This document shows, piece by piece, positions 1 to 64,000 of a stretch of DNA of 64,000 nucleotides. Every line of letters begins with the position of its first letter. Positions within the stretch are counted from its first letter, which is position 1. The notes below the pieces were generated by a model. That model searched no databases. It saw nothing but the letters and a program-made list of their open reading frames with translations, and was not told where the DNA came from. The stretch spans positions 58,795 through 122,794 of the forward strand of contig JAQUOV010000007.1 in NCBI GenBank assembly GCA_028716965.1. Reading direction: 5' to 3'. Position numbers and translations under genes: made by a program. This DNA comes from Candidatus Omnitrophota bacterium. GTDB taxonomy: Bacteria; Omnitrophota; Gorgyraeia; Gygaellales; Profunditerraquicolaceae.

Positions 1-2
1 AT

Positions 3-116
3 CATACCGCAATCCAGGGTGATGGCTATAAGACTTTAGAGGAGGGTCAGGAGGTTGAGTTTGATATCGAAAAAGGGCCCAAAGGTGAACAAGCTACTAA
101 AGTAGTGAAGTTATAA
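3..116 (+). CDS. Cold-shock protein (CspA family), 3' partial (C-terminal 37 aa)
   Basis: Frame-3 translation ...[35 protein letters not shown], typical C-terminus of a cold-shock domain. Stop at 114-116; the gene starts upstream of the window. Confidence 0.75.
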
Positions 117-123
117 TCCATCA

Positions 124-160
124 GGAAAACATAAGAAGCCCGGCATTTCCTGCCGGGCTT
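124..160 (+). terminator. Rho-independent terminator after the csp fragment
   Basis: GC-rich hairpin gaagcccggcatttcctgccgggcttc followed by tttgtt. Confidence 0.5.
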
Positions 161-245
161 CTTTGTTATAAGGGAAGCTTTAACTTCAGTTATCCAGGGC
201 ACTTGATTATTTTCCCGGAGTTTAAAAGTGTGTTATAATAAAATT

Positions 246-1313
246 ATGGATAAACAAGTATGCGTAGCCATGAGCGGCGGCGTGGATTCTTCGGTAGCGG
301 CGGCCATATTGCAAGAGCGGGGCTATAAGGTGTTCGGTTTGACCATGTATTTTAACCGGGCAAAGAATGCCGCAGGCAAGCCAGGCTGGTGCGGGTTAAG
401 CGGAGTTGAAGATGCCCGGCGGGTAGCGCGGAAGCTGGGGATCCGGCATTATGCCGTAAACCTGCATGAAGATTTCTCCCGCAAGGTAATCCATAATTTC
501 TGCCAGGAATACCTTCTTGGCAGGACCCCCAATCCCTGCGTAAGGTGCAATCAGCTTATAAAATTCGGCATCTTGCTCCAGAAGGCTTCCCGCCTGGGGG
601 CGCAGTTTTTGGCTACCGGTCATTATGCCCGGATTGTAAAAACAAGAGAAGGATATTTGCTCAGGAAAGCCAAAGATATTAAGAAAGACCAGTCTTATTT
701 TTTGTATCGTTTAAACCAGTATCAGCTTAAGAAAATCATTTTTCCTTTGGGCAGCTATACCAAGCCCCAGGTAAGAAGCATGGCTTTTTATTTTGGGCTT
801 AATGTGGCGGAAAAAAAAGATAGCCAGGAGATTTGTTTCTTGCCTGAAGGCGGATACGGTGACCTGATTAAGGCCCAAGGCTTGAATCGCGTTAAACCTG
901 GGTATCTGGTTGATGAGAACGGCGCTTTCATCGCTAAGCATAAAGGCATCCCATTTTATACCATAGGCCAGCGCCAGGGGCTGGGTATCGCCAAAGGTTA
1001 CCCTTTATATGTGACAAAGATAGACGCAAGCAGGAATCAAATCACCGTGGGCAGGCGCCAGGATGCATTTAAAAAAGAATTCCTGGTAAAAGACCTCCGT
1101 TTTCTTAGAGAGCCTTTCAAAAAGAAGGTTGAGATTAATGTGAGGATACGCTATAATCATAAGGAATCACTTGCCGTAGTTTACCCCGGTAAAGGTAAGT
1201 TGAGGATCTGTTTTAAACATCCGCAGTTTGCCATAACTTGCGGCCAATCCTCCGTCTTCTATCAACGGGATACCGTTTTAGGCGGGGGGATAATCGAGAA
1301 AGTATTAGGTTAA
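246..1313 (+). CDS. mnmA: tRNA-specific 2-thiouridylase MnmA
   Basis: PP-loop SGGVDSS near the N-terminus. Length and overall pattern (VFGLTMYF, CVRCN) fit MnmA. Start taken at MDKQV (ATG 246) inside the longer ORF that begins at 228. Confidence 0.88.
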   Translation: MDKQVCVAMSGGVDSSVAAAILQERGYKVFGLTMYFNRAKNAAGKPGWCGLSGVEDARRVARKLGIRHYAVNLHEDFSRKVIHNFCQEYLLGRTPNPCVRCNQLIKFGILLQKASRLGAQFLATGHYARIVKTREGYLLRKAKDIKKDQSYFLYRLNQYQLKKIIFPLGSYTKPQVRSMAFYFGLNVAEKKDSQEICFLPEGGYGDLIKAQGLNRVKPGYLVDENGAFIAKHKGIPFYTIGQRQGLGIAKGYPLYVTKIDASRNQITVGRRQDAFKKEFLVKDLRFLREPFKKKVEINVRIRYNHKESLAVVYPGKGKLRICFKHPQFAITCGQSSVFYQRDTVLGGGIIEKVLG

Positions 1314-1314
1314 G

Positions 1315-2232
1315 ATGATCAAAGAAGACAAAGAATTGGCCAGGAAGATAAAAGAACTGAAGAAGAAGCGCAATGCCATAATTTTAGCGCATAATTACCA
1401 GCTTCCCGAAGTACAGGATATCGCGGATTTCCGCGGGGATTCCCTTGAGCTATCGCGTATTGCTGCGAAAAATGATGCTAAAGTAATCGTTTTTTGCGGG
1501 GTATATTTTATGGCCGAGACCGCATCTATCCTTTGCCCCGATAAAAAAGTAATTATGCCGGATATATCTTCCGGCTGCCCGATGGCTAATATGATGACTG
1601 CCGAGGATTTAAGAAAACTTAAACAAAAACACCCTCAGGCGGTAGCCGTTGGGTATGTGAATACTTCTGCTGAGGTTAAGGCGGAATTGGATTATTGCTG
1701 TACGTCTACCAACGCCGTAGCAGTAGTCAGCGCGCTTAAAGACAAAAAAGAGATTATCTTTATCCCGGATAAATACCTGGCTGACTACGTATCTAAAAAG
1801 AGCGGTAGGAAGCTTATCAGTTGGCACGGGTTTTGCCCCACGCATGTTAAGATATTGCCGGAGGATCTAAAGAGAGAGAAGAAATTTCATCCCAAGGCAA
1901 AGGTGATGGTGCATCCGGAATGTTTATCCGGCGTAGTCGCCTTGGCGGATGCAGTGCTTTCCACCAGCCAGATGGGTAAATATGCCAGGGAAAACCCCGC
2001 AAAAGAATTTATCGTGGCTACGGAAGCCGGGTTGGTTTACCGGCTTAAACAGGACAACCCGGATAAAGAGTTTTATCCTGCCAGCGAAAGGGCGGTATGC
2101 CCGAATATGAAGCGCGCCACTCAGGAAAAAGTCCTCTGGGCTTTAGAGGAGCTTAAAGATGAAGTTAATGTCCCTGATGAGATTAGAAAGAAAGCGCGCC
2201 TGGCTATAGATCGCATGCTGGCGATTGCTTAA
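1315..2232 (+). CDS. nadA: Quinolinate synthase NadA
   Basis: 305 aa with the N-terminal NadA pattern ILAHNYQLPEVQDIADFRGDSLELSR and conserved Cys residues. Confidence 0.88.
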   Translation: MIKEDKELARKIKELKKKRNAIILAHNYQLPEVQDIADFRGDSLELSRIAAKNDAKVIVFCGVYFMAETASILCPDKKVIMPDISSGCPMANMMTAEDLRKLKQKHPQAVAVGYVNTSAEVKAELDYCCTSTNAVAVVSALKDKKEIIFIPDKYLADYVSKKSGRKLISWHGFCPTHVKILPEDLKREKKFHPKAKVMVHPECLSGVVALADAVLSTSQMGKYARENPAKEFIVATEAGLVYRLKQDNPDKEFYPASERAVCPNMKRATQEKVLWALEELKDEVNVPDEIRKKARLAIDRMLAIA

Positions 2233-2859
2233 ATGAATATCCCGGTCGTCTACGAGGATGATTGGTTGGTAATTGTTAATAAGCCGGCAGGGCTATTGAC
2301 TGTTCCTACCCCCAAGAAGGAACCGCGTACTTTGACAAGCATCTTAAACCAGGACGCGACAGAGAGGGGATTAAAGTGCAGCCTTTACCCCTGCCACCGC
2401 CTGGACCGGCAGACGTCAGGGCTTATAATTTATGCTAAAGGCAAAAGCATTGAAAAGAAGATGGCGGATGCCTTCCGCAACAGGCTGGTGCAGAAGAAAT
2501 ACATTGCTTTTGTGCATGGCAAGTTAGCGCACCCGGCGGGTAAGATTGATACCGTAATTGAAGGCAAGAATGCCGTCACAAAATATAGGGTTCTTGAAGA
2601 AAAAAGCAACTATAGCGTAGTAGAGGTTTATCCGCTTACCGGCAGGACCAACCAGATCCGTATCCATTTCAAGGGTATGCGCAACCCGCTGGTAGGCGAG
2701 GATAAATTTGTTTTCCGTAAAGATTTTGCCTTGCGTTTTAAACGCGTTTGCCTGGAAGCAGAAGAACTGCAATTCAGGCATCCGGTGACCGGGAAAAACT
2801 TAAAGATCAGCATTGATTTAGCGCAGGACCTGAAAGATTTTTTGGCCGGACATGATTAA
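2233..2859 (+). CDS. RluA-family pseudouridine synthase
   Basis: HRLDRQTSGLIIYAKG catalytic-Asp motif of the RluA/TruC family. 208 aa. Confidence 0.8.
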   Translation: MNIPVVYEDDWLVIVNKPAGLLTVPTPKKEPRTLTSILNQDATERGLKCSLYPCHRLDRQTSGLIIYAKGKSIEKKMADAFRNRLVQKKYIAFVHGKLAHPAGKIDTVIEGKNAVTKYRVLEEKSNYSVVEVYPLTGRTNQIRIHFKGMRNPLVGEDKFVFRKDFALRFKRVCLEAEELQFRHPVTGKNLKISIDLAQDLKDFLAGHD

Positions 2860-3595
2860 GTACATATTCTTAGGGATAGTGCAGGGGGTAACTGAATTCC
2901 TGCCGGTAAGCTCCTCAGGGCATTTAGTTATTTTACAGAAAATACTGGGTATTTCCGACGGGCAGATAGCTATATCCGTAGTTTTGCATCTGGGCACCCT
3001 ATTGGCGCTGGTCATCTTCTTCCGGAGGGGTATTTTAGACCTGCTGAAGAATCCAGGGCTTCTCGGGCTATTATTCGTAACCGTAATAATCACGGGAACT
3101 GTCGGGGTATTAGGCAAGGGTTTTTTTGAGGGTTTGTTTAGTTCCCCTAAGGCGGTAGGCGTAGCCTGGTTATGCACCGGGTTAATACTTATTTTTACCA
3201 GGAAGTTTTCCCGCTTAGACAGGAATAAACTTAAATTAAAAGATGCGTTTATATTAGGACTGACTCAATCCCTGGCGATTATCCCCGGGATTTCACGCTC
3301 AGGCATAACCATATCCACATTATTTTATAGAAGGATCCAGCGTGAACTTGCTTTTACTTTCTCATTCCTGATCTCTATCCCGGTGATTTTAGGCGCCACT
3401 GTTTTAGAGGCAAGAAAAATAGAGGCCTTAGCGCAGGGGGATATTAAAAACCTGGCTGCGGGGTTTATCTTTAGTTTCTTTAGCGGGCTGCTTGCGCTTT
3501 CATTCTTAAGGTTGGTTGTAAACAGGGCGAAATTGCATTATTTCGGGTATTACTGTTTTATTATGGCGGCAGTTACACTGCTGTTTATAAAATGA
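2852..3595 (+). CDS. uppP: Undecaprenyl-diphosphatase UppP/BacA
   Basis: VTEFLPVSSSGHL signature. Polytopic membrane protein of 247 aa. Confidence 0.85.
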   Translation: MIKYIFLGIVQGVTEFLPVSSSGHLVILQKILGISDGQIAISVVLHLGTLLALVIFFRRGILDLLKNPGLLGLLFVTVIITGTVGVLGKGFFEGLFSSPKAVGVAWLCTGLILIFTRKFSRLDRNKLKLKDAFILGLTQSLAIIPGISRSGITISTLFYRRIQRELAFTFSFLISIPVILGATVLEARKIEALAQGDIKNLAAGFIFSFFSGLLALSFLRLVVNRAKLHYFGYYCFIMAAVTLLFIK

Positions 3596-4491
3596 GCATA
3601 GTTGTTTTAGGCACAGTGGCATTGGATAGCGTAAATACCCCTTTCGGAAAACGCAAAGAGCTTTTGGGCGGTTCAGCAGCACATTTTTCCATGGCTGCCC
3701 GGCTTTTTACGAAGGTTAACCTGGTAGCGATAGTAGGAAAAGATTTTCCCCGCCAACATATCTCTTTCTTGGAAAGCAAGGATTTGAACCTCAGCTCTCT
3801 GATTATAGATAAAGGAAAGACCTTCCGCTGGGAAGGTGAATACAGGGGGGATTTAAATACAGCACTTACCTTAAATACAGAATTAGGGGTGCTCTCTGTA
3901 TTTAAACCGCGTATCTCTGCACAACAGAGCGGGATAAAAAATATATTTCTGGCAAATGTTGATCCGGATATCCAGGAGCATCTTTTGCGTAAGATGCGTA
4001 ATCCCCAATTAGTCGGTTTAGACAGCATGAACTATTGGATCAACAATAAACGCAAAGAATTAACCAGGCTGCTTAAACATGTGGACATTTATGTGGCAAA
4101 TGACCAGGAGGCGCGCGCATTAAGCGGAGAGACTAATATAATTAAGGCGGCAAAAGCGCTCAAGGGTTACGGGGCTAAGATGGTGTTGATTAAAAAGGGT
4201 GAGCACGGGGTCCTGTTTTATACCGATAAATTTATTTTTTCCCTTCCGGCATACCCGGTTGAAAAAGTAATCGACCCCACAGGCGCAGGCGATACATTTG
4301 CCGGAGGCTTTATGGGGTATTTAGCCAAAACCGGCAAGATCAACGCCCTGGCCATAAAAAAGGCGCTGGCTTACGGGACGGTGGCCGCCTCTTTTAATAT
4401 AGAAGATTTTGGGTTAAACAGGACCAGAAGGCTTATACCGCAGGATTTAGAAAGGCGTTTAAATAAGTTCAAGGATTGTTTTTTGTTTTAG
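3592..4491 (+). CDS. PfkB-family carbohydrate kinase
   Basis: C-terminal DPTGAGDTFAGGF anion-hole motif of ribokinase/PfkB kinases. Confidence 0.75.
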   Translation: MSIVVLGTVALDSVNTPFGKRKELLGGSAAHFSMAARLFTKVNLVAIVGKDFPRQHISFLESKDLNLSSLIIDKGKTFRWEGEYRGDLNTALTLNTELGVLSVFKPRISAQQSGIKNIFLANVDPDIQEHLLRKMRNPQLVGLDSMNYWINNKRKELTRLLKHVDIYVANDQEARALSGETNIIKAAKALKGYGAKMVLIKKGEHGVLFYTDKFIFSLPAYPVEKVIDPTGAGDTFAGGFMGYLAKTGKINALAIKKALAYGTVAASFNIEDFGLNRTRRLIPQDLERRLNKFKDCFLF

Positions 4492-4535
4492 TTTTATTAA
4501 AGTCGTTCTAGGCCATAAACGAAAAGGAGAAGTTT

Positions 4536-4988
4536 ATGTTGGAAGAGAGAATCCTTAATGATTACAAAGAAGCGATGAAATCCAGGGATACTTTAAAGAG
4601 CTCGGTCTTAAGCTTTTTGCGCGCCGATATGCTCAACCAGGCAACTGCCAAGAAAAAGGATAAGCTTGATGATCCGGAAATAGTTACTGTGATCAAGAAA
4701 CAGATCAAGCAGCGCCAGGATTCCATTGAGCAGTTTACCAAAGGCAACCGGCTTGAGATGGCGGAAAAGGAAAAGAAAGAATCGGATATACTTAAAGCCT
4801 ATCTGCCCCCGGAACTGTCGGTTGAACAGGTCAAGGCCTTGATCGAAGAGGCGGTTGTTTCAACAGGCGCCAGCGGCATAAAAGATATGGGCCGTTTGAT
4901 GAAAGAGCTGACTGTAAAGATATCCGGAGCGGCAGACGGCAAATTAGTCAGCGACCTGGTAAGGCAGAGACTTAGCAATCCCTCCTAA
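4536..4988 (+). CDS. GatB/YqeY domain protein
   Basis: 150-aa all-alpha protein. Its start (LNDYKEAMKSRD...LSFLRA) matches YqeY/GatB C-terminal domain proteins. RBS aaaggaga upstream. Confidence 0.7.
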   Translation: MLEERILNDYKEAMKSRDTLKSSVLSFLRADMLNQATAKKKDKLDDPEIVTVIKKQIKQRQDSIEQFTKGNRLEMAEKEKKESDILKAYLPPELSVEQVKALIEEAVVSTGASGIKDMGRLMKELTVKISGAADGKLVSDLVRQRLSNPS

Positions 4989-5003
4989 AAGAAAGCCTGA
5001 AGC

Positions 5004-6197
5004 ATGTTTTCTTCATTAAAAGTAAAATACTTCCGTATTTATTGGTTGGGGATGTTTGTTTCCCTGATCGGCACTAACATACAATTTGTGGCCCAGGGGT
5101 GGCTGGTATTCCAGTTGACAAACTCCGCGTTTCTTTTGGGGGTGGTGGGGTTCTTAAGCGCCATACCCGTATTCGTGCTTTCTTTATTCGGAGGGGTTTT
5201 AGCCGACCGGGCGGATAAAAGGAAGATACTTTTTTGTACTCAAATATCTTTCATGTTTCTGGCTTTTTTGCTGGCGGCCTTAACCCAATTTAAGCTTATC
5301 AAGCCCCAGCAAATTATGTTTATTGCCTTGTTTAACGGTATAGTTATGGCATTTGACGCCCCGGCCAGGCAGTCGATAGTGGTGGAGCTGGTAGGTAAAA
5401 AACATCTTTTTAACGCTATTACTTTAAATTCCGTAGCTTTTAATTCTTCGCGCATTATCGGGCCGGCAATCGCAGGGGTATTAATCTCGATAATCGGTAT
5501 GAGCGGCTGTTTTTATATAAACGGGGTAAGTTTTCTGGCAGTTATTGCCGCGCTTTCTTGGATCAAGCTTGGCAAAGACATAATGCAAAATAATAATTCC
5601 CCGCTGAAAGACCTTAAAGAAGGGCTTATTTTTGCCGGGTGCAATCGTTCTATACTGGGCCTGGTAAGTATGGTAGCAGTAATGAGCCTTTTTGGTTTCT
5701 CTTATATCATGCTTATGCCGGTTTTTGCCAGAAATGTACTTCATGTGGGAGCCCGGGGTCTTGGTATATTGATGTCAAGCGTAGGCCTGGGAGCTTTAAT
5801 CGGATCTCTCATTTTAGCCCGCCTGGGAGACTTTAAATACAAGGGCCGGCTGCTGGTCTGGTCCGTATTCTTATTTTCGCTGTTGCTGATCAATTTCTCT
5901 TTATCTAAAAACTATATCTGGTCGGTTGTCTCATTGATCTGCCTGGGGAGTATAAGCGTTCCCGCTACTGCCGTAATCAATACCTTGCTTCAAATTGAGG
6001 TACCGAATGAATTCCGTGGCAGGGTAATGAGCCTTTTTATGACTACTTTTGCCGGCATCATGCCATTTGGGAGTTTAATTACGGGGAGCCTGGCGCAGGC
6101 AATAGGAATTTCCGCGGCGTTGTTTTCGTGCGGTTTGATATGCTTTCTGTTGTTTGCTTTGATTAGTTTATTATTTCCGGTGATAAACCGGTTGTAG
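5004..6197 (+). CDS. MFS transporter
   Basis: 397 aa with about 12 predicted TM helices. GVLADRADKRK-type motif between TM2 and TM3. Confidence 0.7.
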   Translation: MFSSLKVKYFRIYWLGMFVSLIGTNIQFVAQGWLVFQLTNSAFLLGVVGFLSAIPVFVLSLFGGVLADRADKRKILFCTQISFMFLAFLLAALTQFKLIKPQQIMFIALFNGIVMAFDAPARQSIVVELVGKKHLFNAITLNSVAFNSSRIIGPAIAGVLISIIGMSGCFYINGVSFLAVIAALSWIKLGKDIMQNNNSPLKDLKEGLIFAGCNRSILGLVSMVAVMSLFGFSYIMLMPVFARNVLHVGARGLGILMSSVGLGALIGSLILARLGDFKYKGRLLVWSVFLFSLLLINFSLSKNYIWSVVSLICLGSISVPATAVINTLLQIEVPNEFRGRVMSLFMTTFAGIMPFGSLITGSLAQAIGISAALFSCGLICFLLFALISLLFPVINRL

Positions 6198-6326
6198 CAC
6201 ATTTTATTTGATTTATTTCAATATTTTGCTAAAATTAAGTTCAGTAAGGAGGTGAACTTAACCTTAATATCCCAAGATAGAAAAACGTCATAATAATTTT
6301 AATAAATTCCAGAGAGGAGAGTTGAA

Positions 6327-6758
6327 ATGAAGATGTTTTTAAGCTTTGCGTGCATAGCCTTGATGCTGGCTGCCTTATCCGGTTGCACCAAAAAACAGGA
6401 ATTAGAAGAACTGCAGCCTATAACTTTGGAATCTTTAGGCGCTGCCAATAGCCCGCTGCAGGGTGCTCCAGATTTGAAAACCCAGGAGGTTAATCTGCCT
6501 GCTGTGCCGGCCAAAGAATTAATGCCTTTGCCTCCGCAAGGGCCTTATAAGCCGACGAATATTGAGATCCAGACCGCTTTGAAGAACGCGGGTTTTTATT
6601 CCGGTAATATTGACGGCAAGATCGGCCCAAAGAGCAAGAAGGCGATCGAGGATTTCCAGAGCGCAAACGGCCTAAAAGTTGATGGAAAAGTTGGCGCCAA
6701 TACCTGGGGAGCATTGAGCAGGTATTTAAACATTGCTTCCAGCTCAGAGAAGAGGTAA
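6327..6758 (+). CDS. Lipoprotein with a C-terminal peptidoglycan-binding (PG_binding_1-like) domain
   Basis: Signal peptide with lipobox LSGC. C-terminus KNAGFYSGNIDGKIGPKSKKAIEDFQSANGLKVDGKVGANTW matches the PG-binding domain repeat. Confidence 0.65.
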   Translation: MKMFLSFACIALMLAALSGCTKKQELEELQPITLESLGAANSPLQGAPDLKTQEVNLPAVPAKELMPLPPQGPYKPTNIEIQTALKNAGFYSGNIDGKIGPKSKKAIEDFQSANGLKVDGKVGANTWGALSRYLNIASSSEKR

Positions 6759-6875
6759 TTAAGGAATCCGTTGTATCTTACGCTTCAAAACCCTGCCTTT
6801 TAGGGAGCAGGCCTGGCAAAGAGCGATGAGTATCCCGCCACGGATCTATCCTTGAGAATTCAGTTTTGTCCAAAA

Positions 6876-6912
6876 AGAATCCCGACAATTTCTGTTGGGA
6901 TTTCTTTTTGTA
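6876..6912 (+). terminator. Putative intrinsic terminator
   Basis: Hairpin gaatcccgacaatttctgttgggatttc followed by a T-run. Confidence 0.4.
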
Positions 6913-6932
6913 GTGCTATAATATAAACCAAT

Positions 6933-8150
6933 ATGGAGAAATTCCCGCGCAATTTCCTTTGGGGCGCTTCGACTTCAGCGCATCAGGTTGAAGGTAATAA
7001 TCTTTATAATGACTGGTGGCTTGCTGAGCAGTCCGGCGCCTTGAAAGAAGCTTCAAACCAGGCATGCCGGCATTATGAACTTTATGCCGCAGATTTCGCA
7101 ATCGCCAAAGAGCTGGAGCATAATTGCCACCGGTTTTCAATTGAATGGAGCCGTATTGAGCCGCAGGAGGGCTTATTCCGGGATTCCGAGATCAAGCATT
7201 ACCGTAAGGTTATTGCGGAGTTAAAGAATCTGGGGATTGAGCCGGTAGTTACCTTGCATCATTTCACCAGCCCCGCATGGTTTAGCCAAAGGGGCGGTTG
7301 GGCCAAGCCCAAACTGCAAAGATATTTCTTGCGTTTTGTAGAAAAGGTGGTTCAAGAATTCTCCGGAGATATAAAATTTTGGGTAACCATCAACGAGCCG
7401 CTGGTTTACTCTTCGCATTCTTATCTATTAGGCGTATGGCCGCCCAAGGAACGCTCTTTATTTAAGGCTGTCCAGGTTACCTTAAACATGGCCAAGGCGC
7501 ATATCCAGGCTTACCGCATCATACATAAAATTTACCAGGAGAAGAATTTAAGCAGGCCGATGGTCAGTATTGCAGCTAATTTACAGGCATTTGAGATCTG
7601 CCGGCCGACACTAAAAAACAAACTGGCAGCCTACCTGCGGCATAAACTATACAACCTTTATTTTATCGAATTGCTCCTGCGCAAGAAGACCCTGGATTAC
7701 ATCGGGGTAAATTATTACAGCAGGAACCTGGTGGACGTGGAAAACTGGCGGCTAAGGAGTTTATTGGTGGATACTTGCAAACATAACCATCACCCTTTGC
7801 GCAAGAATTCTTTGGGCTGGGATATTTATCCGCAGGGGCTGTATAAACTTCTTATTTCCCTTAAGCAGTACAACCTGCCCGTTTTAATCACCGAAAACGG
7901 GATATGCACCGAAGATGATGATTTGAGATGGGATTATATGCGTACGCATCTGGAACAACTGCATAACTCTATGCGGGAAGGGGTAAATGTCTTAGGGTAT
8001 ATTTACTGGTCGTTGATCGATAACTTCGAATGGGATAAAGGCTTTGTCCCGCGTTTCGGCCTGGTGGATATAAATTACCCCGAACAAAAACGCACGATCA
8101 GGCCAAGCGCAAGAAAGCTTGCCGCAGTCTTTAAGAGTGGTATGATTTAA
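6933..8150 (+). CDS. GH1 family beta-glucosidase
   Basis: N-terminal FLWGASTSAHQVEGN. Catalytic TINEP (acid/base) and ITENG (nucleophile) motifs. Confidence 0.85.
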   Translation: MEKFPRNFLWGASTSAHQVEGNNLYNDWWLAEQSGALKEASNQACRHYELYAADFAIAKELEHNCHRFSIEWSRIEPQEGLFRDSEIKHYRKVIAELKNLGIEPVVTLHHFTSPAWFSQRGGWAKPKLQRYFLRFVEKVVQEFSGDIKFWVTINEPLVYSSHSYLLGVWPPKERSLFKAVQVTLNMAKAHIQAYRIIHKIYQEKNLSRPMVSIAANLQAFEICRPTLKNKLAAYLRHKLYNLYFIELLLRKKTLDYIGVNYYSRNLVDVENWRLRSLLVDTCKHNHHPLRKNSLGWDIYPQGLYKLLISLKQYNLPVLITENGICTEDDDLRWDYMRTHLEQLHNSMREGVNVLGYIYWSLIDNFEWDKGFVPRFGLVDINYPEQKRTIRPSARKLAAVFKSGMI

Positions 8151-8151
8151 G

Positions 8152-10164
8152 ATGAATCCAAAGGATAAAGAGTTTATTATCAGAGAGCTGCTATTTTTTG
8201 CCGGCCTTAACAGGAGGGAGCTGGCAATAATCAAGGCACGATCCCAGGTCGTTGAGTACCATAAGGGTCAGGTTATTTACGAAGAAAAATCAGGACCCAG
8301 CGCTTTTTATTGCATTATCTCGGGCAGGGTGCAGATTTATACTACTGATAAAGAAGGACGGCAGGTGATCCTGGAGTATCTGCACCGCGGAAAATATTTC
8401 GGGATCATCTCCTTGCTTACCAATGAGCCGCATTCGGTGACCAGTATTGCGATGAATGATTGCGTGATCCTGGTAATTAATAAAAATGATTTTGATTTTG
8501 TGTTAAAGAATATCCCCCGCCTGGCAATTGATTTAAGCCGGACATTAAGCCGCAGGCTTAAGCGTAAAGATATCCACCAGAAAATAATATTTGAAAGTAC
8601 GGTTGTCTCCGTCTTCAGCTCCTACGCTCATGCGGGGAAGACCGTCTATGCCTTAAATCTTGCGCTTAGCCTCAGCCGTGAGACGCGAAAATCGGTGATT
8701 ATCCTGGATATATTGCCTCAGGATAAGATGCATACCCTGCCGGATAAGCTGGAATTAACCCCGCCGCCGGTATTTGACCTGTCTTCTTCCGCTGAGATAT
8801 ATCTCTTCCCTAAAGATTATATCGCAAAGAGCAGATTCAGCGTAGAGCTGTGCTGTTTTTATTACCAGCAGGATAATGACACCTGCCTGAAAAGGTTAAT
8901 TGAGATATTGAGCCTCTTGGTTAATGATTACCACTATATCATTTTGGATCTTCCGGCAGCCATGGATCGTTCCATTATCAGCATGCTTAACCAGTCTGAC
9001 ATAATCCATATATTAAGCAGCCCGGATCCGGTGGACCTAAAGCGCACGAATAACCTGATTACCCGGCTTAAAACTGATTTTAATTTTGACCCCCATAAAA
9101 TAAAGACCATTGTTAATGAATATAAATTAGCCAAGATTGACTATAGCTGTCAGCTTAAGATCCTGGACCAGGAGATCTTTGCCACTATCCCCAAGATTAA
9201 GTTTGATTCCGGAGAGCGTTTAATTATTGATGAACCGGACTGCGAATATTCCAAGGCAGTCAGGAGGATCGCCCGGCAGCTGGGGGACTGTCTGGTAGGT
9301 TTAGTTTTGGGGGTTGGCGTAGGATATGGATTCTGCCATATAGGGGTACTGAAGGTCATTGAAGAAGAAAAGATCCCTATTGATATAATCGCCGGTTCAA
9401 GCATCGGTTCGCTCATTGCCAGCCTCTGGGCTATCGGCAAGAGCAGCCAGGAGATCCTGGAGATTACAAGTAAATTCAGACAGCCAAAGCACATCTGGGC
9501 CTTGATCGATATAACTTTCCCGCGGCTCGGTTTTATTAAAGGCAATAAACTGCGCCGTTTTTTGAAGAAGCATTTTGGGGATAAGACTTTCTATGATGTG
9601 AGGCTTCCTTTAAAGATTATTGCCAGTGACGTGCACAAGAAGGAACCGAGGATCCTGGATAAGGGCCTGCTGGTTGATGCTATAATGGCCAGCTGTTCCA
9701 TGCCGGGAGTATTTACGCCTTTTAAATTCAAAGAAGATGTTCTTTTTGACGGGGGGGTGACCAACCCTTTGCCCACTGAGTCTTTAATGCAGATAGGGGT
9801 AAAGAAGATCATTGCCGTAAACGTTACTCCTTCACGGGAGGATATCGTAAGGCAACTGGTGAAACTTAAGGAGGACGTCCTCCCCGGGCAGGCCGTTTCT
9901 GCCCAAAAAAATAAACCCCTTAACTGGCTTGGCAGGCTGAAGAACATTTTTAAACTTAATATCGTAGATATCATTTTCAGCAGCGTGGAAGTCTTGCAGT
10001 CAGAGGTAGCCAGGCGTGAAGGTGAACTGGCGGATATTGTTTTGCACCCGGATACCGCAGGTTTGTTTTGGCTGGAACTGCACAGAGCTGATGAATTCGC
10101 CAGGCGCGGGGAGATTGAGGCAAGAAATAACTTGGATAAAATCTGGCAACTGGTTAACGAATAG
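8152..10164 (+). CDS. Cyclic-nucleotide-binding domain / degenerate ParA-MinD-like domain / patatin-like phospholipase fusion protein
   Basis: N-terminus has a CAP/Crp-type cNMP-binding fold (FFAGLNRRELAII...GKYFGIISLL). The middle region resembles a P-loop NTPase but the Walker A is degenerate (SSYAHAGKT). The C-terminus is patatin: GxGxxG (GLVLGVGVGYG), GxSxG (GSSIG) and DGG (FDGGVTN). Confidence 0.75.
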   Translation: MNPKDKEFIIRELLFFAGLNRRELAIIKARSQVVEYHKGQVIYEEKSGPSAFYCIISGRVQIYTTDKEGRQVILEYLHRGKYFGIISLLTNEPHSVTSIAMNDCVILVINKNDFDFVLKNIPRLAIDLSRTLSRRLKRKDIHQKIIFESTVVSVFSSYAHAGKTVYALNLALSLSRETRKSVIILDILPQDKMHTLPDKLELTPPPVFDLSSSAEIYLFPKDYIAKSRFSVELCCFYYQQDNDTCLKRLIEILSLLVNDYHYIILDLPAAMDRSIISMLNQSDIIHILSSPDPVDLKRTNNLITRLKTDFNFDPHKIKTIVNEYKLAKIDYSCQLKILDQEIFATIPKIKFDSGERLIIDEPDCEYSKAVRRIARQLGDCLVGLVLGVGVGYGFCHIGVLKVIEEEKIPIDIIAGSSIGSLIASLWAIGKSSQEILEITSKFRQPKHIWALIDITFPRLGFIKGNKLRRFLKKHFGDKTFYDVRLPLKIIASDVHKKEPRILDKGLLVDAIMASCSMPGVFTPFKFKEDVLFDGGVTNPLPTESLMQIGVKKIIAVNVTPSREDIVRQLVKLKEDVLPGQAVSAQKNKPLNWLGRLKNIFKLNIVDIIFSSVEVLQSEVARREGELADIVLHPDTAGLFWLELHRADEFARRGEIEARNNLDKIWQLVNE

Positions 10165-10194
10165 ATAGATTGTGTGTTTATTTAAGGAGGCCTT

Positions 10195-10683
10195 ATGAAA
10201 AGAAGTATGTGTTTTGTCATCATGATTATCTGTTGTTTGCTGCCTGTTGTTTTATCGGGGTGTGCGACAATTAAAGAAACAGCTAAGGGTTTTGCCGGGA
10301 TCTCAACCCAGGTTTTGGAAGAAAAGCGCAATGAGGCCCTGAAAAAATCCGTTGCCATGGATTATGACAGCTGTTATGCTAAAGTGAAGAGTATCCTGAA
10401 AGAAAAAATGTCTTATCTATACGCCGAGGATGCCCAGAAGAAAATGCTCGCTGTTTATCTGTCGGAAACAGATACTACTCCCGTAGGGATATTCCTTAGT
10501 CAGGATGGGAAAGACCATACGATGATTGAGGTATCCAGCCCCAGCATTTATGCTAAGGAGTATATGGCGAACAGTATCTTTACCGGTATCGACGCATTGC
10601 TCAACCCAAAGAGCCAGCCGGAAGGCAGTGGCTTGGCCTCTGATACTCAAAACAAACAGGAGAAAGGGCCCGATGTCAAGTAA
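10195..10683 (+). CDS. Hypothetical lipoprotein
   Basis: Signal peptide plus lipobox LSGC. No recognisable domain. RBS aaggagg upstream. Confidence 0.55.
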   Translation: MKRSMCFVIMIICCLLPVVLSGCATIKETAKGFAGISTQVLEEKRNEALKKSVAMDYDSCYAKVKSILKEKMSYLYAEDAQKKMLAVYLSETDTTPVGIFLSQDGKDHTMIEVSSPSIYAKEYMANSIFTGIDALLNPKSQPEGSGLASDTQNKQEKGPDVK

Positions 10684-10981
10684 GGGATTAGTGATCAGTG
10701 ATTTGATCAAGCAATGCCACCGGACTGCCAAAAGCAAAGGGTGGTGGATTAATAGCCGCAATGATGGAGAGTTGATCGCGCTTATGCATTCCGAGTTATC
10801 CGAAGCGTTGGAAGCAATGCGTAAGGGCGGCAAGAAAGAAGAGTTAGCCGAGGAGCTGGCAGATTGCTGTATCCGAATATTCGATTATTGCGGTTCGCGG
10901 AAAATAAACCTGGAAGAAGCATTGTCGAAGAAAATGGAATACAACAAGACCCGGCCCCACAGGCACGGAAAGAAGTTTTAG
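10673..10981 (+). CDS. MazG-like nucleotide pyrophosphohydrolase (small all-alpha NTP-PPase)
   Basis: About 102 aa with an EELADCCI-type metal-binding EExxD/E motif, as in MazG/HisE-like proteins. Start taken at MSSKG (ATG 10673) inside the longer ORF that begins at 10526; it overlaps the upstream gene by 11 nt. Confidence 0.55.
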   Translation: MSSKGLVISDLIKQCHRTAKSKGWWINSRNDGELIALMHSELSEALEAMRKGGKKEELAEELADCCIRIFDYCGSRKINLEEALSKKMEYNKTRPHRHGKKF

Positions 10982-11005
10982 GAAAGTATAAATAAGGAGG
11001 AGCAG

Positions 11006-11239
11006 ATGCCATACGATAGCAGTTTAGACGCGCAGGTATTCAGCCGTTTTTGGGAGAATGACAGCGGCAAGATCGTGGTCAGTGTTTATTCATACAATAA
11101 CGGGCCGCGCAAGATACAGATTGTAAGGGAGATAAAGGATAGAAATGGTGAATATGCCTTTGCCAAATTGGGCAGGTTAACTAAAGAGGAGGCTGAAGGG
11201 GTTTTGCCGTTAATCCAGGAATCTCTGAAGAATATGTAA
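11006..11239 (+). CDS. Small PC4/YdbC-like ssDNA-binding family protein (tentative)
   Basis: 77 aa. The pattern KIVVSVYSYNNGPRKIQIVREIKDRNGEYAFAKLGRLTKEEA resembles the bacterial PC4-like fold (beta-strand core, KG..L). RBS aaggagg upstream. Confidence 0.4.
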   Translation: MPYDSSLDAQVFSRFWENDSGKIVVSVYSYNNGPRKIQIVREIKDRNGEYAFAKLGRLTKEEAEGVLPLIQESLKNM

Positions 11240-11252
11240 TAAACAGTAAATT

Positions 11253-12821
11253 ATGGCTCAAGCGAAGAAGAGGGACAATTGGGGTTCGCGCCTGGGAGTG
11301 ATTATGGCAGTTGCGGGTTCTGCCATCGGCTTAGGGAATTTCCTGCGTTTTCCGGCAAAAGCTGCCGCAAATGGCGGCGGTGCTTTTATGATACCCTATT
11401 TCGTTTCCCTCCTTTTTTTAGGGATCCCCCTTATGTGGATTGAATGGACGCTTGGCCGTTACGGCGGAGGTTTTGGCCATGGGACTGCCCCAGGCATATT
11501 CCACAACCTTTGGCAGAAGAATCGTTTCATCAAATATTTCGGCGTAATCGGGATATTCGGCCCGCTGGTAATCTCCATTTATTATTTATTCATTGAATCC
11601 TGGACATTGGCTTATAGCTTTTTTGCTTTAACCGGTAAATGCACCGCTCTTATGGACCAGAATTCCCTGCGCAGCTTTCTCGCCGGGTTCCAGGGGTTGG
11701 AAAAAAACCAGTATTTTAGCGGCATCGGGACAGCGTATACCTTCTTTTTAATTACCTTTTTGCTGAATATATCGGTGATTTATTACGGGATAAAAGGCGG
11801 GATAGAGAAGCTTTGTAAATGGGCGATCCCGCTGTTATTTATTTTTGGGCTGGTGCTTATAATTAGAGTCATGACTTTAGGTACTCCCGATATAAGCAGG
11901 CCTGATTGGAATATCCTGGCAGGGTTCGGGTTCCTATGGAACCCGGATTTTTCCGCGCTTAAGTCTGCCAAGGTTTGGCTGGAAGCCGCAGGCCAGATAT
12001 TTTTTACCTTGAGCGTAGGTATAGGAGTAATCCTTACTTATGCCAGTTATTTAAAAAAAGCCGATGATGTGGTGCTCTCCGGCCTTACTGCCGCCAGCAC
12101 TAATGAAATCGCCGAGGTCATATTTGGTGCCAGTATAGTCATACCTGCGGCATTCGTATTCTTTGGCCCGGTAGATATCAAATCTATCGCCCAGTCAGGG
12201 GTATTTAACCTGGGTTTTGTGACCATGACCTTAGTCCTGAATAAGCTTCCTTTACCCCAGATATTCGGGTTCTTCTGGTTTTTCTTATTATTCCTGGCCG
12301 GCATTACTTCTTCGGTTTCCCTGGCTCAACCGGCAGTGGCATTCCTGGAAGATGAATTCAACATCAGCCGTAAACGCGCGGTCTCCATATTCGCTATAGC
12401 CTCTTTTATTTTATGCCAACCGGTAATATTTTTCCTCGGCCGGGGGGTAATTAACGAATTAGATTTCTGGGGCGGGACATTTTTTCTGGTGGTCTTTGCC
12501 ACAATCGAAACAGTGCTTTTCGTCTGGGTCTTCGGAATGGATCGTGCCTGGGATGAGATACACAAAGGGGCGGATATGGCTGTGCCCAAGGTTTACAAGT
12601 TTATTATCAAATATATCACGCCGTTGTTCTTATTTGTTATCCTGGGAATGTGGTTTATGCAGGAATGGATACCTATAATCATGATGAAGAATGTTTCAGC
12701 CGCAGAAATGCCTTTTGTTTTTGGCACGCGCCTGGGCTTATTGTTTATATTTATAACCTTGGTGCTCCTGGTGAAGATCGCCTGGCAGAGGAAAAAACAG
12801 CAAGCAAGAGGGGAACGATGA
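11253..12821 (+). CDS. Sodium-dependent transporter, NSS/SNF family
   Basis: N-terminal GSAIGLGNFLRFP...NGGGAFMIPYF signature of neurotransmitter:sodium symporters. 522 aa, polytopic. Confidence 0.85.
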   Translation: MAQAKKRDNWGSRLGVIMAVAGSAIGLGNFLRFPAKAAANGGGAFMIPYFVSLLFLGIPLMWIEWTLGRYGGGFGHGTAPGIFHNLWQKNRFIKYFGVIGIFGPLVISIYYLFIESWTLAYSFFALTGKCTALMDQNSLRSFLAGFQGLEKNQYFSGIGTAYTFFLITFLLNISVIYYGIKGGIEKLCKWAIPLLFIFGLVLIIRVMTLGTPDISRPDWNILAGFGFLWNPDFSALKSAKVWLEAAGQIFFTLSVGIGVILTYASYLKKADDVVLSGLTAASTNEIAEVIFGASIVIPAAFVFFGPVDIKSIAQSGVFNLGFVTMTLVLNKLPLPQIFGFFWFFLLFLAGITSSVSLAQPAVAFLEDEFNISRKRAVSIFAIASFILCQPVIFFLGRGVINELDFWGGTFFLVVFATIETVLFVWVFGMDRAWDEIHKGADMAVPKVYKFIIKYITPLFLFVILGMWFMQEWIPIIMMKNVSAAEMPFVFGTRLGLLFIFITLVLLVKIAWQRKKQQARGER

Positions 12822-12922
12822 AGTTGTCCGGATGGTTATTTGTAATTTCTTCCTGGGGATTGATTATCGGCTTGTTCGTTTTTTGTTTAGTTAAAGTCTT
12901 CTCAAAGAGAGGGGTAAAATGA
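12818..12922 (+). CDS. Small single-TM protein downstream of the NSS transporter
   Basis: 34-aa hydrophobic ORF (MKLSGWLFVISSWGLIIGLFVFCLVK...). A small membrane protein commonly follows NSS genes. Coupled stop/start. Confidence 0.35.
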   Translation: MKLSGWLFVISSWGLIIGLFVFCLVKVFSKRGVK

Positions 12923-13302
12923 AGAAAATCATCCCCGTTGTTCTGGCCTGCTTTATCCTTCCGTTTGCTTGCGGATGTGTCCCATTAATTATCGGCGCAG
13001 CTGCGGGCGGGCTGGGCGCTTATGCCGTAAGCAGGGATACAGTGCAGGGGGACAGCGATAGGGGCTTTGATTTGCTTTGGGAGTCTGCGGTAAATGTTGC
13101 CAGGCAGCAGGGCATAGTGCAGCAAGAGAATATCTCGACAGGGTATATCGAGTTAACTGCCGATTCCGCCAAGGTTTGGATAAGGCTTATCCGGCTGACC
13201 CGGGCTACTACCCGCATCAGGGTATCCGCGCGGAAATACCATTTCCCCGATATGGATTTAGCTCAGGATCTTTTTGTCAAGATCGTTACCGGAGTAAAAT
13301 AA
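12919..13302 (+). CDS. Hypothetical lipoprotein
   Basis: Signal peptide with lipobox FACGC. 127 aa. Confidence 0.5.
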   Translation: MKKIIPVVLACFILPFACGCVPLIIGAAAGGLGAYAVSRDTVQGDSDRGFDLLWESAVNVARQQGIVQQENISTGYIELTADSAKVWIRLIRLTRATTRIRVSARKYHFPDMDLAQDLFVKIVTGVK

Positions 13303-13411
13303 AGCTTTTCAAGGGTAAGTTGTACATAAGTTAAACCAGCCAGCCTGCTGCATATTTCTTCTTTTCTTTTTGAGAAATTTGTGTACAATATATAAAAATA
13401 GTTAACTTTTA

Positions 13412-13484
13412 GCCGAGATAGCTCAGTGGTAGAGCGCGGCCCTGAAAAGGCCGGCGTGGGGGGTCCGATTCCCTCTCTCGGCAT
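13412..13484 (+). tRNA. tRNA-Phe (anticodon GAA)
   Basis: Manual cloverleaf: acceptor GCCGAGA/TCTCGGC, D-arm AGCTCAGTGGTAGAGC, anticodon loop CTGAAAA, T-loop TCCGATTCC. Confidence 0.88.
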
Positions 13485-13525
13485 AAATAACGTGCGGCTA
13501 CAAGGGTATTGTTGACGGATAGTAA

Positions 13526-13562
13526 AAATGAACCCGGCTTTATATAAAGCCGGGTTCATTTT
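13526..13562. terminator. Bidirectional hairpin terminator between tRNA-Phe and csp copy 1
   Basis: aaaatgaacccggctttatataaagccgggttcatttt, a perfect stem flanked by A/T runs on both sides. Confidence 0.5.
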
Positions 13563-13579
13563 GTTGCTTATACGTAACC

Positions 13580-13780
13580 TTATATCTTCTTTACGTTAGT
13601 TGCCTGGTCGCCTTTCGGCCCTTGGGTAACCTCAAACTCTACTTCGTCGCCCTCTGCCAAAGATTTATATCCTTCTCCGGTGATAGCGCTAAAATGCACG
13701 AAGACATCCTTGCCATCTTCGGAAGTAACAAAACCGTAACCTTTTTGGTTGGAAAACCATTTTACCTTTCCCTTTGCCAT
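13580..13780 (-). CDS. Cold-shock protein CspA family (copy 1)
   Basis: 66 aa [33 protein letters not shown], with the canonical RNP1/RNP2 motifs. Confidence 0.9.
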
Positions 13781-13916
13781 TGCTGATTCTCACCTCCTTA
13801 AAAAAAATCAGAAAAAAATGTCGAATCTTAGCAGATTCGACTTCTTTTCTGATTTTGCGGTTTGTACCTGAAACTAAACAATTTCTTTGCTTCTCCTCTG
13901 AACTTAGCTTACTTTT

Positions 13917-13946
13917 TAAATATAACATGAATTGAACGTTTGTCAA
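13917..13946 (-). promoter_or_regulatory. Sigma70-like promoter of csp copy 1 (TTGACA-16-TATATT on the minus strand)
   Basis: Reverse complement of ttgtcaa...aatataa upstream of a roughly 130-nt 5' UTR. The UTR contains the perfect hairpin gtcgaatcttagcagattcgac. Confidence 0.4.
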
Positions 13947-13976
13947 CCTTTTTTATGTATAAAGTTAAGCGGGCAA

Positions 13977-14004
13977 TTGACTATTGCCCAGGAATTGGTA
14001 TAAT
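13977..14004 (+). promoter_or_regulatory. Sigma70-like promoter TTGACT-16-TATAAT reading into the GGDEF-PilZ gene
   Basis: Near-consensus -35 and -10 boxes at the right end of the repeat unit. Confidence 0.45.
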
Positions 14005-14059
14005 GTTGGACAAATCCGGTTTGTAACCAAGCCCAGGGCAATCGGTAAAGGCAGGTTTT

Positions 14060-15274
14060 ATGAAGAGGGTTAGATTTATAAGTTTACAAGAGAAACTATC
14101 AAGAATTATCTTCTCAAGGTATTTCCGTTTAGGGTTAATCGTTTCCGGTTTTATCTGCCTTGTGCTTTTAAGGCAATCCTCAAAAACCTTCGGTGTTTCT
14201 TTAGGGTACATATATATTATCTTGATCTCGTTAAGCGGGATGTGGTTTGGCTTAAGAGGGGGGATCATCTCGGCATTATTTGCCGCAGCTATATTCCTCA
14301 TCGAGGTAGAGCTTTATCTGTTTTGGCCGGCCAGGGACCTGGTCCTGAAAGGCTCGCTTTTTAGGCTGGCTGTTTATTTCCTGAGCGGGATTATTTTAGG
14401 GTATGTTTCAGAATTGCAAAACAAATTAAGCCAGGAGATAAAATACCTGGCTTACCATGATAAACTTACCGGTTGCGTAAATTACACCTGGATAGTTGAA
14501 TTCCTGGAAAAAGAAATCGCCCGCTCCCGGCGTTTTATAAAAGAATTCTCCATAATCCTGATTGATATTGACCATTTTAAGTCAATAAACGATACATACG
14601 GCCACCTTGTTGGAAATGACGCTCTGGCAGCCTTTGCAAATGTTATAAAAGCTAATTTAAGGAATATGGATATAGTAGGCAGGTACGGGGGTGAAGAGTT
14701 CTTGATCATCCTGCCCGAACTTGGTTCAAACGCAGCCCTGGAGGTCCTGGAGAGGATTAGAAGCAAGCTTTCCGAAGCCAGGATAACTTCCCGCCACTTA
14801 AGAGAAGGTATAGGTATATCTTTGCAATTCAGCGCCGGTGTTGCTTCTTTCCCCTATAACGCAAATAATGCTAATGATCTAATCAAGCTGGCCGATGATG
14901 TGCTTTACCAGGCTAAACAAAAAGGAAGGGGCAGGGTCATCGTAGAGTTGAGGAGATGTGTCAGGCTTAAGCCCCATAAAGGGCTAGGAGTAGAGCTGTC
15001 TGGCTTAGTAGATAAAGGGAAGATAAAGATTATAAGGCTGGAGAATATTTCCGAACGCGGAATGTCCTTCCTTTCTCTGCATGATTTTCCGGATAAGGAG
15101 CTCTTGTGCCGTTTTTCTTTGCCCGGGCAGGAGCTTACCTCAGAGTTTACCTGCAGGGTTGCCCATAAAAGCAGGCTGGAGCGCGGCGTTTATCGCGTAG
15201 GTATCTATTTTGTAGATCTTCCTGCTCCTATCCGTGGGACATTATTCCATTTTATCCATCAGGCTGAAAATTAG
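14060..15274 (+). CDS. Membrane-anchored diguanylate cyclase (GGDEF, intact GGEEF) with a C-terminal PilZ domain
   Basis: N-terminal TM segments. GGDEF domain with RYGGEEF. C-terminus carries PilZ RxxxR (RRCVR) and D/NxSxGG (NISERG). Confidence 0.8.
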   Translation: MKRVRFISLQEKLSRIIFSRYFRLGLIVSGFICLVLLRQSSKTFGVSLGYIYIILISLSGMWFGLRGGIISALFAAAIFLIEVELYLFWPARDLVLKGSLFRLAVYFLSGIILGYVSELQNKLSQEIKYLAYHDKLTGCVNYTWIVEFLEKEIARSRRFIKEFSIILIDIDHFKSINDTYGHLVGNDALAAFANVIKANLRNMDIVGRYGGEEFLIILPELGSNAALEVLERIRSKLSEARITSRHLREGIGISLQFSAGVASFPYNANNANDLIKLADDVLYQAKQKGRGRVIVELRRCVRLKPHKGLGVELSGLVDKGKIKIIRLENISERGMSFLSLHDFPDKELLCRFSLPGQELTSEFTCRVAHKSRLERGVYRVGIYFVDLPAPIRGTLFHFIHQAEN

Positions 15275-15351
15275 GTTAATAAAGGCGCGCTGCCGGGTAA
15301 AAAATAACCGGATCTATCTAGATCCGGTTATTTTTTTATACTCAACAAACC

Positions 15352-15552
15352 TTATATCTTCTTTACGTTAGTTGCCTGGTCGCCTTTCGGCCCTTGGGTA
15401 ACCTCAAACTCTACTTCGTCGCCCTCTGCCAAAGATTTATATCCTTCTCCGGTGATAGCGCTAAAATGCACGAAGACATCCTTGCCATCTTCGGAAGTAA
15501 CAAAACCGTAACCTTTTTGGTTGGAAAACCATTTTACCTTTCCCTTTGCCAT
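15352..15552 (-). CDS. Cold-shock protein CspA family (copy 2, identical to copy 1)
   Basis: Identical 66-aa product. Confidence 0.9.
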
Positions 15553-15748
15553 TGCTGATTCTCACCTCCTTAAAAAAAATCAGAAAAAAATGTCGAATCT
15601 TAGCAGATTCGACTTCTTTTCTGATTTTGCGGTTTGTACCTGAAACTAAACAATTTCTTTGCTTCTCCTCTGAACTTAGCTTACTTTTTAAATATAACAT
15701 GAATTGAACGTTTGTCAACCTTTTTTATGTATAAAGTTAAGCGGGCAA

Positions 15749-15776
15749 TTGACTATTGCCCAGGAATTGGTATAAT
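15749..15776 (+). promoter_or_regulatory. Sigma70-like promoter TTGACT-16-TATAAT (repeat copy 2) reading into tRNA-Thr and the MFS gene
   Basis: Same sequence as 13977..14004. The tRNA starts about 12 nt downstream of the -10 box. Confidence 0.45.
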
Positions 15777-15788
15777 GTTGGACAAAAT

Positions 15789-15861
15789 GCCGATGTAGCT
15801 CAGTTGGTAGAGCAGGACTTTCGTAAAGTCAAGGTCGGTGGTTCGATTCCACTCATCGGCT
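15789..15861 (+). tRNA. tRNA-Thr (anticodon CGT)
   Basis: Manual cloverleaf: acceptor GCCGATG/CATCGGC, anticodon loop TTCGTAA, T-loop GGTTCGATTCC. No encoded CCA. Confidence 0.85.
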
Positions 15862-15966
15862 TAATTCTTCGTTTTTTAACCTGTGGCTTTGGCAATCGGA
15901 TGCCAAACCATAGTTCTCTAACTTATGGCTTTGCTTAAAGGAGTGCAAACCATAGTTCTCTAACTT

Positions 15967-17220
15967 ATGGCTAGATTCCGCGAAGTATTAAGAAACCGTA
16001 ATTTCTTCCTGTTGTGGATGGGGCAGATTATCTCCCAACTGGGAGACAGGCTTGGCCAAATGGCTCTGATCGCCTTTGTTTACCTGCGCGCCCCGGGCTC
16101 CAGCTTACAGATTGCCAAGATCCTTTCTTTTACCATAATTCCGGTATTTATTATCGGCCCGCTGGCCGGTGTCTACGTGGACCGCTGGGACAGGCGCAGG
16201 ACAATGTTTATCTGCGATTTCCTGCGCAGTTTACTGGTCCTGGCTATCCCATTATTTTTGTTCTATGCGAAAAGCCTTGGTCCGGTTTATTTGATTATAT
16301 TTATAGCATTTTCTATCGGGAGGTTTTTTGTGCCGGCCAAGCTTTCCATTATACCGGACTTGGTGGACAAAAAGGACTTGCTGATCGCCAACTCCCTTGT
16401 CAATACGACCGGCATGATTGCGGCTGTTTTGGGGTTTGGGATAAGCGGCGTGCTTGTGGAGTGGCTGGGTGCTAAAAGTGGTTTTTATCTTGATTCCTTA
16501 AGTTTCTTAATTTCAGCGGCGTGTATTTTTATGATCTCTAAGAAGTTTATGGTAGAGATGGATTTGAAGAAGGTTGGCCAGGAGATCATAGAGGTAATCA
16601 GTAAGTCCGTATTCCAGGAGATCAAGGAGGGGGTGCTTTATTTCATCCGTAAGAAGGATATCCGTTTTACCGCCGGGATTATCTTTGCTCTCTGGTCGGC
16701 ATTAGGGGCGGTCTATGTGGTAATCATTGTCTTTGTGCAGAATACCTTGCATTCGGCGACTAAAGACCTGGGGCTCCTGGTGATGTTCTTAGGCATCGGT
16801 TTGTTCCTCGGCTCCCTGGTTTATGGAAGATTCGGCCAGCGCATTGCGCATTATAAGGTTATCTTTGTTTCATTGGTCTTAAGCGGGATAATGCTGGACA
16901 TTTTTGCCCTGGGGATATATAATTATCCCAATTTTGCCCTGGCTGCACTTCTGGCACTATGCTTAGGCTTGATCATCGCACCGATTATGATCGCGTCTAA
17001 TACTATTATCTACAATGTAAGCGATAACGATATGCTGGGTAAGATATTTAGTTCTATGGAGATAGTTATGCATCTGGGTTTTCTTTTGTTTATGTTTGTC
17101 AGCAGTATGCTGGCGGAAAGGTTTTCTAACCTGTTGATTTTGGTCATCGTAGGCGGCTTATTAAGCATATTGGGTTTGGTAAGTTTGTTCTATAACCGGA
17201 AGGCGGCATGGTTAAATTAG
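15967..17220 (+). CDS. MFS transporter
   Basis: 417 aa, about 12 TM helices. DRWDRRR motif in loop 2-3. Confidence 0.7.
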   Translation: MARFREVLRNRNFFLLWMGQIISQLGDRLGQMALIAFVYLRAPGSSLQIAKILSFTIIPVFIIGPLAGVYVDRWDRRRTMFICDFLRSLLVLAIPLFLFYAKSLGPVYLIIFIAFSIGRFFVPAKLSIIPDLVDKKDLLIANSLVNTTGMIAAVLGFGISGVLVEWLGAKSGFYLDSLSFLISAACIFMISKKFMVEMDLKKVGQEIIEVISKSVFQEIKEGVLYFIRKKDIRFTAGIIFALWSALGAVYVVIIVFVQNTLHSATKDLGLLVMFLGIGLFLGSLVYGRFGQRIAHYKVIFVSLVLSGIMLDIFALGIYNYPNFALAALLALCLGLIIAPIMIASNTIIYNVSDNDMLGKIFSSMEIVMHLGFLLFMFVSSMLAERFSNLLILVIVGGLLSILGLVSLFYNRKAAWLN

Positions 17221-18482
17221 CGGAAAACAAACATTATTCTGAGCATAAGGCGATTGAGAGATTACCGGTTCCCTCCAAGGTTTATCTGCCTCTAATCCAG
17301 CATTTGGGTAAGATCTGTACCCCGGAGGTAAAGGTTGGCGATACGGTCAAATCCGGCCAAAGGATTGCCGCAGCGCAGTCCGGTGTCTATGCGCCTATTC
17401 ATGCTTCAATACCCGGCGTGGTTGCCGCAATACAGGATTGGCCGCATCCTGTTTTGGGCAGGGCCAAGGCGATCGTTTTGGAAGGGGATGGTCATTGCGA
17501 AGGCGAGGCTTTTGTTTTAAAAAGCCGCAAGGAGGTGGAGAAGCTTAGTCTTGAGGATATCAGGAGGATAGTTTTAGATGCCGGTATAGTCGGTATGGGC
17601 GGGGCCAGCTTCCCCACGCATATAAAGTTGAATCCTCCGAAGCCGCTTAATACCCTCATCATAAACGGCGCTGAATGCGAGCCGTACCTGACAGCAGATG
17701 CCCGCTTGATGGTTGAAAAAACCGCGGAAATTGTAGAAGGTATTGCCTTGATCGCCTCAGCCCTGGGGATAAAAGAAATCTATATCGGGATAGAGGACAA
17801 TAAACCCGAAGCGATAAAAGCATTTTCCGCTTTCCCGCAAGTTAAAGTAAAAGTCTTGAAGTCGGATTACCCGCAAGGCGGAGAAAAACAATTAATCCTG
17901 AATATTTTAGGAAAAGAGATCCCCCGCGGCAAGCTGCCTTTTGATATCGGCGTGCTGGTGCAGAATGTGGCTACTGTTTACGCTATTTACGAGGCGGTGT
18001 TCAAGGGGAAGCCTTTGATTGAGAGGGTGGTTACAGTTACGGGAAGTTGTCTGGAAAACCCTAAGAATCTTCTTGTGCGTTTAGGCACGCCGGTAAAGAA
18101 TTTAATTGATTCCTGCGGCCCGCTTAAAGAGGAGCCGGTAAAGATCATTTTCGGAGGCCCGATGATGGGTATTGCCCAATATACAGATGAGGTGCCTATA
18201 ATAAAGTCCAGCGGCGGCCTGCTGCTGATGAATGAAAAAGAAGCCCAAACCTTGGAAGAGGGGCCTTGTATACGCTGCGCTGCCTGCCTGCGGGGTTGCC
18301 CGGCAGGGCTTATGCCTTGCCAGATCAATTTAGCTTCAGAAAGGTCACTGTGGCAGTTGGCCAAAGATTATGGGGCTGCAGATTGTATAGAATGCGGAAT
18401 ATGTAATTACGTCTGTCCGGCAAACCGCAGGTTATTACAGACGATTAAAAGGGCGAAATTGGAGGTATTAAAGATAAAATGA
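17208..18482 (+). CDS. rnfC: Rnf electron-transport complex subunit C
   Basis: NADH/FMN-binding region plus two 4Fe-4S motifs (CIRCAACLRGCP and CIECGICNYVCP). Confidence 0.85.
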   Translation: MVKLAENKHYSEHKAIERLPVPSKVYLPLIQHLGKICTPEVKVGDTVKSGQRIAAAQSGVYAPIHASIPGVVAAIQDWPHPVLGRAKAIVLEGDGHCEGEAFVLKSRKEVEKLSLEDIRRIVLDAGIVGMGGASFPTHIKLNPPKPLNTLIINGAECEPYLTADARLMVEKTAEIVEGIALIASALGIKEIYIGIEDNKPEAIKAFSAFPQVKVKVLKSDYPQGGEKQLILNILGKEIPRGKLPFDIGVLVQNVATVYAIYEAVFKGKPLIERVVTVTGSCLENPKNLLVRLGTPVKNLIDSCGPLKEEPVKIIFGGPMMGIAQYTDEVPIIKSSGGLLLMNEKEAQTLEEGPCIRCAACLRGCPAGLMPCQINLASERSLWQLAKDYGAADCIECGICNYVCPANRRLLQTIKRAKLEVLKIK

Positions 18483-19003
18483 AGGAGATGGTCCGTTACG
18501 GTTTTACCTTAGCGTTAATCTGTGTAATCTCCGCAGGGTTATTGTCGGCGGTAGATATGCTTACCCGCTCTAAGATTGCCGCTCAAGCCCTGGCAGAAGA
18601 GCAGGCAGCGCTTAAAGAGGTTATGCCTGAAGCCGCAAAATTTACCGAGGTAAAATCAGGCGGGGAGATATTATATTACAGGGCGTTTGACAGCCAGGAT
18701 AAACTGATAGGTTTTGCGTTTAAGGCCGGCGGCAAAGGTTATTCCAGCGTAATCGAGACTTTAGCCGGCATCTTCCTTGATGGTAAGATAAGCGCAATAA
18801 AGGTTATCTCTATAAATGAGACCCCGGGTTTAGGCATGCGCGTTGCGCAGGACAGTTTTACCAGGCAGTTTAAGGGTCAGGATGCGTTGAGTTTATCGGC
18901 AGTAGAAGCAATCTCCGGGGTAACGATTTCAAGCCGCGCGGTAATAGATTCAGTGATTAAGAAAGCACAGGAGTTAAAAGAGTTGATAAAAAATGAGAAA
19001 TAA
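18479..19003 (+). CDS. rnfG: Rnf complex subunit G (FMN-binding)
   Basis: N-terminal TM helix. FMN_bind motif ISGVTISSRAV. Confidence 0.8.
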   Translation: MKEMVRYGFTLALICVISAGLLSAVDMLTRSKIAAQALAEEQAALKEVMPEAAKFTEVKSGGEILYYRAFDSQDKLIGFAFKAGGKGYSSVIETLAGIFLDGKISAIKVISINETPGLGMRVAQDSFTRQFKGQDALSLSAVEAISGVTISSRAVIDSVIKKAQELKELIKNEK

Positions 19004-19934
19004 GCTTTTAGTTTCCGGATCCCCCCATATCCATAAGAATGAATCTGTTCCGAGGATCATGTGGACGGTAGTGTTAAGCACTATACCCGCAGGCATTGCC
19101 GGAGTAATCATATTCGGCTTAAGCGCGCTTTGGGTTATTTTGCTTGCGGTTATTGCCGCGGTAGCGACGGAAGCCGTATTTGAAGTATGGACCAAGAACA
19201 AGATTACGGTGATGGACGGTTCAGCGGTAATTACCGGTATATTACTTGCTTACAATCTTCCGCCTAATGTGCCTTTATGGCTTCCGATAGCCGGTTCGGT
19301 ATTTTCTATTGCTATCGGTAAACAGGTTTTTGGCGGGCTGGGGCAGAATATCTTTAATCCCGCCTTGGTAGGCAGGGTCTTCCTTATGGCCTCCTGGCCG
19401 AAATATATGACCAGTTTTGCCAGGCCCTTCAGTTATGACGCGGTAACCTCCGCTACCCCGCTGGCTGCGCTAAAAGAAGGCAAGGTGCTGGAACATCTTT
19501 CTTATCTGGATTTATTCCTGGGCAAACGCGGCGGATGTATCGGCGAAGTCTGCATCCTGGCTTTATTAATCGGCGCGGCGGTTCTGTTGTACAAAGGATA
19601 TATCTCCTGGCATATCCCCGCAAGCTATATTCTTACTACTGCCGTATTTATGTATATTTTTGGCGCTAAACAATTATTCCATGGAGACTGGCTGTTCCAT
19701 GTATTAAACGGAGGGTTGATCCTGGGCGCATTTTTCATGGCTACCGATTATGTGGCTACGCCTTTGACTATAAAGGGGCAGCTTATTTTCGGCGTAGGGT
19801 GCGGGTTGTTGACGGCGATTATCCGCATCTGGGGAGGGTACCCCGAGGGCGTATCATATGCCATATTAATGATGAATGCGGCCACGCCTTTTATTGACCG
19901 TTACACCAAAAACAGGATTTACGGGACTAAATGA
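18993..19934 (+). CDS. rnfD: Rnf complex subunit D
   Basis: Polytopic. NIFNPALVGRVFL and the FMN-attachment region typical of RnfD/NqrB. Confidence 0.85.
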   Translation: MRNKLLVSGSPHIHKNESVPRIMWTVVLSTIPAGIAGVIIFGLSALWVILLAVIAAVATEAVFEVWTKNKITVMDGSAVITGILLAYNLPPNVPLWLPIAGSVFSIAIGKQVFGGLGQNIFNPALVGRVFLMASWPKYMTSFARPFSYDAVTSATPLAALKEGKVLEHLSYLDLFLGKRGGCIGEVCILALLIGAAVLLYKGYISWHIPASYILTTAVFMYIFGAKQLFHGDWLFHVLNGGLILGAFFMATDYVATPLTIKGQLIFGVGCGLLTAIIRIWGGYPEGVSYAILMMNAATPFIDRYTKNRIYGTK

Positions 19935-20524
19935 AGAGCTTGATTAAGGAATTTACTAAGGGCATAATAAAAGAAAACCCTACATTTGTTTTGGCCTTGG
20001 GGTTGTGCCCGACCCTGGCAGTGTCCGTGTCGGTAGCTAACGGTATCGGCATGGGCGTTGCGGCAACATTCGTGCTTTTGGGGTCCAGCGTAATTATTTC
20101 TTTGGTTAAGAATTTTATCCCTAACAAGATACGCATACCTTGTTTTATCGTAATCATCGCCACCTTTGTTACTATAATTGAATTGTGCTTAAAAGCTTAT
20201 AGCCCGGTTTTAGACCGGGCCCTGGGTATCTATGTGCCGTTAATTGTCGTTAATTGCATAGTTTTAGGCCGCGCCGAAGCTTTTGCCTGCAAAAATAATC
20301 TTCTTAGTTCGTTTCTCGACGGCTTAGGCATGGGCATAGGTTTTACCCTTGCGCTCATCCTTATTTCAGCAATCAGGGAGTTTTTGGGTTCAGGCCAGAT
20401 ATTGGGGCATACACTGATTAAGGGTTTTGAGCCGGTATTTGTTTTCGGTATGCCTTCGGGCGCGCTATTGGTAATCGGTTTGCTGCTTGGTTTCTTCAAT
20501 CTGCTAAGGAATAGAAAAACATGA
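19931..20524 (+). CDS. rnfE: Rnf complex subunit E
   Basis: LGLCPTLAVS motif of RnfE/NqrD. 197 aa. Confidence 0.85.
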   Translation: MKSLIKEFTKGIIKENPTFVLALGLCPTLAVSVSVANGIGMGVAATFVLLGSSVIISLVKNFIPNKIRIPCFIVIIATFVTIIELCLKAYSPVLDRALGIYVPLIVVNCIVLGRAEAFACKNNLLSSFLDGLGMGIGFTLALILISAIREFLGSGQILGHTLIKGFEPVFVFGMPSGALLVIGLLLGFFNLLRNRKT

Positions 20525-21129
20525 ACGTCCAGGCGTTTTTGAGCATATTTATTTCTTCGGTATTTATTTACAATGTCATATTATCGCGTTTCTTAGGGTT
20601 ATGCCCTTTTGTGGCTATCTCCAAGAATACCAAACAGGCATTTGCTATGAGCGCGGCGGTTACCTTTGTTATTACCGCAGCTTCCGCTGTGACCTGGCTT
20701 ATTTACCGGTTTCTTCTGCTTCCTTTTAATCTGGCGTATCTGCGTACCCTTTCTTTTGTTCTGGTAATTGCCGCCCTTGTGCAATTGATTGAAATGGTGA
20801 TCAGGAAAACAAGTCCTGTTTTATACCGGGCTTTTGGTATTTACCTTACTTTAATTACTACAAATTGCGCAGTGTTAGGCGCCGCAGTATTGAATATTGA
20901 TATGTTTTTTGTAAACGGCAAGGCGGTTGCCGGGAGTTTTTATTATTCGGTTTTTCAGGGGTTCTGTATGGGGTTAGGTTATACTTTAGCCATGCTGATA
21001 ATGTCTGGGATAAGGGAGAGGCTTGAACTTTGTAATGTTCCTAAGGCATTAAAGGATTTTCCCCTCGCCTTCATTATCGCTTCAGTCTTAAGTCTAAGTT
21101 TTATGGGTTTTAACGGGTTTAAATTCTGA
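20521..21129 (+). CDS. rnfA: Rnf complex subunit A
   Basis: LGLCPFVAIS motif of RnfA/NqrE. 202 aa. Confidence 0.85.
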   Translation: MNVQAFLSIFISSVFIYNVILSRFLGLCPFVAISKNTKQAFAMSAAVTFVITAASAVTWLIYRFLLLPFNLAYLRTLSFVLVIAALVQLIEMVIRKTSPVLYRAFGIYLTLITTNCAVLGAAVLNIDMFFVNGKAVAGSFYYSVFQGFCMGLGYTLAMLIMSGIRERLELCNVPKALKDFPLAFIIASVLSLSFMGFNGFKF

Positions 21130-21917
21130 TGGAAATCTTATTTGCTGTAATTATCCTGGGCTCATTAGGGCTTATTTTCGGCGTAGGCTTAGCTATTGCC
21201 TCAAAGAGATTTAACGTTAAAGTTGACCCAAAGTTAGAACAAGTTCAGCACCTGCTGCCGGGGGCTAATTGCGGGGCATGCGGGAACCCCGGGTGTTTTG
21301 GCTTTGCCGAAAGCCTGTTAGAAGGAAAGAATACCGTGGAGAGCTGCCGGGTTTGCAGCGAGGAGATAAAGGAAAAGATCGCCGGTATCATGGGGGTGTC
21401 CCTGGAGAAACAAACCAAGAAAATAGCTACTTTGCATTGTAATGGCGGCTTGAAAGTTAAAGATAAATACGCCTATAGCGGAGTCAATGATTGTATTGCT
21501 GCTAATTTAGTTTTGGGGGGGCAGAAGTCATGCGTGTTTGCCTGCCTGGGTTTCGGTACCTGTGCAAAGGCCTGCCCTTTTGGGGCCATCAGTATGTCCG
21601 ACGAGGGCCTGCCGGTAGTGGATAAAGTTAAATGCCGTTCCTGCAACAAATGCGTATTGGCTTGTCCAAAGAAATTATTCTCCCTTGTGTCTATATCTAA
21701 CAGCGTGTATGTGGCATGCAGTTCGCATGATGCGGGCAGGGATGTAAAAGCTGTTTGCCCCGTAGGCTGTATTGCCTGCAGGTTGTGCGAGAAGGCCTGT
21801 AAATTTGACGCCATCCGTGTAATAGACAACCTGGCAGTGATTGATTACCATAAATGCACTTCTTGTAAAGCATGCGTTAAGGTTTGCCCCACTAAAACTA
21901 TCAGGGTGCGGGAATGA
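21129..21917 (+). CDS. rnfB: Rnf complex subunit B (polyferredoxin)
   Basis: N-terminal TM helix. CGACGNPGCFGF motif plus multiple 4Fe-4S CxxCxxCxxxCP motifs. Confidence 0.8.
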   Translation: MEILFAVIILGSLGLIFGVGLAIASKRFNVKVDPKLEQVQHLLPGANCGACGNPGCFGFAESLLEGKNTVESCRVCSEEIKEKIAGIMGVSLEKQTKKIATLHCNGGLKVKDKYAYSGVNDCIAANLVLGGQKSCVFACLGFGTCAKACPFGAISMSDEGLPVVDKVKCRSCNKCVLACPKKLFSLVSISNSVYVACSSHDAGRDVKAVCPVGCIACRLCEKACKFDAIRVIDNLAVIDYHKCTSCKACVKVCPTKTIRVRE

Positions 21918-22507
21918 ATTTAGCCATATTTGCTTCTGGCAACGGAAGTAATTTCTCCGCAATTGTGAAGGCAATAAGACAATCCAGGATTAAGGCGAAG
22001 TTGGTGATCCTGGTATGCGACAGGCCCCGGGCTTTTGTGGTCAAGCGCGCAAAAAAGGAAAAGGTGCGGGTTGTTTTGGTCAGGCGTGAAGACTTTGTCA
22101 GCCGCGCAGATTTTGAGATGGCGATAATCCAGAGACTGAGAAGTTATAAAATAGATTTGATCGCATTAGCCGGGTTCATGCGTATGCTCAGCCCTTCTTT
22201 TGTCAGGCGATACCGTAAGCGCATCTTAAATATCCATCCGTCATTGCTCCCCGCTTTTAAGGGCTCTCATGCCATAAAAGACGCCATTGATCATAAAGCT
22301 TCCTTTACCGGAGTAACGGTGCATTTTGTAGATGAACAGATGGACCATGGCCCGGTAATCTTGCAGGAGCGCATAAAGATCAGGAGCAATGATACCTTGT
22401 CCCTGCTTGAAAAGAGGATCCATGCCCTTGAACACAGGATGTATCCCCGGGTAATTGAATTATTCTGCAGCGGAAGGATAAAATACCCAAAGCGCCCGGG
22501 TATTTAG
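21914..22507 (+). CDS. purN: Phosphoribosylglycinamide formyltransferase PurN
   Basis: N-terminal FASGNGSNF and the catalytic NIHPSLLPAFKG motif. Confidence 0.85.
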   Translation: MNLAIFASGNGSNFSAIVKAIRQSRIKAKLVILVCDRPRAFVVKRAKKEKVRVVLVRREDFVSRADFEMAIIQRLRSYKIDLIALAGFMRMLSPSFVRRYRKRILNIHPSLLPAFKGSHAIKDAIDHKASFTGVTVHFVDEQMDHGPVILQERIKIRSNDTLSLLEKRIHALEHRMYPRVIELFCSGRIKYPKRPGI

Positions 22508-22510
22508 CTT

Positions 22511-23398
22511 CTATTCTTTAGGCCCGGCACAGACAGCTGCGCGGTTAAGGATGGTCTTTGCGCCGGTTACCAGGTTGGTCATTTCTACAAGATTAAAATT
22601 CTTAAATGCGTAGGTATTCAGGGTAAGGGAGACTATCTTTAAGACTTCACGGTCAATATCCGCATTCTTTCCTACCTCCGGCTTCTGGAATTTCATTCTT
22701 ATGCGGCCCTGGATCTGGTCAGCCAGAAATTCATCCAAAGTTATATCCCGGTAAACCAGATGTTCTCCTTCTCTGTCTCCGATGATCTGCGCGGAAACCC
22801 CCGTATCCTGGACAATCCGGTGCTGGTATTCTGTCTGGGAGATAAAACCGTATGAAAGCTTCTTTAAATCCATGTAATAAAAAACCTGCGTCAGCTCAAA
22901 ACCATTTGCTATATCCGCCGTAACAATACAGAAAAAGATGGGGCTTTTTGTTTCTTCCCGGTTATCCATACTGAAAAATACCCTGCGGATAACCTGGAGC
23001 ACGTTGAATATCTTTGTATTTACGGATTTATCTAATGTCATCTCCTGCTGTTTTTCTGTTTCGGGGACCGGCTTAACGGAATAGCTGATTTCCAGGATCC
23101 TCTGGTTAAACCAGTTCTTCTTATCTTCAACAAGGAACCTTTCGATATATTTCTCCGGCTTGTCGGATTTGATGATTATATTCTCAAGCGGCAGGTATAC
23201 CCAGAAAGTGCGGCCTGCAAGCTTTGTCACAATATCAAGCTGGTATTCCTTTTTGCATATGTCTTTGACTGCCTTGGAGATATTTTCCTTTAAGAATGTA
23301 GGTGCGGTAGATGATGTGCAGGATGATAAAAATAGAATAAGGGGGATAAGCTTAAGGGCGGCTCTTGCCAAATTCTTTGAAGATAGCTTCGATTTCAT
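22511..23398 (-). CDS. Hypothetical lipoprotein
   Basis: Signal peptide with lipobox LSSCTSS. No recognisable domain. Start uncertain: the ORF extends to 23413 and overlaps the ftsH 3' end. Confidence 0.5.
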   Translation of the reverse strand: MKSKLSSKNLARAALKLIPLILFLSSCTSSTAPTFLKENISKAVKDICKKEYQLDIVTKLAGRTFWVYLPLENIIIKSDKPEKYIERFLVEDKKNWFNQRILEISYSVKPVPETEKQQEMTLDKSVNTKIFNVLQVIRRVFFSMDNREETKSPIFFCIVTADIANGFELTQVFYYMDLKKLSYGFISQTEYQHRIVQDTGVSAQIIGDREGEHLVYRDITLDEFLADQIQGRIRMKFQKPEVGKNADIDREVLKIVSLTLNTYAFKNFNLVEMTNLVTGAKTILNRAAVCAGPKE

Positions 23399-25043
23399 CG
23401 TAATTAAGCTCATTTTTCTCTACAAGTTCCTTGGCCAGGCGATCCATAAGCGGCTCTTCTTTTTTAAGCAGAGCGGTTACTTCAGTAAGGCAGGTGTTTA
23501 ATATATCCTGGACATCGCCATCCAGCTTACCCTTGACATCTTCGGAGATATTGTTTACCATCTCCCAGTTGCCTAAGAACCCGCTCTTGCCCATGCCGCA
23601 GACCCAGACCATATTGTGGGCATGATGCATGGCGTTGGAAAAGTCGCCGTATACGCCGGAGGTTGTTGCGTTATATTTGATCTTCTCGGCGGCGTATGAG
23701 CCCAGACTGATCTTTATTTTACTAAGCAGTTCATTGGAGTCTTCGATAAAGGTATCTTCCCTTTCCGGAATCCATGTCGCCCCGCCCGTAGGCCCGCGCG
23801 GGGTGATGGTTATTTTAAAAACATCTTTAGAAGGGGCCAGCAGATAAGTAGTAATGGCATGCCCGCTTTCGTGATAAGCGGTTTGCCATTTCTCTTTCTC
23901 GCTTAACTTTATCCTGCGTTTTATGCCCAGGGCGATCCTCTCCCGTGCTTCGTCTATCTCTTTCATGCTGATTAATGATTTCTGGTTGCGCACGGCAATT
24001 AATGCCGCCTCCCGCACTATATTGGCGATATCCGCAGGGCTTTGGCCTACGGTGATACGCGCCAAGCGGTCAATCTTTACATCCTGCATGTCAAATCTTA
24101 CTTTTTTCAGGTAATAAGCAAAGAGTTTGCTGCGGTCTTCCAGGTTAGGCTTATCGACGATTATCTTGCGGTCAAACCTTCCCGGCCTAAGCAGGGCAGG
24201 GTCAAGGTAGGTCTCGGGAGCGTTGGTAGCCCCGATCAAGATAACGTTATAGTCTTTGTCCTTAAGGCCGTCCATTTCGACCAGCAGCTGGTTTAATGTA
24301 GTATTATGTTCGGTAGTTCCTCCGAAGCCGCGGTCCATGGAGCGTTGTGCTCCTATGGCGTCAATCTCGTCGATAAAGATTATGCAGCCGCCTTCAAGCT
24401 CAGCCAGCTGCTGTGCCCTTTTGAACAGCGAACGCACCCTTCCGGCTCCCACGCCGACAAACATCTCCACAAACTCCGAACCCGACATGGAAATAAAGGG
24501 AAGCTTGGTTTCCGTAGCGATTGCCTTGGCCAGGTAAGTCTTACCGCATCCCGGAGGTCCGAGCATAAGGATACCTTTTAGGATCTTTCCTCCGATACGC
24601 TGGAGGCTTACGCGGTCAATAATCAGCTTAACTACCTCCAGGGCTTCTTGTTTTGCTTCATCCATACCGACCACATCATCCCAGGTGACACCGACATCCT
24701 TGCCGGCGGTTGATTTCTTGCTGGTCTGGGAGAAAGACGATGCCCCGCGTTTAAAGTAGAGCCAATACATAAGATATGTGTATACAAATCCGAAGATAAG
24801 GGCCATGATAATCTGCAGATATAACTGCAGTGGTACCATCGCCAACTGTGATTGTCTTAGATAGGATTCTGATTCATTCCAGGCGCGCAGGCCGATAATA
24901 ATGAAGAAGACCAGGGATATGGCCAGGGCGGCCAAGAAGAAAAAAAGGAGGACTTTTAGCCAATGCAGTTTTATGTAGAACCTTATTTTTTTCCAGTTCA
25001 TGAATGTTCCTGTCTTTGCTCGCAGGCATGTAAAATTCAACAT
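23352..25043 (-). CDS. ftsH: ATP-dependent zinc metalloprotease FtsH family (short periplasmic loop)
   Basis: Two N-terminal TM helices. AAA+ Walker A GPPGCGKT and Walker [10 protein letters not shown]41 zinc motif HESGHAI. Confidence 0.8.
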
Positions 25044-25088
25044 ATAGAAAATAACATATATGAGCTTTTAAGTCAAATCTTTTCTTCC

Positions 25089-25116
25089 CTTGACTTGGTA
25101 GTTTTTGCGTGTATAA
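25089..25116 (+). promoter_or_regulatory. Sigma70-like promoter TTGACT-16-TATAAT upstream of eno
   Basis: Near-consensus boxes about 45 nt upstream of the RBS aaaggagag. Confidence 0.45.
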
Positions 25117-25160
25117 TTATAAAGTTGTTTGAAAAAATACTCAAAAAGGAGAGAACAGAA

Positions 25161-26426
25161 ATGGCAAAAATCAAGAAGGTTTTAGCGCGTCAGATCCTGG
25201 ACTCGCGCGGGAATCCCACGGTGGAAGTAGACTGTATTTTGACAAACGGGATATTAGGGCGCGCCGCGGTCCCTTCGGGTGCTTCTACCGGAGATAAAGA
25301 AGCCCTGGAGTTAAGGGATGGCGATAAGGAGAAGTATTTAGGTAAAGGAGTGTTAAAAGCAGTCGCAAACGTCAATACCACAATCAACTCCGCCCTCCGC
25401 GGGCAAACTGCGGATTTCGCAAAAACCGATAAACTTCTGATTAAGCTGGACGGCACGGAATTTAAGTCTAATCTTGGAGCCAATGCTATCCTGGGGGTTT
25501 CCATAGCAGTAGCCAAAGCCGCCGCGCTTTCCAAAAAGCAGCCGCTTTATAAATTCTTAGGCGGCCCCAAAGCAAGGATCCTGCCTGTTCCTTTAATGAA
25601 TATCTTAAACGGCGGAATGCACGCCGATAATAACCTGGATATTCAGGAGTTTATGATTATGCCGCAAGGCGCGCCTAATTTTTCAGAGGCTTTGCGCGCG
25701 GCAGACGAAGTATTCCATAATCTAAAGTCCATTTTAAAATCCAGGAAGCTTTCTACTTCCGTAGGAGATGAAGGAGGGTTTGCCCCAAACCTGGACTCTA
25801 ATGAAGAGGCCTTAAGCCTGATTATTGAAGCGATTAAGAAAGCAGGTTATCTTCCGGGGAAAGATATCTCTCTGGCTTTGGATTGCGCTGCCAGCTCTTT
25901 TTGTAAGGACGGCAAATATATTTTTGAAGGCTCTCAAAAAACGGCAGCAGATTTAATAGCTATCTATGAGGGTTGGATCAGCCGCTATCCTATCTTATCT
26001 ATTGAAGACGGTCTTTCGGAACATGATTGGAGCGGCTGGGGCCAGATGACCAGGGTCTTAGGCGGCAAAATCCAGCTGGTAGGGGATGACATCTTTGTTA
26101 CCAACCCGAAGATATTCAAAAAAGGGATTGCAGAAAATATTGCCAATGCTATACTGATTAAAGTCAACCAGATCGGGTCGCTTTCAGAGACCCTTGAGGC
26201 AATCGCAATTGCCAGAAAGAATAAATATAACGCTATAATTTCGCACCGCTCTGGGGAGACAGAAGACACTACTATCGCCCATCTGGCGGTGGCCAGCGGT
26301 GTAGGCCAGATCAAGACCGGTTCCTTATCCCGCACCGACAGGATCTGCAAATACAACGAGCTTTTAAGGATTGAAGAGGAATTAGGCAAAAAAGCAGTCT
26401 ATGCGGGGATATCCTGGAAGAGGTAG
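25161..26426 (+). CDS. eno: Enolase
   Basis: [25 protein letters not shown]-terminus. The full enolase pattern includes SHRSGETED. Confidence 0.92.
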
Positions 26427-26708
26427 ATGCTTTTTACATTAAGGAAAGCTTTTTGGCTTTTTGGTTTTACGGTCCTGCTTTTAGTCTTGTTTCTGCCGGG
26501 CTATATAAAATTGCAGGGGTTGAGGGCGAAAAACCGCCAGTTAGAGAAGAGTTTTCGCAAACTGGCAATTGAAAATTATCTTTTGCAGGAAGAGCTTAAG
26601 CGGGTCGAGAATGATCCGGTTTATCAGGAAAAGATGGCCCGGGATAAGATGGGGGTAGTAAGGAAAGGCGAGATTCCCATTAAGATCTTTTCCGATAAGA
26701 AAAGGTAA
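26427..26708 (+). CDS. Septum formation initiator FtsB/DivIC family
   Basis: 93 aa with N-terminal TM, a coiled coil and the C-terminal motif PVYQEKMARDKMGVVRKGEIPIKI. Confidence 0.65.
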   Translation: MLFTLRKAFWLFGFTVLLLVLFLPGYIKLQGLRAKNRQLEKSFRKLAIENYLLQEELKRVENDPVYQEKMARDKMGVVRKGEIPIKIFSDKKR

Positions 26709-26786
26709 CTAGCCCCCTGTTCATTTTGTTCGCAAGTCCCTTGCGAAAACGCAAGGATTTAACTAAATAGAAGCTTTAAGGTGTTC

Positions 26787-26940
26787 GGATTTCGCCGGAT
26801 CAAAACTTATGGTGCTCTTATCCTTGATTTCACTATTGTTCAATCAAGGATTTCGCCGGATCAAAACTTATGGTGCTCTTATCCTTGATTTCACTATTGT
26901 TCAATCAAGGATTTCGCCGGATCAAAACTTATGGTGCTCA
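26787..26940. repeat. Tandem repeat, 61-bp unit x about 2.5, immediately upstream of tRNA-Met
   Basis: The unit ggatttcgccggatcaaaacttatggtgctcttatccttgatttcactattgttcaatcaa recurs at 26787, 26848 and 26909. Each unit holds the 8-bp inverted repeat ccttgatt...aatcaagg. Confidence 0.8.
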
Positions 26941-26944
26941 ATTT

Positions 26945-27017
26945 CGCGGGGTGGAGCAGCCTGGTAGCTCGCAAGGCTCATAACCTTGAGGTCATGCGTT
27001 CAAATCGCATCCCCGCA
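26945..27017 (+). tRNA. tRNA-Met (anticodon CAT), initiator-like (C1:A72 mismatch, close to E. coli tRNA-fMet)
   Basis: CGCGGGGTGGAGCAGCCTGGTAGCTCG...CTCATAA...TTCAAATC...CCCCGCA, with acceptor end C1/A72. Confidence 0.85.
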
Positions 27018-27021
27018 ATTA

Positions 27022-27078
27022 AACAATGAAATGGGCCAGCTGAGCACCGCCGGCCCATTTCATTAAATTGTTTAACTT
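27022..27078 (+). terminator. Long imperfect palindrome / hairpin terminator after tRNA-Met
   Basis: ttaaacaatgaaatgggcc...ggcccatttcattaaattgtttaa. Confidence 0.45.
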
Positions 27079-27100
27079 GGCAGGTGCATTAATTTAAGAG

Positions 27101-27556
27101 ATGAGTAATAGGTGTATAAAACAATTAATTATCGTCTGCGTAGCTGTAGCGGCATCATATTCTGCCGTATCAAGCGCTTTTGCCGAAAATTACCCTGTTC
27201 AATATATTACTTTTAATAACAGTACCATTCTTACAAGCCGTGGGGAGTTTGCAAAAGCATCGCCTGACTTTAATACCACTTCTTTGAACATCAGCTCCAA
27301 TAACGCGGAGTTTTCAAGGCCCTCGGCGAATTTCGGCAGCCCTTCGTTCTCTGTTGTTAACCATAACGCGGAGTTTTCAAGGCCCTCGGCGAATTTCGGC
27401 AAACCTTCCCTTTTCCTTTCCGCCGGCCAGAGAGAGTTCTCAAAGAATTCTTTCAGCCTTTCCCGCAATATGAGAGAGTTTGCAAAACCTTCCTTTTCCC
27501 TTTCGAATAACGGCGAATTTTCCACGCCCTCATTTTCTTTGGTTGATAAATATTAG
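27101..27556 (+). CDS. Secreted repeat protein (tandem about 15-aa EF[SA][KR]PS...FS repeats)
   Basis: Signal peptide MSNRCIKQLIIVCVAVAASYSAVSSAFA. About seven degenerate repeats, for example AEFSRPSANFGSPSFS. A 63-bp tandem DNA duplication underlies two of them. Weak RBS. Confidence 0.5.
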   Translation: MSNRCIKQLIIVCVAVAASYSAVSSAFAENYPVQYITFNNSTILTSRGEFAKASPDFNTTSLNISSNNAEFSRPSANFGSPSFSVVNHNAEFSRPSANFGKPSLFLSAGQREFSKNSFSLSRNMREFAKPSFSLSNNGEFSTPSFSLVDKY

Positions 27557-27641
27557 CCGTTAAGGCGTAAAGCCCGATAAAACTGTTGACTTCAACCTGA
27601 AAATTAGTTAATATATTTTAACATATCCAGAATAGATCAAA

Positions 27642-27863
27642 ATGGGCTTTCCATTGATTATCCCCCGTAGAATGCGTAAGGCGCCTTTATTAAGGAAAAT
27701 ATTGTTATTTTTATGCCTGAACCTGCTTGTTAATTTCTCTTTCTGTTATGCAGAGCGGGTAAAGAGTTATCGGCGCAGCGATGGCTCCATTGTCAGTTGG
27801 TATAAGCGCTGCGATTCCGTAGGCAATGTAAGAGAAGATTATTCTTATGAGGTAGGGCGGTAG
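27642..27863 (+). CDS. Small hypothetical secreted/membrane protein
   Basis: ORF with a hydrophobic N-terminus downstream of the TTGACT-17-TAATAT promoter at 27583..27611. No clear RBS. Confidence 0.3.
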   Translation: MGFPLIIPRRMRKAPLLRKILLFLCLNLLVNFSFCYAERVKSYRRSDGSIVSWYKRCDSVGNVREDYSYEVGR

Positions 27864-27902
27864 TTTTAGATTAATATGGCAACCAAGGGAAAGCGAGGAT
27901 GC

Positions 27903-28250
27903 ATGCTTGAGAGAAGAAAGTATGTAAGGGTCCCTGAAAACCTGCAAATAGCTTATGAGATTATCCCTGCCGAGTCAATAAAAGAATACCTCACAAAAGA
28001 TATCAGCCAGGGAGGCATAAGGTTTTTAACCTATGAATTTATACCTAAAGATAGCCGTTTAAGGATCAGGATCACTTTCCCCAGGGCATTATTATTCAGC
28101 TTTGAGGCGATGGTTAAATGTATGTGGATCAGGGAGGTGCCTTATAGCGATGAATTTGAAGTGGGGGTGGAATTTATAGACTTGCCCCCGGAGATAATGG
28201 ATTATCTTATAAATTACATAAACGAAACTTTAGATACCAAGAAAAAATAG
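27903..28250 (+). CDS. PilZ-domain protein (c-di-GMP receptor)
   Basis: RxxxR (RRKYVR) and DxSxGG (DISQGG) motifs. Start taken at MLERR (RBS gagg 6 nt upstream); the longer ORF begins at 27876. Confidence 0.7.
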   Translation: MLERRKYVRVPENLQIAYEIIPAESIKEYLTKDISQGGIRFLTYEFIPKDSRLRIRITFPRALLFSFEAMVKCMWIREVPYSDEFEVGVEFIDLPPEIMDYLINYINETLDTKKK

Positions 28251-28278
28251 CCGCAGAGGCTCTTAATCAGTTATTCGC

Positions 28279-28521
28279 ATGATCGGGATTTTGTCCTGCC
28301 CGTTTTCAATTTTAATCTATTTATCATCCATAGCAGTGGGGCTGGCAATGTTTTTTAAGCCCGCAACGGTTATTGAGTTTCAAAGAAGGTTCTATAAAAT
28401 GATCAATTGGCATATCGAACCAATCTCCATGCCTAAAGAGATACGCAATACTAAGTTGATGGGCTTGTTTTTGGTTCTGGCAACCCCCCTGGCAATAATT
28501 TATCTCCTAATCCCACGTTAG
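28279..28521 (+). CDS. Small hypothetical membrane protein
   Basis: 80-aa ORF with two hydrophobic segments. Confidence 0.35.
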   Translation: MIGILSCPFSILIYLSSIAVGLAMFFKPATVIEFQRRFYKMINWHIEPISMPKEIRNTKLMGLFLVLATPLAIIYLLIPR

Positions 28522-28616
28522 TTTATGAGGTTTATTTTCTTTGCTTATGTGATTGCTCAAGCCGGAGAATAGCAGAGTGTTTTTAATCCGGCGGTTGAAA
28601 AGGAGGATAGATATAT

Positions 28617-29090
28617 TTGAGGTATAAATTTAAAAGGATCGCTGTCCGCTTGCTTAAGCTGAATAATTCGCCGCAAGAGATCGCCCTGGGGGTAGCCATT
28701 GGAGTATTTATCGGGATTTTGCCGGTTTATGGGCTGCACACCGTGTTGGTAATTCTTGCCGCTATCCTGGTGCGTTCGGCAAATAAGATCGCGATTTTCC
28801 TGGGGACAAGTATTTCCCTGCCTCCGACCATCCCTCCGATAACCTGGGCAGGTTATGAAATCGGCAGGCATATCTTAAATGGAGAATTCGAACCTCTCAG
28901 CTGGTCGGTATTCAAGCATATGACACTCCAGAAGATCCTCCGTTATTATCAGCCGCTTTTCTTAGGCAGCCTGGTCCTCGGGCTTATCTGCGCGGCAATC
29001 TTTTACCTGCTTGCCTTATATATGGCAAATAAATTCAGCCTTAGAAGAAAACGTGGAAGAAAAGCTTACTGTAAATATCAGAAAGTTTAA
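28617..29090 (+). CDS. DUF2062-family membrane protein
   Basis: SPQEIALGVAIGVFIGILPVYGLHTVLVILAAILVRSANKIAIFLGTSISLPP matches the DUF2062 signature. TTG start with RBS aaaggagg. Confidence 0.65.
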   Translation: MRYKFKRIAVRLLKLNNSPQEIALGVAIGVFIGILPVYGLHTVLVILAAILVRSANKIAIFLGTSISLPPTIPPITWAGYEIGRHILNGEFEPLSWSVFKHMTLQKILRYYQPLFLGSLVLGLICAAIFYLLALYMANKFSLRRKRGRKAYCKYQKV

Positions 29091-29706
29091 AAAAGACGAT
29101 AAGGAGCAGGTCAGGTCAATCAGCCACGACACTGCTTTTATGGGCCAGCCGGCAACATTATTCTTTGAGGGCAGGAAGGTAATCTGCGATGCCCTCAGCC
29201 TTTATTATACTGATTATGAACCGGAGTCTTCGTTTATAGCGGAAGTAAATTCAAAGGTCGTCGGTTATCTGATTGGCACAAAAAATAAAGCTGCGGCAGA
29301 AAATATTTTTAAGAATAAGATTATGCCGGGTTTGTTCCGGGAGGCTTTAAAAAGCGGCGTTTTTCTCAATAAAAAAAACATCGTCTTTATCTTAAACTGC
29401 TTAAGCGCCTTTCTTAAGGGCGACCTCTCGGATCCTGATTTTACGAAGGAGTATCCCGCCACTTTTCATATTAATCTGATGAAAGAATTCCGCGGTCAAA
29501 ATATCGGCACCGCTTTAATAGGGGCTTATCTAGGGTATCTAAAAGAGGAGGCGGTGCCCGGAGTGCATTTAGCGACACTATCTCAGGCCGGAGCGGATTT
29601 TTTCTCCAAGCAGTCCTTTCAATTATTATATAAAGGAAGAAGGCCGTATTTCAGGCATATTTTACATAAGGATGTGCCGCTTTATATCTACGGCAGGAAA
29701 TTGTAG
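29053..29706 (+). CDS. GNAT-family N-acetyltransferase (tentative)
   Basis: An FRGQNIGTALI-type acetyl-CoA-binding motif late in the sequence. Start uncertain: GTG 29053 is in frame, and the ORF extends to the TTG at 29011 and overlaps the upstream gene. Confidence 0.5.
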   Translation: MEEKLTVNIRKFKKDDKEQVRSISHDTAFMGQPATLFFEGRKVICDALSLYYTDYEPESSFIAEVNSKVVGYLIGTKNKAAAENIFKNKIMPGLFREALKSGVFLNKKNIVFILNCLSAFLKGDLSDPDFTKEYPATFHINLMKEFRGQNIGTALIGAYLGYLKEEAVPGVHLATLSQAGADFFSKQSFQLLYKGRRPYFRHILHKDVPLYIYGRKL

Positions 29707-29872
29707 AGTTGGCGGGCAGGGAGATTAATTGTGCGCACCAGCTTTGATTTAGTTTATGGTTTTTGCTTGAATAAGCCCCGTAGATATGTTAATTTAACCT
29801 TGCCTTGCGCCAGGCGGATCTTTGCGCTTTGCGCAGGGAATTCACAGATAAAGTCCTCAATTCCGAATTTTT

Positions 29873-32536
29873 ATGGAAAAACTTTGGAGTTTTACGGATA
29901 GCTCAGGCAGTTTTTATTCACTCTGCGCGGATAAAATCAAAAGCCTCTATTTCCCTCTCGCCAATGACAGGATTATGTCTTCTCTTACTCCTGATTTACA
30001 CGGGGATATCAAAGGCGGGCAGAGCTCTTTTCTCCTGGCCCCGGTTTCACGCATTGACTTAGCCAACCTGCGGTCTTCGCGTAACTTCTGGATTTATATT
30101 AACGAACGCAAAATCTGGTCGGCTACAGGTGTTTCCAAAGATTCCCGGCAGAGAAAGAGGGATAAATTTAGGTTAGAGGCCGGTCTGCTTTGGCATAAAA
30201 TAAGCCGGCGGAATAAAGCAATAGGCATTAACGCAGAAGTGCTTTCTTTTGTGCCGGCTACGGGTGAGCCGGTTGAGATAATGCAGGTTACGCTTACCAA
30301 TATTTCCCGTAAACCGGTAAGTTTTGTCCCTACTGCCGCCATTCCCATGTACAACCGTCCCGCCAATAATATACGCGACCACCGCCATGTTACCAGTTTG
30401 TTGCAGCGTGTTGTTCTGCATAAATTTGGGGTAATTTCCAGGCCGACATTGGTTTTTGATGAATCCGGACACCGCCCGAATAGAGACAACTATTTTGTCT
30501 TAGGATGGGATGAGAATTCCTTGCCTGCGCAAAGGATCTATCCGACCCAGGATGTTTTTTGCGGTGACTCAGGCGATTTGGAGGAGCCGGAAGCGGTATT
30601 CAAGAATATCTCCCCCCGCTTAAATAATATCCAGGGCAGGGAGGCTATGGGGGCCTTAAGTTTCAGGAGGGCTTCTTTGCGTCCGGGCCAGTCAAAGATA
30701 TATACGGTGATTATGGGATTAACCCAGGAGCCAGGAGAGATTTCAAAATTAATCTCCAAGTTCAACCGTCCGCATAAGGTTTTGCATGCTTTGCAAAAGA
30801 ATAAAATATTCTGGAATAAGCTTAGCGGGGGGGTAAATATCGTAACGCAAGACAGGGATTTTGATAATTGGCTGCGTTGGGTGAATATCCAGCCGGTGTT
30901 AAGGAAGCTCTTTGGTTGTTCTTTCCTCCCGGATTTTGATTACGGGAAAGGAGGCCGCGGATGGCGCGACCTATGGCAGGATTGCCTGGGATTGATTATC
31001 AATGACCCGGAAAAGGTGCGGCCTTTCTTGATTAATAATTTCTGCGGAGTAAAGATTGACGGTTCCAATGCCACTATTATCGGCAAAGCTCCCGGAGAAT
31101 TCATCGCTGACCGCAACAATATCAGCCGGGTATGGATGGACCACGGTATCTGGCCGCTTTTAACGCTGGATTTATATATTAACGAAACCGCAGACTTTAA
31201 GATTTTGTTTGAGCAGGCGACTTATTTTTACAATCATGAAATAAGGCGTACGGCAGGCATTGATTACAACTGGACGCCCGCTTACGGAAATAAGCTAAAG
31301 ACCGGCTGCGGGAAGATTTATTCAGGCTCGATTTTAGAGCATCTTTTGATACAGAACCTGGTGCAGTTTTATAACGTCGGAGCACATAACCATATCCGTC
31401 TTGAAGGCGCTGATTGGAATGATGGATTGGATATGGCGAAAGAAAACGGCGAAAGCGTAGCCTTTAGCGCAATGTACGCGCAAAACCTGGAGACGCTTGC
31501 CGCATTGTTGCTTAAAATCGGCAAGAATAGCAGGATAGAATTAGCTGAAGAGGTCAGGATTTTATTGTCAAAAGTCAATTACGAAAGCGTTTCTTCCAAG
31601 CGTAAACTTTTGGACAGGTATTTCTCTAAAATATCCGTTTCGCTATCCGGGAAAAAGGTTTATTTAGATGCCGCGCAGCTAGCCGCTGACCTTAGGGCCA
31701 AGTCTTGCTGGATGAAGCAGCATATACGTTCAACAGAGTGGCTTAAAGAGGGGTTCTTTAACGGTTATTATGATAACCTCAAAAAGCGATTGGAAGGCAA
31801 AAAGGGCAGGCGTATACAAATGACCCTCACCGCCCAAACATTTGCCGTAATGTCCGGCATTGCCCTGCCCTGGCAGGTGCGCAGGATTTTACAAAATGTG
31901 AATAAGTATCTGTTTGATAAACAAACCGGCAGCATACATCTTAATACTGATTTTAAGCAAGAACAGCCTGAGCTGGGCAGGGCTTTTTCTTTTTCTTATG
32001 GAGAAAAGGAGAATGGGGCGATTTTTAGCCATATGGTTGTAATGTTCAGTTATGCGTTATATAAGCAAGGTTATGCCAGCGATGCATGGAGGTCTTTAAG
32101 CTCTCTTTATAAAATGGCATCGCATACCTCAAGGAGCAAGGTTTATCCCTGCCTGCCGGAATACTTTAACCTGGAAGGCAGGGGGATGTACTCTTATCTG
32201 ACCGGTTCAGCCAGCTGGTTTATCTTGACTATGCTTACCCAGGTTTTTGGGGTTAAGGGGGAGGACGGGGATTTAGTAATTGAGCCCAAATTGAGCGCAG
32301 AGCATTTCCGCAAGAATAATAGTATAAGTATAGAGAGGACCTTTGCCGGCAAGAGAATAAGGGTGAAGTTCCTGGGTTTCGGAAAACCTACCCAAGGCAA
32401 GTATAAGATTATTAAGGCCTGTTTTAATTCAAGGAACCTGCCTATAGATAAGCGTGGCCATCTGGTCTTTAAGCGCGAAGCAATGCTTGTTTTGCCGGCA
32501 GACAGGCTTAACCAGATAGAGGTGCATTTAGCTTAA
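29873..32536 (+). CDS. Large (alpha/alpha)6-barrel glycoside hydrolase/phosphorylase-like protein (GH94-like, tentative)
   Basis: 887 aa. The region LEGADWNDGLD resembles the catalytic acid segment of the cellobiose/chitobiose phosphorylase family. No signal peptide. Confidence 0.45.
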   Translation: MEKLWSFTDSSGSFYSLCADKIKSLYFPLANDRIMSSLTPDLHGDIKGGQSSFLLAPVSRIDLANLRSSRNFWIYINERKIWSATGVSKDSRQRKRDKFRLEAGLLWHKISRRNKAIGINAEVLSFVPATGEPVEIMQVTLTNISRKPVSFVPTAAIPMYNRPANNIRDHRHVTSLLQRVVLHKFGVISRPTLVFDESGHRPNRDNYFVLGWDENSLPAQRIYPTQDVFCGDSGDLEEPEAVFKNISPRLNNIQGREAMGALSFRRASLRPGQSKIYTVIMGLTQEPGEISKLISKFNRPHKVLHALQKNKIFWNKLSGGVNIVTQDRDFDNWLRWVNIQPVLRKLFGCSFLPDFDYGKGGRGWRDLWQDCLGLIINDPEKVRPFLINNFCGVKIDGSNATIIGKAPGEFIADRNNISRVWMDHGIWPLLTLDLYINETADFKILFEQATYFYNHEIRRTAGIDYNWTPAYGNKLKTGCGKIYSGSILEHLLIQNLVQFYNVGAHNHIRLEGADWNDGLDMAKENGESVAFSAMYAQNLETLAALLLKIGKNSRIELAEEVRILLSKVNYESVSSKRKLLDRYFSKISVSLSGKKVYLDAAQLAADLRAKSCWMKQHIRSTEWLKEGFFNGYYDNLKKRLEGKKGRRIQMTLTAQTFAVMSGIALPWQVRRILQNVNKYLFDKQTGSIHLNTDFKQEQPELGRAFSFSYGEKENGAIFSHMVVMFSYALYKQGYASDAWRSLSSLYKMASHTSRSKVYPCLPEYFNLEGRGMYSYLTGSASWFILTMLTQVFGVKGEDGDLVIEPKLSAEHFRKNNSISIERTFAGKRIRVKFLGFGKPTQGKYKIIKACFNSRNLPIDKRGHLVFKREAMLVLPADRLNQIEVHLA

Positions 32537-32674
32537 AACCGGAGTATGCGGGGCTATTTTCTGTAATTTAATCGGGATAGAAAGACAGCCCGGCCCCAAT
32601 TATTTGCTTTACAATTAATAAATATATAGATATAATAATTCGCCTGTCAATTCTTTAGGAGAGGTAAATTCATT

Positions 32675-33559
32675 ATGAAAAGTAAAATTTTGAAGTTCGG
32701 CTTACCTAAAGGCAGCCTCCAGGAGTCTACCTTTAAAATGCTTAAAAAAGCCGGTTTCAACGTTAATTTATCCAATTCGCGCTCATACTTTCCGTCTGTA
32801 GATGATCCGGAGATCCAGGCGGTCTTATTGCGGGCCCAGGAGATGTCGCGTTATATACAGGATGGCGCGCTTGACTGCGGTATAACCGGCAATGACTGGA
32901 TACTGGAAAATGGCTCCGATGTTGTTAGGGTGGCGGACTTAACTTATGCCAAACAGAGCCTGAATAAGGTCAGGTGGGTTTTGGCGGTACCCGAAGGGTC
33001 CGGGATCAAGAAGATAAAGGATTTGAATGGTAAGCGCGTGGCTACGGAGCTGGTGAATGTGGCCAGGGAATATTTCAAGAAAAACAGGGTTAAGGTAGAA
33101 GTAGAGTTTAGCTGGGGGGCAACGGAGGTTAAGGTTACTGCCGGCCTGGTTGATGCAATAGTGGAGCTGACTGAAACAGGCAGTTCCTTACGGGCAAATA
33201 AACTAGTTGAAATTGCCACGCTTTGCGAATCTACCACCCAGTTGATCGCCAATAAGGATTCTTGTAAAGACAAATGGAAGATGGTTAAAATGGAACAGAT
33301 CGCCTTGCTTTTGAGGGGGGCGATTGCCGCAGAAGGAAAAGTAGGCTTGAAGATGAATGTAAGAAAGGAAAACCTTAAGCCGGTTATCGCCAGGCTTCCG
33401 GCGTTAAAGAAGCCCACTATTTCCGGATTGAGCGATGACGGATGGTTTGCCATTGAGACGATTATCGACGAGGAAGTCGTCAGGATGCTCATCCCCGTTT
33501 TGAAGCAGGCCGGCGCCCAGGGGATTATCGAGTATCCGTTGAATAAGGTTATTTTGTAG
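32675..33559 (+). CDS. hisG: ATP phosphoribosyltransferase HisG (long form with C-terminal regulatory domain)
   Basis: N-terminal LKFGLPKGSL, with full length and pattern of HisG-long. TATAAT-like promoter upstream. Confidence 0.88.
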   Translation: MKSKILKFGLPKGSLQESTFKMLKKAGFNVNLSNSRSYFPSVDDPEIQAVLLRAQEMSRYIQDGALDCGITGNDWILENGSDVVRVADLTYAKQSLNKVRWVLAVPEGSGIKKIKDLNGKRVATELVNVAREYFKKNRVKVEVEFSWGATEVKVTAGLVDAIVELTETGSSLRANKLVEIATLCESTTQLIANKDSCKDKWKMVKMEQIALLLRGAIAAEGKVGLKMNVRKENLKPVIARLPALKKPTISGLSDDGWFAIETIIDEEVVRMLIPVLKQAGAQGIIEYPLNKVIL

Positions 33560-33601
33560 TCAAAGGTTGCCTGTCGGCAGCCCGGGAGAAGAGGAAAAGT
33601 T

Positions 33602-33703
33602 ATGCCTTGCGGTAAGAAAAGAAAAAGACAAAAGATTAAAACCCATAAGCGCAAGAAAATGCGTCGTCGTCTTCGCCATCTGAAGAAGAGGGCGTGGGGT
33701 TAA
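33602..33703 (+). CDS. 33-aa highly basic peptide resembling ribosomal protein bS22
   Basis: MPCGKKRKRQKIKTHKRKKMRRRLRHLKKRAWG. RBS gaggaaaag upstream. Similar in composition and length to mycobacterial bS22 ([33 protein letters not shown]). Absent from the ORF track, which omits ORFs this short. Confidence 0.5.
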   Translation: MPCGKKRKRQKIKTHKRKKMRRRLRHLKKRAWG

Positions 33704-33730
33704 TTTTTTAAGTTTTTTAGAAGGATATCT

Positions 33731-34741
33731 TTGAAGTTCAGATATTTTAACAGCTTAGTCTGTTTTTGCCTTTCATCGGCTCTGGTGGCCCAAACTGCCC
33801 AGGCTTTAGATGCAGACAGGTTAGAGGGCGTTAGCTTGTCTTCTGCCGGACAAAGCCATAATGAAAATACCCAGGGCTTAAGCCACTATATCACGGCCCT
33901 TTATTACGAAGATATCGGCGATATAGATAGCGCTATTCGGCAATACCACAAAGCGTTGGCGCTTGACAGCCAGAGTCCTTTATTGCATTTGAACCTGGCG
34001 TCAGCTTACATTAAAAAAAACGATATTCCTTCGGCAATCACTGAATTAAAGCAATCCATTAGCCTTGCTCCCGATGCGGTAGAGCCGCATGCTATATTGG
34101 CGCTGATTTACACGACGCAAAATAAAACTGATTTAGCTGCACAGGAATATGCGTTTGCGCTTAAGAATGTTACCAAGATTGAACCGGAAAATATAGATGT
34201 CTACAAAAGCCTGGGCGCAATCTATCTGCAGCAGAATAAACTCAGAGAAGCCGAGGGTATTTTTAAATTGGTTACGGGGTTATCCCCTCGTGATGCGCAG
34301 CCCCATTTTTACCTGGGCAGCATATATTATGAACTGAAAGATTATGCCGGTGTTGAGAAAGAACTGAAAGAAGCAGTAAGGTTAAAACCTGATTATCATG
34401 AAGCCCTGAATTTTCTGGGATATTTTTATCTGGAACAGAACAGGAATATCAATAAGGCAGGCGTCATGATCAGGAAGGCTTTAAGTTTTGAACCGGAAAA
34501 CGGCGCTTATATTGACAGCCTGGGGTGGTTTTATTTCAAAAAAGGGAAGTTCAAAGAAGCATTGACCTATTTGGAACAAGCAGTTTCTTTTTTAAGTGAT
34601 CCGGTTATATACGAACATATGGGCGATGTCTTTATGAAGCTGGGAAATTGTGATAATGCAAGGTTGAATTGGGAGAAGTCCCTGAAATTAGATTCTACCC
34701 AGGAGCGGGTGAAAGAGAAATTGCGCCAGGTCTGCCAATAA
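33731..34741 (+). CDS. TPR-repeat protein with signal peptide
   Basis: Multiple 34-aa TPR units (A..Y...LALD). TTG start with RBS aagga. Confidence 0.7.
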   Translation: MKFRYFNSLVCFCLSSALVAQTAQALDADRLEGVSLSSAGQSHNENTQGLSHYITALYYEDIGDIDSAIRQYHKALALDSQSPLLHLNLASAYIKKNDIPSAITELKQSISLAPDAVEPHAILALIYTTQNKTDLAAQEYAFALKNVTKIEPENIDVYKSLGAIYLQQNKLREAEGIFKLVTGLSPRDAQPHFYLGSIYYELKDYAGVEKELKEAVRLKPDYHEALNFLGYFYLEQNRNINKAGVMIRKALSFEPENGAYIDSLGWFYFKKGKFKEALTYLEQAVSFLSDPVIYEHMGDVFMKLGNCDNARLNWEKSLKLDSTQERVKEKLRQVCQ

Positions 34742-35562
34742 TGGAAAATAATGAATTGTCAATAAAAGAATTAGAATTAAAGGCTAAAGAAGCCCGGCGC
34801 TTGATTATCGAGATGCTGGCAAGGGCAGGTTCCGGGCATCCCGGCGGCAGCCTATCTGCGGCGGATTTAATTGTTGCCTTATATTTCAATATCCTGCGTT
34901 TTAACCCAAAAGACCCGCAGTGGACGGATAGGGACCGTTTCCATATGTCTAAGGGGCATTGTTGTCCGCTTTGGTATGCGGTATTGGCACTAACAGGCTA
35001 TTTCCCCAAAGAGGAATTGATGACTTTACGCAGATTGGGCTCAAGCCTTCAGGGGCATCCTGCCCGTAGTACTGCAGGTGTTGAATCAGCTTCCGGCTCA
35101 CTCGGGCAGGGGCTTTCCATAGGCCTGGGGATGAGCCTGGCGGCAAAAATAGATAAAAAAGATTACCGGGTTTATGTTTTGCTGGGAGATGGAGAGATAC
35201 AGGAGGGCAATATCTGGGAGGCAGCAATGGCTTGCAGCCATTTTTCCTGCGATAATCTCTGTGCTATCCTGGATTCTAACGGTTGCCAGATTGACGGCAG
35301 GTGCGAAGATATAATGGGTCTTGAGCCATTGGCCGCTAAATGGCAGGCGTTTGGATGGCATGTCATAGAGATTAATGGCCACGATATGCGGCAGATTTTA
35401 TCCGCTTATGAACAGGCTAAAACAATAAAATCCAAGCCAACAATAATCATCGCGCGTACCGTAAAAGGCAAGGGCGTTTCATTTATGGAAGGCGTAATAG
35501 ATTTTCACGGAAGGGCCCCTACCAAAGAAGAAGCGGAAAAGGCATTAAAGGAGTTGTCATAA
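34741..35562 (+). CDS. Transketolase, N-terminal (TPP-binding) subunit
   Basis: GHPGGSLS and GDGEIQEGNIWEA motifs. Start MENNEL overlaps the TPR stop (taATGg). Confidence 0.85.
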   Translation: MENNELSIKELELKAKEARRLIIEMLARAGSGHPGGSLSAADLIVALYFNILRFNPKDPQWTDRDRFHMSKGHCCPLWYAVLALTGYFPKEELMTLRRLGSSLQGHPARSTAGVESASGSLGQGLSIGLGMSLAAKIDKKDYRVYVLLGDGEIQEGNIWEAAMACSHFSCDNLCAILDSNGCQIDGRCEDIMGLEPLAAKWQAFGWHVIEINGHDMRQILSAYEQAKTIKSKPTIIIARTVKGKGVSFMEGVIDFHGRAPTKEEAEKALKELS

Positions 35563-36491
35563 TGGCAGAGCAGCTTTACCAAAGGGATGTTTATGGACAG
35601 ACGCTGGTAAGGCTTGGCGCGCAGGATAAGAATATCGTGGTTTTAGATGCCGATCTCTCCGGTTCTACCCGCACTAATCTTTTTGCCAAACAATTCCCGG
35701 ACAGGTTTTTTAATTTTGGAGTAGCGGAACAGAACATGATGGCTACTGCCGCAGGCTTAGCCAGCTGCGGCAAGACTGTTTTTCTCTCTACATTTGCCGT
35801 CTTTGCTGCCGGGCGTGCATGGGACCAAATACGGATTTCCATAGGTTATAATAATTTTAACGTCAAGGTTGTAGCTACGCATGCAGGTATTACCGTAGGA
35901 CCGGATGGCGCCAGCCACCAGGCCCTGGAAGATATCGCGCTTATGCGTGTGCTTCCTAATATGAATATCATTGTTCCTTGCGATGCCCCTCAGACAGCCG
36001 AAGCAGTGGCCGCTGCGGCATCTATGCCGGGGCCTTTTTATATCCGATTAGGCCGGTCAAAGGTCCCTACGATTGAGAATAAAGATGAGTTTAAATTCGG
36101 CAAATCCCAGGTGATTTCCGAAGGCAATGATGTAACTATTATCGCCTGCGGGATAATGGTATATGAGGCGCTTTCGGCAGTGAAAAGTTTGGCCCAAAAA
36201 GGGATTAAGGCCCGCCTGATTAATATGCATACTATTTGGCCGCTGGATAATGAAGCTATCCTTAAGGCCGCTAAAGAAACCAGCTTTATTGTAGTTTGCG
36301 AAGAGCATAATGTCATCGGAGGGCTGGCCTCCAGCGTAGACGAAGTAGTCTCTGAGAATTTTCCTAAAAAGGTTATCCACCTTGGCATCCGTAACCGCTT
36401 TGGCCAATCAGGAGAGCCGGCAGACCTCTTAAAAGAATACGGCCTTACCAGCCTGGATATAGAAAAAGCGGTTTTATCCAACATCTCCTAA
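35562..36491 (+). CDS. Transketolase, C-terminal (pyrimidine-binding) subunit
   Basis: FNFGVAEQNMM motif. 309 aa. Confidence 0.85.
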   Translation: MAEQLYQRDVYGQTLVRLGAQDKNIVVLDADLSGSTRTNLFAKQFPDRFFNFGVAEQNMMATAAGLASCGKTVFLSTFAVFAAGRAWDQIRISIGYNNFNVKVVATHAGITVGPDGASHQALEDIALMRVLPNMNIIVPCDAPQTAEAVAAAASMPGPFYIRLGRSKVPTIENKDEFKFGKSQVISEGNDVTIIACGIMVYEALSAVKSLAQKGIKARLINMHTIWPLDNEAILKAAKETSFIVVCEEHNVIGGLASSVDEVVSENFPKKVIHLGIRNRFGQSGEPADLLKEYGLTSLDIEKAVLSNIS

Positions 36492-36506
36492 TTCCGGTAT
36501 AAGTTC

Positions 36507-37436
36507 ATGAAGCAGCGTAGCTTGCCTTTGGTCACTAAATCTTTTGCCAAAATAAATCTTTATTTGCGGGTTTTAGGCAGGCGCAAAGATAATTTCCATA
36601 ACTTGGATACTTTATTTGTGCGCATTGACCTGGCTGATACAATTATCATTAAGGCCCGTAAGGATGATTTAATCAGGATTAAATGCGATAACAGGCATGT
36701 GCCAAGGGATGAAACCAATCTTTGTTTCCGCGCCGCAGAGTTATTAAGGCAGGCATTTAAGTTAAAGCTGGGTTTAGAGATAGAGATTAAAAAACATATA
36801 CCGGTTGGCGCGGGCCTGGGAGGAGGATCTTCCAACGCTGCCAGCGTTCTTTCGGGGTTGAATAAATACTGGCATTTGGATCTGACAAAAGAAAAGCTGG
36901 CAATCTTGGCAGCCAGGCTTGGCAGCGACGTCGCTTTTTTTATCCATGATATAAAGTTTGCTTTAGGCAGTAAGCGGGGGGATAAAATCAGGCCCCTTGA
37001 TTTTTTAGAAAAGACTAAGCTTTGGCTTATAGTGGTTTATCCAGGGATTAAGGTTTCTACCCCGCTGATTTATCAAAAATATGACCTTTTTCTTGCCGGA
37101 CAAAAGGCAGCCCTGCCTGCCTATAAGGGTATTTCCGGGTTGACAAGAAGGTTGCCTGATGCTAAAATACCTATTCTTGAATTGTTGAAAGATAGCTGCT
37201 GTATTGATTCAAAATACCTTTTCAACGATTTAGAAATCGTCACCAGCCGCCTTTATCCCGTTGTTAACAGGGTTAAGGACGCGCTTTTTGCAAAGGGATT
37301 GCAAAGAGTATTGATGTCCGGAAGCGGGCCGGCAGTATTTGCTGTCTGCGATTGCCGGGCACAGGCTCAAGATTTAAGCAATAAGCTGCGTAAAGAACAT
37401 AAATCCTGGCAGGTTTTTCTAAGCTCTGCGATTTAG
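36507..37436 (+). CDS. ispE: 4-diphosphocytidyl-2-C-methyl-D-erythritol kinase IspE
   Basis: KINLYLRVLGRR N-terminus. GHMP kinase motif PVGAGLGGGSSNAA. Confidence 0.8.
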   Translation: MKQRSLPLVTKSFAKINLYLRVLGRRKDNFHNLDTLFVRIDLADTIIIKARKDDLIRIKCDNRHVPRDETNLCFRAAELLRQAFKLKLGLEIEIKKHIPVGAGLGGGSSNAASVLSGLNKYWHLDLTKEKLAILAARLGSDVAFFIHDIKFALGSKRGDKIRPLDFLEKTKLWLIVVYPGIKVSTPLIYQKYDLFLAGQKAALPAYKGISGLTRRLPDAKIPILELLKDSCCIDSKYLFNDLEIVTSRLYPVVNRVKDALFAKGLQRVLMSGSGPAVFAVCDCRAQAQDLSNKLRKEHKSWQVFLSSAI

Positions 37437-37496
37437 ATCAGCGCTAGCCTGCCTATTTATTCTGCTACCGGCAGACAAGCGGCAGGGAGGTAAGCG

Positions 37497-37886
37497 ATGG
37501 AAATAACAGAAGTTAGGATAGTATTGAAGGATTCACCGGATAAGAAATTAAGAGCATATGCCACGGTTACTTTTGACAATGTTTTTGTGGTGAGAAATAT
37601 CAAGGTTATTGAAGGCTCTACAGGTTTGTTCATCGCTATGCCTTCCCGTAAAGTAAAACACCCTTGCCCGAAGTGCTCTTTTAAGAATGAATTGCGCAGT
37701 AAGTATTGCAACCAATGCGCCGCTGTTTTACCGGTTGAGGCTAGCCCGCAGCGCATGGAAGAGCCGGCAGGCAACCAGTCCGAGCATAAGGATATAGCCC
37801 ATCCTATAACACAGCAGTTTAGAGAGTGTTTGCAGAAAAAGGTCCTTGAGGCCTACGATTTGGAGAAAAACAGGCTTAAAGCATAA
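37497..37886 (+). CDS. spoVG: SpoVG-family protein with an inserted CxxC...CxxC zinc-ribbon segment
   Basis: [10 protein letters not shown]...[21 protein letters not shown] and DIAHPIT match SpoVG. About 38 extra residues ([25 protein letters not shown]...) sit between them. Confidence 0.75.
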
Positions 37887-37981
37887 CTTTGCCCGGTAGC
37901 GCAATGTAGCACATCAGAATTTTTGAGCCCTGTATTAGCCATAGGCGAAATCCTGCGCTGAAGGCGCAGGAGCGTCTGACT

Positions 37982-38052
37982 GAAAAAGAACTGGGACGTC
38001 GTCCAATGGTAGGACTCCAGAATTTGGGTCTGGCTATTATGGTTCGAGTCCA
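37982..38052 (+). tRNA. tRNA-Gln (anticodon TTG), U1:A72 type
   Basis: Manual cloverleaf: acceptor TGGGACG/CGTCCCA, D-arm GTCCAATGGTAGGAC, anticodon loop ATTTGGG, T-arm TATGGTTCGAGTCCATA. Confidence 0.75.
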
Positions 38053-38153
38053 TACGTCCCAATAAAAATAAATTACTGGCAAGGTCCTTAGCCCTTATCG
38101 GTGCTAAGGACGATTTCTCGCTTAAGCTGGAAATCGATTTTTGCCGGGCAACC

Positions 38154-39419
38154 ATGAAAAACATGAAAAAGGATATAGCGGTAATAATCCTGGCGGCGGG
38201 AAAAAGTACGCGTATGAAATCCGATACGCCCAAGGTGCTGCATAATCTTTGCGGCCGGCCTATGCTGGGCTATGTTTTGGATTTGGTCGCTTCCTTGAAA
38301 CCCAAGCAGGTAGTTGCGGTCTTAGGGTTTAAACAAGAGCTGGTGCGTAAGATTATCCCTAAAGGGGTAAGAATAACCATCCAGAAGAAGCTGCTTGGTA
38401 CCGCGGATGCGGTAAAAACCGGCCTGATGGCTTTAAAAGGGTTTAAAGGCGCTGTGCTTGTCCTTTACGGGGATAACCCGCTTTTGAAGAAAGAAACGCT
38501 TAAGAAGCTCCTGGAGTATCATATAGAAAACAATATTGATGCCACGCTATTAACAGCGCAATTAAAGAAACCTTCCGGATACGGGAGGATAATCCGCGAT
38601 AGATATTTCAGTATCTGCGGCATAGTTGAGGAAAAAGATGCCGATGAAGTGCAAAAGGATATAAAAGAGATCAATACCGGGATCATGGCATTTAAAAAAG
38701 AAAGCCTGTCCGGGAATTTAAAATATATCCGCGCTGATAACCGCAAGAAAGAATATTACCTGACCGATATAATCGGCATTTTAGCCAAAAAGAAATACCT
38801 GGTTGACGGATTAAAGGTTGATAATTCCCGGGAGGCGCTGGGGATTAATACGCGGGAGGAGTTGGCTAAAGCCAATTCCCTTATGCAGGAGAGGATTAAT
38901 GAAAAATTGATGCAGGCCGGCGTAACCATAGTTGATCCGGCATCTACTTTTATTAATTTTGGTACGGCGATCGGCACAGATACGGTGATTTATCCCTTTA
39001 CAGTAATTGAAAGGGGTGTTAAAATTGGAAAACGTTGTTCAGTGGGTCCTTTCGCGCACCTGCGTGAAGGTACCGAGCTGAAAGATGATGTGACAGCCGG
39101 TAACTTTATTGAGATGGTGCGCTCCAAGATCGGCGCCAAGACATTCGTAAAACACTTTTCTTATCTCGGGGATAGCGTTATCGGTTCCTGCGTGAATATC
39201 GGAGCAGGTACGGTCACGGCTAATTTCGATGGCCTAAGAAAGAATAATACGGTTATCAAGAACAGGGCATATATTGGTTCGGATACTATAATTGTTGCTC
39301 CGGCAAAAATCGGCAGGTCAGCACTTACCGGGGCAGGCTCGGTAATTACTAAAAATATCCCGGATAATACGGTTGTCGTAGGAGTACCGGCGAAAATCTT
39401 AAGGAAACAGGGGAGATAG
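38154..39419 (+). CDS. glmU: Bifunctional GlcNAc-1-P uridyltransferase / GlcN-1-P acetyltransferase GlmU
   Basis: N-terminal LAAGKSTRMKS nucleotidyltransferase motif. C-terminal left-handed beta-helix hexapeptide repeats. Confidence 0.8.
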   Translation: MKNMKKDIAVIILAAGKSTRMKSDTPKVLHNLCGRPMLGYVLDLVASLKPKQVVAVLGFKQELVRKIIPKGVRITIQKKLLGTADAVKTGLMALKGFKGAVLVLYGDNPLLKKETLKKLLEYHIENNIDATLLTAQLKKPSGYGRIIRDRYFSICGIVEEKDADEVQKDIKEINTGIMAFKKESLSGNLKYIRADNRKKEYYLTDIIGILAKKKYLVDGLKVDNSREALGINTREELAKANSLMQERINEKLMQAGVTIVDPASTFINFGTAIGTDTVIYPFTVIERGVKIGKRCSVGPFAHLREGTELKDDVTAGNFIEMVRSKIGAKTFVKHFSYLGDSVIGSCVNIGAGTVTANFDGLRKNNTVIKNRAYIGSDTIIVAPAKIGRSALTGAGSVITKNIPDNTVVVGVPAKILRKQGR

Positions 39420-39421
39420 AT

Positions 39422-40360
39422 ATGGACAAATTAGCTATTTTCAGCGGTAATGCAAATCTTGTTTTGGCTAAGGATATCTGTAAAGATTTAAAAGTTAAAT
39501 TGCAGGATGCCCTGGTGGGCAGGTTCAGCGAAGGCGAGATCCGGGTAAAGATCAACGAGAATGTACGCGGTAAAGACGTTTTTATAGTACAGCCGACCTG
39601 TCCGCCGTCTAATGATAACCTTATGGAGCTATTGATTATGATTGATGCGCTGCGCCGCGCATCCGCCCAGAGGATTACCGCGGTTATCCCGTATTTTGGT
39701 TATGCGCGCCAGGACAGGAAGGACCAGCCGCGCGTGCCCATTACCGCTAAGTTAGTGGCTAACCTTTTGACCATTGCCGGTGCAAACCGTATTTTAACCA
39801 TGGATTTACACGCCGGCCAGATCCAGGGGTTTTTTGATATCCCGGTTGACCATCTTTTTTCCGTCGGCGTGTTCGTGGATTATTTCTCCAAAATGAATAT
39901 CAAGGATTTGGTTGTCGTTTCGCCTGATGTGGGCAGTATCAAAATGGCCAGGGCTTATGCTAAAAGGGTTTCATCGGGCCTGGCCATCATCGATAAGCGC
40001 CGGGTCTCTCCGGAAAAAGCCGAGGCAGTGCATATCATGGGCGAGGTAGAAGGCAAGAACGTGATCATTATCGATGATTTGATTGCTACAGGCAGCTCGC
40101 TGATTGAAGCGGTGGAGGCATTGAAGAAAGCCGGGGCCAGGGCTATTTACGCGGCGATTGCCCACGGTATCCTGTCCGGTCCGGCAATCCAGCGTATTGA
40201 CCAGTGCAAAGATCTGGAGAAACTGCTTGTTTCCGACAGCGTGCCTTTATCCGGGGATAAGCAACATGCTAAGATCCAGGTGCTTTCAGTAGCCAGTCTT
40301 TTGGCCGAAGCGATAAAAAGAATACATAATGAAGAGTCAGTCAGCTGTTTATTTGATTAA
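39422..40360 (+). CDS. prs: Ribose-phosphate pyrophosphokinase
   Basis: The ...DLHAGQIQGFFDIPVD... region and the PRPP-binding loop VIIIDDLIATGSS. Confidence 0.9.
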   Translation: MDKLAIFSGNANLVLAKDICKDLKVKLQDALVGRFSEGEIRVKINENVRGKDVFIVQPTCPPSNDNLMELLIMIDALRRASAQRITAVIPYFGYARQDRKDQPRVPITAKLVANLLTIAGANRILTMDLHAGQIQGFFDIPVDHLFSVGVFVDYFSKMNIKDLVVVSPDVGSIKMARAYAKRVSSGLAIIDKRRVSPEKAEAVHIMGEVEGKNVIIIDDLIATGSSLIEAVEALKKAGARAIYAAIAHGILSGPAIQRIDQCKDLEKLLVSDSVPLSGDKQHAKIQVLSVASLLAEAIKRIHNEESVSCLFD

Positions 40361-40379
40361 TTAAAGAAAGGCAAGGAAA

Positions 40380-41090
40380 ATGGAAGAGATATTTTTAGAA
40401 GCAGAATTAAGAGACGCAAAAGGCAGCGCCAAGGCCAGGGAATTAAGGAATAGCGGTTATTTACCGTCAGTGGTTTATTTCCATGGCAAAGAGGCTTTAT
40501 CCATAAAGTTTCCTAAAAGCACGCTTTTAAAGCTGGTACATCAGCATCATCTGGAAAGCGTTATCATTAACCTCAAGATCAAGGATGATAAAAAAGCCAA
40601 AGGCCGCCCTTGCCTGGTTAAAGAGATACAGTACGACCCGGTGAGCGAGGATATTATGCACGTGGATTTTAACGAGATATCCTTAACGGAGGCGATTAAG
40701 GTCAATGTTTCTATCGAAGTTAAAGGCGAAGCTGTTGGTGTTAAGCAGGAGGGCGGATCTTTAGAGCATATACTTTGGGAGATCGAAGTGGAATGTTTGC
40801 CGACAAATATCCCTAAAAATATTGAAGTAGATATTTCCGCGCTTAAGATGGGAGAGGTTATCCATGTTAAGGATATAGTTTTCCCCGCGGGAGTCAAGCC
40901 TTTAAATGACCCCGATGCAATTGTTTTACATGTGGTTGAGCCGATGAAGGAAGAGGTGCCGGTAGAGGCAGTTGAAGGTGAAGATAAACAGGAACCGGAG
41001 GTAATTAAAGAGAAGAAAGAGGTCCCTGCCGAGGGTGCAGCCGCATCAGAAGAGGCTAAAGGAAAAGATAAAGATAAGGACAAGAAATAA
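40380..41090 (+). CDS. rplY: 50S ribosomal protein L25 / general stress protein Ctc (long form)
   Basis: N-terminal bL25 fold with an acidic, Lys-rich C-terminal extension. Confidence 0.85.
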   Translation: MEEIFLEAELRDAKGSAKARELRNSGYLPSVVYFHGKEALSIKFPKSTLLKLVHQHHLESVIINLKIKDDKKAKGRPCLVKEIQYDPVSEDIMHVDFNEISLTEAIKVNVSIEVKGEAVGVKQEGGSLEHILWEIEVECLPTNIPKNIEVDISALKMGEVIHVKDIVFPAGVKPLNDPDAIVLHVVEPMKEEVPVEAVEGEDKQEPEVIKEKKEVPAEGAAASEEAKGKDKDKDKK

Positions 41091-41126
41091 CGCTTTGGGG
41101 GACCAAAGAAGGATAGCAGATAGGGG

Positions 41127-41747
41127 TTGCGGGTGAAGATAATTGTAGGCTTAGGTAACCCCGGGTTAGTTTATGCGGGTTCTCGGCACAATATCGGTTT
41201 TATGGTGGTTAAGTCTTTAGCCCGGGGCTTAAAAGTTGCTCTTAAAAAAGATGGCTCAGCTCCGGTTTTAGTTGGGAGAACCTGCTTCCGGCAGCATGAT
41301 TTGATATTAGCTTTGCCGCTGACTTTTATGAATTTAAGCGGCATAGCAGTTAAAGCCCTGCTTAAGAAGTTTAAGGCGGATGCGCCGGATCTTTTGGTGG
41401 TCTGTGATGACCTGGATCTGGAACTGGGCAGGATTAAGCTGCGGCCGCACGGCTCAAGCGCCGGGCAGCGGGGGATTGTTTCCATCATTGAACAACTGGG
41501 AACGCAAAACTTTAACCGCTTGCGCATCGGTATCGGCCGGCCGAAAAGAACTACAGATGCTGCGCGATATGTGCTCTCGGGGTTTTTACGTAAAGAAAAA
41601 GCGGCTGTTGAGCAAGCAAAAGAAGAAGCCGCCAGCTGTTGTTTGAGTTGGGTGGAAAAGGGAGTAACCAAGACTATGAGCAGTTTTAACGCAGGCCCGT
41701 CTGTCGACAGGCAGGGGCTGTGTTCCTGCAGGGATAGCAAAAATTAG
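41127..41747 (+). CDS. pth: Peptidyl-tRNA hydrolase
   Basis: IVGLGNPG...RHNIGF N-terminal motif. TTG/GTG start. Confidence 0.88.
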   Translation: MRVKIIVGLGNPGLVYAGSRHNIGFMVVKSLARGLKVALKKDGSAPVLVGRTCFRQHDLILALPLTFMNLSGIAVKALLKKFKADAPDLLVVCDDLDLELGRIKLRPHGSSAGQRGIVSIIEQLGTQNFNRLRIGIGRPKRTTDAARYVLSGFLRKEKAAVEQAKEEAASCCLSWVEKGVTKTMSSFNAGPSVDRQGLCSCRDSKN

Positions 41748-41768
41748 TTAACAGAAAGAGGGTGGGGG

Positions 41769-42059
41769 ATGAATAAGTATGAAGCAATGGTGATTGTCAA
41801 ACCGGATTTATCCGACGAAGATAAGAAAAATCTATTTAAACAGATTGATGATGCGGTAGTCAAGAATAGCGGCCAGATTTCCCAGTCATCGGTATGGGCA
41901 GAAAGGCGAAAATTATATTTTCCCATTAAAAAATTCCAGGAGGGGATTTATTATCTGGTAGCTTTTACTGCTCCTGCGCAGGCGATTAAGGAGATACGCA
42001 ACATTTATAAGCTTAATGAGAATATCCTGAGGGTTTTATTTACCCGTATGGATATTTAA
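41769..42059 (+). CDS. rpsF: 30S ribosomal protein S6
   Basis: MNKYEAMVIVKPDLSDE start typical of bS6. Confidence 0.85.
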   Translation: MNKYEAMVIVKPDLSDEDKKNLFKQIDDAVVKNSGQISQSSVWAERRKLYFPIKKFQEGIYYLVAFTAPAQAIKEIRNIYKLNENILRVLFTRMDI

Positions 42060-42128
42060 TCCGGCAAGCGGCGGCTGATCCGCTGTGTTTATCAGGTTTC
42101 CCCGGATAGAAGGTTAAGGAGGATTTAT

Positions 42129-42593
42129 ATGGCTAGTTATAACAAGGTATTATTGATGGGTAACCTTACCAAGGACCCGGAGTTACGCTATACTCCGCAA
42201 GGTACTGCGGTAGTTAATCTGCGCCTGGCGGTAAACCGTAAATACCGTACAAAAGAACAAGAGCTGAAAGAGGAGGTTTGTTTTATAACCGCGGTGGTTT
42301 GGAACAAGCAGGCAGAAACCTGTAACCAATATTTACATAAAGGCAGCGGTGTTTTTGTCGAAGGAAGATTGCAGTCCCGCTCATGGGAGGATAATACCGG
42401 AGCAAAGCGATCGGTAATTGAAGTCAGGGCGGAACGCGTGCAGTTTATGGGTGCGCCTGGCCAGGGAAGAACAGCCGGCCAAGCCAGCCAGACGCATGCA
42501 GAAGCAATGGTTGATGAGCAGCCCAGCAGTGAGTCATCCTGGCTTGCAGAGGGCTTGGATGAAACCATCCCTTCTGAAGATGGGCAAAATTAA
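42129..42593 (+). CDS. ssb: Single-stranded DNA-binding protein
   Basis: OB-fold N-terminus (NKVLLMGNLTKDPELRYTPQG). Gly/Gln-rich acidic tail. Confidence 0.85.
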   Translation: MASYNKVLLMGNLTKDPELRYTPQGTAVVNLRLAVNRKYRTKEQELKEEVCFITAVVWNKQAETCNQYLHKGSGVFVEGRLQSRSWEDNTGAKRSVIEVRAERVQFMGAPGQGRTAGQASQTHAEAMVDEQPSSESSWLAEGLDETIPSEDGQN

Positions 42594-42661
42594 GAGATTT
42601 ACCGGCAAGCAGAGAAGAAAGTTTAAATTAAAGACAATAAAAATAATGACGGGGGACAGAT

Positions 42662-42937
42662 ATGAAAGTTAAGGCTAAAGGGTTCGGTAAAGATAAAAAG
42701 ATTATCCGGAAGAAAAAGGACCTGCTGGGTCCTGCAAGAAAAAGGTTCTGCCGGTTCTGCGCGGATAAATTAGGCAGCATTGATTATAAAGATATTAAAA
42801 GGCTGGAGGTTTTTATTACCGAAAAAGGCAAGATCGTTTCCAGCCGTTTTTCCGGAAATTGCGCCAGGCATCAAAGAAGGATCAGGGAGCTGATCAATAA
42901 GGCCAGATTTATTTCCCTGCTTCCTTATACCCGTTAG
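42662..42937 (+). CDS. rpsR: 30S ribosomal protein S18
   Basis: FCRFC...IDYKD...RISGLCARHQR pattern. Confidence 0.88.
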   Translation: MKVKAKGFGKDKKIIRKKKDLLGPARKRFCRFCADKLGSIDYKDIKRLEVFITEKGKIVSSRFSGNCARHQRRIRELINKARFISLLPYTR

Positions 42938-42942
42938 GCAAG

Positions 42943-43386
42943 ATGGAAGTTATTTTAATTAAAGACGTAGAGAAGATCGGCAAGGCAGGCTCAGTGGTCA
43001 AAGTAAAAGAAGGGTTTGCCAGGAATTTCCTCTTTCCCCATAATTTAGCCAAAGTTGCCACTCCGGGGACGCTGAAGCAGCTGGAAAAGGAAAAGCAGGT
43101 TAAATCAGCGCAATATGCTAAGGCCAAAGAAGAATCGGAAGAGGTTAAAAAACGCCTGAGCGAGCTTTCTTTGACTATCTCCGCCCTGACTCAAGGGGAA
43201 GAGAATCTGTATGGCAGCATCAGCGCGCATGATGTAGCCGCTGCTTTGAAGGAAGAAGGTTTTATCATAGATAAAAGCGCTATTGATTTGCCTGAGCCGA
43301 TAAAATCTTTAGGTATTTATGAGATGCCCGTTAAGCTGCATCCGGAGGTAATCGCAACGGTCAAACTCTGGGTGGTTAAGAAATAA
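42943..43386 (+). CDS. rplI: 50S ribosomal protein L9
   Basis: MEVILIKDVEKIGKAG...GFARNFLFP N-terminus. Confidence 0.88.
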   Translation: MEVILIKDVEKIGKAGSVVKVKEGFARNFLFPHNLAKVATPGTLKQLEKEKQVKSAQYAKAKEESEEVKKRLSELSLTISALTQGEENLYGSISAHDVAAALKEEGFIIDKSAIDLPEPIKSLGIYEMPVKLHPEVIATVKLWVVKK

Positions 43387-43483
43387 GTGAACGTAAGGTA
43401 TCTGCGTGAAGTTATCCTGCTTCCTGTATCTAATAAGGATATGGCGGGATAAGCGTCCCAAGCTTTAGGAGAGTTCATTCAAT

Positions 43484-44836
43484 ATGCCGCAGGAATTAAT
43501 TTTAGATAAACTCCCCCCGCAAAATCTTGACGCCGAGATGGCCGTATTGGGGTCCATGCTTCTGGATGAAGAAGCGGTTTCGGTTGCCGTTGAGAAATTG
43601 GATGCGGGATGTTTTTATAAGGATACCCACAGGAAAATATTCCAGAAAATAAGCGAACTTTATAACGCCAACAAGGCCATAGATTTAATCACGCTTGCCG
43701 ACGCCCTGAAGAAGGACAACTCTCTTGATGAAATAGGAGGGGTAAGTTACCTTACCTCTTTGGCCAACGCTGTCCCTACAGCCGCCAACATCAATCATTA
43801 CGCCGGCATTGTGCGGGAAAAATATATCTTAAGGAGTTTAATCAATAATTCTACCAAGATCATAACCGTCTGCCATGAGAGCGAGGGTAATATAGCCGAG
43901 GTTGTGGATACAGCCGAAAGGCTTATCTTTGAAGTAAGCGACCGCAAAAATCAAGGGTCTTATTTACACCTCAAGGAGATCGTAAAGGATTCAATTGAAA
44001 CTATTGACAGGCTTTATCAGAATAAAGCGCACGTTACCGGCATCCCCACAGGTTATATAGATTTTGATATTAAAACAGCGGGCCTGCAGCCTTCAGATCT
44101 AATTATTGTAGCAGGACGGCCTTCAATGGGCAAGAGCGCTTTTGCCCTGGGAATAGCCGAATACGCCGGAGTTATTGAAAAGGTGCCTACTGCCATCTTC
44201 AGCTTGGAGATGTCCAAGGAGCAACTGGTGCAGAGGATGCTCTGTTCGCACGCGCGGGTTGACGCGCACAAGGTAAGGACCGGTTACCTGGCTACCAGCG
44301 ATTGGCCGCGCCTGACCGCAGCAGCAGGGAAGCTTTCCGATGCCCCCATATTCATTGACGATACCCCGGCGATATCCGTAATGGAATTACGCGCCAGGGC
44401 GCGCCGTTTAAAATCGCACCATGGCATAAAATTGATTATCCTGGATTACATGCAGTTGATGCGAGGCTCAGCGATGAATATGGAAAGCAGGCAGCAGGAG
44501 ATTTCGGAGATCTCGCGGTCGCTGAAAGCCCTGGCCAGGGAATTAAGTGTTCCGGTTATTGCTATCAGCCAGTTATCGCGAGCAGTAGAATCGCGCACAG
44601 ACCACAGGCCGCAGCTTTCGGATTTAAGGGAGTCCGGGGCTATTGAGCAGGATGCCGACGTTGTCGTATTGATTTTAAGGGAAGAGTATTATAATCCTTC
44701 TCCCGATAACCAGGGCATAGCGGAAGCTATTATCGCCAAACAGCGTAATGGCCCGGTGGGTTCTTTGAAGCTGGCTTTTATTAAGGAGTTTACCAGGTTT
44801 GACAACTTATCCAGGGTGGATAGTTCATCGGAGTAA
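43484..44836 (+). CDS. dnaB: Replicative DNA helicase DnaB
   Basis: N-terminal DnaB domain (PQNLDAEMAVLGSML). RecA-like domain with Walker A GRPSMGKSAF. Confidence 0.9.
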   Translation: MPQELILDKLPPQNLDAEMAVLGSMLLDEEAVSVAVEKLDAGCFYKDTHRKIFQKISELYNANKAIDLITLADALKKDNSLDEIGGVSYLTSLANAVPTAANINHYAGIVREKYILRSLINNSTKIITVCHESEGNIAEVVDTAERLIFEVSDRKNQGSYLHLKEIVKDSIETIDRLYQNKAHVTGIPTGYIDFDIKTAGLQPSDLIIVAGRPSMGKSAFALGIAEYAGVIEKVPTAIFSLEMSKEQLVQRMLCSHARVDAHKVRTGYLATSDWPRLTAAAGKLSDAPIFIDDTPAISVMELRARARRLKSHHGIKLIILDYMQLMRGSAMNMESRQQEISEISRSLKALARELSVPVIAISQLSRAVESRTDHRPQLSDLRESGAIEQDADVVVLILREEYYNPSPDNQGIAEAIIAKQRNGPVGSLKLAFIKEFTRFDNLSRVDSSSE

Positions 44837-44911
44837 GTTATCCGGCCAGGCGTTGTAATAAATAGATAAAATATTTGATTTAAACAGCCCGTTCCTATAT
44901 AATAACCATAA

Positions 44912-47308
44912 ATGCGCAGATCAACCTTCGTACCTTTAGTCGTAACCGTTGCCCTTATTCTTGCCGCCGCCTCTTCTGTCTTTGCCGATGAAAATCCGCA
45001 GGGCCAGCCTCAACAGGATGCAGTTGCCTCTTCCGGAGAGACCTCTTCAGTAAAAAATGTTACCGCCATAGAAGTAAAAGGCAATCAGTCTATCAGCACC
45101 AATGTAATCGTCTCTAAAATGAAGACGCGTATCGGCAGCGCTTACCAGGAAAATATCATCAGCGATGATTTAAAAAGGCTTTATCTGCTGGGTTTCTTCA
45201 GCGATATAAAAATAGATACGCAGGATTATAAAGACGGCGTAAAAGTCATCCTTAATGTCGTAGAGAGGCCGATTATAGCAAAGATTAGTTTTACAGGTAT
45301 AAGCCGCATTACCATGAAGGAGGAGAAGCTGAAGCAGGAATTAAAATCAAAAGAGACGCAGTACCTGGATTACCCCAGCCTGTCGGAAGATGTGCGCACA
45401 TTGAAGAAGATGTATGAGAAGATAGGCTATAACCAGGCTGATGTTACTTATAAAGTTGATACAGATACCAAAACGAATAAAGTCAGCATAAATTTTAATG
45501 TTGTTGAGGGGCAGAAGGTCCGCGTTAAGGATATCATTATCCAGGGGAATAAGTCTTTTCCGAGCGCTCGTATCCTGAAACTGCTCAAGACCAAGCGCGC
45601 CTGGTTTTTTAACGCCGGGGTCTTAAAGGAAGATGTATTAAAAGAGGATATGGAGCGCGTTAAGTCATTCTACCAGCGTGAAGGTTTTACTGATGTGGTG
45701 GTGGAGTATGAGGTTAATCCCGACGCCAAGAAGGCATACCTGCTGTATGTTACGATTAAGGTTACCGAAGGCAAGAAGTATCTTGTAGGTTCGGTCATTA
45801 TCCAGGGGAATAAGGATGTCAGTGAGAAGGCGATCTTAAGCTGCCTGAGCGAGTGTGTGCCGGGCAAGGTTTTTAGCGCGGAGGCAATGAGAAAAGATGT
45901 TATGAGTATACAGGGGGTATATTTTGACCGCGGCTATATTTCCGCACAGGTCCAGGAGTCAACTATAGTCAATCAGGAGACCGGGCGCGTGGATATAACC
46001 TACGGGATTATTGAAAATCAGGTAGTCTATGTGGATAAGATCAAGATCCAGGGCAATATCAAGACCAAGGATGTGGTTATCCGCAGGGAGATGAGGATAC
46101 ACCCGGGAGATAAATTTGACGGAGAGAAGCTGCGCCGCAGCAAAGAAAGGCTGACAAACTTAGGGTTCTTTGAAGAGGTAAGTTATGATACCGAGGATAC
46201 CAAAAGGCCGGATAAAAAGGATTTAGTTGTTGATGTCAAAGAATCTAAAACAGGGGCCTTTAGTTTCGGCGGCGGATACAGCACGGTTGACCAGTTCATC
46301 GGTTTTGTAGAGGTTGAGCAGAAGAATTTTGACTGGAGGAACTGGCCGTATTTTACCGGCGCCGGGCAAAATTTAAAGCTGCGCGCCTCCATCGGAAATT
46401 TAAGCAACGGTTTTGAGCTTAGTTTTACCGACCCCTGGATATTTGATTACCCGGTTTCTTTCGGTTTTGACCTGTACCGCCGCACGCATAAGCGCGATAC
46501 CGACGTAGGTTACGGCTATGATGAAAAGGTAACCGGAGGGGATTTACGTTTAGGCAAAGAGATATCCGAATATTTAAGGGGCGATATTATGTACCGCCTG
46601 GATCAGATTGATATCAGCAATCCTTCAAGCGGTGCGGCTTATTTAAATGAAGAGGTAGGTAAGAATTTTATCAGTGTTATTTCCCCAAGCTTAACTTATG
46701 ATTCCAGGGACAATGTTTTTGATACCAGAAAAGGAAATTTATTAACCGGTTCATTTGATTTTGCCGGCGGTCCATTGGGGGGAGACAAAGATTATTTGAA
46801 ATTCTTCGGCAGGGCCTCGCATTATTTCCCTATGCCGCGCGGAGCTGTTTTGGAGGTAAGGGGAAGAATAGGTTTGGCAAAGCCTTATGGCGATACGGAC
46901 AAAGTCCCTATCTACGAAAGGTTCTTTGCCGGCGGCGCTTACACTATTAGAGGTTATGAAGAAAGAAAAGTCGGCCCTATTGATCCGGGTTCTAGTGATC
47001 CTTTGGGAGGCGCGGCTATGGCGGTAGGTAATATTGAATATACTTATCCTTTGTTCAGCTTCTTAAAAGTCGCGGCTTTTTATGATATAGGTAATGTGTG
47101 GGAGAAATTAGGGGATATCTTCTCTTCAAAGAATACAGATAATCCAATTAACACCGGAAATCTGAAATCCGGTTTAGGTTTAGGTTTGCGTATCAGGACG
47201 CCGATCGGGCCGATAATGCTGGATTATGGTATCCCCATGGATAAAGAACCCGGGGAAAACAGCAGGAAGAGCGGAAGGTTCTATTTCAGCGCCAGCCATG
47301 GATTTTAA
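44912..47308 (+). CDS. bamA: Outer membrane protein assembly factor BamA
   Basis: Signal peptide, multiple POTRA repeats, a C-terminal 16-strand barrel and a terminal aromatic residue (...SHGF). Confidence 0.85.
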   Translation: MRRSTFVPLVVTVALILAAASSVFADENPQGQPQQDAVASSGETSSVKNVTAIEVKGNQSISTNVIVSKMKTRIGSAYQENIISDDLKRLYLLGFFSDIKIDTQDYKDGVKVILNVVERPIIAKISFTGISRITMKEEKLKQELKSKETQYLDYPSLSEDVRTLKKMYEKIGYNQADVTYKVDTDTKTNKVSINFNVVEGQKVRVKDIIIQGNKSFPSARILKLLKTKRAWFFNAGVLKEDVLKEDMERVKSFYQREGFTDVVVEYEVNPDAKKAYLLYVTIKVTEGKKYLVGSVIIQGNKDVSEKAILSCLSECVPGKVFSAEAMRKDVMSIQGVYFDRGYISAQVQESTIVNQETGRVDITYGIIENQVVYVDKIKIQGNIKTKDVVIRREMRIHPGDKFDGEKLRRSKERLTNLGFFEEVSYDTEDTKRPDKKDLVVDVKESKTGAFSFGGGYSTVDQFIGFVEVEQKNFDWRNWPYFTGAGQNLKLRASIGNLSNGFELSFTDPWIFDYPVSFGFDLYRRTHKRDTDVGYGYDEKVTGGDLRLGKEISEYLRGDIMYRLDQIDISNPSSGAAYLNEEVGKNFISVISPSLTYDSRDNVFDTRKGNLLTGSFDFAGGPLGGDKDYLKFFGRASHYFPMPRGAVLEVRGRIGLAKPYGDTDKVPIYERFFAGGAYTIRGYEERKVGPIDPGSSDPLGGAAMAVGNIEYTYPLFSFLKVAAFYDIGNVWEKLGDIFSSKNTDNPINTGNLKSGLGLGLRIRTPIGPIMLDYGIPMDKEPGENSRKSGRFYFSASHGF

Positions 47309-47354
47309 ATAATATAGATAGAAAAAGGCAGTAACACTACAAGGAGGAATCAAG

Positions 47355-47864
47355 ATGAGAAAGGCAACGGTGGTTTTATGGGGATGCTTGGTAGTCCTTA
47401 GTTTGTCTTTATTCACAGGTAGCGCGTTAGCCGCGGATAAATTCGGCTACATTGATTTAAGCCGTACATTCAGCGAATATAATAAAACCAAAGGGTATGA
47501 TAAAACTTTAAACGATAAGGAAAAGGCTTATACCGACGAGCGGGATAAGAAAGTGGCTGAACTTAAATCCCTGCAGGATAAACTTAATTTACTTAATGAC
47601 AAGGAAAGGGAAGCAAAAAGAGGCGAGCTTGATGCCAAGATGAAGGCCTTCCAGGATTCTGACCGCCAGAAGCAGGAGGATTTGCGTAAAGACCAGGATG
47701 AAAAGATGAAAGAGATACTCAAGGATATTGAAGATGCGGTGAAGAAATACGCGGTAAAGGGAGGCTATACCATGATCTTTAATGACCGCGTACTGGTATA
47801 CCAGGATAAAGCCCTGGAGATTACGGACCAGATTATTGCGGATTTAAACAAGGGCGGCAAATAA
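47355..47864 (+). CDS. OmpH/Skp-family periplasmic chaperone
   Basis: Signal peptide. Coiled-coil Lys/Glu-rich body of 169 aa. Located between bamA and lpxD as usual. Confidence 0.75.
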   Translation: MRKATVVLWGCLVVLSLSLFTGSALAADKFGYIDLSRTFSEYNKTKGYDKTLNDKEKAYTDERDKKVAELKSLQDKLNLLNDKEREAKRGELDAKMKAFQDSDRQKQEDLRKDQDEKMKEILKDIEDAVKKYAVKGGYTMIFNDRVLVYQDKALEITDQIIADLNKGGK

Positions 47865-47935
47865 TAATCCACCAAAGCTCTCTGCGATAATTGCGGCATA
47901 TTCGGCGGGATTTCGCTAAATAAAAAACTATAAAA

Positions 47936-48973
47936 ATGCAAAAAACCCTGAATGAAATAGCCAAGCTTATTGACGGCAAGGTCATCGGCGACGGGGATAT
48001 TCTGATTACCGGTATCTCGGGTATTAAAGAAGCGGCAGAGGGGGATATTACCTTTCTGGCCAATCCCAAATACAGCTCGCTTATGGATAAGACGCATGCT
48101 GCAGCGATCATTACTTCGGCTGAGGCGCAGAAGACCGCCAAGCCGGTAATTCTAACTGAAAACCCCTCCCTGGCCTTTGCCAAGATCATCTCTATGTTTA
48201 TGCCTGATGACGCCGGACATCCCAAGGGCATAGATTATACCGTGGTCATGGGCAAAGATGTAACTTTAGGTAAGGATGTAGCTATAGGGCCTTACACGGT
48301 TATCGGGGATAATGTTTTTATAGGGGATAATACGATAATTCACGCCGGCTGTTTTATCGGCCATCATACAAAAATCGGCAGCCAGACTTTAATTTATCCG
48401 CATGTTTCTATACGCGAGCGCATTAGTATCGGAAACCGTGTGATTATACATTCCGGCACGGTGATCGGTTCAGACGGTTTTGGTTTTGCCACGATTAAGG
48501 GCGCGCATCATAAAATACCCCAGGTAGGTACAGTTGAAATTGCCGATGACGTGGAGATCGGGGCCAATGTTACTATTGACCGGGCGCGTTTTGATAAGAC
48601 CGTAATCGGCAAAGGCACCAAGATAGATAATCTTGTGCAGATTGCCCATAACGTAGTTATCGGCGAAAACTCGTTGGTTGTTGCACAGGTAGGCATATCC
48701 GGCAGCACGATTATCGGCAACAATGTGACTTTAGCCGGCCAGGCTGGTTTGGTCGGCCACATTACCGTCGGAGATAATGCGGTTGTCACCGCGCAATCCG
48801 GAGTGGCTAAGTCCGTGCCTGCTGATAGTATGGTTTCCGGTTATCCGGCCAGGCCGTTTATGGTTACGCAAAGGGCAAATGCCAGCCTGCAAAACCTGCC
48901 TAAATTATTTGAACTGGTAAAAGAATTAAAGAAAAAAGTTGAAGAACTGGAAGCCAGATTAAACAGGAAATAA
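47936..48973 (+). CDS. lpxD: UDP-3-O-acylglucosamine N-acyltransferase LpxD
   Basis: N-terminal LpxD domain plus left-handed beta-helix hexapeptide repeats. Confidence 0.88.
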
Positions 48974-50265
48974 TGGAAAAGCAGAAGACAATCGCCAGCA
49001 AGGTCTCGCTTTCTGGCGTGGGGATACATACGGGAAATAAAGTAAATGTTACCTTTAAACCTGCGCAGGCATCTTCCGGTGTGACTTTTATCCGCACTGA
49101 TATAGCCGGATCTCCCAGAATACAGGCTAATGTACAGTCATTCCTGGCGGCTAAATTCAGCCGCCGCAGTTCAATTGGCAGCAATGAGATAGAGGTGCAG
49201 ACGATTGAACATCTTATGTCTGCTTTAGCCAGCCTGGGGATAGATAATATTGATGTAGAAATAGATAATAACGAGCTGCCGGGGCTGGATGGAAGCGCGC
49301 TTAAATTCGTAGAGGCGATTGAAAAGGCGGGGATAGTTGAGCAGGAGCAGGATAAATATACCCATGTAATCAAAGAGCCCATATGTATTGAAGATGGGGT
49401 TTCCTCCATTACCATTGTGCCATCAAATGAGTTTAAGATATCCTATACCTTAAATTATGACCACCCTTTGTTAAAGGCGCAATTCCTGGAGATCTGCGTT
49501 AATGCGGAATCCTTTAAGGCTGAGATTGCCCCGGCGCGTACTTTTTGCCTTGAGAGCGAGGCATCGGAATTACGAAATCAGGGCTTGGGTTTAGGCGCCA
49601 ATTATGAGAATACGCTGGTCGTAGGAAGGGAAGGGGTAATTAAGAATAAACTGAGATTCAACGATGAGTTTGTCAGGCATAAAATACTTGATTTAATCGG
49701 TGATCTTTGCCTGGCTGGATGCCCTATCCGGGGCCATGTGATCGCATTAAAAAGCGGGCATTCTTTAAATTTAAAGATCGCCCGGAAGATTTATGAACAA
49801 AAAATAAAAGCACAAGGAGCCAAGACTATGGAAGGTGTCTTAGACGTTAATGAAATTATGAAGATTATCCCGCACCGGGAACCTTTTTTGTTTGTGGACC
49901 GGGTAACTCACCTGGAAAAAGGCAAACGTGCGGTAGGAGTCAAAAATGTAACTATAAATGACTATTTTTTTAAAGGCCATTTTCCGGGCCGGCCGGTTAT
50001 GCCGGGTGTAATTATAGTTGAGGCTATGGCGCAGGTAGGTGGGGTAATGATGCTTGCCTCTGAAGAAAATAAAGGGAAGTTGGCCTTCTTTTTGTCCATT
50101 GATAATGTAAAATTCCGCAAGCCGGTAGTCCCGGGCGATCAGTTAGTGCTTGAGGTTGAGGCGATAAAGGTAAAGTCCAAAACAGGCCAGGTGCGCGGCA
50201 GGGCGTTAGTAGACGGTAAAGTGGTTGCGGAAGCAGATTTTGTATGCGCTTTAGTGGGTGATTAA
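48973..50265 (+). CDS. lpxC-fabZ: Bifunctional UDP-3-O-acyl-GlcNAc deacetylase LpxC / 3-hydroxyacyl-ACP dehydratase FabZ fusion
   Basis: N-terminal LpxC (HTGNKV, HKILDLIGD). C-terminal hotdog FabZ (GHFPGRPVMPGV). Confidence 0.88.
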   Translation: MEKQKTIASKVSLSGVGIHTGNKVNVTFKPAQASSGVTFIRTDIAGSPRIQANVQSFLAAKFSRRSSIGSNEIEVQTIEHLMSALASLGIDNIDVEIDNNELPGLDGSALKFVEAIEKAGIVEQEQDKYTHVIKEPICIEDGVSSITIVPSNEFKISYTLNYDHPLLKAQFLEICVNAESFKAEIAPARTFCLESEASELRNQGLGLGANYENTLVVGREGVIKNKLRFNDEFVRHKILDLIGDLCLAGCPIRGHVIALKSGHSLNLKIARKIYEQKIKAQGAKTMEGVLDVNEIMKIIPHREPFLFVDRVTHLEKGKRAVGVKNVTINDYFFKGHFPGRPVMPGVIIVEAMAQVGGVMMLASEENKGKLAFFLSIDNVKFRKPVVPGDQLVLEVEAIKVKSKTGQVRGRALVDGKVVAEADFVCALVGD

Positions 50266-50267
50266 AT

Positions 50268-51047
50268 ATGCCGGTACATTCTAGTGCGATCATATCCTCA
50301 AAAGCAAAAATAGGGCCCGGCGTATCTGTCGGCCCTTACAGTATAATCGGCGATAAGGTGACTATCGGTTCCGATACGCAGGTCGGCGCGCACTGCGTCA
50401 TTGAAGGTAATACCACTATCGGAAATGGATGCCAGATATTTACCGGCGCGGTAATCGGCAGCCGTCCGCAGGACCTTAAGTTTAAAGGTGAAGATGTTTT
50501 TCTTCAGATAGGCAGCAATAATATTATCCGTGAGTATTGCACCCTTAATCCCGGGACAGGGGAGGGCGGCAAGACGGTTATCGGGGATAATAATTTGTTA
50601 ATGGCTTACTCGCATGTCGCCCATGATTGCCGCATCGGCAATGGTTGTGTTTTAGCCAATAACAGCACTTTGGCCGGGCATGTTACTATTGAAGACAAGG
50701 CGGTTGTAGGGGGAATAGTCGCTATCCACCAATTTGTCAGGGTCGGCATGCTTTCGATTATCGGAGGTTGCTCCAAGGTTGTCCAGGATATCCCGCCTTT
50801 TTCTACATGCGATGGCCATCCAGCGCGGGTTTACGGTTTAAACCTTATCGGCCTGAGGCGTAAAGGTGTTTCCCGTGAATCCATCAAGCAGATTGCCCAG
50901 GCCTTTAGGCTGGTATTTAATTCCGGGCTATCCGCAAAACACGCTATTGAGAAAGTGGAGAAAGAATTAGCCAAGACCGAAGAGGTGGTTTATTTGGTTA
51001 ATTTTATCAAAAGTTCAGAGCGCGGCCTGTCCCGTTCCTGCCGCTAA
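50268..51047 (+). CDS. lpxA: Acyl-ACP-UDP-GlcNAc O-acyltransferase LpxA
   Basis: Hexapeptide left-handed beta-helix plus the C-terminal LpxA helical domain. Confidence 0.88.
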   Translation: MPVHSSAIISSKAKIGPGVSVGPYSIIGDKVTIGSDTQVGAHCVIEGNTTIGNGCQIFTGAVIGSRPQDLKFKGEDVFLQIGSNNIIREYCTLNPGTGEGGKTVIGDNNLLMAYSHVAHDCRIGNGCVLANNSTLAGHVTIEDKAVVGGIVAIHQFVRVGMLSIIGGCSKVVQDIPPFSTCDGHPARVYGLNLIGLRRKGVSRESIKQIAQAFRLVFNSGLSAKHAIEKVEKELAKTEEVVYLVNFIKSSERGLSRSCR

Positions 51048-51122
51048 ACCAGGGACGTTTCTGTCCCCAAAGCAGGGACGTTTCTTGGCCCAATCGGAGA
51101 ACTGTCCCCTAAAAAAACAAAT

Positions 51123-51926
51123 ATGGAAAAAATTGGTTTAATTGCCGGAAACAAAAAATTCCCACTGCTTTTTGCCGCCAGCGCCAGGAGAAAAGGGCGC
51201 GCAGTTATTGCTATCGCCCTTAAAGGCGATACCTCGCCTAAACTGAAGCAGTTAGTTGATAAAATCTACTGGTTAAGCCTTTCCGAGTTTCATAAAATAT
51301 TCTCTATATTCAAATCTGAAGGAGTTAAAGATGTAGTAATGGCAGGGCAGGTCAGCCCGGCCAGGTTGTTCGGTAAAGAAATCAATCAAAGCGAAGAATT
51401 GAAGCAGATATTGACCAGCCTGAAAGACAAAAAAGCCGATACTTTGTTCAGTGCCGTAGCCCAGAGGCTGGAGGCAGCCGGGTTTAACCTTTTGGATTCC
51501 ACTATCTTTGTCGAGGAGCACTTGCCGCAAAAGGGTACACTTACCAGCCGGCAGCCGGATTTTGATACCTGGGAGGATATTTACTTTGGTTTAAACCTGG
51601 CTAAGGCTGTGGCGGATTTGGATATCGGCCAGACCGTAGCGGTAAAAAGTAAAGCTATAGTCGCAGTGGAAGCTTTTGAAGGGACGGATAATTTGATCCG
51701 CCGCTCAGGCAGGACAGGCAGAGGAAATGTTGTAATTGTAAAAGTAAGCAAGCCGGGGCAAGATATGCGTTTTGATATCCCGGTTGTCGGATTAAATACC
51801 GTAAAGAGCCTGGTTAAGGCAAGGGCTAGGTGCCTTGCTTTTGAAGCCGGCAAAACACTCTTTATTGATAAGGAAGCAAGCCTTAAGCTTGCGGATAAGA
51901 AAGGCATTGCGATAGTTGCGGTGTAA
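51123..51926 (+). CDS. lpxI: UDP-2,3-diacylglucosamine pyrophosphatase LpxI (DUF1009)
   Basis: MEKIGLIAGNKKFPLL N-terminus. The C-terminal ...DLDIGQTVAV...FDIPVVGLNT pattern fits LpxI. Confidence 0.7.
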   Translation: MEKIGLIAGNKKFPLLFAASARRKGRAVIAIALKGDTSPKLKQLVDKIYWLSLSEFHKIFSIFKSEGVKDVVMAGQVSPARLFGKEINQSEELKQILTSLKDKKADTLFSAVAQRLEAAGFNLLDSTIFVEEHLPQKGTLTSRQPDFDTWEDIYFGLNLAKAVADLDIGQTVAVKSKAIVAVEAFEGTDNLIRRSGRTGRGNVVIVKVSKPGQDMRFDIPVVGLNTVKSLVKARARCLAFEAGKTLFIDKEASLKLADKKGIAIVAV

Positions 51927-52017
51927 GTGATGTCGTGGTCGTAAGTTGAGTATTCATAAAAACCTTGACATCGGCTGTTTTGTAGTGTAAAAATAGACAT
52001 ATACAAAGGAGGGGAAT

Positions 52018-52293
52018 ATGCCACGCTTAGCCGGAACAAAATTAACAGAGTTTAAGTTATACGCCCCTGGGGCCAGGAAGGTTGTGCTTACCGGAAGCTT
52101 TAATAAATGGGATACCAACAAATTGCTTGCCAAAAAGGACAGCAAGGGCAATTGGCAGGTAAAGGTTGGGCTTAAGCCGGGAAGGCACGAATATAAATTT
52201 ATCGTTGACGGTTCGTGGATAAATGACCCCCGTTGCACCGCTTGCGTGGCTAATCCACTCGGAACGCAGAATTGTGTAGTTGAAGTAAAATAA
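52018..52293 (+). CDS. Stand-alone CBM48 / AMPK-beta glycogen-binding-like domain protein
   Basis: FxxxAPxAxxVxLxGSFNxWD...GxW...LxPGxHEYKFIVDGSWxNDP pattern. TTGACA-17-TAAAAT promoter at 51958..51986. Confidence 0.65.
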   Translation: MPRLAGTKLTEFKLYAPGARKVVLTGSFNKWDTNKLLAKKDSKGNWQVKVGLKPGRHEYKFIVDGSWINDPRCTACVANPLGTQNCVVEVK

Positions 52294-52325
52294 TTGCATT
52301 CTTCAAGGGGTGTTAAATAAATCTT

Positions 52326-52352
52326 AGGGCGCTGCTTAATCAGTAGCGCCCT
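52326..52352 (+). terminator. Putative intrinsic terminator
   Basis: agggcgctgcttaatcagtagcgccct hairpin, then attcc ttgtt. Confidence 0.4.
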
Positions 52353-52434
52353 ATTCCTTGTTCGCTGACGCTCACAAGGACCGCGTTAGATAAAAACTAT
52401 AAGGTGCTTGATCCTTGTTTACTAAAAGCCTACT

Positions 52435-53154
52435 ATGAAATATATATATGGACCGATAAAATCACGCAGGTTGGGGCTTTCTTTAGGCTTAAGCCTTAGC
52501 GCGGGTAAAATATGCAATTTGGATTGTATCTACTGTCAGTGGGGGAGGACTCCGCTTGTTGTTTCCGAACGGAAGGAATATGCCAAGGCCGATGAGATTA
52601 TCTCCGAGTTGAAGTCCTGGCTGTTAAATAATCCCCGGGAAGCCAAGGAATTGCGTTTTGTTACTCTTTCCGGATTGGGGGAGCCGACATTAAATACGTG
52701 CATCGGTGAATTGATCAGCCGGGTAAGAAAGGTAAGCGGCCTAAAAATAGCCGTTATTACCAACTCTACGCTTTTATGCAAGCCTTCGGTGCGTAAGGCA
52801 ATACTGGGGGCAGACCTGGTCGTGCCTTCTTTAGATACGGTGGATCCGCAGATATTTAAAAAGCTTGACCGTCCTTGCGCAGGCTTAAGATTGGATAAGA
52901 TCATCAAAGGGCTGGTAGCCTTAAGAAAAGAATTCCGCGGTCAGATTTGGCTTGAGATAATGCTTGTCTCGGGCGTAAATGACGATATCCGGCATATCAA
53001 GGAATTAAACAAGTCAATCCAGCGCATAAACCCGGATAAAATTCAACTTAATTCCCCTGTGCGCTCAACCGCGGAAAAAGAGGTATTTCCTGTCAAGAGG
53101 GATAAGTTAGAGATGATCAGGAAGATCCTGGGGGATAAAGCGGAGATTATTTAA
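52435..53154 (+). CDS. Radical SAM protein (small, about 239 aa)
   Basis: CNLDCIYCQ CxxxCxxC motif preceded by GPIKSRRLGLSLG. Confidence 0.7.
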   Translation: MKYIYGPIKSRRLGLSLGLSLSAGKICNLDCIYCQWGRTPLVVSERKEYAKADEIISELKSWLLNNPREAKELRFVTLSGLGEPTLNTCIGELISRVRKVSGLKIAVITNSTLLCKPSVRKAILGADLVVPSLDTVDPQIFKKLDRPCAGLRLDKIIKGLVALRKEFRGQIWLEIMLVSGVNDDIRHIKELNKSIQRINPDKIQLNSPVRSTAEKEVFPVKRDKLEMIRKILGDKAEII

Positions 53155-53158
53155 ATGG

Positions 53159-53231
53159 GCGCCTATTGCCTAATGGACAAGGCACCAGTCTTCGGAACTG
53201 GTTATTGGTGGTTCGAGCCCACCTAGGCGCA
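53159..53231 (+). tRNA. tRNA-Arg (anticodon TCG)
   Basis: Manual cloverleaf: acceptor GCGCCTA/TAGGCGC, anticodon arm CCAGT-CTTCGGA-ACTGG, T-arm GGTGGTTCGAGCCCACC. Confidence 0.8.
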
Positions 53232-53344
53232 TATTGTTCAGAGCCGGTGGATTTTATAAAACGACCTATGCTTTTAGATCTACAATTCACTTATTATTTT
53301 CTAATACGTATGATATAATAAAATGGTATAATTAAAAAAAGGGG

Positions 53345-53725
53345 GTGGGTATGAATAAGATTATTGTTTTTTTGTGCTTAGGATTAATTGGCTGCTCTAC
53401 GGTCCCGCGGGGTAATAAGGTTGTCTGCCCGGCCGCCAAAGAATCGCAGGTTATCGTAATTTCCGAGACCGCCGCCAATTTAAACAGCTTACCTATTGAC
53501 CAAAAGGAAATTGATAATATTATCTATATATTTAGCCAGGCTATCAAGGATAATCCCAGCTACTCCGGGGCTTACTACAATAGGGCAGCTGCCTATTATT
53601 ACAAAAATGACTACGATAAAAGCTGGCAGGATATACATAAAGCGGAAGAATTAGGTATTAAGGCCGATGCAAGGTTGACAGAGCTGGTTGAGAAATTAAA
53701 GAAGGCTTCCGGCAGGCAAAGGTAG
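53345..53725 (+). CDS. Small TPR-like lipoprotein
   Basis: Signal peptide plus lipobox LIGCST. TPR-like segment AYYNRAAAYYYKNDYDKSWQD. Confidence 0.5.
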   Translation: MGMNKIIVFLCLGLIGCSTVPRGNKVVCPAAKESQVIVISETAANLNSLPIDQKEIDNIIYIFSQAIKDNPSYSGAYYNRAAAYYYKNDYDKSWQDIHKAEELGIKADARLTELVEKLKKASGRQR

Positions 53726-53812
53726 CTATCGAGTTGGGGCATCTGTTTTCCGCCGGGTAAAAAGTTCCTTAATATTCTCATATCAGGAAAAAAGTAGCTG
53801 TGGTTTAAGCAA

Positions 53813-54007
53813 ATGTCCGATTATACCTGCCCACATTGCAAGAAAACCATTGATGATGAGGAAGCTGTCTTATGCCTCTATTGCGGGGAGAGCCTTGGCC
53901 GTAACGCAGGCTTTATGGGGAAATTAAGGCACCCCAGGCATACTATAATTACTGTAGTTTTGATTGCCGCGGTATTATTAGGCTTTGTTTTATTGGCAGT
54001 TAAATAA
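53813..54007 (+). CDS. Small zinc-ribbon protein with C-terminal TM helix
   Basis: CPHCKK...CLYCGESL followed by a hydrophobic helix. 64 aa. Confidence 0.35.
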   Translation: MSDYTCPHCKKTIDDEEAVLCLYCGESLGRNAGFMGKLRHPRHTIITVVLIAAVLLGFVLLAVK

Positions 54008-54082
54008 CTCCGGTAAAAAAGAGTTGATTTTGATTTATAACGGCGGGATAATAAGCTAAATCTATAATTAGCTGACGGCTAA

Positions 54083-54592
54083 ATGCCGAAGGAGAGACTG
54101 ATGAAAAAGAAGATAATAGCATTATTGAGCTTGGTTATTGTCGGGTTAATCATAGGGTCTTTTCTGGCAAAGGGGAAGGTAAAAGGCGACGGGCCGTTTA
54201 AAGCTTATTATCCTGACGGCAAGCTGCGGGAGGTCGGAACGCTTAGAAGCGGCAAATTGAACGGGCCGTTTAAGTCATATTATCCAAGCGGGCATCTAAA
54301 ACTGCAATGGTTCTATAAAGACGGCAAGAAAGAAGGAGCGGCCAAATTCTATTTTGAAAGCGGCAAGCTGCAGGCGAGAATAAATTATAAGGATGATGAA
54401 TCGGACGGCGTATCTAAATTCTATTTTGAAAACGGCAAGCTGCAGGCGGAGATGACTTATAAAGCCGGCAAGCTGGACGGCGTATCTAAAACATACCGGC
54501 CCTCCGGGGAGGTTGTATATGTTGATACTTATGAGAATGGCGAAATGAAGGCCCGGAAATCCACCGAGAACAACAAACCGGAGGTCAAATAA
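54083..54592 (+). CDS. MORN-variant repeat protein (YwqK-like) with N-terminal TM helix
   Basis: Repeated YYPDGKL..G......G..K.YY.SG motifs. Confidence 0.6.
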   Translation: MPKERLMKKKIIALLSLVIVGLIIGSFLAKGKVKGDGPFKAYYPDGKLREVGTLRSGKLNGPFKSYYPSGHLKLQWFYKDGKKEGAAKFYFESGKLQARINYKDDESDGVSKFYFENGKLQAEMTYKAGKLDGVSKTYRPSGEVVYVDTYENGEMKARKSTENNKPEVK

Positions 54593-54716
54593 GATATTAT
54601 CCCCGGTTCTTTGCTAATTCCTACGCACTGCCATATCCTTTCAGGAAATTAAATTGCCAGAGACGATCGTTTACCCCAAAAGCAGCCTTATAGATAAGCC
54701 GTTAATCCAAATTGAG

Positions 54717-54745
54717 GTTGCAAATTCAGTTGTTTTAAGTTAGAA
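54717..54745 (+). promoter_or_regulatory. Sigma70-like promoter TTGCAA-17-TAGAAT for tRNA-Lys
   Basis: Boxes about 75 nt upstream of the tRNA. Confidence 0.4.
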
Positions 54746-54820
54746 TACTTTAATCTTGGGGCCATTAGCTCATACCCTGACGGGCATGAACTAATGGGAT
54801 GTAAAGAAACCCGAATTTGA

Positions 54821-54893
54821 GGGCCATTAGCTCAATTGGCAGAGCAGGACACTCTTAATGTCAAGGTCGTAGGTTCGACTCCTACATGGCCCA
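54821..54893 (+). tRNA. tRNA-Lys (anticodon CTT)
   Basis: Manual cloverleaf: acceptor GGGCCAT/ATGGCCC, anticodon loop CTCTTAA, T-arm GTAGGTTCGACTCCTAC. Confidence 0.85.
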
Positions 54894-54952
54894 CTTTAAT
54901 ATTGTATGAAATCCCCCCGAATTCTTTTTAGAGGTCCTTCTACCTGCGTATA

Positions 54953-56914
54953 ATGAATAAAATAATGAAACCAGGACAATCTGAAAATATGGCATTTAAA
55001 GAACTGAAGGATAAATATCAGTTGCTCAGGGATTTGATGGATTTTATCCCGGATGTCATTTATTTTAAAGATAAAAAAGGCAGGTTTATCATGGTCAACC
55101 AGGCCCATGCTAAGGGCCTGGGGGTAAAACCCGAAGCTTTAGTGGGGAAAACAGATTTTGATCTTTTTTCAAAGAAACGGGCCATGAAGATGACGCAGGA
55201 TGATGCGCGGGTGATGAATACCGGTAAGCCGATAATAGACAAGGTTGAAAGAGCGACCCGGCCGGACGGGGTGGATAATTATGTTTCTACAACCAAGATA
55301 CCGCGCTATGACGAGACGGGCAAGGTCATTGGTTTAATCGGCATTACCAGGGATATTACCCGGCGTATGCAGTTTGAGCGGCTGAGGAAGGATAAAATAA
55401 GCATTGAAAAGAAACTGGAGGCTTTGGAGGAGCTTAGCGCCATGAAGTCAGAGTTTATCTCCACTGTTTCTCATGAGCTGCGCACCCCTTTGGCAGTAAT
55501 CAAACAGCTGGTCACTGTGGTTTTTAATGAGGTCGTCGGCCAGATCAACCATAAGCAGAAGGAGGTGCTTCAGAAAGCATTGGATAACGCTGAGCGCTTA
55601 AGGAAGATTATTGATGATTTGCTGGACATATCGCGCATTGAAAGGAATACCCTTAAATTGCATTATTCCCTGGTGGATATCGTTGACCTGATGAAAGACT
55701 CGGAAGGGTTTTTTATGAAGCTGGCCGAAGAAAAGAATATCCGCCTGAAATATGTTTACCCCGATGAACCGGTCAATGTTTTTATTGATGCCGACAGGAT
55801 AAGGCAGGTGATCTTCAACCTTATCAGCAACGCTATCAAGTTTACCATGGATGGCGGTAAGATCAAGGTAGAGGTAAGGATCCTGGAGGCAAAAGTCAGG
55901 ATAGGGGTTATAGATACCGGTATCGGCATATCCAAAGCAGACCTGCCTTTGATATTCAACAAATTCGCCCAGGCTTCTAATCTTTCTGGAGTTGAAAATA
56001 AAGGCATAGGATTGGGGCTTTCCATATCCAAGAAGCTGATTGAAAGGCACAAGGGGGAGATTTGGGTTGAATCTAAAGCCGGAGTGGGAAGCAAGTTTTA
56101 CTTTACCTTGCGCCGCTTTTATACTCTTGATATGCTGGGTAAGAGCATAAGGGATAAGGTGAGCCGGCTGATGAAGAGCGGGGTCTCCATGCATTTTGTC
56201 AGCCTTTTGATCCTGAATTGCAGCGAATTCAGGAAGAGGATGAAGATCGGCCTGGAGCCATTATTTAAAGATTTGCATACTATCCTCGATATAGTCCTTA
56301 AAAACGCTAAATATGAAGATGCTAATAAGCAGGCGATGTCCGTAATCAACCCTAATGCAGGCAAGTTCAGCATAATCCTGCCCGGGGCATCAAACAGGCA
56401 GGCATCCAATATCTCCGGCATGCTCAAATATAAGATTAAGCAGTATTTTGCCAGTAATAAAGTTGAGGATGTTTTTATAACCTTAGGCTCGCTGTCTTAT
56501 TCCCAGAAAGTTTTCTCGCAGGATGACGGGTTTTCGCCGTCGCGTTTTTCGATTAAGGAAATATATATAGGCTCGGAGATGCGGCGTTTCAAAAGGTTGT
56601 CTTTTAAAACGAATATCAAAATATTCTTGCCTGCGGAAAAAGTTGAGCTATCCGAATCCGTAGATGTTTCCGAGGGCGGGATTTGCCTGGTAATCAAACA
56701 CTTATTAAAGACGGATTCGCAATTAAAGGTAAGTTTTGTTTTTCCGGAAAACAAAGAATTCACTATCGCAGCAAGGGTGCGCGTGGCATGGATAAAAAAG
56801 ATCGAGCTTCTTTTCGGGGAGGATGCCGATAAATATAAAGTGGGGCTGGAGTTTATAAACCTGGAGAATAAATACAGAAAGGTTATTCGCAGAAGATTAA
56901 TGAGTAAATCTTAA
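54953..56914 (+). CDS. PAS sensor histidine kinase with C-terminal PilZ domain
   Basis: PAS domain, HisKA (SHELRTPL), HATPase_c (DTGIGIS...GLGLSISKKLIE). C-terminal PilZ motifs RRFKR and DVSEGG. Confidence 0.75.
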   Translation: MNKIMKPGQSENMAFKELKDKYQLLRDLMDFIPDVIYFKDKKGRFIMVNQAHAKGLGVKPEALVGKTDFDLFSKKRAMKMTQDDARVMNTGKPIIDKVERATRPDGVDNYVSTTKIPRYDETGKVIGLIGITRDITRRMQFERLRKDKISIEKKLEALEELSAMKSEFISTVSHELRTPLAVIKQLVTVVFNEVVGQINHKQKEVLQKALDNAERLRKIIDDLLDISRIERNTLKLHYSLVDIVDLMKDSEGFFMKLAEEKNIRLKYVYPDEPVNVFIDADRIRQVIFNLISNAIKFTMDGGKIKVEVRILEAKVRIGVIDTGIGISKADLPLIFNKFAQASNLSGVENKGIGLGLSISKKLIERHKGEIWVESKAGVGSKFYFTLRRFYTLDMLGKSIRDKVSRLMKSGVSMHFVSLLILNCSEFRKRMKIGLEPLFKDLHTILDIVLKNAKYEDANKQAMSVINPNAGKFSIILPGASNRQASNISGMLKYKIKQYFASNKVEDVFITLGSLSYSQKVFSQDDGFSPSRFSIKEIYIGSEMRRFKRLSFKTNIKIFLPAEKVELSESVDVSEGGICLVIKHLLKTDSQLKVSFVFPENKEFTIAARVRVAWIKKIELLFGEDADKYKVGLEFINLENKYRKVIRRRLMSKS

Positions 56915-56925
56915 GGAGCTTAACT

Positions 56926-57297
56926 ATGCCGAAGAAACGTATATTGCTCGTAGAAGATGAAGCCGATATGACGTACGCCCTGACCCTTCAGCTTGAGGCA
57001 ATTGATTGTGAAGTCTTAAGCGCATCCGATGGCCAGGCGGGGCTGGATATGGCGCGTAAAGAAAAGCCTGACCTGATCATCCTGGACCTGATGCTCCCTA
57101 AAATGGACGGCTATAAGATTTGCAGGATGCTGAAGTTTGATGAAAGATATAAGAAGATACCTATAATTATGTTTACTGCCCGGGTCCAGGACCAGGATAA
57201 AAAACTCGGCCAGGAGGTGGGCGCGGATGCTTATATCACAAAACCTTTTGATTCTAAGGCGCTTTTGGATAAGATAAGCGCGTTGCTTAAGAAATAA
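56926..57297 (+). CDS. Single-domain response regulator (CheY-like receiver)
   Basis: ILLVEDE...DLIILDLMLPKMDG...KPF receiver motifs. 123 aa. Confidence 0.8.
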   Translation: MPKKRILLVEDEADMTYALTLQLEAIDCEVLSASDGQAGLDMARKEKPDLIILDLMLPKMDGYKICRMLKFDERYKKIPIIMFTARVQDQDKKLGQEVGADAYITKPFDSKALLDKISALLKK

Positions 57298-57322
57298 TGT
57301 TTGTTATTTTATCCAGGAATAC

Positions 57323-57745
57323 GTGAAAAAGTCTTTTTACCGGTTTATCGAGCATACCGCAGATATCGGCATCAGGGTTAAATCATTCTCCCTGGCAGGG
57401 TTATTCAAAAATGCCGGCCTTGCTATAACCGACATCTCATTCCAGAAACAAACATCCCAATATCCCGGAAAGCATAATATCGTAATCAGGCAAAAAGCGG
57501 CTAACGTTGAGGAGCTTTTTATTAACTGGCTGAATGAGTTATTGTCAGTATCCGCAGTAGAATCCCTTGTTTTTGAAGATATCCAGGTAACCCAGATCAA
57601 TGAAAACTATGTGGATGCAGTTGCCGTAGGAAGAGACATGAGAGATTATAAGCTCAATACAGAAATCAAGGCTGCTACTTACCATCAGCTAAAGGTTAAA
57701 AAAACCGGCCTCATCTGGCAGGCAGAGGTAATTCTTGACGTATAA
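57323..57745 (+). CDS. Archease (RtcB activator)
   Basis: FIEHTADIGIRV N-terminal signature. 140 aa. Directly upstream of rtcB. Confidence 0.7.
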   Translation: MKKSFYRFIEHTADIGIRVKSFSLAGLFKNAGLAITDISFQKQTSQYPGKHNIVIRQKAANVEELFINWLNELLSVSAVESLVFEDIQVTQINENYVDAVAVGRDMRDYKLNTEIKAATYHQLKVKKTGLIWQAEVILDV

Positions 57746-59200
57746 ATGGACGCTCATATCCCGTTAGAGAAGATTGATGATTATCGCTGGCGTATCCCCC
57801 GCAGCTATAAGCCGGGAATGCGTGTGCCCGGTTTAATTTATGCCGACGAGAAACTGCTGAAGGATATTTACCGGGACAAGGCCCTGGAGCAGGTGGCTAA
57901 TGTGGCTTTCCTTCCGGGGATAGTGAATAATTCTTTGGCCATGCCTGATATCCACTGGGGTTATGGTTTTCCTATAGGCGGAGTGGCGGCGACTGATATT
58001 GAGGAGGGAGGGGTTATTTCTCCCGGAGGGGTAGGGTTTGATATAAATTGCGGGGTAAGATTATTAAAAACTAATCTGGAATATGATGATGTTAAAGATA
58101 AGATCAAAGATTTAATTTACCGTTTATTCTCCGATATCCCTTCCGGAGTAGGCTCTGAAGGGGATATAAAGGTAAGCCCAAAAGAAGAGGAAGAGATATT
58201 ATTGAAAGGCAGCCGCTGGGCAGTGGAAAAAGGGTTTGGGACGGATGACGACCTTGAATGTACCGAAGAAAATGGCGCTATGCAGGGCGCAGACCCGCAG
58301 GCAGTTTCAGAGCGTGCTTTAAAGCGCGGCAGGGCCCAATCAGGCACCTTAGGTTCCGGAAATCATTTTTTAGAAGTCCAGGTTATTGACCAGCTTTATG
58401 ACCGGGATGCTTCGGATGCCCTGGAGCTTAATTTAGGCCAGGTAATGGTAGCGATTCATTCAGGTTCGCGAGGTTTGGGTTATCAAATTTGTGAAGATTA
58501 TTCTCGCGGTATGATCGCAAGCTTGGCGAAATATGGCATAAATGTACCTGACCGGCAGCTTGCCTGCGCTCCGGTTAGTTCCGCTGAAGGCAAGGCATAT
58601 CTATCGGCGATGAAATGCGCGGCAAATTATGCCTGGTGCAACCGGCAGTGTTTGATGTATTTAACGCGTAAAGTATTTGAGAAGTTTTTTGGGGTTTCCT
58701 GGCAGAAACTGGGGATGTTCCTGATTTATGATGTGGCGCATAACATTGCAAAGATTGAAAAACATAATGTTGCAGGCAAGGAAAAGGAACTCTGCGTGCA
58801 TCGTAAAGGCGCCACGCGGGCTTTTCCCCCCGGGCATCCGGCTTTGCCTGAAAAATATAAGAAGATCGGCCAGCCTGTAATTATTCCCGGGGACATGGGC
58901 AGGAACTCGTATCTTTTGACCGGCACGGAAAAAGCAATGCAGGAAACCTTTGGCAGCGCCTGCCATGGCGCCGGGCGCCTGAAGTCCCGTACCTCTGCCC
59001 TTAGATCCATCAATCCAGATATGTTATTGAAAGAATTGGGATCTAAAGGTATAATAGTGAAAGCCTCCGGACGCAATACGCTGGCAGAAGAGGCGCCTTC
59101 TGCCTATAAAGACGTAAATGATGTGGTGGATGTGGTGCATAATGCCGGAATATCAAAACGCGTCTGCAGGATGCGTCCGCTGGGAGTAATTAAAGGTTGA
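57746..59200 (+). CDS. rtcB: RNA-splicing ligase RtcB
   Basis: Conserved GSGNHF, HSGSRG and CHGAGR motifs. 484 aa. Confidence 0.88.
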   Translation: MDAHIPLEKIDDYRWRIPRSYKPGMRVPGLIYADEKLLKDIYRDKALEQVANVAFLPGIVNNSLAMPDIHWGYGFPIGGVAATDIEEGGVISPGGVGFDINCGVRLLKTNLEYDDVKDKIKDLIYRLFSDIPSGVGSEGDIKVSPKEEEEILLKGSRWAVEKGFGTDDDLECTEENGAMQGADPQAVSERALKRGRAQSGTLGSGNHFLEVQVIDQLYDRDASDALELNLGQVMVAIHSGSRGLGYQICEDYSRGMIASLAKYGINVPDRQLACAPVSSAEGKAYLSAMKCAANYAWCNRQCLMYLTRKVFEKFFGVSWQKLGMFLIYDVAHNIAKIEKHNVAGKEKELCVHRKGATRAFPPGHPALPEKYKKIGQPVIIPGDMGRNSYLLTGTEKAMQETFGSACHGAGRLKSRTSALRSINPDMLLKELGSKGIIVKASGRNTLAEEAPSAYKDVNDVVDVVHNAGISKRVCRMRPLGVIKG

Positions 59201-59282
59201 GAGACGTAAAGCTAAGTATCGCCAGTAGGGACTGTCCCCGAAGGGGACTATCCCACGACAAGATAAGTGTAGTTCGGGAGAT

Positions 59283-60563
59283 TTGCCAAGAATGTTAGAT
59301 ATAAAATTCATCCGGGAAAATCAAGATTTGGTAAAGCAGGCGATAAAGAACCGGGCTTTGAAGATTGATATTGATGCCGTTGTTAAGATTGATGACGGAC
59401 GCCGTAGATCTTTGAGCGAATTTGAGGAGTTATCGGCCAAGCGCAATAAAGCCAATGATGAAATAAGCGTTCTTTTGAAAGAAAAAAAAGACGCTAAAGC
59501 CAAAATATCCTCAATGAAGGATATTTCAAAACGCATTAGTGAGCTTGAGTCGCAGATAAAAGATCAGGAAGCAGAGCTGAATAAGCTGCTTTTGAATATT
59601 CCCAACCTGCCGCATGCCTCTTTGCCGGTAGGGGATGCTTCTTGTAACAAGGTCGTGCGTAGTTGGGCTGAGCCGAAAAAGTTTAATTTTAAGCCGCTTA
59701 GCCATATTGAGCTTTGCCAGAACCTGGATATCGTGGATTTTAACCGGGCGACCAAGATTAGCGGCTCAAATTTCATCCTTTTCAAGGGCTGGGGCGCGAA
59801 ACTTGAGCGGGCTTTGATTAATTTCATGCTGGACCTGCATACGCGCAAGCATGGTTATACCGAGATCTTCCCGCCGTTTTTGGTTAACCGCGCTTCTATG
59901 CTTGGCACCGGCCAGCTGCCCAAGCTGGAAGAGGATATGTATAAACTTAAAGACGATGACCTTTTCCTTATTCCTACGGCAGAAGTCCCGCTTACTAATA
60001 TCTTCCGCGATGAAATCATAGATGAGGATAAGCTGCCTGTTTATTATACCGCTTATACGGCATGTTTCAGAAGAGAGGCAGGTTCGTATGGCAAGGACAC
60101 CAAAGGCTTAATCCGCGTGCATGAATTTGATAAGGTAGAGATGGTAAAGTTCGTCAGGCCCGAAGATTCTTATGATGAACTGGAAAAACTGGTAGCCGAC
60201 GCCGAAGAGGTGCTGCAGCTTTTAGAGTTACCGTACCGGGTAGTGATGCTTTCCACGCAAGATATAAGTTTTGCCGCCAGTAAATGTTATGACCTTGAGG
60301 CTTATACCGCCGGAGTAGATAAATGGCTTGAGGTCTCCAGCTGCAGTAATTTTGAAAGTTTCCAGGCCCGCCGGGCAAATATCAGGATGCGCCGGGGAGA
60401 AAGCAAGAAAGTAGAATTCTTGCACACCCTCAATGGCTCGGGTATAGCTTTGGCGCGCACGGTGGTAGCGATATTGGAAAATTACCAACAGCAGGACGGT
60501 TCAGTATTAATCCCTAAAATACTACAACCATATTTAAATGGCCAGGAAAGAATTACCCGATAA
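59283..60563 (+). CDS. serS: Seryl-tRNA synthetase
   Basis: N-terminal coiled-coil arm. Class II core with FRREAGS motif 2 and the GSGIA...R motif 3 region. Confidence 0.9.
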
Positions 60564-61242
60564 GAAATTACTTAAAGATACCCCTTTGCCAAAAGAGCCT
60601 GCCGGCATTTCCGGAGACTTTTCCAGTAAGTTCTCCGGTTTATCCAGTAAGGCCTTCGGGATAATTAAATTCATTTTAGGCATATTGCTCCTGCCGTTTG
60701 TTTTCTCAACGACAGTATCTTTCCTTAATGAATTTGGCCTGGTGGACAAAAGTTTACAAGCAGTATTCTGGAAGGGGGTAGTTTGTTTCCTGGCGGTCTA
60801 CCTGTTTATCTGGGAGCCGGCGGCAATCTACAACCGAGGGCATAAACTGCTTGAGATCGTCTTTAGCTTCTTTAAGCCGATGGTTAATGTTGCGCCGTTC
60901 CTCCTGCCAATATACACTATATTGGTATTTATTCTCTACGGGTTGTTATCGCTGGGGATTAAATCCTCCTGGTTGATTGAATATGCGCTTTTTCTTATCG
61001 GTTTCAGCGCTGTCCTGCACTTGGTATTTTCAGCCAAGGCCATCCGTACAAAAAAAGGGGATTTCCTGAAAGGAAATTACATATTCGGGTTTTCGTTTAT
61101 TTTTATCCTGAATCTTACGCTGCTTACCTGCGGTTTCAGCCTGATGTTTAAGGAGTTTTCATTCGTTAATTTCTGTAATATTTCTTTTGCCGTGGCCGGT
61201 AATATATTTTCCGCTGTTTTTAGGCAGCTTTTCTTGTTTTGA
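60538..61242 (+). CDS. Hypothetical polytopic membrane protein
   Basis: 234 aa, about 5 to 6 hydrophobic helices. Overlaps the serS 3' end by 26 nt. Confidence 0.45.
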
Positions 61243-61249
61243 CCTTTCA

Positions 61250-61297
61250 GGTGGGGGGTGTCAGAGTGGTTGAAAGTAACAGTCTTGATCCCGCACC
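61250..61297 (+). pseudogene. Degenerate tRNA-Ser-like 5' half (acceptor, D-arm-like and a CTTGA anticodon-loop-like segment)
   Basis: GGTGGGGGGTGTCAGAGTGGTTGAAAGTAACAGTCTTGATCCCGCACC runs parallel to the intact tRNA-Ser GGAGGAGTGGCAGAGTGGTCTAATGCGGCGGTCTTGAAAACCG, but its anticodon stem does not close. Confidence 0.4.
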
Positions 61298-61315
61298 TTT
61301 TGTAAATCATCTTAT

Positions 61316-61402
61316 GGAGGAGTGGCAGAGTGGTCTAATGCGGCGGTCTTGAAAACCGTTGAAGCCGTAAGGTTTCCGAGGGTTCGAATCCTTCCTCCTC
61401 CG
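61316..61402 (+). tRNA. tRNA-Ser (anticodon TGA), class II long variable arm
   Basis: Acceptor GGAGGAG/CTCCTCC, anticodon arm GCGGT-CTTGAAA-ACCGT, long variable arm, T-arm GAGGGTTCGAATCCTTC. Confidence 0.85.
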
Positions 61403-61426
61403 AAATAAAACGGTATTATTTAAAAA

Positions 61427-61453
61427 GGTGCGGGACGAATCCCAGCCCCACCG
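61427..61453 (+). pseudogene. Degenerate tRNA-like 3' fragment pairing with 61250..61297
   Basis: GGTGCGGGACGAATCCCAGCCCCACCG. The segment CCCCACC pairs with the 5' GGTGGGG, and GGTGCGGGA pairs with TCCCGCACC at 61289..61297. T-loop-like CGAATCC. Confidence 0.35.
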
Positions 61454-61490
61454 TTAATTGCATTGGAAGTTAAGCAGTAAAAAGGCCCAT

Positions 61491-62294
61491 ATGAGCGCAG
61501 CCATTTATTATTTCTCGGCTACCGGTAATTCCCTGATGGTAGCAAGGGATATAGCGTCTGAATTGAAAGAAGCTAAACTTCTGCCTATAACCAAGGCAGC
61601 AGGATCAGGCAGTATTGAGCAGGCTGATATAGTGGGGATTGTTTTTCCGGTGTATATGTTCGGCCTGCCGCTTATTGTGGCGGAGTTTTTGAAAAGACTT
61701 AAAGCTAAGCCCGATGCCTATGTTTTTTCGGTAGCTACGCTTGGCGGATTGCCGGGAAGGGCGCATAGTTTAATCAGGAGTATCCTGGGCGCGCGCGGGA
61801 TTGAGCTGGCATGCGGATTTTCAGTGATGATGCCGGGAAACTATACACCGTTATACGGGGCTATCCCTAAAGAGCAGCAGGAGGGGATGTTTAAGAAGGA
61901 AAAAATAAAGGTTAAGGAGATCGCGCGTTTGGTGACGGAGCGTAAACGCGGCATCTTTGAAGAGAAGCCTTTTCTTGCTAATTTCTTGCTTTATGTCTTG
62001 CTGTATAGGGCAGGTTCCAAACAGATCCCCGGTTCAGCCAAAGGATTTTGGATTACGGATGCCTGTACTAAATGCGGCAGGTGCGCTAAGGTTTGCCCCG
62101 TAGCCAACATAGAGATGAAGGATGGCAGGCCTTTTTGGCTTGCCCACTGCCAGCATTGCATGGCATGTTTGCAGTGGTGCCCCGTAGAAGCTATCCAGTA
62201 TAAGAAGTCCACCCTGGGCAGGGAGCGTTACCGCCATCCCGGTATAAGCGAAGAAGATATCGGCGGGCAGAGGGTTGATCCTCTGAAAATATAA
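61491..62294 (+). CDS. Flavodoxin-like domain protein with C-terminal 2x[4Fe-4S] ferredoxin domain
   Basis: AIYYFSATGNS flavodoxin-like N-terminus. CTKCGRCAKVCP and CQHCMACLQWCP motifs. Start taken at MSAAIYY; the ORF begins at 61458. Confidence 0.6.
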   Translation: MSAAIYYFSATGNSLMVARDIASELKEAKLLPITKAAGSGSIEQADIVGIVFPVYMFGLPLIVAEFLKRLKAKPDAYVFSVATLGGLPGRAHSLIRSILGARGIELACGFSVMMPGNYTPLYGAIPKEQQEGMFKKEKIKVKEIARLVTERKRGIFEEKPFLANFLLYVLLYRAGSKQIPGSAKGFWITDACTKCGRCAKVCPVANIEMKDGRPFWLAHCQHCMACLQWCPVEAIQYKKSTLGRERYRHPGISEEDIGGQRVDPLKI

Positions 62295-62305
62295 ATTGCG
62301 GTCCT

Positions 62306-62393
62306 GGAGAGTTGGCAGAGCTGGTTGAATGCGGCGGTCTCGAAAACCGTTGTCGTCGTAAGATGACCGGAGGTTCGAATCCTCCACTCTCCG
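62306..62393 (+). tRNA. tRNA-Ser (anticodon CGA)
   Basis: Acceptor GGAGAGT/ACTCTCC, anticodon arm GCGGT-CTCGAAA-ACCGT, long variable arm, T-arm GGAGGTTCGAATCCTCC. Confidence 0.85.
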
Positions 62394-62446
62394 TTGAAGT
62401 TTTGCAAACAGCCGATCTTCAGCGGATGCTGTTCCGTGTAAAAATT

Positions 62447-63979
62447 TTATAATAATTTTTGGAGAGGTGCCGGAGTGGTCGAACGGGCGTGTCTGGAGAA
62501 CACGTGAGTCGCAAGGCTCCCAGGGTTCGAATCCCTGCCTCTCCGCCAGTTAGGATAGGGTGCTGCTTCAAAGAGAGGACGGAAGGTACCTTCCGTCGGA
62601 AAATTGAGGCGGCGCTCTTTTAAAATAAAGTTCGAACCAATCTTTTTCAGAAATTCTTTCTGGGATTCTAAATTTCCCTCTTCAATCGCGCAACGGGCTC
62701 TATTCAAAGAGGTTACGAATTCTTTCGCCGGTTCGAACCGATTAGAGCCTACCGCAGCAAAATCCTTTGCAGATTCCTGTAATTTCTTCTTTTCGTTGAT
62801 AAAACTTTCCTTCTTAGCCTGATATTCTTCAAGAGTCAAAGACTCAGCCAGGTACATATCAATTAGCTTGCTTATCTTATCGTCAATCGCCTTAATCTTA
62901 GCGTCCAGATTTTGCTGCGGGAGACCTGATGATTGGACAGCCTCATTCTTGTCCTTAGCAAGCTCATTCAAAATCTTCTCTGTCCAATCATCAGACAAAG
63001 AAACTTTTTGAATGATAGCCCTGACCTGCGCGGCAAGCTCTTCCTCGCGGATATACTTTTGGGAGCAGCGGACTAACCTTTTGGTGCAATGGTAGTAAGT
63101 ATGCCCCTTTTGAACTTCTGCCGTAATTGACCTTCCGCACTCACCGCAGCGCATTAACCCTCTAAGAATAAATCTCTCTTTTTGCGGCTCCTTGTGTTTG
63201 CCGCGCATTCGCATAACTTCTTGGCATCTATCAAAAAGTTTCTTTGTGATAATAGGCTGATGAGTGCCTTCATAGACTTCGCCTTTATAGCGGAATACGC
63301 CGTAATAAAGAGGGTTTTTGAGCATCGTTTGATATTGGCTTATGCTTAGAGGCTTATCTTTTCTACCAGCCATGCCGAGAGGATTTATTTTGTTTCGCAC
63401 CTCTTCTAGTGAATATTCGCCACTAGAGTAAAGCTCAAAAACCCTCTTTATGAAAGGAGCTTTGCCCTCATCAATTATAATCGTGCGTGTCTTGCGGTCG
63501 TTAAGGTAACCGATGGGCGCCCACTGCGGCCAGATTCCTTTGCTTAACTTCAACCTTATCCCTCTGCGTATGTTTTCAGATAAGGCATCTATATAATACT
63601 TGCTCTGGCCGAATACGATAGAGAGCATAAACTTGCCTTGAGCGTTGTTATCAAAGCGTAACGTTGGGAAGCGCAGGTCCTGAATCACCTTTTGATCTAC
63701 GAGGTAAATTATCCGGCCGCCATCAACAGAGTTTCTCGCTAATCTATCGGGATGCCAGGCAAGGATGCCGTCCGCAAGTCCACGCTCAATAGCAAGAATC
63801 ATATCATTGAAGAGTGGGCGCCCGGGCTTCTTGGCGGTCTTGGCTTCGATAATCTCCTTAAGAACAAGAATATTCTCTCGTTGGGCGTATTCTCTTAATT
63901 CCTTAAGCTGTGCTTCGATAGAGAGAACTTGTCTATCCTCGTCATCTGTGGACTTGCGGGCATAAATAAAGTATCTCAT
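62447..63979 (-). CDS. Large serine recombinase (phage-integrase type: resolvase catalytic domain, recombinase domain, zinc ribbon and coiled coil)
   Basis: N-terminus MRYFIYARKSTDDEDRQVLSIEAQ carries the catalytic-Ser motif. A CxxC...C zinc ribbon sits in the middle (RCGECG...YYHC). RBS aaaggag at 63985. The last roughly 35 codons run antisense through tRNA-Ser(GGA). Confidence 0.85.
   Translation of the reverse strand: MRYFIYARKSTDDEDRQVLSIEAQLKELREYAQRENILVLKEIIEAKTAKKPGRPLFNDMILAIERGLADGILAWHPDRLARNSVDGGRIIYLVDQKVIQDLRFPTLRFDNNAQGKFMLSIVFGQSKYYIDALSENIRRGIRLKLSKGIWPQWAPIGYLNDRKTRTIIIDEGKAPFIKRVFELYSSGEYSLEEVRNKINPLGMAGRKDKPLSISQYQTMLKNPLYYGVFRYKGEVYEGTHQPIITKKLFDRCQEVMRMRGKHKEPQKERFILRGLMRCGECGRSITAEVQKGHTYYHCTKRLVRCSQKYIREEELAAQVRAIIQKVSLSDDWTEKILNELAKDKNEAVQSSGLPQQNLDAKIKAIDDKISKLIDMYLAESLTLEEYQAKKESFINEKKKLQESAKDFAAVGSNRFEPAKEFVTSLNRARCAIEEGNLESQKEFLKKIGSNFILKERRLNFPTEGTFRPLFEAAPYPNWRRGRDSNPGSLATHVFSRHARSTTPAPLQKLL
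62461..62548 (+). tRNA. tRNA-Ser (anticodon GGA) with encoded CCA
   Basis: Acceptor GGAGAGG/CCTCTCC, anticodon arm CGTGT-CTGGAGA-ACACG, long variable arm, T-arm CAGGGTTCGAATCCCTG, then GCCA. Confidence 0.85.
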
Positions 63980-64000
63980 AGGGCAAAGCTCCTTTCATTG

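Follow-up and report, generated by a model that had tools for sequence, protein, structure and literature searches.

A patatin-like acyl hydrolase of Omnitrophota with a CNB-type sensor and a degenerate MinD-like middle domain

Patatin-like lipases play central parts in membrane remodelling, virulence (ExoU, PlpD), anti-phage defence (CapV) and human disease (PNPLA6/NTE), and to our knowledge their control is understood for a few members only. In NTE/PNPLA6 and the bacterial 'NTE family' (K07001), as in the protein described here, one or more N-terminal domains of the cyclic-nucleotide-binding (CNB) type are fused to a Ser-Asp patatin esterase. M. tuberculosis Rv2565, whose architecture was reportedly described by McCue et al. 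in 2000, is presumably an 'NTE family' CNB-patatin protein as well, and a literature search on Rv2565 returned passing mentions only. PNPLA6 itself carries three CNB sites and a patatin domain (PMC9025805). In the CBASS effectors CapV and CapE, a patatin lipase is activated by a nucleotide second messenger, a cyclic oligonucleotide, and one report (PMC12480259) and PDB titles describe recent CapV/CapE-type structures as activated via filament or oligomer formation. The sensor-pseudo-MinD-patatin protein presented here adds to the ligand-regulated patatin lipases a variant that has not been described before. In comparison with NTE-type CNB-patatin proteins, its family inserts a MinD/ParA-fold domain of ~235 aa between sensor and lipase; the initial annotation did not recognise this middle domain as known, and full-text literature searches on the CNB/MinD-like/patatin combination likewise found no description of it.

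The gene occupies positions 8152-10164 of the forward strand in the window, that is, the whole 64,000-nt stretch of DNA analysed, and encodes 670 aa from an ATG start. On the evidence of the ORF list, relatives and AF2 models, it specifies a CNB domain, a MinD-like pseudo-ATPase (MID), a patatin domain (PAT) and a C-terminal helical domain (CTD), in that order. Its product has the same sequence as P0001 (100% identity), and over 100 proteins of ~670 aa from Omnitrophota (67-90% identical) span it end to end; since these relatives and P0001 align over the full query length, the ATG at 8152 is supported. A first AF2 model, made with an alignment of close relatives, gave pLDDT <50 in the patatin half and was remade with a divergent alignment (A3), which yields a mean pLDDT of 87 and a pTM of 0.75 for the whole protein. 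The three-domain layout proposed at the outset is borne out by Pfam matches at either end and by a ParA/MinD fold that Foldseek recognises between them. The protein is best read as an acyl hydrolase of the patatin family that is cytoplasmic, under allosteric regulation and built of three modules, with a probability of roughly 0.5.

The domain order is conserved in homologs. Of the 150 top-ranking cluster representatives (50% identity) retrieved with a MID-only profile, at least 47 are full-length CNB-MID-PAT-CTD proteins, mostly from Omnitrophota, and this order is found also in 18 species-representative genomes in a scan of genome contigs. The architecture is spread across the phylum at 25-90% identity, and the motif statistics given below refer to 48 divergent family members. 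Proteins of the form MID-PAT-CTD that lack the CNB domain also occur (L022-L026), which makes MID-PAT the constant core. One of ten clusters examined carries the name Lindowbacteria. Two apparent two-gene forms, P0121 and P0131, were considered as natural split variants and rejected as disrupted genes; because L002 and L003 have a single frameshift within the patatin N-terminus and L084 is disrupted similarly, these forms are pseudogenes or assembly errors.

The N-terminal sensor (residues 1-141; 8152-8574, forward strand) is a CNB domain of the CAP/PKA-R type with a long C-helix. Pfam cNMP_binding (PF00027) matches residues 34-119 (E = 1e-22; 80.3 bits against a cut-off of 27.5), PDB sequence matches are to PKG, PKA-R and CRP, and Foldseek superposes the fold on CNB domains including those of CRP and PKA-R at TM 0.7-0.8. 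The C-helix and linker, RRLKRKDIHQKIIFES, are basic and highly conserved and join the sensor to MID. The phosphate-binding cassette FGIISLLTNEPHSV (residues 83-96; 8398-8439, forward strand) is non-canonical: in HMMER alignments to the PKG cassettes FGERALLYDEPRSA, the ribose-binding Glu is replaced by Ile, the phosphate-binding Arg by His94 and the next Ala by Val. The protein thus reads FGI...PHSV in place of FGE...PR[ST]A and lacks both the FGE glutamate and the R[ST]A arginine of functional cAMP/cGMP receptors. Among the 48 divergent members, His stands at the Arg position in 46, and the position of the ribose-binding Glu holds E in 25 members and I in 16.

The 'cyclic-nucleotide-gated' label of the initial annotation is weakened by these substitutions, as the replacement of the phosphate-binding arginine in nearly the whole family makes classical cAMP/cGMP gating doubtful. 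The cassette arginine neutralises the phosphate of cAMP, and in kinetoplastid PKA-R its replacement together with Ala to Val abolishes cAMP binding, so that the protein is cAMP-independent and binds nucleosides instead (PMC10959531). The cassette of kinetoplastid PKA-R, a structure of which (6h4g) is among the fold matches, is like the present one in lacking the Arg and having Val for the next Ala; it differs in having Thr or Asn at the position of the Arg and an additional Glu in place of Ala202, whereas the window's protein has His for the Arg and Ser at the Ala202 position. A classical cAMP- or cGMP-gated phospholipase, in which a cyclic mononucleotide bound via His94 would switch the patatin domain on, is rather unlikely for the same reasons, even though the Pfam CNB match is strong, the top-ranking PDB entries by sequence are true cNMP-binding domains from PKG and PKA-R, and the high conservation of the cassette implies ligand binding. 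Bacterial enzymes regulated by cyclic nucleotides provide a precedent (e.g., Bd1971, a cNMP+EAL protein among the fold matches), and binding with altered chemistry is conceivable because a phosphate can still form a hydrogen bond with His and the FGE glutamate is present in half of the divergent members. Against this, the protein's own clade combines the Arg replacement with the Glu to Ile and Ala to Val changes, no class III cyclase is found among the scanned ORFs of the window, and the related CNB-patatin proteins of Chloroflexota (L031, L033, L058) retain FGE and the canonical RRSA. This last difference marks the cassette change as a derived, selected feature of the fusion family. The CNB domain thus probably binds a ligand, though probably not cAMP or cGMP in the classical manner.

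The middle domain (MID, residues 148-380; 8593-9291, forward strand) scores below every curated ATPase threshold: Pfam AAA_31 on residues 152-307 reaches 22.2 bits (E = 1.5e-4) under a cut-off of 27, CbiA 17.8 bits (E = 3e-3) under 25.4 and NCBIfam minD_arch 24.8 bits under 201.75, and PDB sequence matches lie at E ~4e-3 only. Such scores would suit a mere extended linker or a known patatin N-terminal extension with no P-loop fold, an outcome named beforehand as one that would refute the proposed domain. This explanation is next to impossible, however, given that AF2 models the region at pLDDT 80-95 over residues 150-380 with the strand-helix alternation of the ParA/MinD fold, and it is ruled out by Foldseek and by profile searching. 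Foldseek ranks the ParA-family ATPase 3ea0 best (E = 4e-13, TM 0.71-0.78), with MinD 1hyq at TM 0.78 (rmsd 3.4), MinD 4v02 at TM 0.75 and FlhG 4rz3 at TM 0.69, in agreement with the ParA/MinD/CpaE-type fold originally suggested. A word-index search with MID returned only 26 fragments, all of the same family, and an exhaustive profile search of a library of 1.8 billion proteins was used instead; it retrieves intact receiver+AAA_31/ParA/CbiA proteins at E ~1e-13 to 4e-19.

The nearest relatives of MID outside the fusion family consist of a receiver domain and a MinD-like ATPase, the layout of CpaE/TadZ, with an intact FSxKGGxGK[TS] motif, and one of them carries a fused TadA/CpaF-type ATPase; the CpaE/TadZ label rests on this architecture, and neither these relatives nor the window's protein reach an equivalog cut-off. 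They share with the window's protein a plan in which a regulatory domain of ~140 aa precedes the MinD-like domain, and they differ from it in having a receiver in place of the CNB domain and an undegraded KGGxGK[TS]. On this profile evidence, MID is a descendant of receiver+MinD-like ATPases of the CpaE/TadZ layout. It is not itself a CpaE/TadZ protein, having a CNB N-terminus and GH1, lipoprotein, MazG and SNF genes as neighbours in place of a receiver and a tad/cpa locus; no tad or pilus genes are present among the scanned ORFs of the window. In comparison with MinD-type ATPases, MID has no C-terminal membrane-targeting helix, because the domain continues straight into the patatin domain. 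The Chloroflexota CNB-patatin proteins have a spacer of only ~140 aa at this place, with no significant MID match, and an attempt to recognise the spacer as a reduced MID gave a best conditional E of 0.025 over 31 residues with all HMMER filters off.

The signature lysine of the deviant Walker A motif is required for the ATP-sandwich dimer of ParA/MinD proteins. In MID this motif is SSYAHAGKT (residues 156-164; 8617-8643, forward strand), and alignment against FSxKGGxGK[TS] shows that Tyr replaces the signature Lys and Ala-His the two glycines, while GKT is retained; the deviant Walker A with its signature lysine is therefore missing. The degeneracy noted from the single sequence extends across the family, since only 3 of the 48 divergent members have the signature Lys and 15 have the Walker A Lys (R in 12, another residue in 21), and the KGG glycines are replaced by bulky or charged residues. 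Members without a CNB domain carry P-loops such as SSSFEENKP. The switch I Asp186 and the Walker B Asp266, both typical of MinD/ParA/FlhG and CpaE/TadZ-layout ATPases, are kept in 36/48 and 37/48 members, respectively, on the shared fold. MID is the fastest-evolving domain (mean pairwise identity 26%, against 38% for CNB and 48% for PAT) and is nevertheless never lost in Omnitrophota. These substitutions indicate that the conserved role of MID is not ParA-type ATP hydrolysis and that the family as a whole can do without the P-loop lysine.

Within the protein's own clade the pattern is more conservative, as FSSYxxAGKT is conserved there and G162, K163, T164, D186 and D266 are invariant or nearly so at 67-100% identity. 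TadZ-type proteins are reported to bind nucleotide without hydrolysing it, and MID in this clade might similarly be a nucleotide-binding switch in which ATP or ADP, without hydrolysis, would control dimerisation, so that the enzyme would combine the CNB signal with information on the energy state. In formal terms the generic xxxxGK[ST] framework is still there and the closest relatives are genuine ATPases, and passive nucleotide binding is conceivable in the clade because GKT, Asp186 and Asp266 survive. By the same token, to describe the clade's MID as nothing but a pseudo-ATPase is to extend to it what is seen in the family at large. A nucleotide switch is nonetheless unlikely in view of the family-wide variability of the Walker A lysine, the lost signature lysine and glycines, the P-loops of the CNB-less members and the protein's own sub-threshold scores.

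The patatin domain (residues 381-560; 9292-9831, forward strand) is matched over the full Pfam model (Patatin, PF01734) at residues 384-545 (E = 5e-30; 105.6 bits against a cut-off of 27.7). PlpD, the closest solved structure, is a PDB sequence match at E = 2e-21 and has the same alpha/beta fold by Foldseek (5fya, TM 0.85, E = 1.5e-16). As in RssA (YchK) and PlpD, G-x-S-x-G and D-G-G motifs are present: the nucleophile elbow GSSIG (residues 415-419; 9394-9408, forward strand) contains the catalytic Ser417, and the DGG motif (residues 533-535; 9748-9756, forward strand) the catalytic Asp533. Both residues are conserved in 48/48 divergent members, as is the Gly after the Asp, so that the Ser/Asp dyad is intact as first reported. 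PlpD has a POTRA domain and a beta-barrel, neither of which is found here, and relative to RssA and PlpD the protein has two additional N-terminal domains and no Arg or Lys in the oxyanion loop.

This loop, GVGVGYG (residues 387-393; 9310-9330, forward strand), keeps the glycines of the expected glycine-rich motif and has Tyr in place of the Arg or Lys of its stand-alone relatives. The basic position is L in 18, F in 15, R in 6, M in 4 and Y in 2 of the 48 divergent members, i.e., L/F/M/Y in 39/48 and R in 6/48, whereas almost all stand-alone RssA-like patatins recovered in the genome scan carry R or K there and the Chloroflexota proteins have the loop GGARG with its oxyanion Arg. The earlier phospholipase assignment is uncertain because the basic residue is lost; its loss may mean that the enzyme acts on something different from the anionic phospholipids of RssA/PlpD-type enzymes. 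The loss of this residue, the loss of the cAMP-type Arg from the sensor and the presence of the MinD-like domain co-occur, though imperfectly. The C-terminal helical domain (residues 561-670; 9832-10161, forward strand) is common to RssA-type patatins. The NCBIfam RssA model aligns residues 382-669 to its positions 6-298 of 301, and a local HMM of the CTD matches all full-length relatives as well as stand-alone patatins. The RssA equivalog NF007623 aligns over its full length at 109.5 bits, far under its cut-off of 272, and the protein is accordingly not an RssA orthologue.

Upstream of the gene lies a GH1 glycosidase (6933-8150, forward strand; Pfam Glyco_hydro_1, E = 1e-85), whose stop TAA at 8148-8150 is separated from the ATG at 8152 by a single nucleotide, correcting the overlap described earlier. 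A promoter-like site at 6895-6922 precedes GH1 and no terminator-like site was found at the junction of the two genes, which are probably co-transcribed. The adjacency is kept only in the protein's own clade (L001-L003, L084) and at one other locus (L015), with spacings from a 4-nt overlap to 100 nt, and GH1 was therefore rejected as a family-wide functional partner. Downstream, the lipoprotein assignment is supported by the lipobox LSGC and that of MazG by a Pfam score of 25.3 bits (cut-off 22), while the ORF at 11006-11239, called PC4-like at first sight, has no Pfam support at E<=1. The gene lies in conserved core-genome synteny (PfkB-YqeY-MFS-PG_binding-GH1-gene-lipoprotein-MazG-SNF) amid tRNA and housekeeping genes. 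At divergent loci the neighbours are different, with a thiolase 7-36 nt downstream of the lipase gene in five, a 3-hydroxyacyl-CoA dehydrogenase in seven and an acyl-CoA synthetase in four; these beta-oxidation genes are absent at the present locus and in close relatives, which have GH1, lipoprotein and MazG instead.

Gene context also bears on a role as an abortive-infection effector of the CBASS/Pycsar type, in which the CNB domain would respond to a defence-specific cyclic nucleotide and the membrane would be broken down by the patatin domain. At the level of single domains, PADLOC matches phospholipase effectors of CBASS at E = 4e-12 and, for PycTIR effectors, their CNB part at E = 1e-7 to 6e-10, and Foldseek matches to CapV and CapE have TM 0.55-0.64. 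CapV, however, binds its nucleotide inside the patatin protein, has no CNB or MinD-like domain and is encoded beside a CD-NTase in defence islands, whereas the present gene sits in core synteny and its product shows weak similarity to CapV-type proteins (E = 5e-4), its patatin half being nearer to RssA/PlpD. No cyclase, CD-NTase or other defence gene adjoins it, PADLOC reports nothing on the neighbours, and divergent members adjoin beta-oxidation genes and not defence islands. The phylum-wide spread at 25-90% identity is that expected for vertical inheritance. A defence function was rejected on this context and is very improbable; CapV and CapE offer a conceptual parallel for control through an oligomerisation domain.

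For the allosterically regulated acyl hydrolase favoured here, the catalytic module is the RssA/PlpD-like patatin domain with its C-terminal helical domain and intact Ser417/Asp533 dyad. MID, permanently joined to the patatin N-terminus and with its deviant Walker A decayed, would no longer be an ATP-hydrolysing switch, and by analogy with the general behaviour of ParA/MinD folds may be a structural scaffold for dimerisation or signal transduction, placing or gating the lipase. The CNB domain would sense a small ligand and relay the signal via the basic C-helix and linker. Because thiolase, dehydrogenase and acyl-CoA synthetase genes adjoin the genes of divergent relatives, the lipase may serve to liberate fatty acids from membrane or storage lipids in a controlled way and so supply acyl-CoA synthetase and beta-oxidation. 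A fuller and speculative version of this scheme is that MID has been converted to a ligand-operated oligomerisation or gating module, with the His-type CNB domain sensing a non-classical metabolite (for instance nucleosides, non-cyclic nucleotides or compounds related to CoA), the pseudo-MinD dimer being rearranged so that patatin sites are opened or assembled, and lipolysis thereby being coupled to beta-oxidation in Omnitrophota.

The family is a compact bacterial example of sensor, decayed MinD/ParA domain and lipase joined in a single polypeptide. It also exposes an annotation gap, as hundreds of entries are named only 'patatin-like phospholipase' or 'NTE family protein', the latter being the JGI label of the family, and MID is mostly unrecognised. 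The family could show how the ParA/MinD fold is reused as a non-catalytic scaffold, which ligand is recognised by a bacterial CNB domain that lacks the arginine, and how lipid turnover is controlled in the little-known, uncultivated Omnitrophota. If true, gating by a ligand-operated pseudo-MinD domain would be a principle of regulation new to patatin lipases, and the sensing of a non-classical metabolite would add a further class to the ligands of bacterial CNB domains.

The gene at 8152..10164 (+) encodes a 670-aa protein from an ATG start, in the ORF list as in the initial annotation, and this start is supported by over 100 relatives (667-686 aa) that align with the protein from end to end at 67-90% identity. 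An identical sequence in the protein database search (P0001) originates from a Candidatus Omnitrophica MAG. Two domains score far over the Pfam gathering score, the N-terminal cyclic-nucleotide-binding-type domain CNB (cNMP_binding, residues 34-119, E 1e-22) and the patatin domain PAT (Patatin, residues 384-545, E 5e-30). Residues 382-669 span the entire RssA model of NCBIfam at 109 bits, far short of the equivalog cut-off of 272, and the protein is not an RssA orthologue; the catalytic half resembles RssA and PlpD (5fya, TM 0.85 in Foldseek against the PDB). The middle domain (MID, residues 148-380) is below threshold for Pfam AAA_31 (22.2 bits vs 27) and CbiA (17.8 bits vs 25.4), gives weak NCBIfam matches to MinD, ParA and BcsQ, and reaches Soj, ParA and MinD among PDB sequences at no better than E ~4e-3, so that the sequence of this one protein is suggestive at best of what MID is.

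Structure prediction and profile searches identify the middle segment as a true MinD/ParA fold. A first AlphaFold2 model built from 40 close relatives is confident at residues 20-130 and 150-380 and not in the patatin half, while a second, built from an alignment of 48 divergent three-domain relatives, has a mean pLDDT of 87 and a pTM of 0.75. The Foldseek matches of residues ~148-380 in the PDB (TM-scores normalised to target) include a ParA-family ATPase of Chlorobium tepidum (3ea0, TM 0.71-0.78, E 4e-13), MinD (1hyq, TM 0.78, rmsd 3.4; 4v02, TM 0.75) and FlhG (4rz3, TM 0.69). The N-terminus resembles CRP-type and PKA-R-type CNB domains (TM 0.7-0.8), and no solved chain found by Foldseek in the PDB spans two or more of these domains (query-normalised TM-score ≤0.34). 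A profile of 13 MID sequences searched against 1.84 billion cluster representatives retrieves 2410 proteins at E ≤ 1e-3, which outside the fusion family include proteins of ~370-430 aa (E 1e-13 to 4e-19) composed of Response_reg and AAA_31/ParA/CbiA in Pfam, one Response_reg and MinD-like relative being fused to a T2SSE/TadA-type ATPase. Such proteins have the CpaE/TadZ layout, a label taken from architecture; none of these relatives reaches an NCBIfam equivalog cut-off. The reading of the middle segment as a mere linker, which the initial annotation had itself named as a possible refutation, is ruled out because MID has both MinD/ParA fold matches and profile-level homology.

The P-loop of this domain has decayed. 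All non-fusion relatives of MID in the alignment carry FSxKGGxGK[TS], whereas the window protein has FSSYAHAGKT, in which the signature lysine is replaced by tyrosine and GG by AH; the Walker A motif is degenerate, as first proposed, with GKT retained. Within the window's clade (relatives 67-100% identical to the window protein), FSSYAHAGKT is conserved along with Asp186 of switch I and Asp266 of Walker B, and here passive binding of a nucleotide by MID is possible. Among the 48 divergent three-domain proteins, the canonical KGGxGK[ST] motif is found in none, the signature lysine is kept in three, and the Walker A lysine position is occupied by Lys in 15, Arg in 12 and other residues in 21. 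With these residues so widely lost, ParA-type ATP-sandwich dimerisation and hydrolysis cannot be what MID is retained for. Of the domains compared in the 48 proteins, MID evolves fastest: its mean pairwise identity is 0.26, that of CNB 0.38 and that of PAT 0.48. The window protein differs from ParA/MinD ATPases in lacking the deviant Walker A and in scoring below the curated cut-offs.

The sensor domain is modified as well. In HMMER alignments to PKG and PKA-R, the phosphate-binding cassette FGIISLLTNEPHSV of the window protein pairs with FGERALLYDEPRSA, placing Ile at the ribose-binding Glu, His at the phosphate-binding Arg and Val at the next Ala. His occupies the Arg position in 46/48 divergent relatives; at the Glu position, 25 of them have E and 16 have I. 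Few stretches of the protein are as well conserved as the cassette, a pattern of sequence conservation that argues for the binding of some ligand by the CNB domain. In PKA the cassette Arg neutralises the cyclic phosphate, and the kinetoplastid PKA-R, which is without this Arg and has Val for the next Ala, is cAMP-unresponsive and binds nucleosides (PMC10959531); a kinetoplastid PKA-R structure (6h4g) is one of the Foldseek matches to the window protein. The gating of the lipase by a classical cyclic nucleotide, as proposed in the initial annotation, is unlikely: His would still be able to contact a phosphate, but Arg, Glu and Ala are all replaced in the window protein, and the absence of the first two sets it apart from canonical cNMP receptors. 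As the Chloroflexota CNB-patatin proteins of the genome scan are without MID and keep a canonical FFGEMALL..RRSA, the His cassette is a derived trait that marks the family with MID.

The lipase domain of the window protein contains both GSSIG and DGG, and the Ser/Asp dyad noted earlier is invariant, Ser417 and Asp533 each being present in 48/48 divergent three-domain proteins. Its glycine-rich oxyanion loop reads GVGVGYG. Stand-alone RssA-like patatins from the same genome scan have Arg or Lys at the corresponding position in nearly every case (GSGAARG, GGGFARG and GSGGAKG, with SSGGARG in rows outside the regex pattern), and the three-domain family has Leu, Phe, Met or Tyr in 39/48 and Arg in 6/48. 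In patatin enzymes the basic residue of this loop lies at the oxyanion hole, close to the substrate head group, and neutral-lipid lipases of the PNPLA2/3 type are not known to carry it. The co-occurrence of the His cassette with loss of the oxyanion Arg is imperfect since Verrucomicrobiia-labelled members have the His cassette yet keep the Arg.

Local domain HMMs find the complete order CNB-MID-PAT-CTD, ending in a C-terminal helical domain (CTD), in at least 47 proteins of roughly 600-750 aa among the best 150 representatives, the remainder of which include many fragments. In the scan of species-representative genomes (MAG taxon labels as deposited), the loci L004-L021 and L027 encode such proteins at 25-37% identity to the window protein, mostly in Candidatus Omnitrophota, with a few from Planctomycetia/Planctomycetales, two from Verrucomicrobiia and one from Vecturithrix; another representative of the family is from Candidatus Lindowbacteria. 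Five Omnitrophota loci (L022-L026) encode MID-PAT-CTD proteins of ~500 aa that lack CNB, have the first MID strand at their N-terminus and share the degeneration of the P-loop, so that MID-PAT is the constant core and CNB an add-on sensor. The Vecturithrix homologue (L027:5983-7917, 7.3-Mb contig, 25% identity) retains the canonical cassette Arg and has TASNTG for the family GSS[IM]G and DGST for DGG; if the alignment is correct, the apparent replacement of its Ser nucleophile by Asn points to a pseudo-lipase. The Chloroflexota genes (L031:4326-6005, L033:5983-7662, L058:5950-7686) encode CNB with an FGE..RRSA cassette, a ~140-aa spacer and PAT-CTD in ~560 aa. The start of the spacer resembles the first MID strand and helix (LIAVAG...RLAVSIARLTSERIVLFDL), without a P-loop; the spacer may be a further-reduced MinD-like remnant, its match to MID not being significant. 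The 'CNB+MID only' proteins P0131 and P0121 are ruled out as natural split genes as their loci are disrupted copies, with a single frameshift within the patatin N-terminus in L002:3597-5608 and L003:3512-5523 (P0131) and an interruption with a gap between MID and patatin in L084:4001-5941 (P0121). Such copies are either pseudogenes or products of assembly error.

The window represents core chromosome and holds nine tRNA genes. The target gene follows genes for MnmA, NadA, RluA, UppP, PfkB, an MFS transporter, a PG-binding protein and GH1 (6933-8150 (+)), and precedes those for a lipoprotein, MazG, a 77-aa ORF and an SNF transporter; farther on are tRNA-Phe, a cold-shock protein, a GGDEF protein, the Rnf complex, FtsH and enolase, as well as GH94, GlmU, DnaB, BamA and LpxC-FabZ. 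GH1 does not overlap the target gene as had been stated, one base separating the TAA at 8148-8150 from the ATG at 8152. The two genes are likely co-transcribed: the best promoter-like site (6895-6922) is directly upstream of GH1 and no terminator-like site was found at the junction, evidence that is weak because shuffled sequence yields at least as many such sites. Termination-reinitiation is possible and not conserved among relatives, as the spacing varies from a 4-nt ATGA overlap (L002, L003) to 74 nt (L084) and 100 nt (L001), and GH1 is missing from all divergent loci except one. For the 77-aa ORF (11006-11239 (+)), previously called PC4-like, Pfam gives nothing at E≤1 beyond a chance-level YtfJ match; L084 carries a 78-aa gene at the same position before the SNF transporter. 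GH1 together with GH94 (cellobiose/cellodextrin phosphorylase-type, 29873-32536 (+)) suggests that this Omnitrophota genome uses beta-glucosides. Also present are a fused LpxC-FabZ in one ORF (48973-50265 (+); LpxC at residues 4-274, FabA/FabZ-like dehydratase at 299-421) and a PAS-histidine kinase of unusual sensor-kinase architecture with a C-terminal PilZ domain (54953-56914 (+)). A large serine recombinase (62447-63979 (-); Resolvase, Recombinase, Zn_ribbon_recom) adjoins three tRNA-Ser genes and overlaps tRNA-Ser(gga) (62461-62548) at its 3′ end, and 61315-63979, where the window ends, could mark the border of an integrated element.

In the divergent loci, the best functional clue to the family is the adjacency of beta-oxidation genes, as a predicted fatty-acid-releasing lipase is encoded beside enzymes of fatty-acid activation and degradation. 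As confirmed by Pfam, a thiolase gene follows the three-domain gene after 7-36 nt in L007, L008, L012, L013 and L019 and lies close by in L009 and L016, seven loci carry a 3-hydroxyacyl-CoA dehydrogenase, and four an AMP-binding acyl-CoA synthetase; beside the target gene in the window itself, beta-oxidation genes are absent. Small PilZ-domain proteins are encoded upstream in about ten divergent loci (L007:657-1052, L006:3022-3390; Pfam E 1e-12 and 3e-9), with PilZ ORFs 4 nt upstream in L008 and 39 nt in L017, and could hint at a c-di-GMP connection or at the mere abundance of PilZ genes in Omnitrophota. At 4 kb downstream from the target gene, 14060-15274 (+) encodes a GGDEF diguanylate cyclase. 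A role as a CBASS/Pycsar-like defence effector is rejected, as PADLOC gives domain-level matches only, no cyclase is adjacent to the target gene and the gene lies in conserved core synteny.

McCue et al. reportedly described mycobacterial Rv2565 and related proteins as CNB-patatin proteins in 2000. By analogy with NTE-family CNB-patatin proteins such as PNPLA6 (PMC9025805), the window protein may work likewise. The enzyme is putatively cytoplasmic, its N-terminus being the first CNB helix and not a signal peptide. A ligand would occupy the His-type CNB domain, and the strongly conserved C-helix with the basic linker (RRLKRKDIHQKIIFES), which varies little within the window's clade, would relay the signal to the MinD-fold scaffold, which, with ATP no longer needed, would position or gate the Ser417/Asp533 hydrolase. 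The folds, motifs, conservation and gene contexts are established by the data; a function of MID as scaffold or dimer, the kind of ligand and substrate, and a tie to fatty-acid catabolism are inferred.

Database names in use are 'patatin-like phospholipase family protein', 'NTE family protein' and 'cyclic nucleotide-binding domain-containing protein', and precomputed Pfam places PF01656 (CbiA) on only some members. A full-text literature search found no paper on the CNB, MinD-like and patatin combination, in agreement with the earlier view of the middle domain as undescribed. Sensor-regulated patatin lipases are known and the parts are familiar; what appears to be new is the obligatory MinD-fold pseudo-ATPase module with the accompanying changes in sensor and oxyanion loop. 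The family is clearly delimited and conserved, occurs widely in an uncultivated phylum and lends itself to experiment.

Follow-up and report, generated by a model that had tools for sequence, protein, structure and literature searches.

Why would a genome carry two letter-for-letter identical copies of a cold-shock gene, one on each side of a signalling gene? The locus lies in a 64-kb stretch of a Candidatus Omnitrophota MAG (the window), in which positions 13576-14014 (copy 1) and 15348-15786 (copy 2) form an exact repeat of 439 bp with 0 mismatches, the identity ending on both sides at these very positions. No other long exact repeat is present in the window. The copies have the same orientation, stand about 1.3 kb apart and enclose an unrelated gene for a diguanylate cyclase (DGC). 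A preliminary description had read the arrangement as identical csp cassettes flanking a GGDEF-PilZ gene as direct repeats, and this reading holds for the match, for the contents and for both promoter motifs. It left the origin of the pair between recent duplication and ongoing gene conversion. Is the repeat real? If so, are the copies identical because they are young, because selection tolerates no change in them, or because they are rewritten from each other? And what does such an arrangement mean for the gene in between?

Contents of the repeat and its support in the assembly

Each copy contains a minus-strand csp gene for a 66-residue cold-shock-domain protein (13580-13780 and 15352-15552, identical to each other), its leader of about 130 nt and two back-to-back promoters, leader and promoters amounting to about 230 bp of non-coding DNA. 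The protein belongs to the CspA family: the cold-shock domain PF00313 scores 100.9 bits against a cut-off of 27, and the RNP1 and RNP2 motifs appear in its translation as KGYGFV and VFVHF. With two such genes, Csp dosage would be expected to rise. The enclosed gene (14060-15274, plus strand) encodes 404 residues and, by domains and motifs, its product is a predicted membrane GGDEF diguanylate cyclase with a PilZ domain (150.9 bits for GGDEF, cut-off 23.8; 25.4 bits for PilZ, cut-off 22.5) and four hydrophobic N-terminal segments. GGDEF cyclases with a C-terminal PilZ domain are a known fusion from surveys of c-di-GMP proteins. The protein is not unusual among them, as the active site (GGEEF210), the RxxD inhibitory site (RNMD201) and the PilZ motifs RxxxR (RRCVR298) and (D/N)xSxxG (NISERG329) are all present. 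Among the homology matches listed, about 100 relatives have both domains recorded, and many of these are labelled Omnitrophota.

Could the second copy be a product of assembly? All sequences compared come from short-read metagenome assemblies, and a number of related contigs end at the repeat or within it. There might be one real cassette, with the cyclase gene on another strain or on a circular or tandem molecule; in a graph, tRNA-Phe, cassette, cyclase, cassette, tRNA-Thr looks the same as a cyclase-less chromosome plus a circle of cassette and cyclase. Alternatively, two diverged copies might have collapsed to a consensus. We regard an artefact of either kind as very unlikely. There are four distinct junctions (terminator t1 with copy 1, copy 1 with the cyclase leader, terminator t2 with copy 2, copy 2 with tRNA-Thr), and an independent Logan unitig from run SRR22315506 (L001, 1393 bp) confirms both of those on the cyclase side. 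It equals window positions 13985-15377 exactly and consists of the cyclase gene flanked on either side by exactly 30 nt (k-1) of repeat. A unitig that breaks at the repeat edges in this way is what a k=31 graph would produce if the repeat branches at just those positions. A linear genome carrying the cyclase segment has to enter and leave it through the cassette, and a circle of 1.77 kb that lacks a replication gene would be implausible. Separate assemblies from four further samples and pipelines, described below, gave the layout as well. As for collapse, copies 10% apart would escape it, and in L016, one of these relatives, the copies keep a real difference at one base, which shows that assemblers are able to separate them. 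An assembly graph that passes twice through one repeat returns the same letters each time, so the perfect match may conceal a few genuine differences between the copies. The practical consequence is a warning for annotators and assemblers: contigs of this clade break at the csp repeat, and the cyclase gene can land on an orphan contig of 1.3-2.3 kb.

Copy identity within and between genomes

How old is the pair? The csp-DGC-csp layout is also found in four related lineages (L015/L017, L016, L022/L035 and L029). L015/L017 has the same order as the window (SNF, DUF3568, tRNA-Phe, csp, DGC, csp, tRNA-Thr, MFS, rnf) and its own exact repeat of 430 bp; the other three show the window-like layout as far as their contigs reach. 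Within genomes the copies agree at 439 of 439 positions in the window, 430 of 430 in L015, 99 of 99 in L029 and 136 of 137 in L016, both copies being seen in full in the window and L015 only. Between genomes the picture is a different one: the window cassette is 88.5-89.4% identical to those of the other genomes, with 41-46 substitutions (about 11%). Flanking genes, assigned by Pfam as SNF, DUF3568, MFS and RnfC, share only 77-83% DNA identity between the window and L015. Paralogs within a genome are thus closer than orthologs between genomes, and their identity reaches synonymous and non-coding sites.

Is selection enough to explain this? In all relatives Csp keeps 97-100% of its protein sequence, and the leader and promoters are well conserved too, as expected if the copies stayed the same through purifying selection, acting on csp and its regulatory RNA, rather than through recombination. 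We find this scarcely credible. The csp genes of different genomes share 91% of their coding DNA and 98% of their protein sequence, and the non-coding parts 87%, so that selection alone cannot explain perfect identity within a genome; the 41-46 substitutions between species are mostly synonymous or non-coding, and none of those sites differs within a genome.

The explanation we consider probable, from the comparison of these sequences, is that csp-DGC-csp is a conserved module of one Candidatus Omnitrophota lineage, stemming from an old duplication whose copies have been homogenised by gene conversion. Of the two origins first proposed, the comparison with relatives favours gene conversion, acting on an old duplication, over recent duplication. 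In the ancestral event, the whole csp expression unit (coding sequence, leader, csp promoter and the back-to-back tRNA-Thr promoter) would have been copied to the upstream side of a GGDEF-PilZ gene that already adjoined csp. Repeated intrachromosomal gene conversion would then have kept the copies identical within each genome while they drifted by about 11% between species, synonymous and non-coding sites included. One site may have been caught in the act: L015 has C there in both copies, as does copy 1 of L016, and T is found in copy 2 of L016, in L022 and in L029. This looks like conversion that is complete in L015 and incomplete in its close relative L016.

Clues to the age of the duplication come from its surroundings. 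Outside the repeat, next to copy 1, lies t1, a bidirectional terminator hairpin common to tRNA-Phe and csp copy 1 (13525-13562; 17 pairs by pattern scan; -29.8 kcal/mol, z -7.2), and its stem AACCCGGCTTTATATAAAGCCGGGTT recurs almost unchanged in L022 and L029. Next to copy 2 lies t2, the corresponding hairpin common to the cyclase gene and csp copy 2 (15305-15337), which folds on the two strands with -25.2 and -22.2 kcal/mol (z -8.6 and -7.2) and whose stem CCGGATCT...AGATCCGG is kept in all relatives compared. The unique flank of copy 1 is orthologous across genomes, and the duplication probably precedes the split of the species; the junction between copy 1 and the cyclase gene, which in the window departs from that of the other genomes (see below), speaks against this. 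The cyclases of the csp-DGC-csp genomes also form one clade with 83-84% identity, those of single-csp relatives reaching at most 79%.

Could the copies nevertheless be identical simply because they are young, without any gene conversion? Each lineage would then have duplicated or acquired the unit independently and recently, either by Campbell-type integration of a circular csp-DGC fragment into a resident csp or by homology-facilitated illegitimate recombination between a cyclase-less and a cyclase-bearing genome. Several observations speak for such events. The window and the L015 group do not share the right-hand junction of copy 1, and the locus between tRNA-Phe and tRNA-Thr is a hotspot whose cargo varies. 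The sequences directly past the two csp stops match different groups of relatives, as a hybrid origin predicts: that of copy 1 resembles the cyclase-less relatives (TATACGTAAAC) and that of copy 2 the cyclase-bearing relatives with a single csp. We nonetheless judge independent recent events, by whichever of these routes, to be unlikely. At least four separate and very recent events at one site would be required. The t1 hairpin is common to the window, L022 and L029 despite a cassette difference of 9-11%, and L015, L022 and L029 share an identical junction, yet their cassettes are 15-23 substitutions apart, with L015 and L029 internally identical. A hybrid origin would itself need later homogenisation, since both copies carry the same derived variant of the leader hairpin.

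Concerted evolution of bacterial duplicates by RecA-dependent gene conversion is a known process, with tufA/tufB in Salmonella and rRNA operons as examples (surveys: PMC6053082, PMC5485169, PMC8022953). The csp pair is like these in its identity within genomes including synonymous sites, in its divergence between species and in involving a highly expressed, dosage-sensitive gene. It differs in that the homogenised unit is a short, whole expression cassette (430-439 bp), in that the copies lie close together and in direct orientation around an unrelated gene, and in that conversion is here read from sequence comparison. There is no mention of csp in the main text of PMC6053082, which surveys 26 genes with long-lasting concerted evolution. 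The twin cassettes are a tidy case, not an unprecedented one; conversion of an old duplication would make them a clean natural example of concerted evolution of a whole expression cassette, leader and promoters included, in an uncultured phylum without genetics.

Flanking-gene trees were also considered as a guide to the polarity of the three layouts. Neighbour-joining trees of MFS, RnfC and SNF disagree on how csp-DGC-csp and cyclase-less genomes interleave, and this approach was rejected for that conflict.

Promoters, junctions and the fate of the cyclase gene

What drives the enclosed gene? The locus is anchored on the left by tRNA-Phe(GAA) (13412-13483, plus strand; ARAGORN, and 63.4 bits with the Rfam tRNA model), whose position is held in relatives, and on the right by tRNA-Thr(CGT) (15789-15861, plus strand; ARAGORN and Rfam), with the MFS and RnfC genes downstream. 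Copy 2 stops 2 nt short of tRNA-Thr, which starts 3 nt after the last repeat position. The repeat includes the promoter of this tRNA, here in its original place (15749-15776, plus strand), whose -10 element ends 12 nt before the tRNA. An identical duplicate, TTGACT-16-TATAAT with a TG-extended -10 (11 of 12 consensus positions in the scan), lies at 13977-14004 upstream of the cyclase gene. The plus-strand promoter claimed from the window alone gains credibility from relatives: in ten or more related genomes it precedes tRNA-Thr with constant spacing, being conserved in types I and III, L011 (which the scan also recovers) and L036. The copy-1 promoter is 55 nt upstream of the cyclase start; further upstream come an opposing gene and the strong bidirectional terminator t1. 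It seems reasonable to assume that the cyclase gene is transcribed from this copy of a strong tRNA-Thr promoter and is shielded by t1 from tRNA-Phe read-through. The locus would then illustrate how a signalling gene can come under a promoter taken from a housekeeping tRNA.

That this arrangement couples cold-shock control to c-di-GMP had been suggested. We found no evidence in support; in the more distant relatives the cyclase gene is served by a promoter of its own and is no more than a tail-to-tail neighbour of csp.

How were promoter and gene joined? Copy 1 is followed in the window by a unique cyclase leader of 45 nt (14015-14059, plus strand), of which, by comparison, only the last 11 nt or so resemble the native leader of relatives, matching that of L031. 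No other match to it was found in any fetched locus. Two candidate sources showed weak similarity, the spacer downstream of tRNA-Thr (15869-15899, p about 0.025) and the promoter spacer (p about 0.023); both fail correction for the four targets compared and were rejected. In L015, L016, L022 and L029 the junction between copy 1 and the cyclase gene is identical. It falls exactly on the -10 element TGGTATAAT, which is common to the tRNA-Thr promoter and to the native cyclase promoter of single-csp relatives. Compared with these genomes, the window has 10 more nt of tRNA-Thr promoter and a 32-nt insert. Given this difference, a second event or an independent duplication may have taken place in the window lineage.

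Another feature of the plus-strand promoter is a palindrome, GGGCAAT-TGACT-ATTGCCC, over its -35 element. As an operator it was rejected: the right arm changes freely from one relative to the next with no matching change in the left, which makes the perfect symmetry in the window coincidental.

Is the cyclase gene safe between its repeats? Unequal or intramolecular recombination between direct repeats leads to gene loss or tandem amplification in bacteria. By analogy, repeats of 439 bp would make the gene prone to RecA-dependent loss or tandem amplification, and its excision is plausible; the existence of cyclase-less relatives with a single csp would fit this. If the repeats do mediate such changes, c-di-GMP output would vary within populations. 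The locus resembles known amplifiable or excisable segments in having a single gene between long perfect repeats, and relatives with one repeat and no gene. It departs from them in that no deletion or amplification variant was seen and in that the cyclase-less relatives differ in the variant of the leader hairpin and in their terminator stems. L008 and L009 agree with L029 in the derived hairpin variant and in the left neighbour and have a terminator stem that differs from t1 of L029, and the remaining cyclase-less genomes carry the ancestral variant. These marks are not those of fresh deletions, and the cyclase-less relatives were rejected as direct deletion products. A bolder proposal makes the module a selected recombination switch, in which identity is kept for frequent RecA-dependent excision or amplification (0, 1 or n copies) that makes c-di-GMP signalling vary within populations of these ultra-small, host-associated Omnitrophota, and in which the csp leader may in addition hold a new translation-coupled attenuator with a frame of 13-17 codons; we think this rather improbable.

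Is the segment instead a mobile element or a tRNA-linked island? No integrase, transposase or recombinase family was found in the window flanks or in the gene tables of related loci, and the repeats hold a whole gene rather than being short, tRNA-derived repeats of the att type. This candidate was dropped.

The csp leader and its hairpin

The csp promoter, TTGACA-16-TATATT (13919-13946, minus strand), matches 11 of 12 consensus positions and predicts a transcription start near 13912 and a leader of about 132 nt. All 22 related cassettes contain its -35 element, the motif from which each of them was extracted, and its -10 region is conserved. In the mRNA, a hairpin (13804-13856, minus strand, core stem 13820-13841) is followed by a U-run and then by the ribosome-binding site AAGGAGGTG (13791-13799). 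The whole leader folds with z -5.0. The hairpin, once described as a perfect 10-bp stem, has a perfect stem of 9 bp with a 4-nt loop, extended to 24 pairs with one bulge. Counted over relatives, 95.8% of cells are paired and two pairs have changed on both sides in a compensatory manner. A hairpin with a run of at least 6 T ahead of the ribosome-binding site is found in 22 of 22 related leaders, built from two unrelated stem sequences.

What might this leader do? The term thermosensor-like, applied to it at first, does not suit it. The Rfam cspA thermoregulator (RF01766) reaches 35.9 bits, below its gathering score of 78, over a match (13527-13878) that is mostly coding sequence, the model itself including the coding region; the remaining Rfam matches are noise, and membership of a family was rejected. 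The hairpin leaves the ribosome-binding site free: no structure occluding this site appears in the centroid or the minimum-free-energy fold, AAGGAGG being wholly unpaired in the former and having one base in a marginal pair in the latter. The likeness to the enterobacterial thermosensor ends with a long leader upstream of a CspA-family gene. A stable hairpin followed immediately by a U-run within the 5' UTR has instead the look of an intrinsic-terminator-like attenuator, which pattern scanning also picks up. In Staphylococcus aureus, a hairpin with a U-rich arm in the cspA 5' UTR is bound and melted by CspA and is a target of RNase III (PMC5815144). The leader described here likewise has a long hairpin with a U-rich 3' arm near the ribosome-binding site, which makes an action of Csp on its own leader plausible by analogy; there is no sequence relationship between the two, and here hairpin and U-run fit an intrinsic terminator too. 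The hairpin would most likely serve attenuation or Csp autoregulation.

As a separate observation, 21 of 22 leaders contain an open upstream reading frame of 13-17 codons whose end lies in the hairpin loop. Substitutions in the related leaders, judged by eye, are spread equally over the three codon positions and so give no indication that its peptide is under selection. A third, more divergent csp paralog, earlier described as ending at position 116, is indeed present; the description is corrected to a partial gene on the plus strand (6-116) with 61% identity over residues 31-66.

The duplicated csp cassette

The two copies of the cassette form an exact 439-bp direct repeat (439/439; 13576-14014 and 15348-15786) whose identity stops sharply at both edges, which confirms the preliminary description of duplicate csp units bracketing a GGDEF-PilZ gene. 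No other repeat of similar length is present in the 64-kb window. Each copy carries a minus-strand gene (csp) encoding a 66-aa cold-shock-domain protein, a leader of ~132 nt, a csp promoter (TTGACA-16-TATATT, from a pattern scan) and, back to back with the latter, a plus-strand promoter (TTGACT-16-TATAAT) with a TG-extended -10. Starting 4 nt past the csp stop codon, the repeat runs to 2 nt short of tRNA-Thr(CGT); the terminators are therefore located outside it. Copy 1 is served by hairpin t1 (13525-13562), in common with tRNA-Phe, and copy 2 by hairpin t2 (15305-15337), in common with the cyclase gene. Both give strong folds, t2 on both strands and t1, a near-perfect palindrome, folded on the plus strand only. 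The intervening cyclase gene (14060-15274, plus strand) encodes a 404-aa protein with four hydrophobic segments at the N-terminus, a GGDEF domain (GGEEF, with RNMD where the inhibitory site is expected) and a PilZ domain (RRCVR...NISERG); it is identical to MDD5561574.1 from a 123,377-bp Candidatus Omnitrophota MAG contig. The third, divergent csp described as ending at 116 is present as a partial plus-strand paralog (6-116), cut by the window start and 61% identical to residues 31-66 of the duplicated Csp.

How well does the assembly support two copies? A Logan unitig built independently from SRR22315506 (L001) equals window positions 13985-15377, spanning the cyclase segment and exactly 30 nt of repeat per side. 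These ends are the outcome of a k=31 graph if the repeat has two right exits and two left entries there. The window contains four distinct repeat junctions, therefore a linear molecule with the cyclase segment must cross the cassette on both sides. Graph assemblers make a resolved repeat identical by construction and a handful of real differences could be hidden in this way, but not divergence as large as that between genomes. Uncertainty comes mainly from depending on short-read metagenome assemblies and from the distinct junction of the window's lineage.

Identity within genomes and divergence between them

Relatives share the order SNF - DUF3568 - tRNA-Phe ... tRNA-Thr - MFS - rnf, with three layouts between the tRNAs. 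Type I has a csp and no cyclase (L004, L005, L007), in some cases with other cargo between tRNA-Phe and csp (L002/L003, L006). Type II has the cyclase followed by one csp (L011/L012, L019, L032, L031 and several partial contigs), and type III has csp - cyclase - csp, as in the window (L015/L017, L016, L022/L035, L029). This makes the locus a hotspot at which content varies. Type III cyclases form one clade with 83-84% identity to that of the window, compared with at most 79% for type II. The feature is real and conserved in a clade, and the twin-cassette form is a trait of one sub-lineage, not a quirk of this MAG.

Is the identity of the copies a sign of recent duplication? L015 has its own exact 430-bp repeat, and in L029 the visible 99 nt of copy 2 match copy 1. 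The L016 copies (3560-3700 and 5296-5432) differ at one base over the 137 nt visible of copy 2, a synonymous AAG/AAA Lys change near the csp C-terminus, with the contig ending ~127 nt past the variant site as expected of a k=127 graph. Because this site differs, the L016 copies are physically distinct and show that homogenisation is not always complete. Between genomes, 41-46 substitutions (88.5-89.4% identity) separate the window cassette from its counterparts in L015, L016, L022 and L029, and the L015 cassette has 23 differences from L022 and 15 from L029. DNA identity between the window and L015 is 91% for the csp coding sequence (protein 98%), 87% for the non-coding part of the cassette, 80% for the cyclase gene, 82.5% for MFS and 77% for DUF3568. 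Sites free to vary have changed between genomes and never within one, which excludes selection as the cause of copy identity. The t1 stem of the window (AACCCGGCTTTATATAAAGCCGGGTT) is nearly unchanged in L022 and L029, the t2 hairpins all keep the CCGGATCT...AGATCCGG stem, as in type II genomes, and the copy 1/cyclase junction is one and the same in L015, L016, L022 and L029. In these respects the unique flanks look like any other orthologs. The simplest reading places the duplication before these lineages, with gene conversion between the copies recurring since then. Of the recent duplication or ongoing conversion initially proposed, between-genome divergence and orthologous flanks thus favour conversion of an old duplication. 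Conversion in progress may be visible at one site, where both L015 copies and L016 copy 1 have C, and L016 copy 2, L022 and L029 have T. Concerted evolution of a duplicated csp expression cassette that also supplied a tRNA promoter to the GGDEF-PilZ gene best accounts for the locus, which is a fresh example of a known process and no novel type of system.

Cargo between tRNA-Phe and csp consists of a PMT_2/TPR glycosyltransferase-like gene in L002/L003 (8240-10012), two genes, one amine-oxidase-like, in L006 (8369-11287) and a divergent (70%) GGDEF-PilZ gene in L036 (3583-4791); no recombinase gene was seen at this hotspot in the relatives. In several single-csp relatives extra DNA also occurs between the csp promoter and tRNA-Thr: L013 has an N_methyl (type IV pilin-like) gene of 146 aa there (2434-2874), and L018 and L021 have ~0.9-1 kb. 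Insertion thus affects the right side of the cassette as well.

Proposed promoter capture and the cyclase junction

In at least 10 relatives the plus-strand promoter (...TTGACTATTnnCCAGGAATTGGTATAATGTTGGACAAATTGCCGATG...) precedes tRNA-Thr at a constant spacing and is therefore the tRNA-Thr promoter. How did the cyclase gene acquire it? Type II cyclase genes have their own promoter-like region (...ATAAATGGTATAATTAAATAAAAAGGGCAGGTTnATG). In the L015 group, cassette sequence passes into the native cyclase leader exactly at the shared TGGTATAAT, a 9-nt microhomology, and this junction swapped everything upstream of the native -10 for the csp cassette together with the tRNA-Thr promoter's consensus -35. 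The duplicated stretch is 10 nt longer in the window (GTTGGACAAA), reaching past the predicted start site, and 32 nt unique to it precede the native ribosome-binding region, so a second, or separate, event probably occurred in this lineage. An older junction may have left this unique leader behind. The leader (14015-14045) weakly resembles the spacer after tRNA-Thr (15869-15899; GGCAATCGG, p ~0.025), and it also weakly resembles the spacer/-10 of the tRNA-Thr promoter (13985-14001; GCCCAGG..AAT.GGTA, p ~0.023).

In either case t1 would block tRNA-Phe read-through toward the cyclase. The csp gene faces away from the cyclase gene, the duplicated tRNA-Thr promoter is the sole promoter-like site upstream of the cyclase start, and the other match in this stretch (14083-14112, 9/12) is downstream of the start codon. 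The plus-strand motif proposed to drive the cyclase at copy 1 and tRNA-Thr at copy 2 is indeed found at both; that it drives the cyclase is a well-constrained inference from its being the only candidate upstream. Nothing was found for the suggested coupling of cold-shock control to c-di-GMP, the two promoters being separate back-to-back units. A palindrome over the plus-strand -35 is not conserved in relatives.

It is well established in genetics that recombination between perfect direct repeats deletes or amplifies the intervening gene. It seems reasonable that recombination between the 439-bp repeats would delete the cyclase and one cassette, or amplify the cyclase. The predicted excision product has the type I layout, but in the type I genomes compared either the hairpin is the ancestral variant or the terminator stems differ, and trees of the flanking genes do not tell which layout came first.

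The csp leader and minor features

Each of the 22 related csp leaders contains a conserved 5' block (TTAGAGGAGAAGnAAAGAAATTG...AAACCGCAAA), a hairpin leading into six or more consecutive T, and the ribosome-binding site directly afterwards. The hairpin of the window (13804-13856) has 24 pairs with a perfect stem of 9 bp, not the 10 bp first reported, and is one of two unrelated stem sequences at the same leader position, both followed by a U-run. Variant A (CCGCAAAGC...GCTTTGCGG) is found in types I and II, the single-csp genomes, and variant B (GTCGRRTC...GAYYCGAC) in all type III genomes and L008/L009, with AA/TT, GA/TC and GG/CC alternating. Pairing is kept in 95.8% of cells, with two pairs changed on both sides, against 42-65% in slid controls. 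The leader had been called thermosensor-like; the predicted folds leave its ribosome-binding site almost wholly unpaired and the leader does not match the Rfam cspA thermosensor, so that it rather resembles a leader terminator or attenuator. By analogy with the Staphylococcus aureus cspA leader, which has a U-rich Csp-responsive hairpin (PMC5815144), it may respond to Csp.

The minus strand of the leader has a possible uORF of 13-17 codons (13857-13890 in copy 1, 15629-15662 in copy 2, and in the leaders of relatives L002-L037), with a TTG start, GAGGAG ahead and the product M[FLI]S[FN][KRM]YKPQ... It is open and ends in the terminator-like hairpin loop in 21/22 leaders, with both variants; its substitutions have no third-position bias, so selection on the peptide is unlikely.

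In some relatives tRNA-Phe is replaced by a conserved ~60-nt element ending ...CCTYAGACGAAGGGCA, with TTGACT-N17-TAGTART ahead and a terminator behind (L029 365-452; L013 ~400-485; L014, L033, L034; L008/L009 ~8265, minus strand). It is missing from the window and gave no tRNA call, Rfam match or unusual folding energy. Between tRNA-Thr and MFS, 27 nt of the MFS start region are duplicated exactly (15904, 15946) within a 42-nt tandem repeat (15877-15972, 2.3 copies); ATGGCT therefore occurs twice, the first opening a 12-codon frame. A perfect 61-nt tandem repeat (26787-26939, 2.5 copies, 100% matches) stops 5 nt short of tRNA-Met (26944-27019) and possibly represents duplication of a tRNA promoter region.

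Follow-up and report, generated by a model that had tools for sequence, protein, structure and literature searches.

At positions 61250–61453 of the window, by which we mean the whole 64-kb stretch of DNA that was analysed, a complete tRNA-Ser(UGA) gene lies between two pieces of a second, tRNA-Ser-like sequence, with all parts on the forward strand. The first piece (61250–61288) comprises an acceptor 5′ strand (GGTGGGG, 61250–61256), a D arm, a 5′ anticodon stem and an anticodon loop that runs as far as CTTGA (61284–61288), and the letters GTCAGAGTGGTTGAAAG stand at 61260–61276. It is followed by the left arm of an inverted repeat (TCCCGCACCTTTT, 61289–61301, 13 nt), an A/T-rich spacer of 14 nt (61302–61315), the complete gene (61316–61402, acceptor GGAGGAG/CTCCTCC), a second A/T-rich spacer of 20 nt (61403–61422) and the right arm of the repeat (AAAAGGTGCGGGA, 61423–61435, 13 nt). 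The second piece (61436–61453) supplies a T loop from C56 onwards, the 3′ strand of a T stem (CCCAG), the acceptor 3′ strand CCCCACC (61446–61452) and a discriminator G (61453); on this 3′ side GGTGCGGGA occupies 61427–61435 and GGGACGAATCCC 61432–61443. A first-pass annotation had already drawn attention to this region, and every sequence element that it listed is present.

The composite is bordered on the left by a conserved gene for a membrane protein without a Pfam family (60538–61242, forward strand), which served as the query for orthologous loci, and on the right by a gene for a flavodoxin-like/4Fe-4S (Fer4) protein (61491–62294, forward strand) that also follows an intact tRNA gene in L047–49 and L057 (L-numbers label the related Omnitrophota loci and contigs used for comparison). 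As had been noted before, two further tRNA-Ser genes and a serine recombinase lie within 1.2 kb: tRNA-Ser(CGA) at 62305–62394, tRNA-Ser(GGA) at 62461–62548 and, on the reverse strand at 62447–63979, a large serine recombinase with Resolvase, Recombinase and Zn_ribbon_recom domains.

The acceptor strands of the outer pieces can pair over 7 bp (GGTGGGG/CCCCACC) in the window, and a second helix is nested inside this one. The complementarity of the inner ends had been recognised in the first-pass annotation but with a length of only 9 nt; the repeat is in fact 13 nt long and 100% complementary (61289–61301/61423–61435), and in the minimum-energy fold its helix gains 5 further A-U pairs beyond a bulged G. 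The two arms form the ends of a 147-bp segment (61289–61435) that contains no ORF and is referred to here as the cassette. Flanking inverted repeats of at least 12 nt were found for only two of the 145 tRNA genes of the window and related loci, namely the window gene and its counterpart in L006.

The gene inside the cassette is, as previously described, a canonical tRNA-Ser(TGA) with A/T-rich flanks. ARAGORN places it at 61315–61403 and the Rfam tRNA model at 61316–61402 with 58 bits. We call this allele type B; in L011 and L017 it occupies this locus as a clean resident gene. The copies in the window and L006 are identical at 79 of 87 positions, and pairs in the variable arm change on both sides (alignment columns 114/125 and 117/122). 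Since tRNA-B is canonical, is resident elsewhere and shows these compensatory changes, it would appear to be the gene that now carries out UGA-Ser decoding at the locus. A scan of 61000–62700 revealed no sigma-70-like promoter. Co-transcription of tRNA-B with the upstream genes is likely, because intact genes at this position begin shortly (3–12 nt) past the stop codon.

The membrane-gene query retrieved 40 loci from Omnitrophota genomes, and the protein database yielded 19 more contigs. In nearly all of them the gene order archease-RtcB-SerS-membrane protein-tRNA-Ser(UGA) is kept, with the tRNA gene usually 3–30 nt past the membrane gene; several loci have longer gaps that hold other insertions. 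An ordinary intact tRNA-Ser(UGA) gene stands at this position, with the same genes on either side, in about 50 of the related loci. Most loci carry either allele type A, which reads GGTGGGGTGGCTGAG..GTCTTGAAAAC....GGTTCGAATCCCAGCCCCACCG, or type A′, in which the T stem is CAGAG/CTCTG.

A profile made from 17 distinct intact type A genes of the relatives was searched against the whole 64-kb window. It matched 61255–61288 at model positions 4–37 (E = 1.5e-4) and, collinearly, 61433–61453 at positions 67–87 (E = 0.12). The left-hand piece, 61250–61288, corresponds to the first 37 positions of a type A gene, and the right-hand piece, 61436–61453, to its last 18, which are identical at 18/18 positions to the intact type A genes of L014, L018, L020–22, L024, L026, L031, L040, L053 and L056. 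The signatures CAGT and CCCAG mark the pieces as type A, type A′ having CGGT and CTCTG instead. Their position relative to both flanking genes is orthologous as well: the left-hand piece starts 7 nt past the stop codon of the membrane gene, which is where the intact gene starts in L044, L045, L047 and L057, and the right-hand piece ends 37 nt before the start of the Fer4 ORF, a distance of 41 nt in L047 and L057, which have the same downstream gene. Because the profile match and the distances to both flanking genes agree, the outer pieces are, as judged from homology and position, the lineage's own tRNA-Ser(UGA) gene, interrupted at its original site between anticodon loop and T loop. The type A gene has lost nucleotides ~37/38 to 55, and with them its 3′ anticodon stem, variable arm and 5′ T stem.

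The likeness to a degenerate tRNA-Ser gene claimed in the first-pass annotation is thus upheld by the profile, whereas neither ARAGORN nor Rfam detects such a gene. ARAGORN was applied to the region itself and to three versions in which the pieces had been joined, with its standard, intron and relaxed pseudogene settings, and it returned the inner tRNA only; the outer pieces had no Rfam match at E ≤ 10, so that together they do not make a canonical tRNA by either program. With gathering thresholds, Rfam reported only tRNAs and chance matches in five related loci. The 5′ relic is decaying in the window, where GG has been inserted after the acceptor strand and the D stem is destroyed; it is identical to the L006 relic at 31 of 40 positions. 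We conclude with good confidence that the original type A gene (acceptor GGTGGGG/CCCCACC) was destroyed in place and the 147-bp type B cassette substituted for it. Insertion of one tRNA gene into an older one had been among the explanations offered at first, and the comparative data bear it out, except that the older gene is not a paralog but the orthologous resident tRNA-Ser(UGA). The possibility of outer halves arising by chance had also been raised, in which case relatives with the same flanks would have no such halves; the opposite was found, in that relatives carry the outer gene intact. The relics are most simply regarded as dead DNA that is transcribed as the leader and trailer of tRNA-B.

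The composite is found with one set of junctions in three separate Omnitrophota clades and is absent from their nearest relatives; besides the window, L006/L050 and L036/L041 represent two other lineages at the species level. L006 and L050, which are separate assemblies with membrane proteins 98.7% identical, contain the composite too, with the junctions and arms that it has in the window. L036 (equivalent to L041) contains tRNA-B, the 20-nt spacer, the right arm and the type A 3′ relic, and has neither the 5′ relic nor the left arm; since L056, a 75% relative of L036, has an intact type A gene behind the orthologous upstream flank, the left part was lost in L036. Four assemblies from different samples agree, and the composite is therefore not an assembly artefact. 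The nearest relatives of the window (membrane protein 83–89% identical; L042–49, L057–60) have an intact A′ or type C gene, and the relatives of L006 at 92% and 83% (L051–53) are not nested and have type C or intact A. In a SerS tree the window falls within an A′/C clade and L006 in a sister clade, with L036 far off beside type A genomes. The relics are nevertheless of type A in all three lineages, even where the neighbours carry A′.

The tRNA-Ser(UGA) locus is a hot spot in these bacteria. At least five alleles alternate there between close relatives, and mosaics occur (L008). At other loci 5′ tRNA fragments occur with hairpin pairs whose insertion is precise, with small GIY-YIG genes or with units of 150 nt in tandem; the small GIY-YIG genes adjoin tRNA fragments in L008, L024 and L011.

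Comparison of the window with L006 shows that the parts of the composite have diverged to very different extents. The left arm is identical at 12/13 positions in L006/L050 and the right arm at 13/13, with one change (GCGGTA) in L036. The left spacer is identical in 8 of 15 aligned columns and the right spacer at 15/20 positions, the latter having the same length in L006 and L036. Taken together, the arms and the 3′ relic are identical at 43 of 44 positions, as against 54 of 75 for the 5′ relic and the spacers (Fisher p = 4e-4). The conservation of the arms and the 3′ relic thus exceeds what neutral decay would leave, and a view of the outer pieces as relics and nothing else does not explain the pattern. 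This conservation keeps alive either a role at the RNA level or a requirement for the arms in movement, both of which are taken up below.

Further copies of the arms or the cassette were sought in the 64-kb window and in 490 kb of related sequence, and none was found; the sole related item is a stand-alone 13-bp hairpin in L020, TCCCGCACTTTCT-22 nt-AGAAAGTGCGGGA, whose terminal octamer is shared with the arms. This hairpin, with the terminal 8-mer form TCCCGCAC...GTGCGGGA, is intergenic, and its site has no relation to tRNA-Ser. When a metagenome scan was made for the 3′ end of tRNA-B with the spacer and right arm, the L036 contig alone was recovered, and viral contigs scanned for the pair of repeats, for tRNA-B, for the right junction and for the hairpin pair of L008 yielded nothing. 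A BLAST comparison of the composite with phages and plasmids gave only matches of a generic tRNA-Ser kind, which fell on the inner gene. There is no target-site duplication, the flanks reading ...CTTGA and CGAATCC..., and no enzyme for the cassette was found. Several candidate identities for the arms were discarded. Derivation from the variable arm, T stem or acceptor stem of type A was dropped because the likeness (CCCGCACC versus CCCCACC) is too weak; an octamer in common with IS5-like ends (AAGGTGCG) is wrongly oriented and was taken as chance; and a terminator role for the left arm, in which the leader alone would pair GGUGGGG with CCCGCACC before UUUU, was abandoned as L006 has only UUUC.

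We infer that the composite had a single origin and later moved laterally, the movement being confined to the tRNA locus, because the relics are of type A even in clades that carry A′. This proposal draws on three lineages. Sliding-window identity gave no sign of a recombination breakpoint in the membrane gene, where the nearest neighbour is unchanged over the last 300 nt, and the relics, at 39 and 18 nt, provide homology arms that are short by the standards of ordinary homologous recombination. The ancestor of the window might itself have been type A, in which case lateral transfer of the relics would be needless.

Simple insertion would not be sufficient to produce the junctions, because the target is not duplicated and has lost ~35 nt. 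The likeliest route would be one in which palindrome-ended DNA entered a tRNA loop and a microhomology deletion then removed ~35 nt, and two such paths fit the junctions. Along one, the DNA would have entered at the T loop, between GGGTT and CGAA, which matches the right junction exactly, and a deletion between CTTGAA (anticodon loop) and TTCGAA (T loop) would then have removed ~35 nt on the left, giving CTTGAA joined to TCCCGCACC as in L006. Along the other, entry would have been at the anticodon loop, between CTTG and AAAA, the site of the hairpin pair in L008, and ~35 nt on the right would have been lost by a deletion between two GGG motifs, one in the right arm and one in the T stem. Undeleted intermediates would be expected to read GGGTTCGAA joined to TCCCGCACC, or GGTGCGGGA joined to AAAACTGTT. 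This specific mechanism, entry of palindrome-ended DNA at the T loop or anticodon loop with microhomology deletion, is read entirely from the anatomy of the junctions, and we hold it tentatively, at somewhat short of an even chance. When the ends of the cassette are abutted (AAAAGGTGCGGGA followed by TCCCGCACCTTTT) they make a perfect 26-bp palindrome, a structure that suits either transposable-element ends or an attachment site with dyad symmetry. The suggestion in the first-pass annotation of a scar of recombination at a tRNA-Ser is compatible with these junctions, both breakpoints being in tRNA loops, and it probably refers to this one event. Long stretches of A and B are similar and lie in direct orientation, and for this reason deletions should resolve the composite. 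Later decay would proceed by recombination between such similar segments, and the loci can be arranged as a putative series from the nested form (window, L006) through B with the right arm and the A 3′ relic (L036) to, possibly, clean B (L011, L017).

The conserved arms could alternatively be kept for their action as DNA. The cassette might be an active site-specific mobile unit, either a non-autonomous element with terminal inverted repeats or a miniature integrative element, which inserted separately in each lineage at the same two loop positions and whose arms are maintained for an enzyme acting in trans. Its perfect 13-bp terminal repeats, small size and want of an ORF are what such a unit would have, as are arms that are conserved beside diverging spacers and a patchy distribution; the stand-alone hairpin of L020, with the same terminal 8-mer at an unrelated intergenic site, and other loop-specific hairpin insertions in tRNA fragments of the relatives point in the same direction. 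However, the relics are of type A even where the local allele is A′, which suggests that they travel with the cassette; a target-site duplication is lacking, the same deletion of ~35 nt of target would be needed each time, and neither a second copy (64-kb window, 490 kb of related sequence) nor a match in viral contigs was found. We therefore regard repeated independent insertion as quite unlikely. The repeats could also delimit an inverton, in which the 121-bp segment between them would be flipped by the nearby serine recombinase so that tRNA-Ser(UGA) is switched on and off; perfect inverted repeats around a short segment, with a serine recombinase gene 1 kb away, are what prompts the idea. 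That recombinase, however, is of the large serine integrase type, and the end of its element, GAGGCGGCGCTCTTTTAAAATAAAGTTCGAACC, abuts tRNA-Ser genes in L051 and L054/55, which are without the cassette, whereas L006, L050 and L036 have the cassette with other downstream genes. Moreover, the segment has one orientation in all four assemblies, and turning off what is apparently the sole tRNA-Ser(UGA) would be lethal, all of which makes an inverton highly improbable.

Two further readings would give the nested layout a function as RNA. The outer 7-bp helix and the inner helix of 13(+5) bp might serve to process or stabilise the precursor of tRNA-B or, once tRNA-B has been excised, the leader and trailer might remain base-paired and form a tRNA-like RNA of two pieces, with an acceptor stem, G73 and a long helix in the place of the variable arm, which tRNA enzymes such as SerRS would recognise. 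It can be seen that the arms and the 3′ relic (43/44) are kept better than tRNA-B itself (79/87), the GGTGGGG/CCCCACC pairing and the discriminator G are kept in both the window and L006, and CCA is kept in L006; the region also folds better than shuffled versions (z = −2.87), and the leader and trailer are predicted to cofold at −44.4 kcal/mol compared with −34.5 kcal/mol apart. Against this, the 5′ relic is decaying in the window and L036 is without the entire left half, left arm included. The T-arm-like hairpin is just 3 bp and competes with the 13-bp helix, and there are no other flanking stems of this kind among the 145 tRNAs. The arms, being identical, show no covariation, and in the fold of the window and L006 alignment, where the left arm is misaligned by one column, such arms carry no information about covariation. 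A functional RNA of this type is, in our estimation, improbable. The long structured precursor proposed in the first-pass annotation holds in the trivial sense that the transcript would fold in this way; a use for the fold is not borne out. The other reading takes the outer pieces as exons of an intron-containing or split tRNA of the kind known in Archaea, joined by the archease-RtcB ligase encoded upstream. The 5′ piece indeed ends past the anticodon loop, the GC-rich stretch next to it can pair with the sequence before the 3′ piece, and archease-RtcB-SerS lie directly upstream, but the same synteny is found in about 50 loci with ordinary intact genes, the joined exons would have no 3′ anticodon stem, variable arm or 5′ T stem, ARAGORN rejects every join that was tried and the 5′ exon is decaying. 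A split tRNA is scarcely credible here.

Replacement in place of the resident type A gene remains the preferred reading, and on that reading an essential tRNA gene has been exchanged at its own locus for a different allele, the intermediate being preserved with both relics attached. Bacterial tRNA genes are usually seen as stable targets, which integrating elements repair by means of a 3′-end copy that they carry. The composite would provide a concrete route by which tRNA alleles turn over with no exchange of the flanking genes, and such turnover is evidently frequent here in Omnitrophota. It also poses a risk for annotation, as relics of this kind could be miscalled as tRNA pseudogenes or split tRNAs. 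If the palindromic ends are recognised by an enzyme, the cassette would be a new minimal mobile element whose sole cargo is the gene that it destroys. A bolder proposal, which we consider unlikely as it stands, is that the composite is the footprint of an undescribed selfish cassette for tRNA replacement, palindrome-ended and without an enzyme, that enters the single-copy tRNA-Ser(UGA) gene at a loop and kills it, supplies its own complete allele, cannot then be lost by the host and spreads laterally to the corresponding gene in other species, as one of a wider set of loop-targeting insertions in Omnitrophota. If true, that set would take in the hairpin pairs with small GIY-YIG genes and the tandem 150-nt units of tRNA 5′ fragments, and would explain how no fewer than five tRNA-Ser(UGA) alleles come to be swapped at a single locus among closely related bacteria.

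A number of known systems resemble the composite in part. In the split tRNAs of Nanoarchaeum a GC-rich stretch after the 5′ half can pair with the sequence in front of the 3′ half. The composite has no more than a superficial likeness to archaeal split and intron-containing tRNAs (reviewed in PMC4033280, PMC3978253), in that the 5′ half ends past the anticodon loop and is followed by the complement of the sequence before the 3′ piece, but the host is a bacterium, the 3′ piece is only 18 nt, the intervening DNA is a complete tRNA gene and there is no full cloverleaf, the arms needed for a bulge-helix-bulge split tRNA being missing and ARAGORN rejecting the joins. With miniature inverted-repeat (MITE) and other non-autonomous elements the cassette shares a size of about 150 bp, here 147 bp ended by a 13-bp perfect terminal inverted repeat, the lack of coding capacity and the patchy distribution; it differs in its cargo of a tRNA gene, in being found as a single copy within the 64-kb window and 490 kb of related loci, in the flanking relics that apparently move along with it and in having no target-site duplication, although a secondary deletion could have erased one. 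Homing of tRNA gene regions by the free-standing GIY-YIG endonuclease SegB of phage T4 (PMC2330249) is similar in that one tRNA allele takes the place of another while the flanking genes stay as they were, and in the small GIY-YIG genes beside tRNA fragments of related loci; unlike that case there is no endonuclease gene in or beside the window cassette, and the link is circumstantial.

Sublocation classes of the integration crossover within tRNA genes were reportedly defined by Williams in 2002, and the anticodon loop and the T loop are the classical sublocations. The junctions of the composite coincide with these two loops, the left one falling after CTTGA in the anticodon loop and the right one before CGAATCC in the T loop, at C56. 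As in attachment-site scars, partial tRNA sequences surround foreign DNA at a tRNA locus and a functional tRNA is kept. However, the elements that leave such scars are usually kilobases long and encode an integrase, whereas the present insert of 147 bp has no ORF and is filled by the tRNA gene and its spacers. Moreover, they duplicate one segment of the tRNA and rebuild the gene as a hybrid, whereas here nothing is duplicated and ~35 nt of the target are missing, the relics (positions 1–37 and 56–73) being non-overlapping with no direct repeat at the junctions. Function comes instead from a complete, independent isoacceptor gene with its own spacers, and the ends of the insert form a perfect inverted repeat. 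Gene fragments of tRNAs beside inserted DNA are well known, and mis-annotated fragments have been reviewed (PMC9897764). The novelty that the first-pass annotation saw in the arrangement is narrowed accordingly, since tRNA fragments around inserted DNA had been described before, and it applies to the nested form, as the literature searched held no account of a bacterial tRNA gene that lies inside the remains of the one it replaced. We conclude that the composite belongs with the known scars which inserted DNA leaves in tRNA genes, and is an unusual variant among them.

The order archease, RtcB, SerS, membrane protein, tRNA-Ser is kept throughout the phylum sample. The archease of the window (57323-57745, within the region 57323-59200) is unfused, and at two of the related Omnitrophota loci the archease carries a fused N-terminal GIY-YIG domain (L037 1370-2040 and L039 2503-3170; Pfam, 2.8e-18 for GIY-YIG and 6.4e-36 for Archease), with the gene lying upstream of RtcB. 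At the single syntenic position compared across the related loci (L001-L060), which follows the membrane-protein gene, tRNA-Ser(UGA) occurs as no fewer than five alternating alleles (A, A', B, C, D and, in addition, a GGAGAGG form) among species whose flanking proteins are 80-90% identical, and the alleles swap without exchange of the flanking genes. The tRNA-Ser(UGA) genes of L008 and L029 are mosaics that combine an A' acceptor with a B-like D/anticodon arm.

Within the window, tRNA-Ser(GGA) is adjoined by a gene for a large serine recombinase (62447-63979, minus strand; with 62549-62660) with Resolvase, Recombinase and Zn_ribbon_recom domains. The recombinase ORF continues through the tRNA gene on the opposite strand, and the window stops within the recombinase-bearing element. 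The same element end as in the window, GAGGCGGCGCTCTTTTAAAATAAAGTTCGAACCAATC, is found directly 3' of tRNA-Ser(GGA) at L051, and at L054 and L055 it is found 3' of a type C tRNA-Ser(TGA). Since the end follows both tRNAs, the element's target seems to be the 3' end ..CCTCTCCGCCA that they have in common.

A recurrent element at related loci (L008 6720-7150, L024 7700-8100 and L011 2816-3160) is made up of the 5' fragment of a tRNA carrying a GC-rich pair of hairpins, a small GIY-YIG gene encoding a product of 80-81 aa, and a full tRNA. The hairpin pair, CCCGCCAC-N5-GTGGCGGG followed by TCCGCC..GGCGGA, is inserted exactly in a tRNA loop, which is the anticodon loop of a tRNA-Ser at L008 and the D loop of a tRNA-Asn at L024. 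At L011, a type B tRNA-Ser(TGA) lies immediately 5' of a similar GIY-YIG gene. A scan of viral contigs for the hairpin pair gave no matches.

At four further loci, two to four tandem units of approximately 150 nt are situated between the membrane-protein gene and the real tRNA-Ser(TGA) (L025 6680-7154, L027 6640-7170, L028 6900-7470 and L030 6680-7233). In each unit, a pair of hairpins (TCCCGTA..TACGGGA and TCCCGCCGC..GGCGGGA) interrupts a tRNA-Ser 5' fragment precisely in its D loop; the fragment reaches as far as CTT in the anticodon loop, and a spacer of 45 nt completes the unit. The units matched no Rfam family. At L031, a tRNA-Ser 5' fragment (6799-6912), truncated in the anticodon stem and immediately followed by an intact tRNA gene, carries a 51-nt two-hairpin insertion precisely in its D loop, between GAGCGG and TTGAAAG.

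Elsewhere in the window, a near-palindromic sequence of 32 nt, ATCCTTGATTTCACTATTGTTCAATCAAGGAT, occurs twice, the copies lying 29 nt apart (26820-26912), just upstream of tRNA-Met (26944-27019), and an identical hairpin-containing segment of approximately 50 nt, AAAATCAGAAAAAAATGTCGAATCT..., is present twice, 1.77 kb apart (13804-13856 and 15576-15628), close to tRNA-Phe (13412) and tRNA-Thr (15789). At L020, a stand-alone perfect 13-bp hairpin, TCCCGCACTTTCT-(22 nt)-AGAAAGTGCGGGA (29-76), is intergenic, with a radical-SAM-like ORF downstream. Its terminal 8 nt are common to the inverted-repeat arms that bound the type B tRNA cassette of the window, and the TCCCG/CGGGA hairpin ends of the tandem units are similar to these arms.
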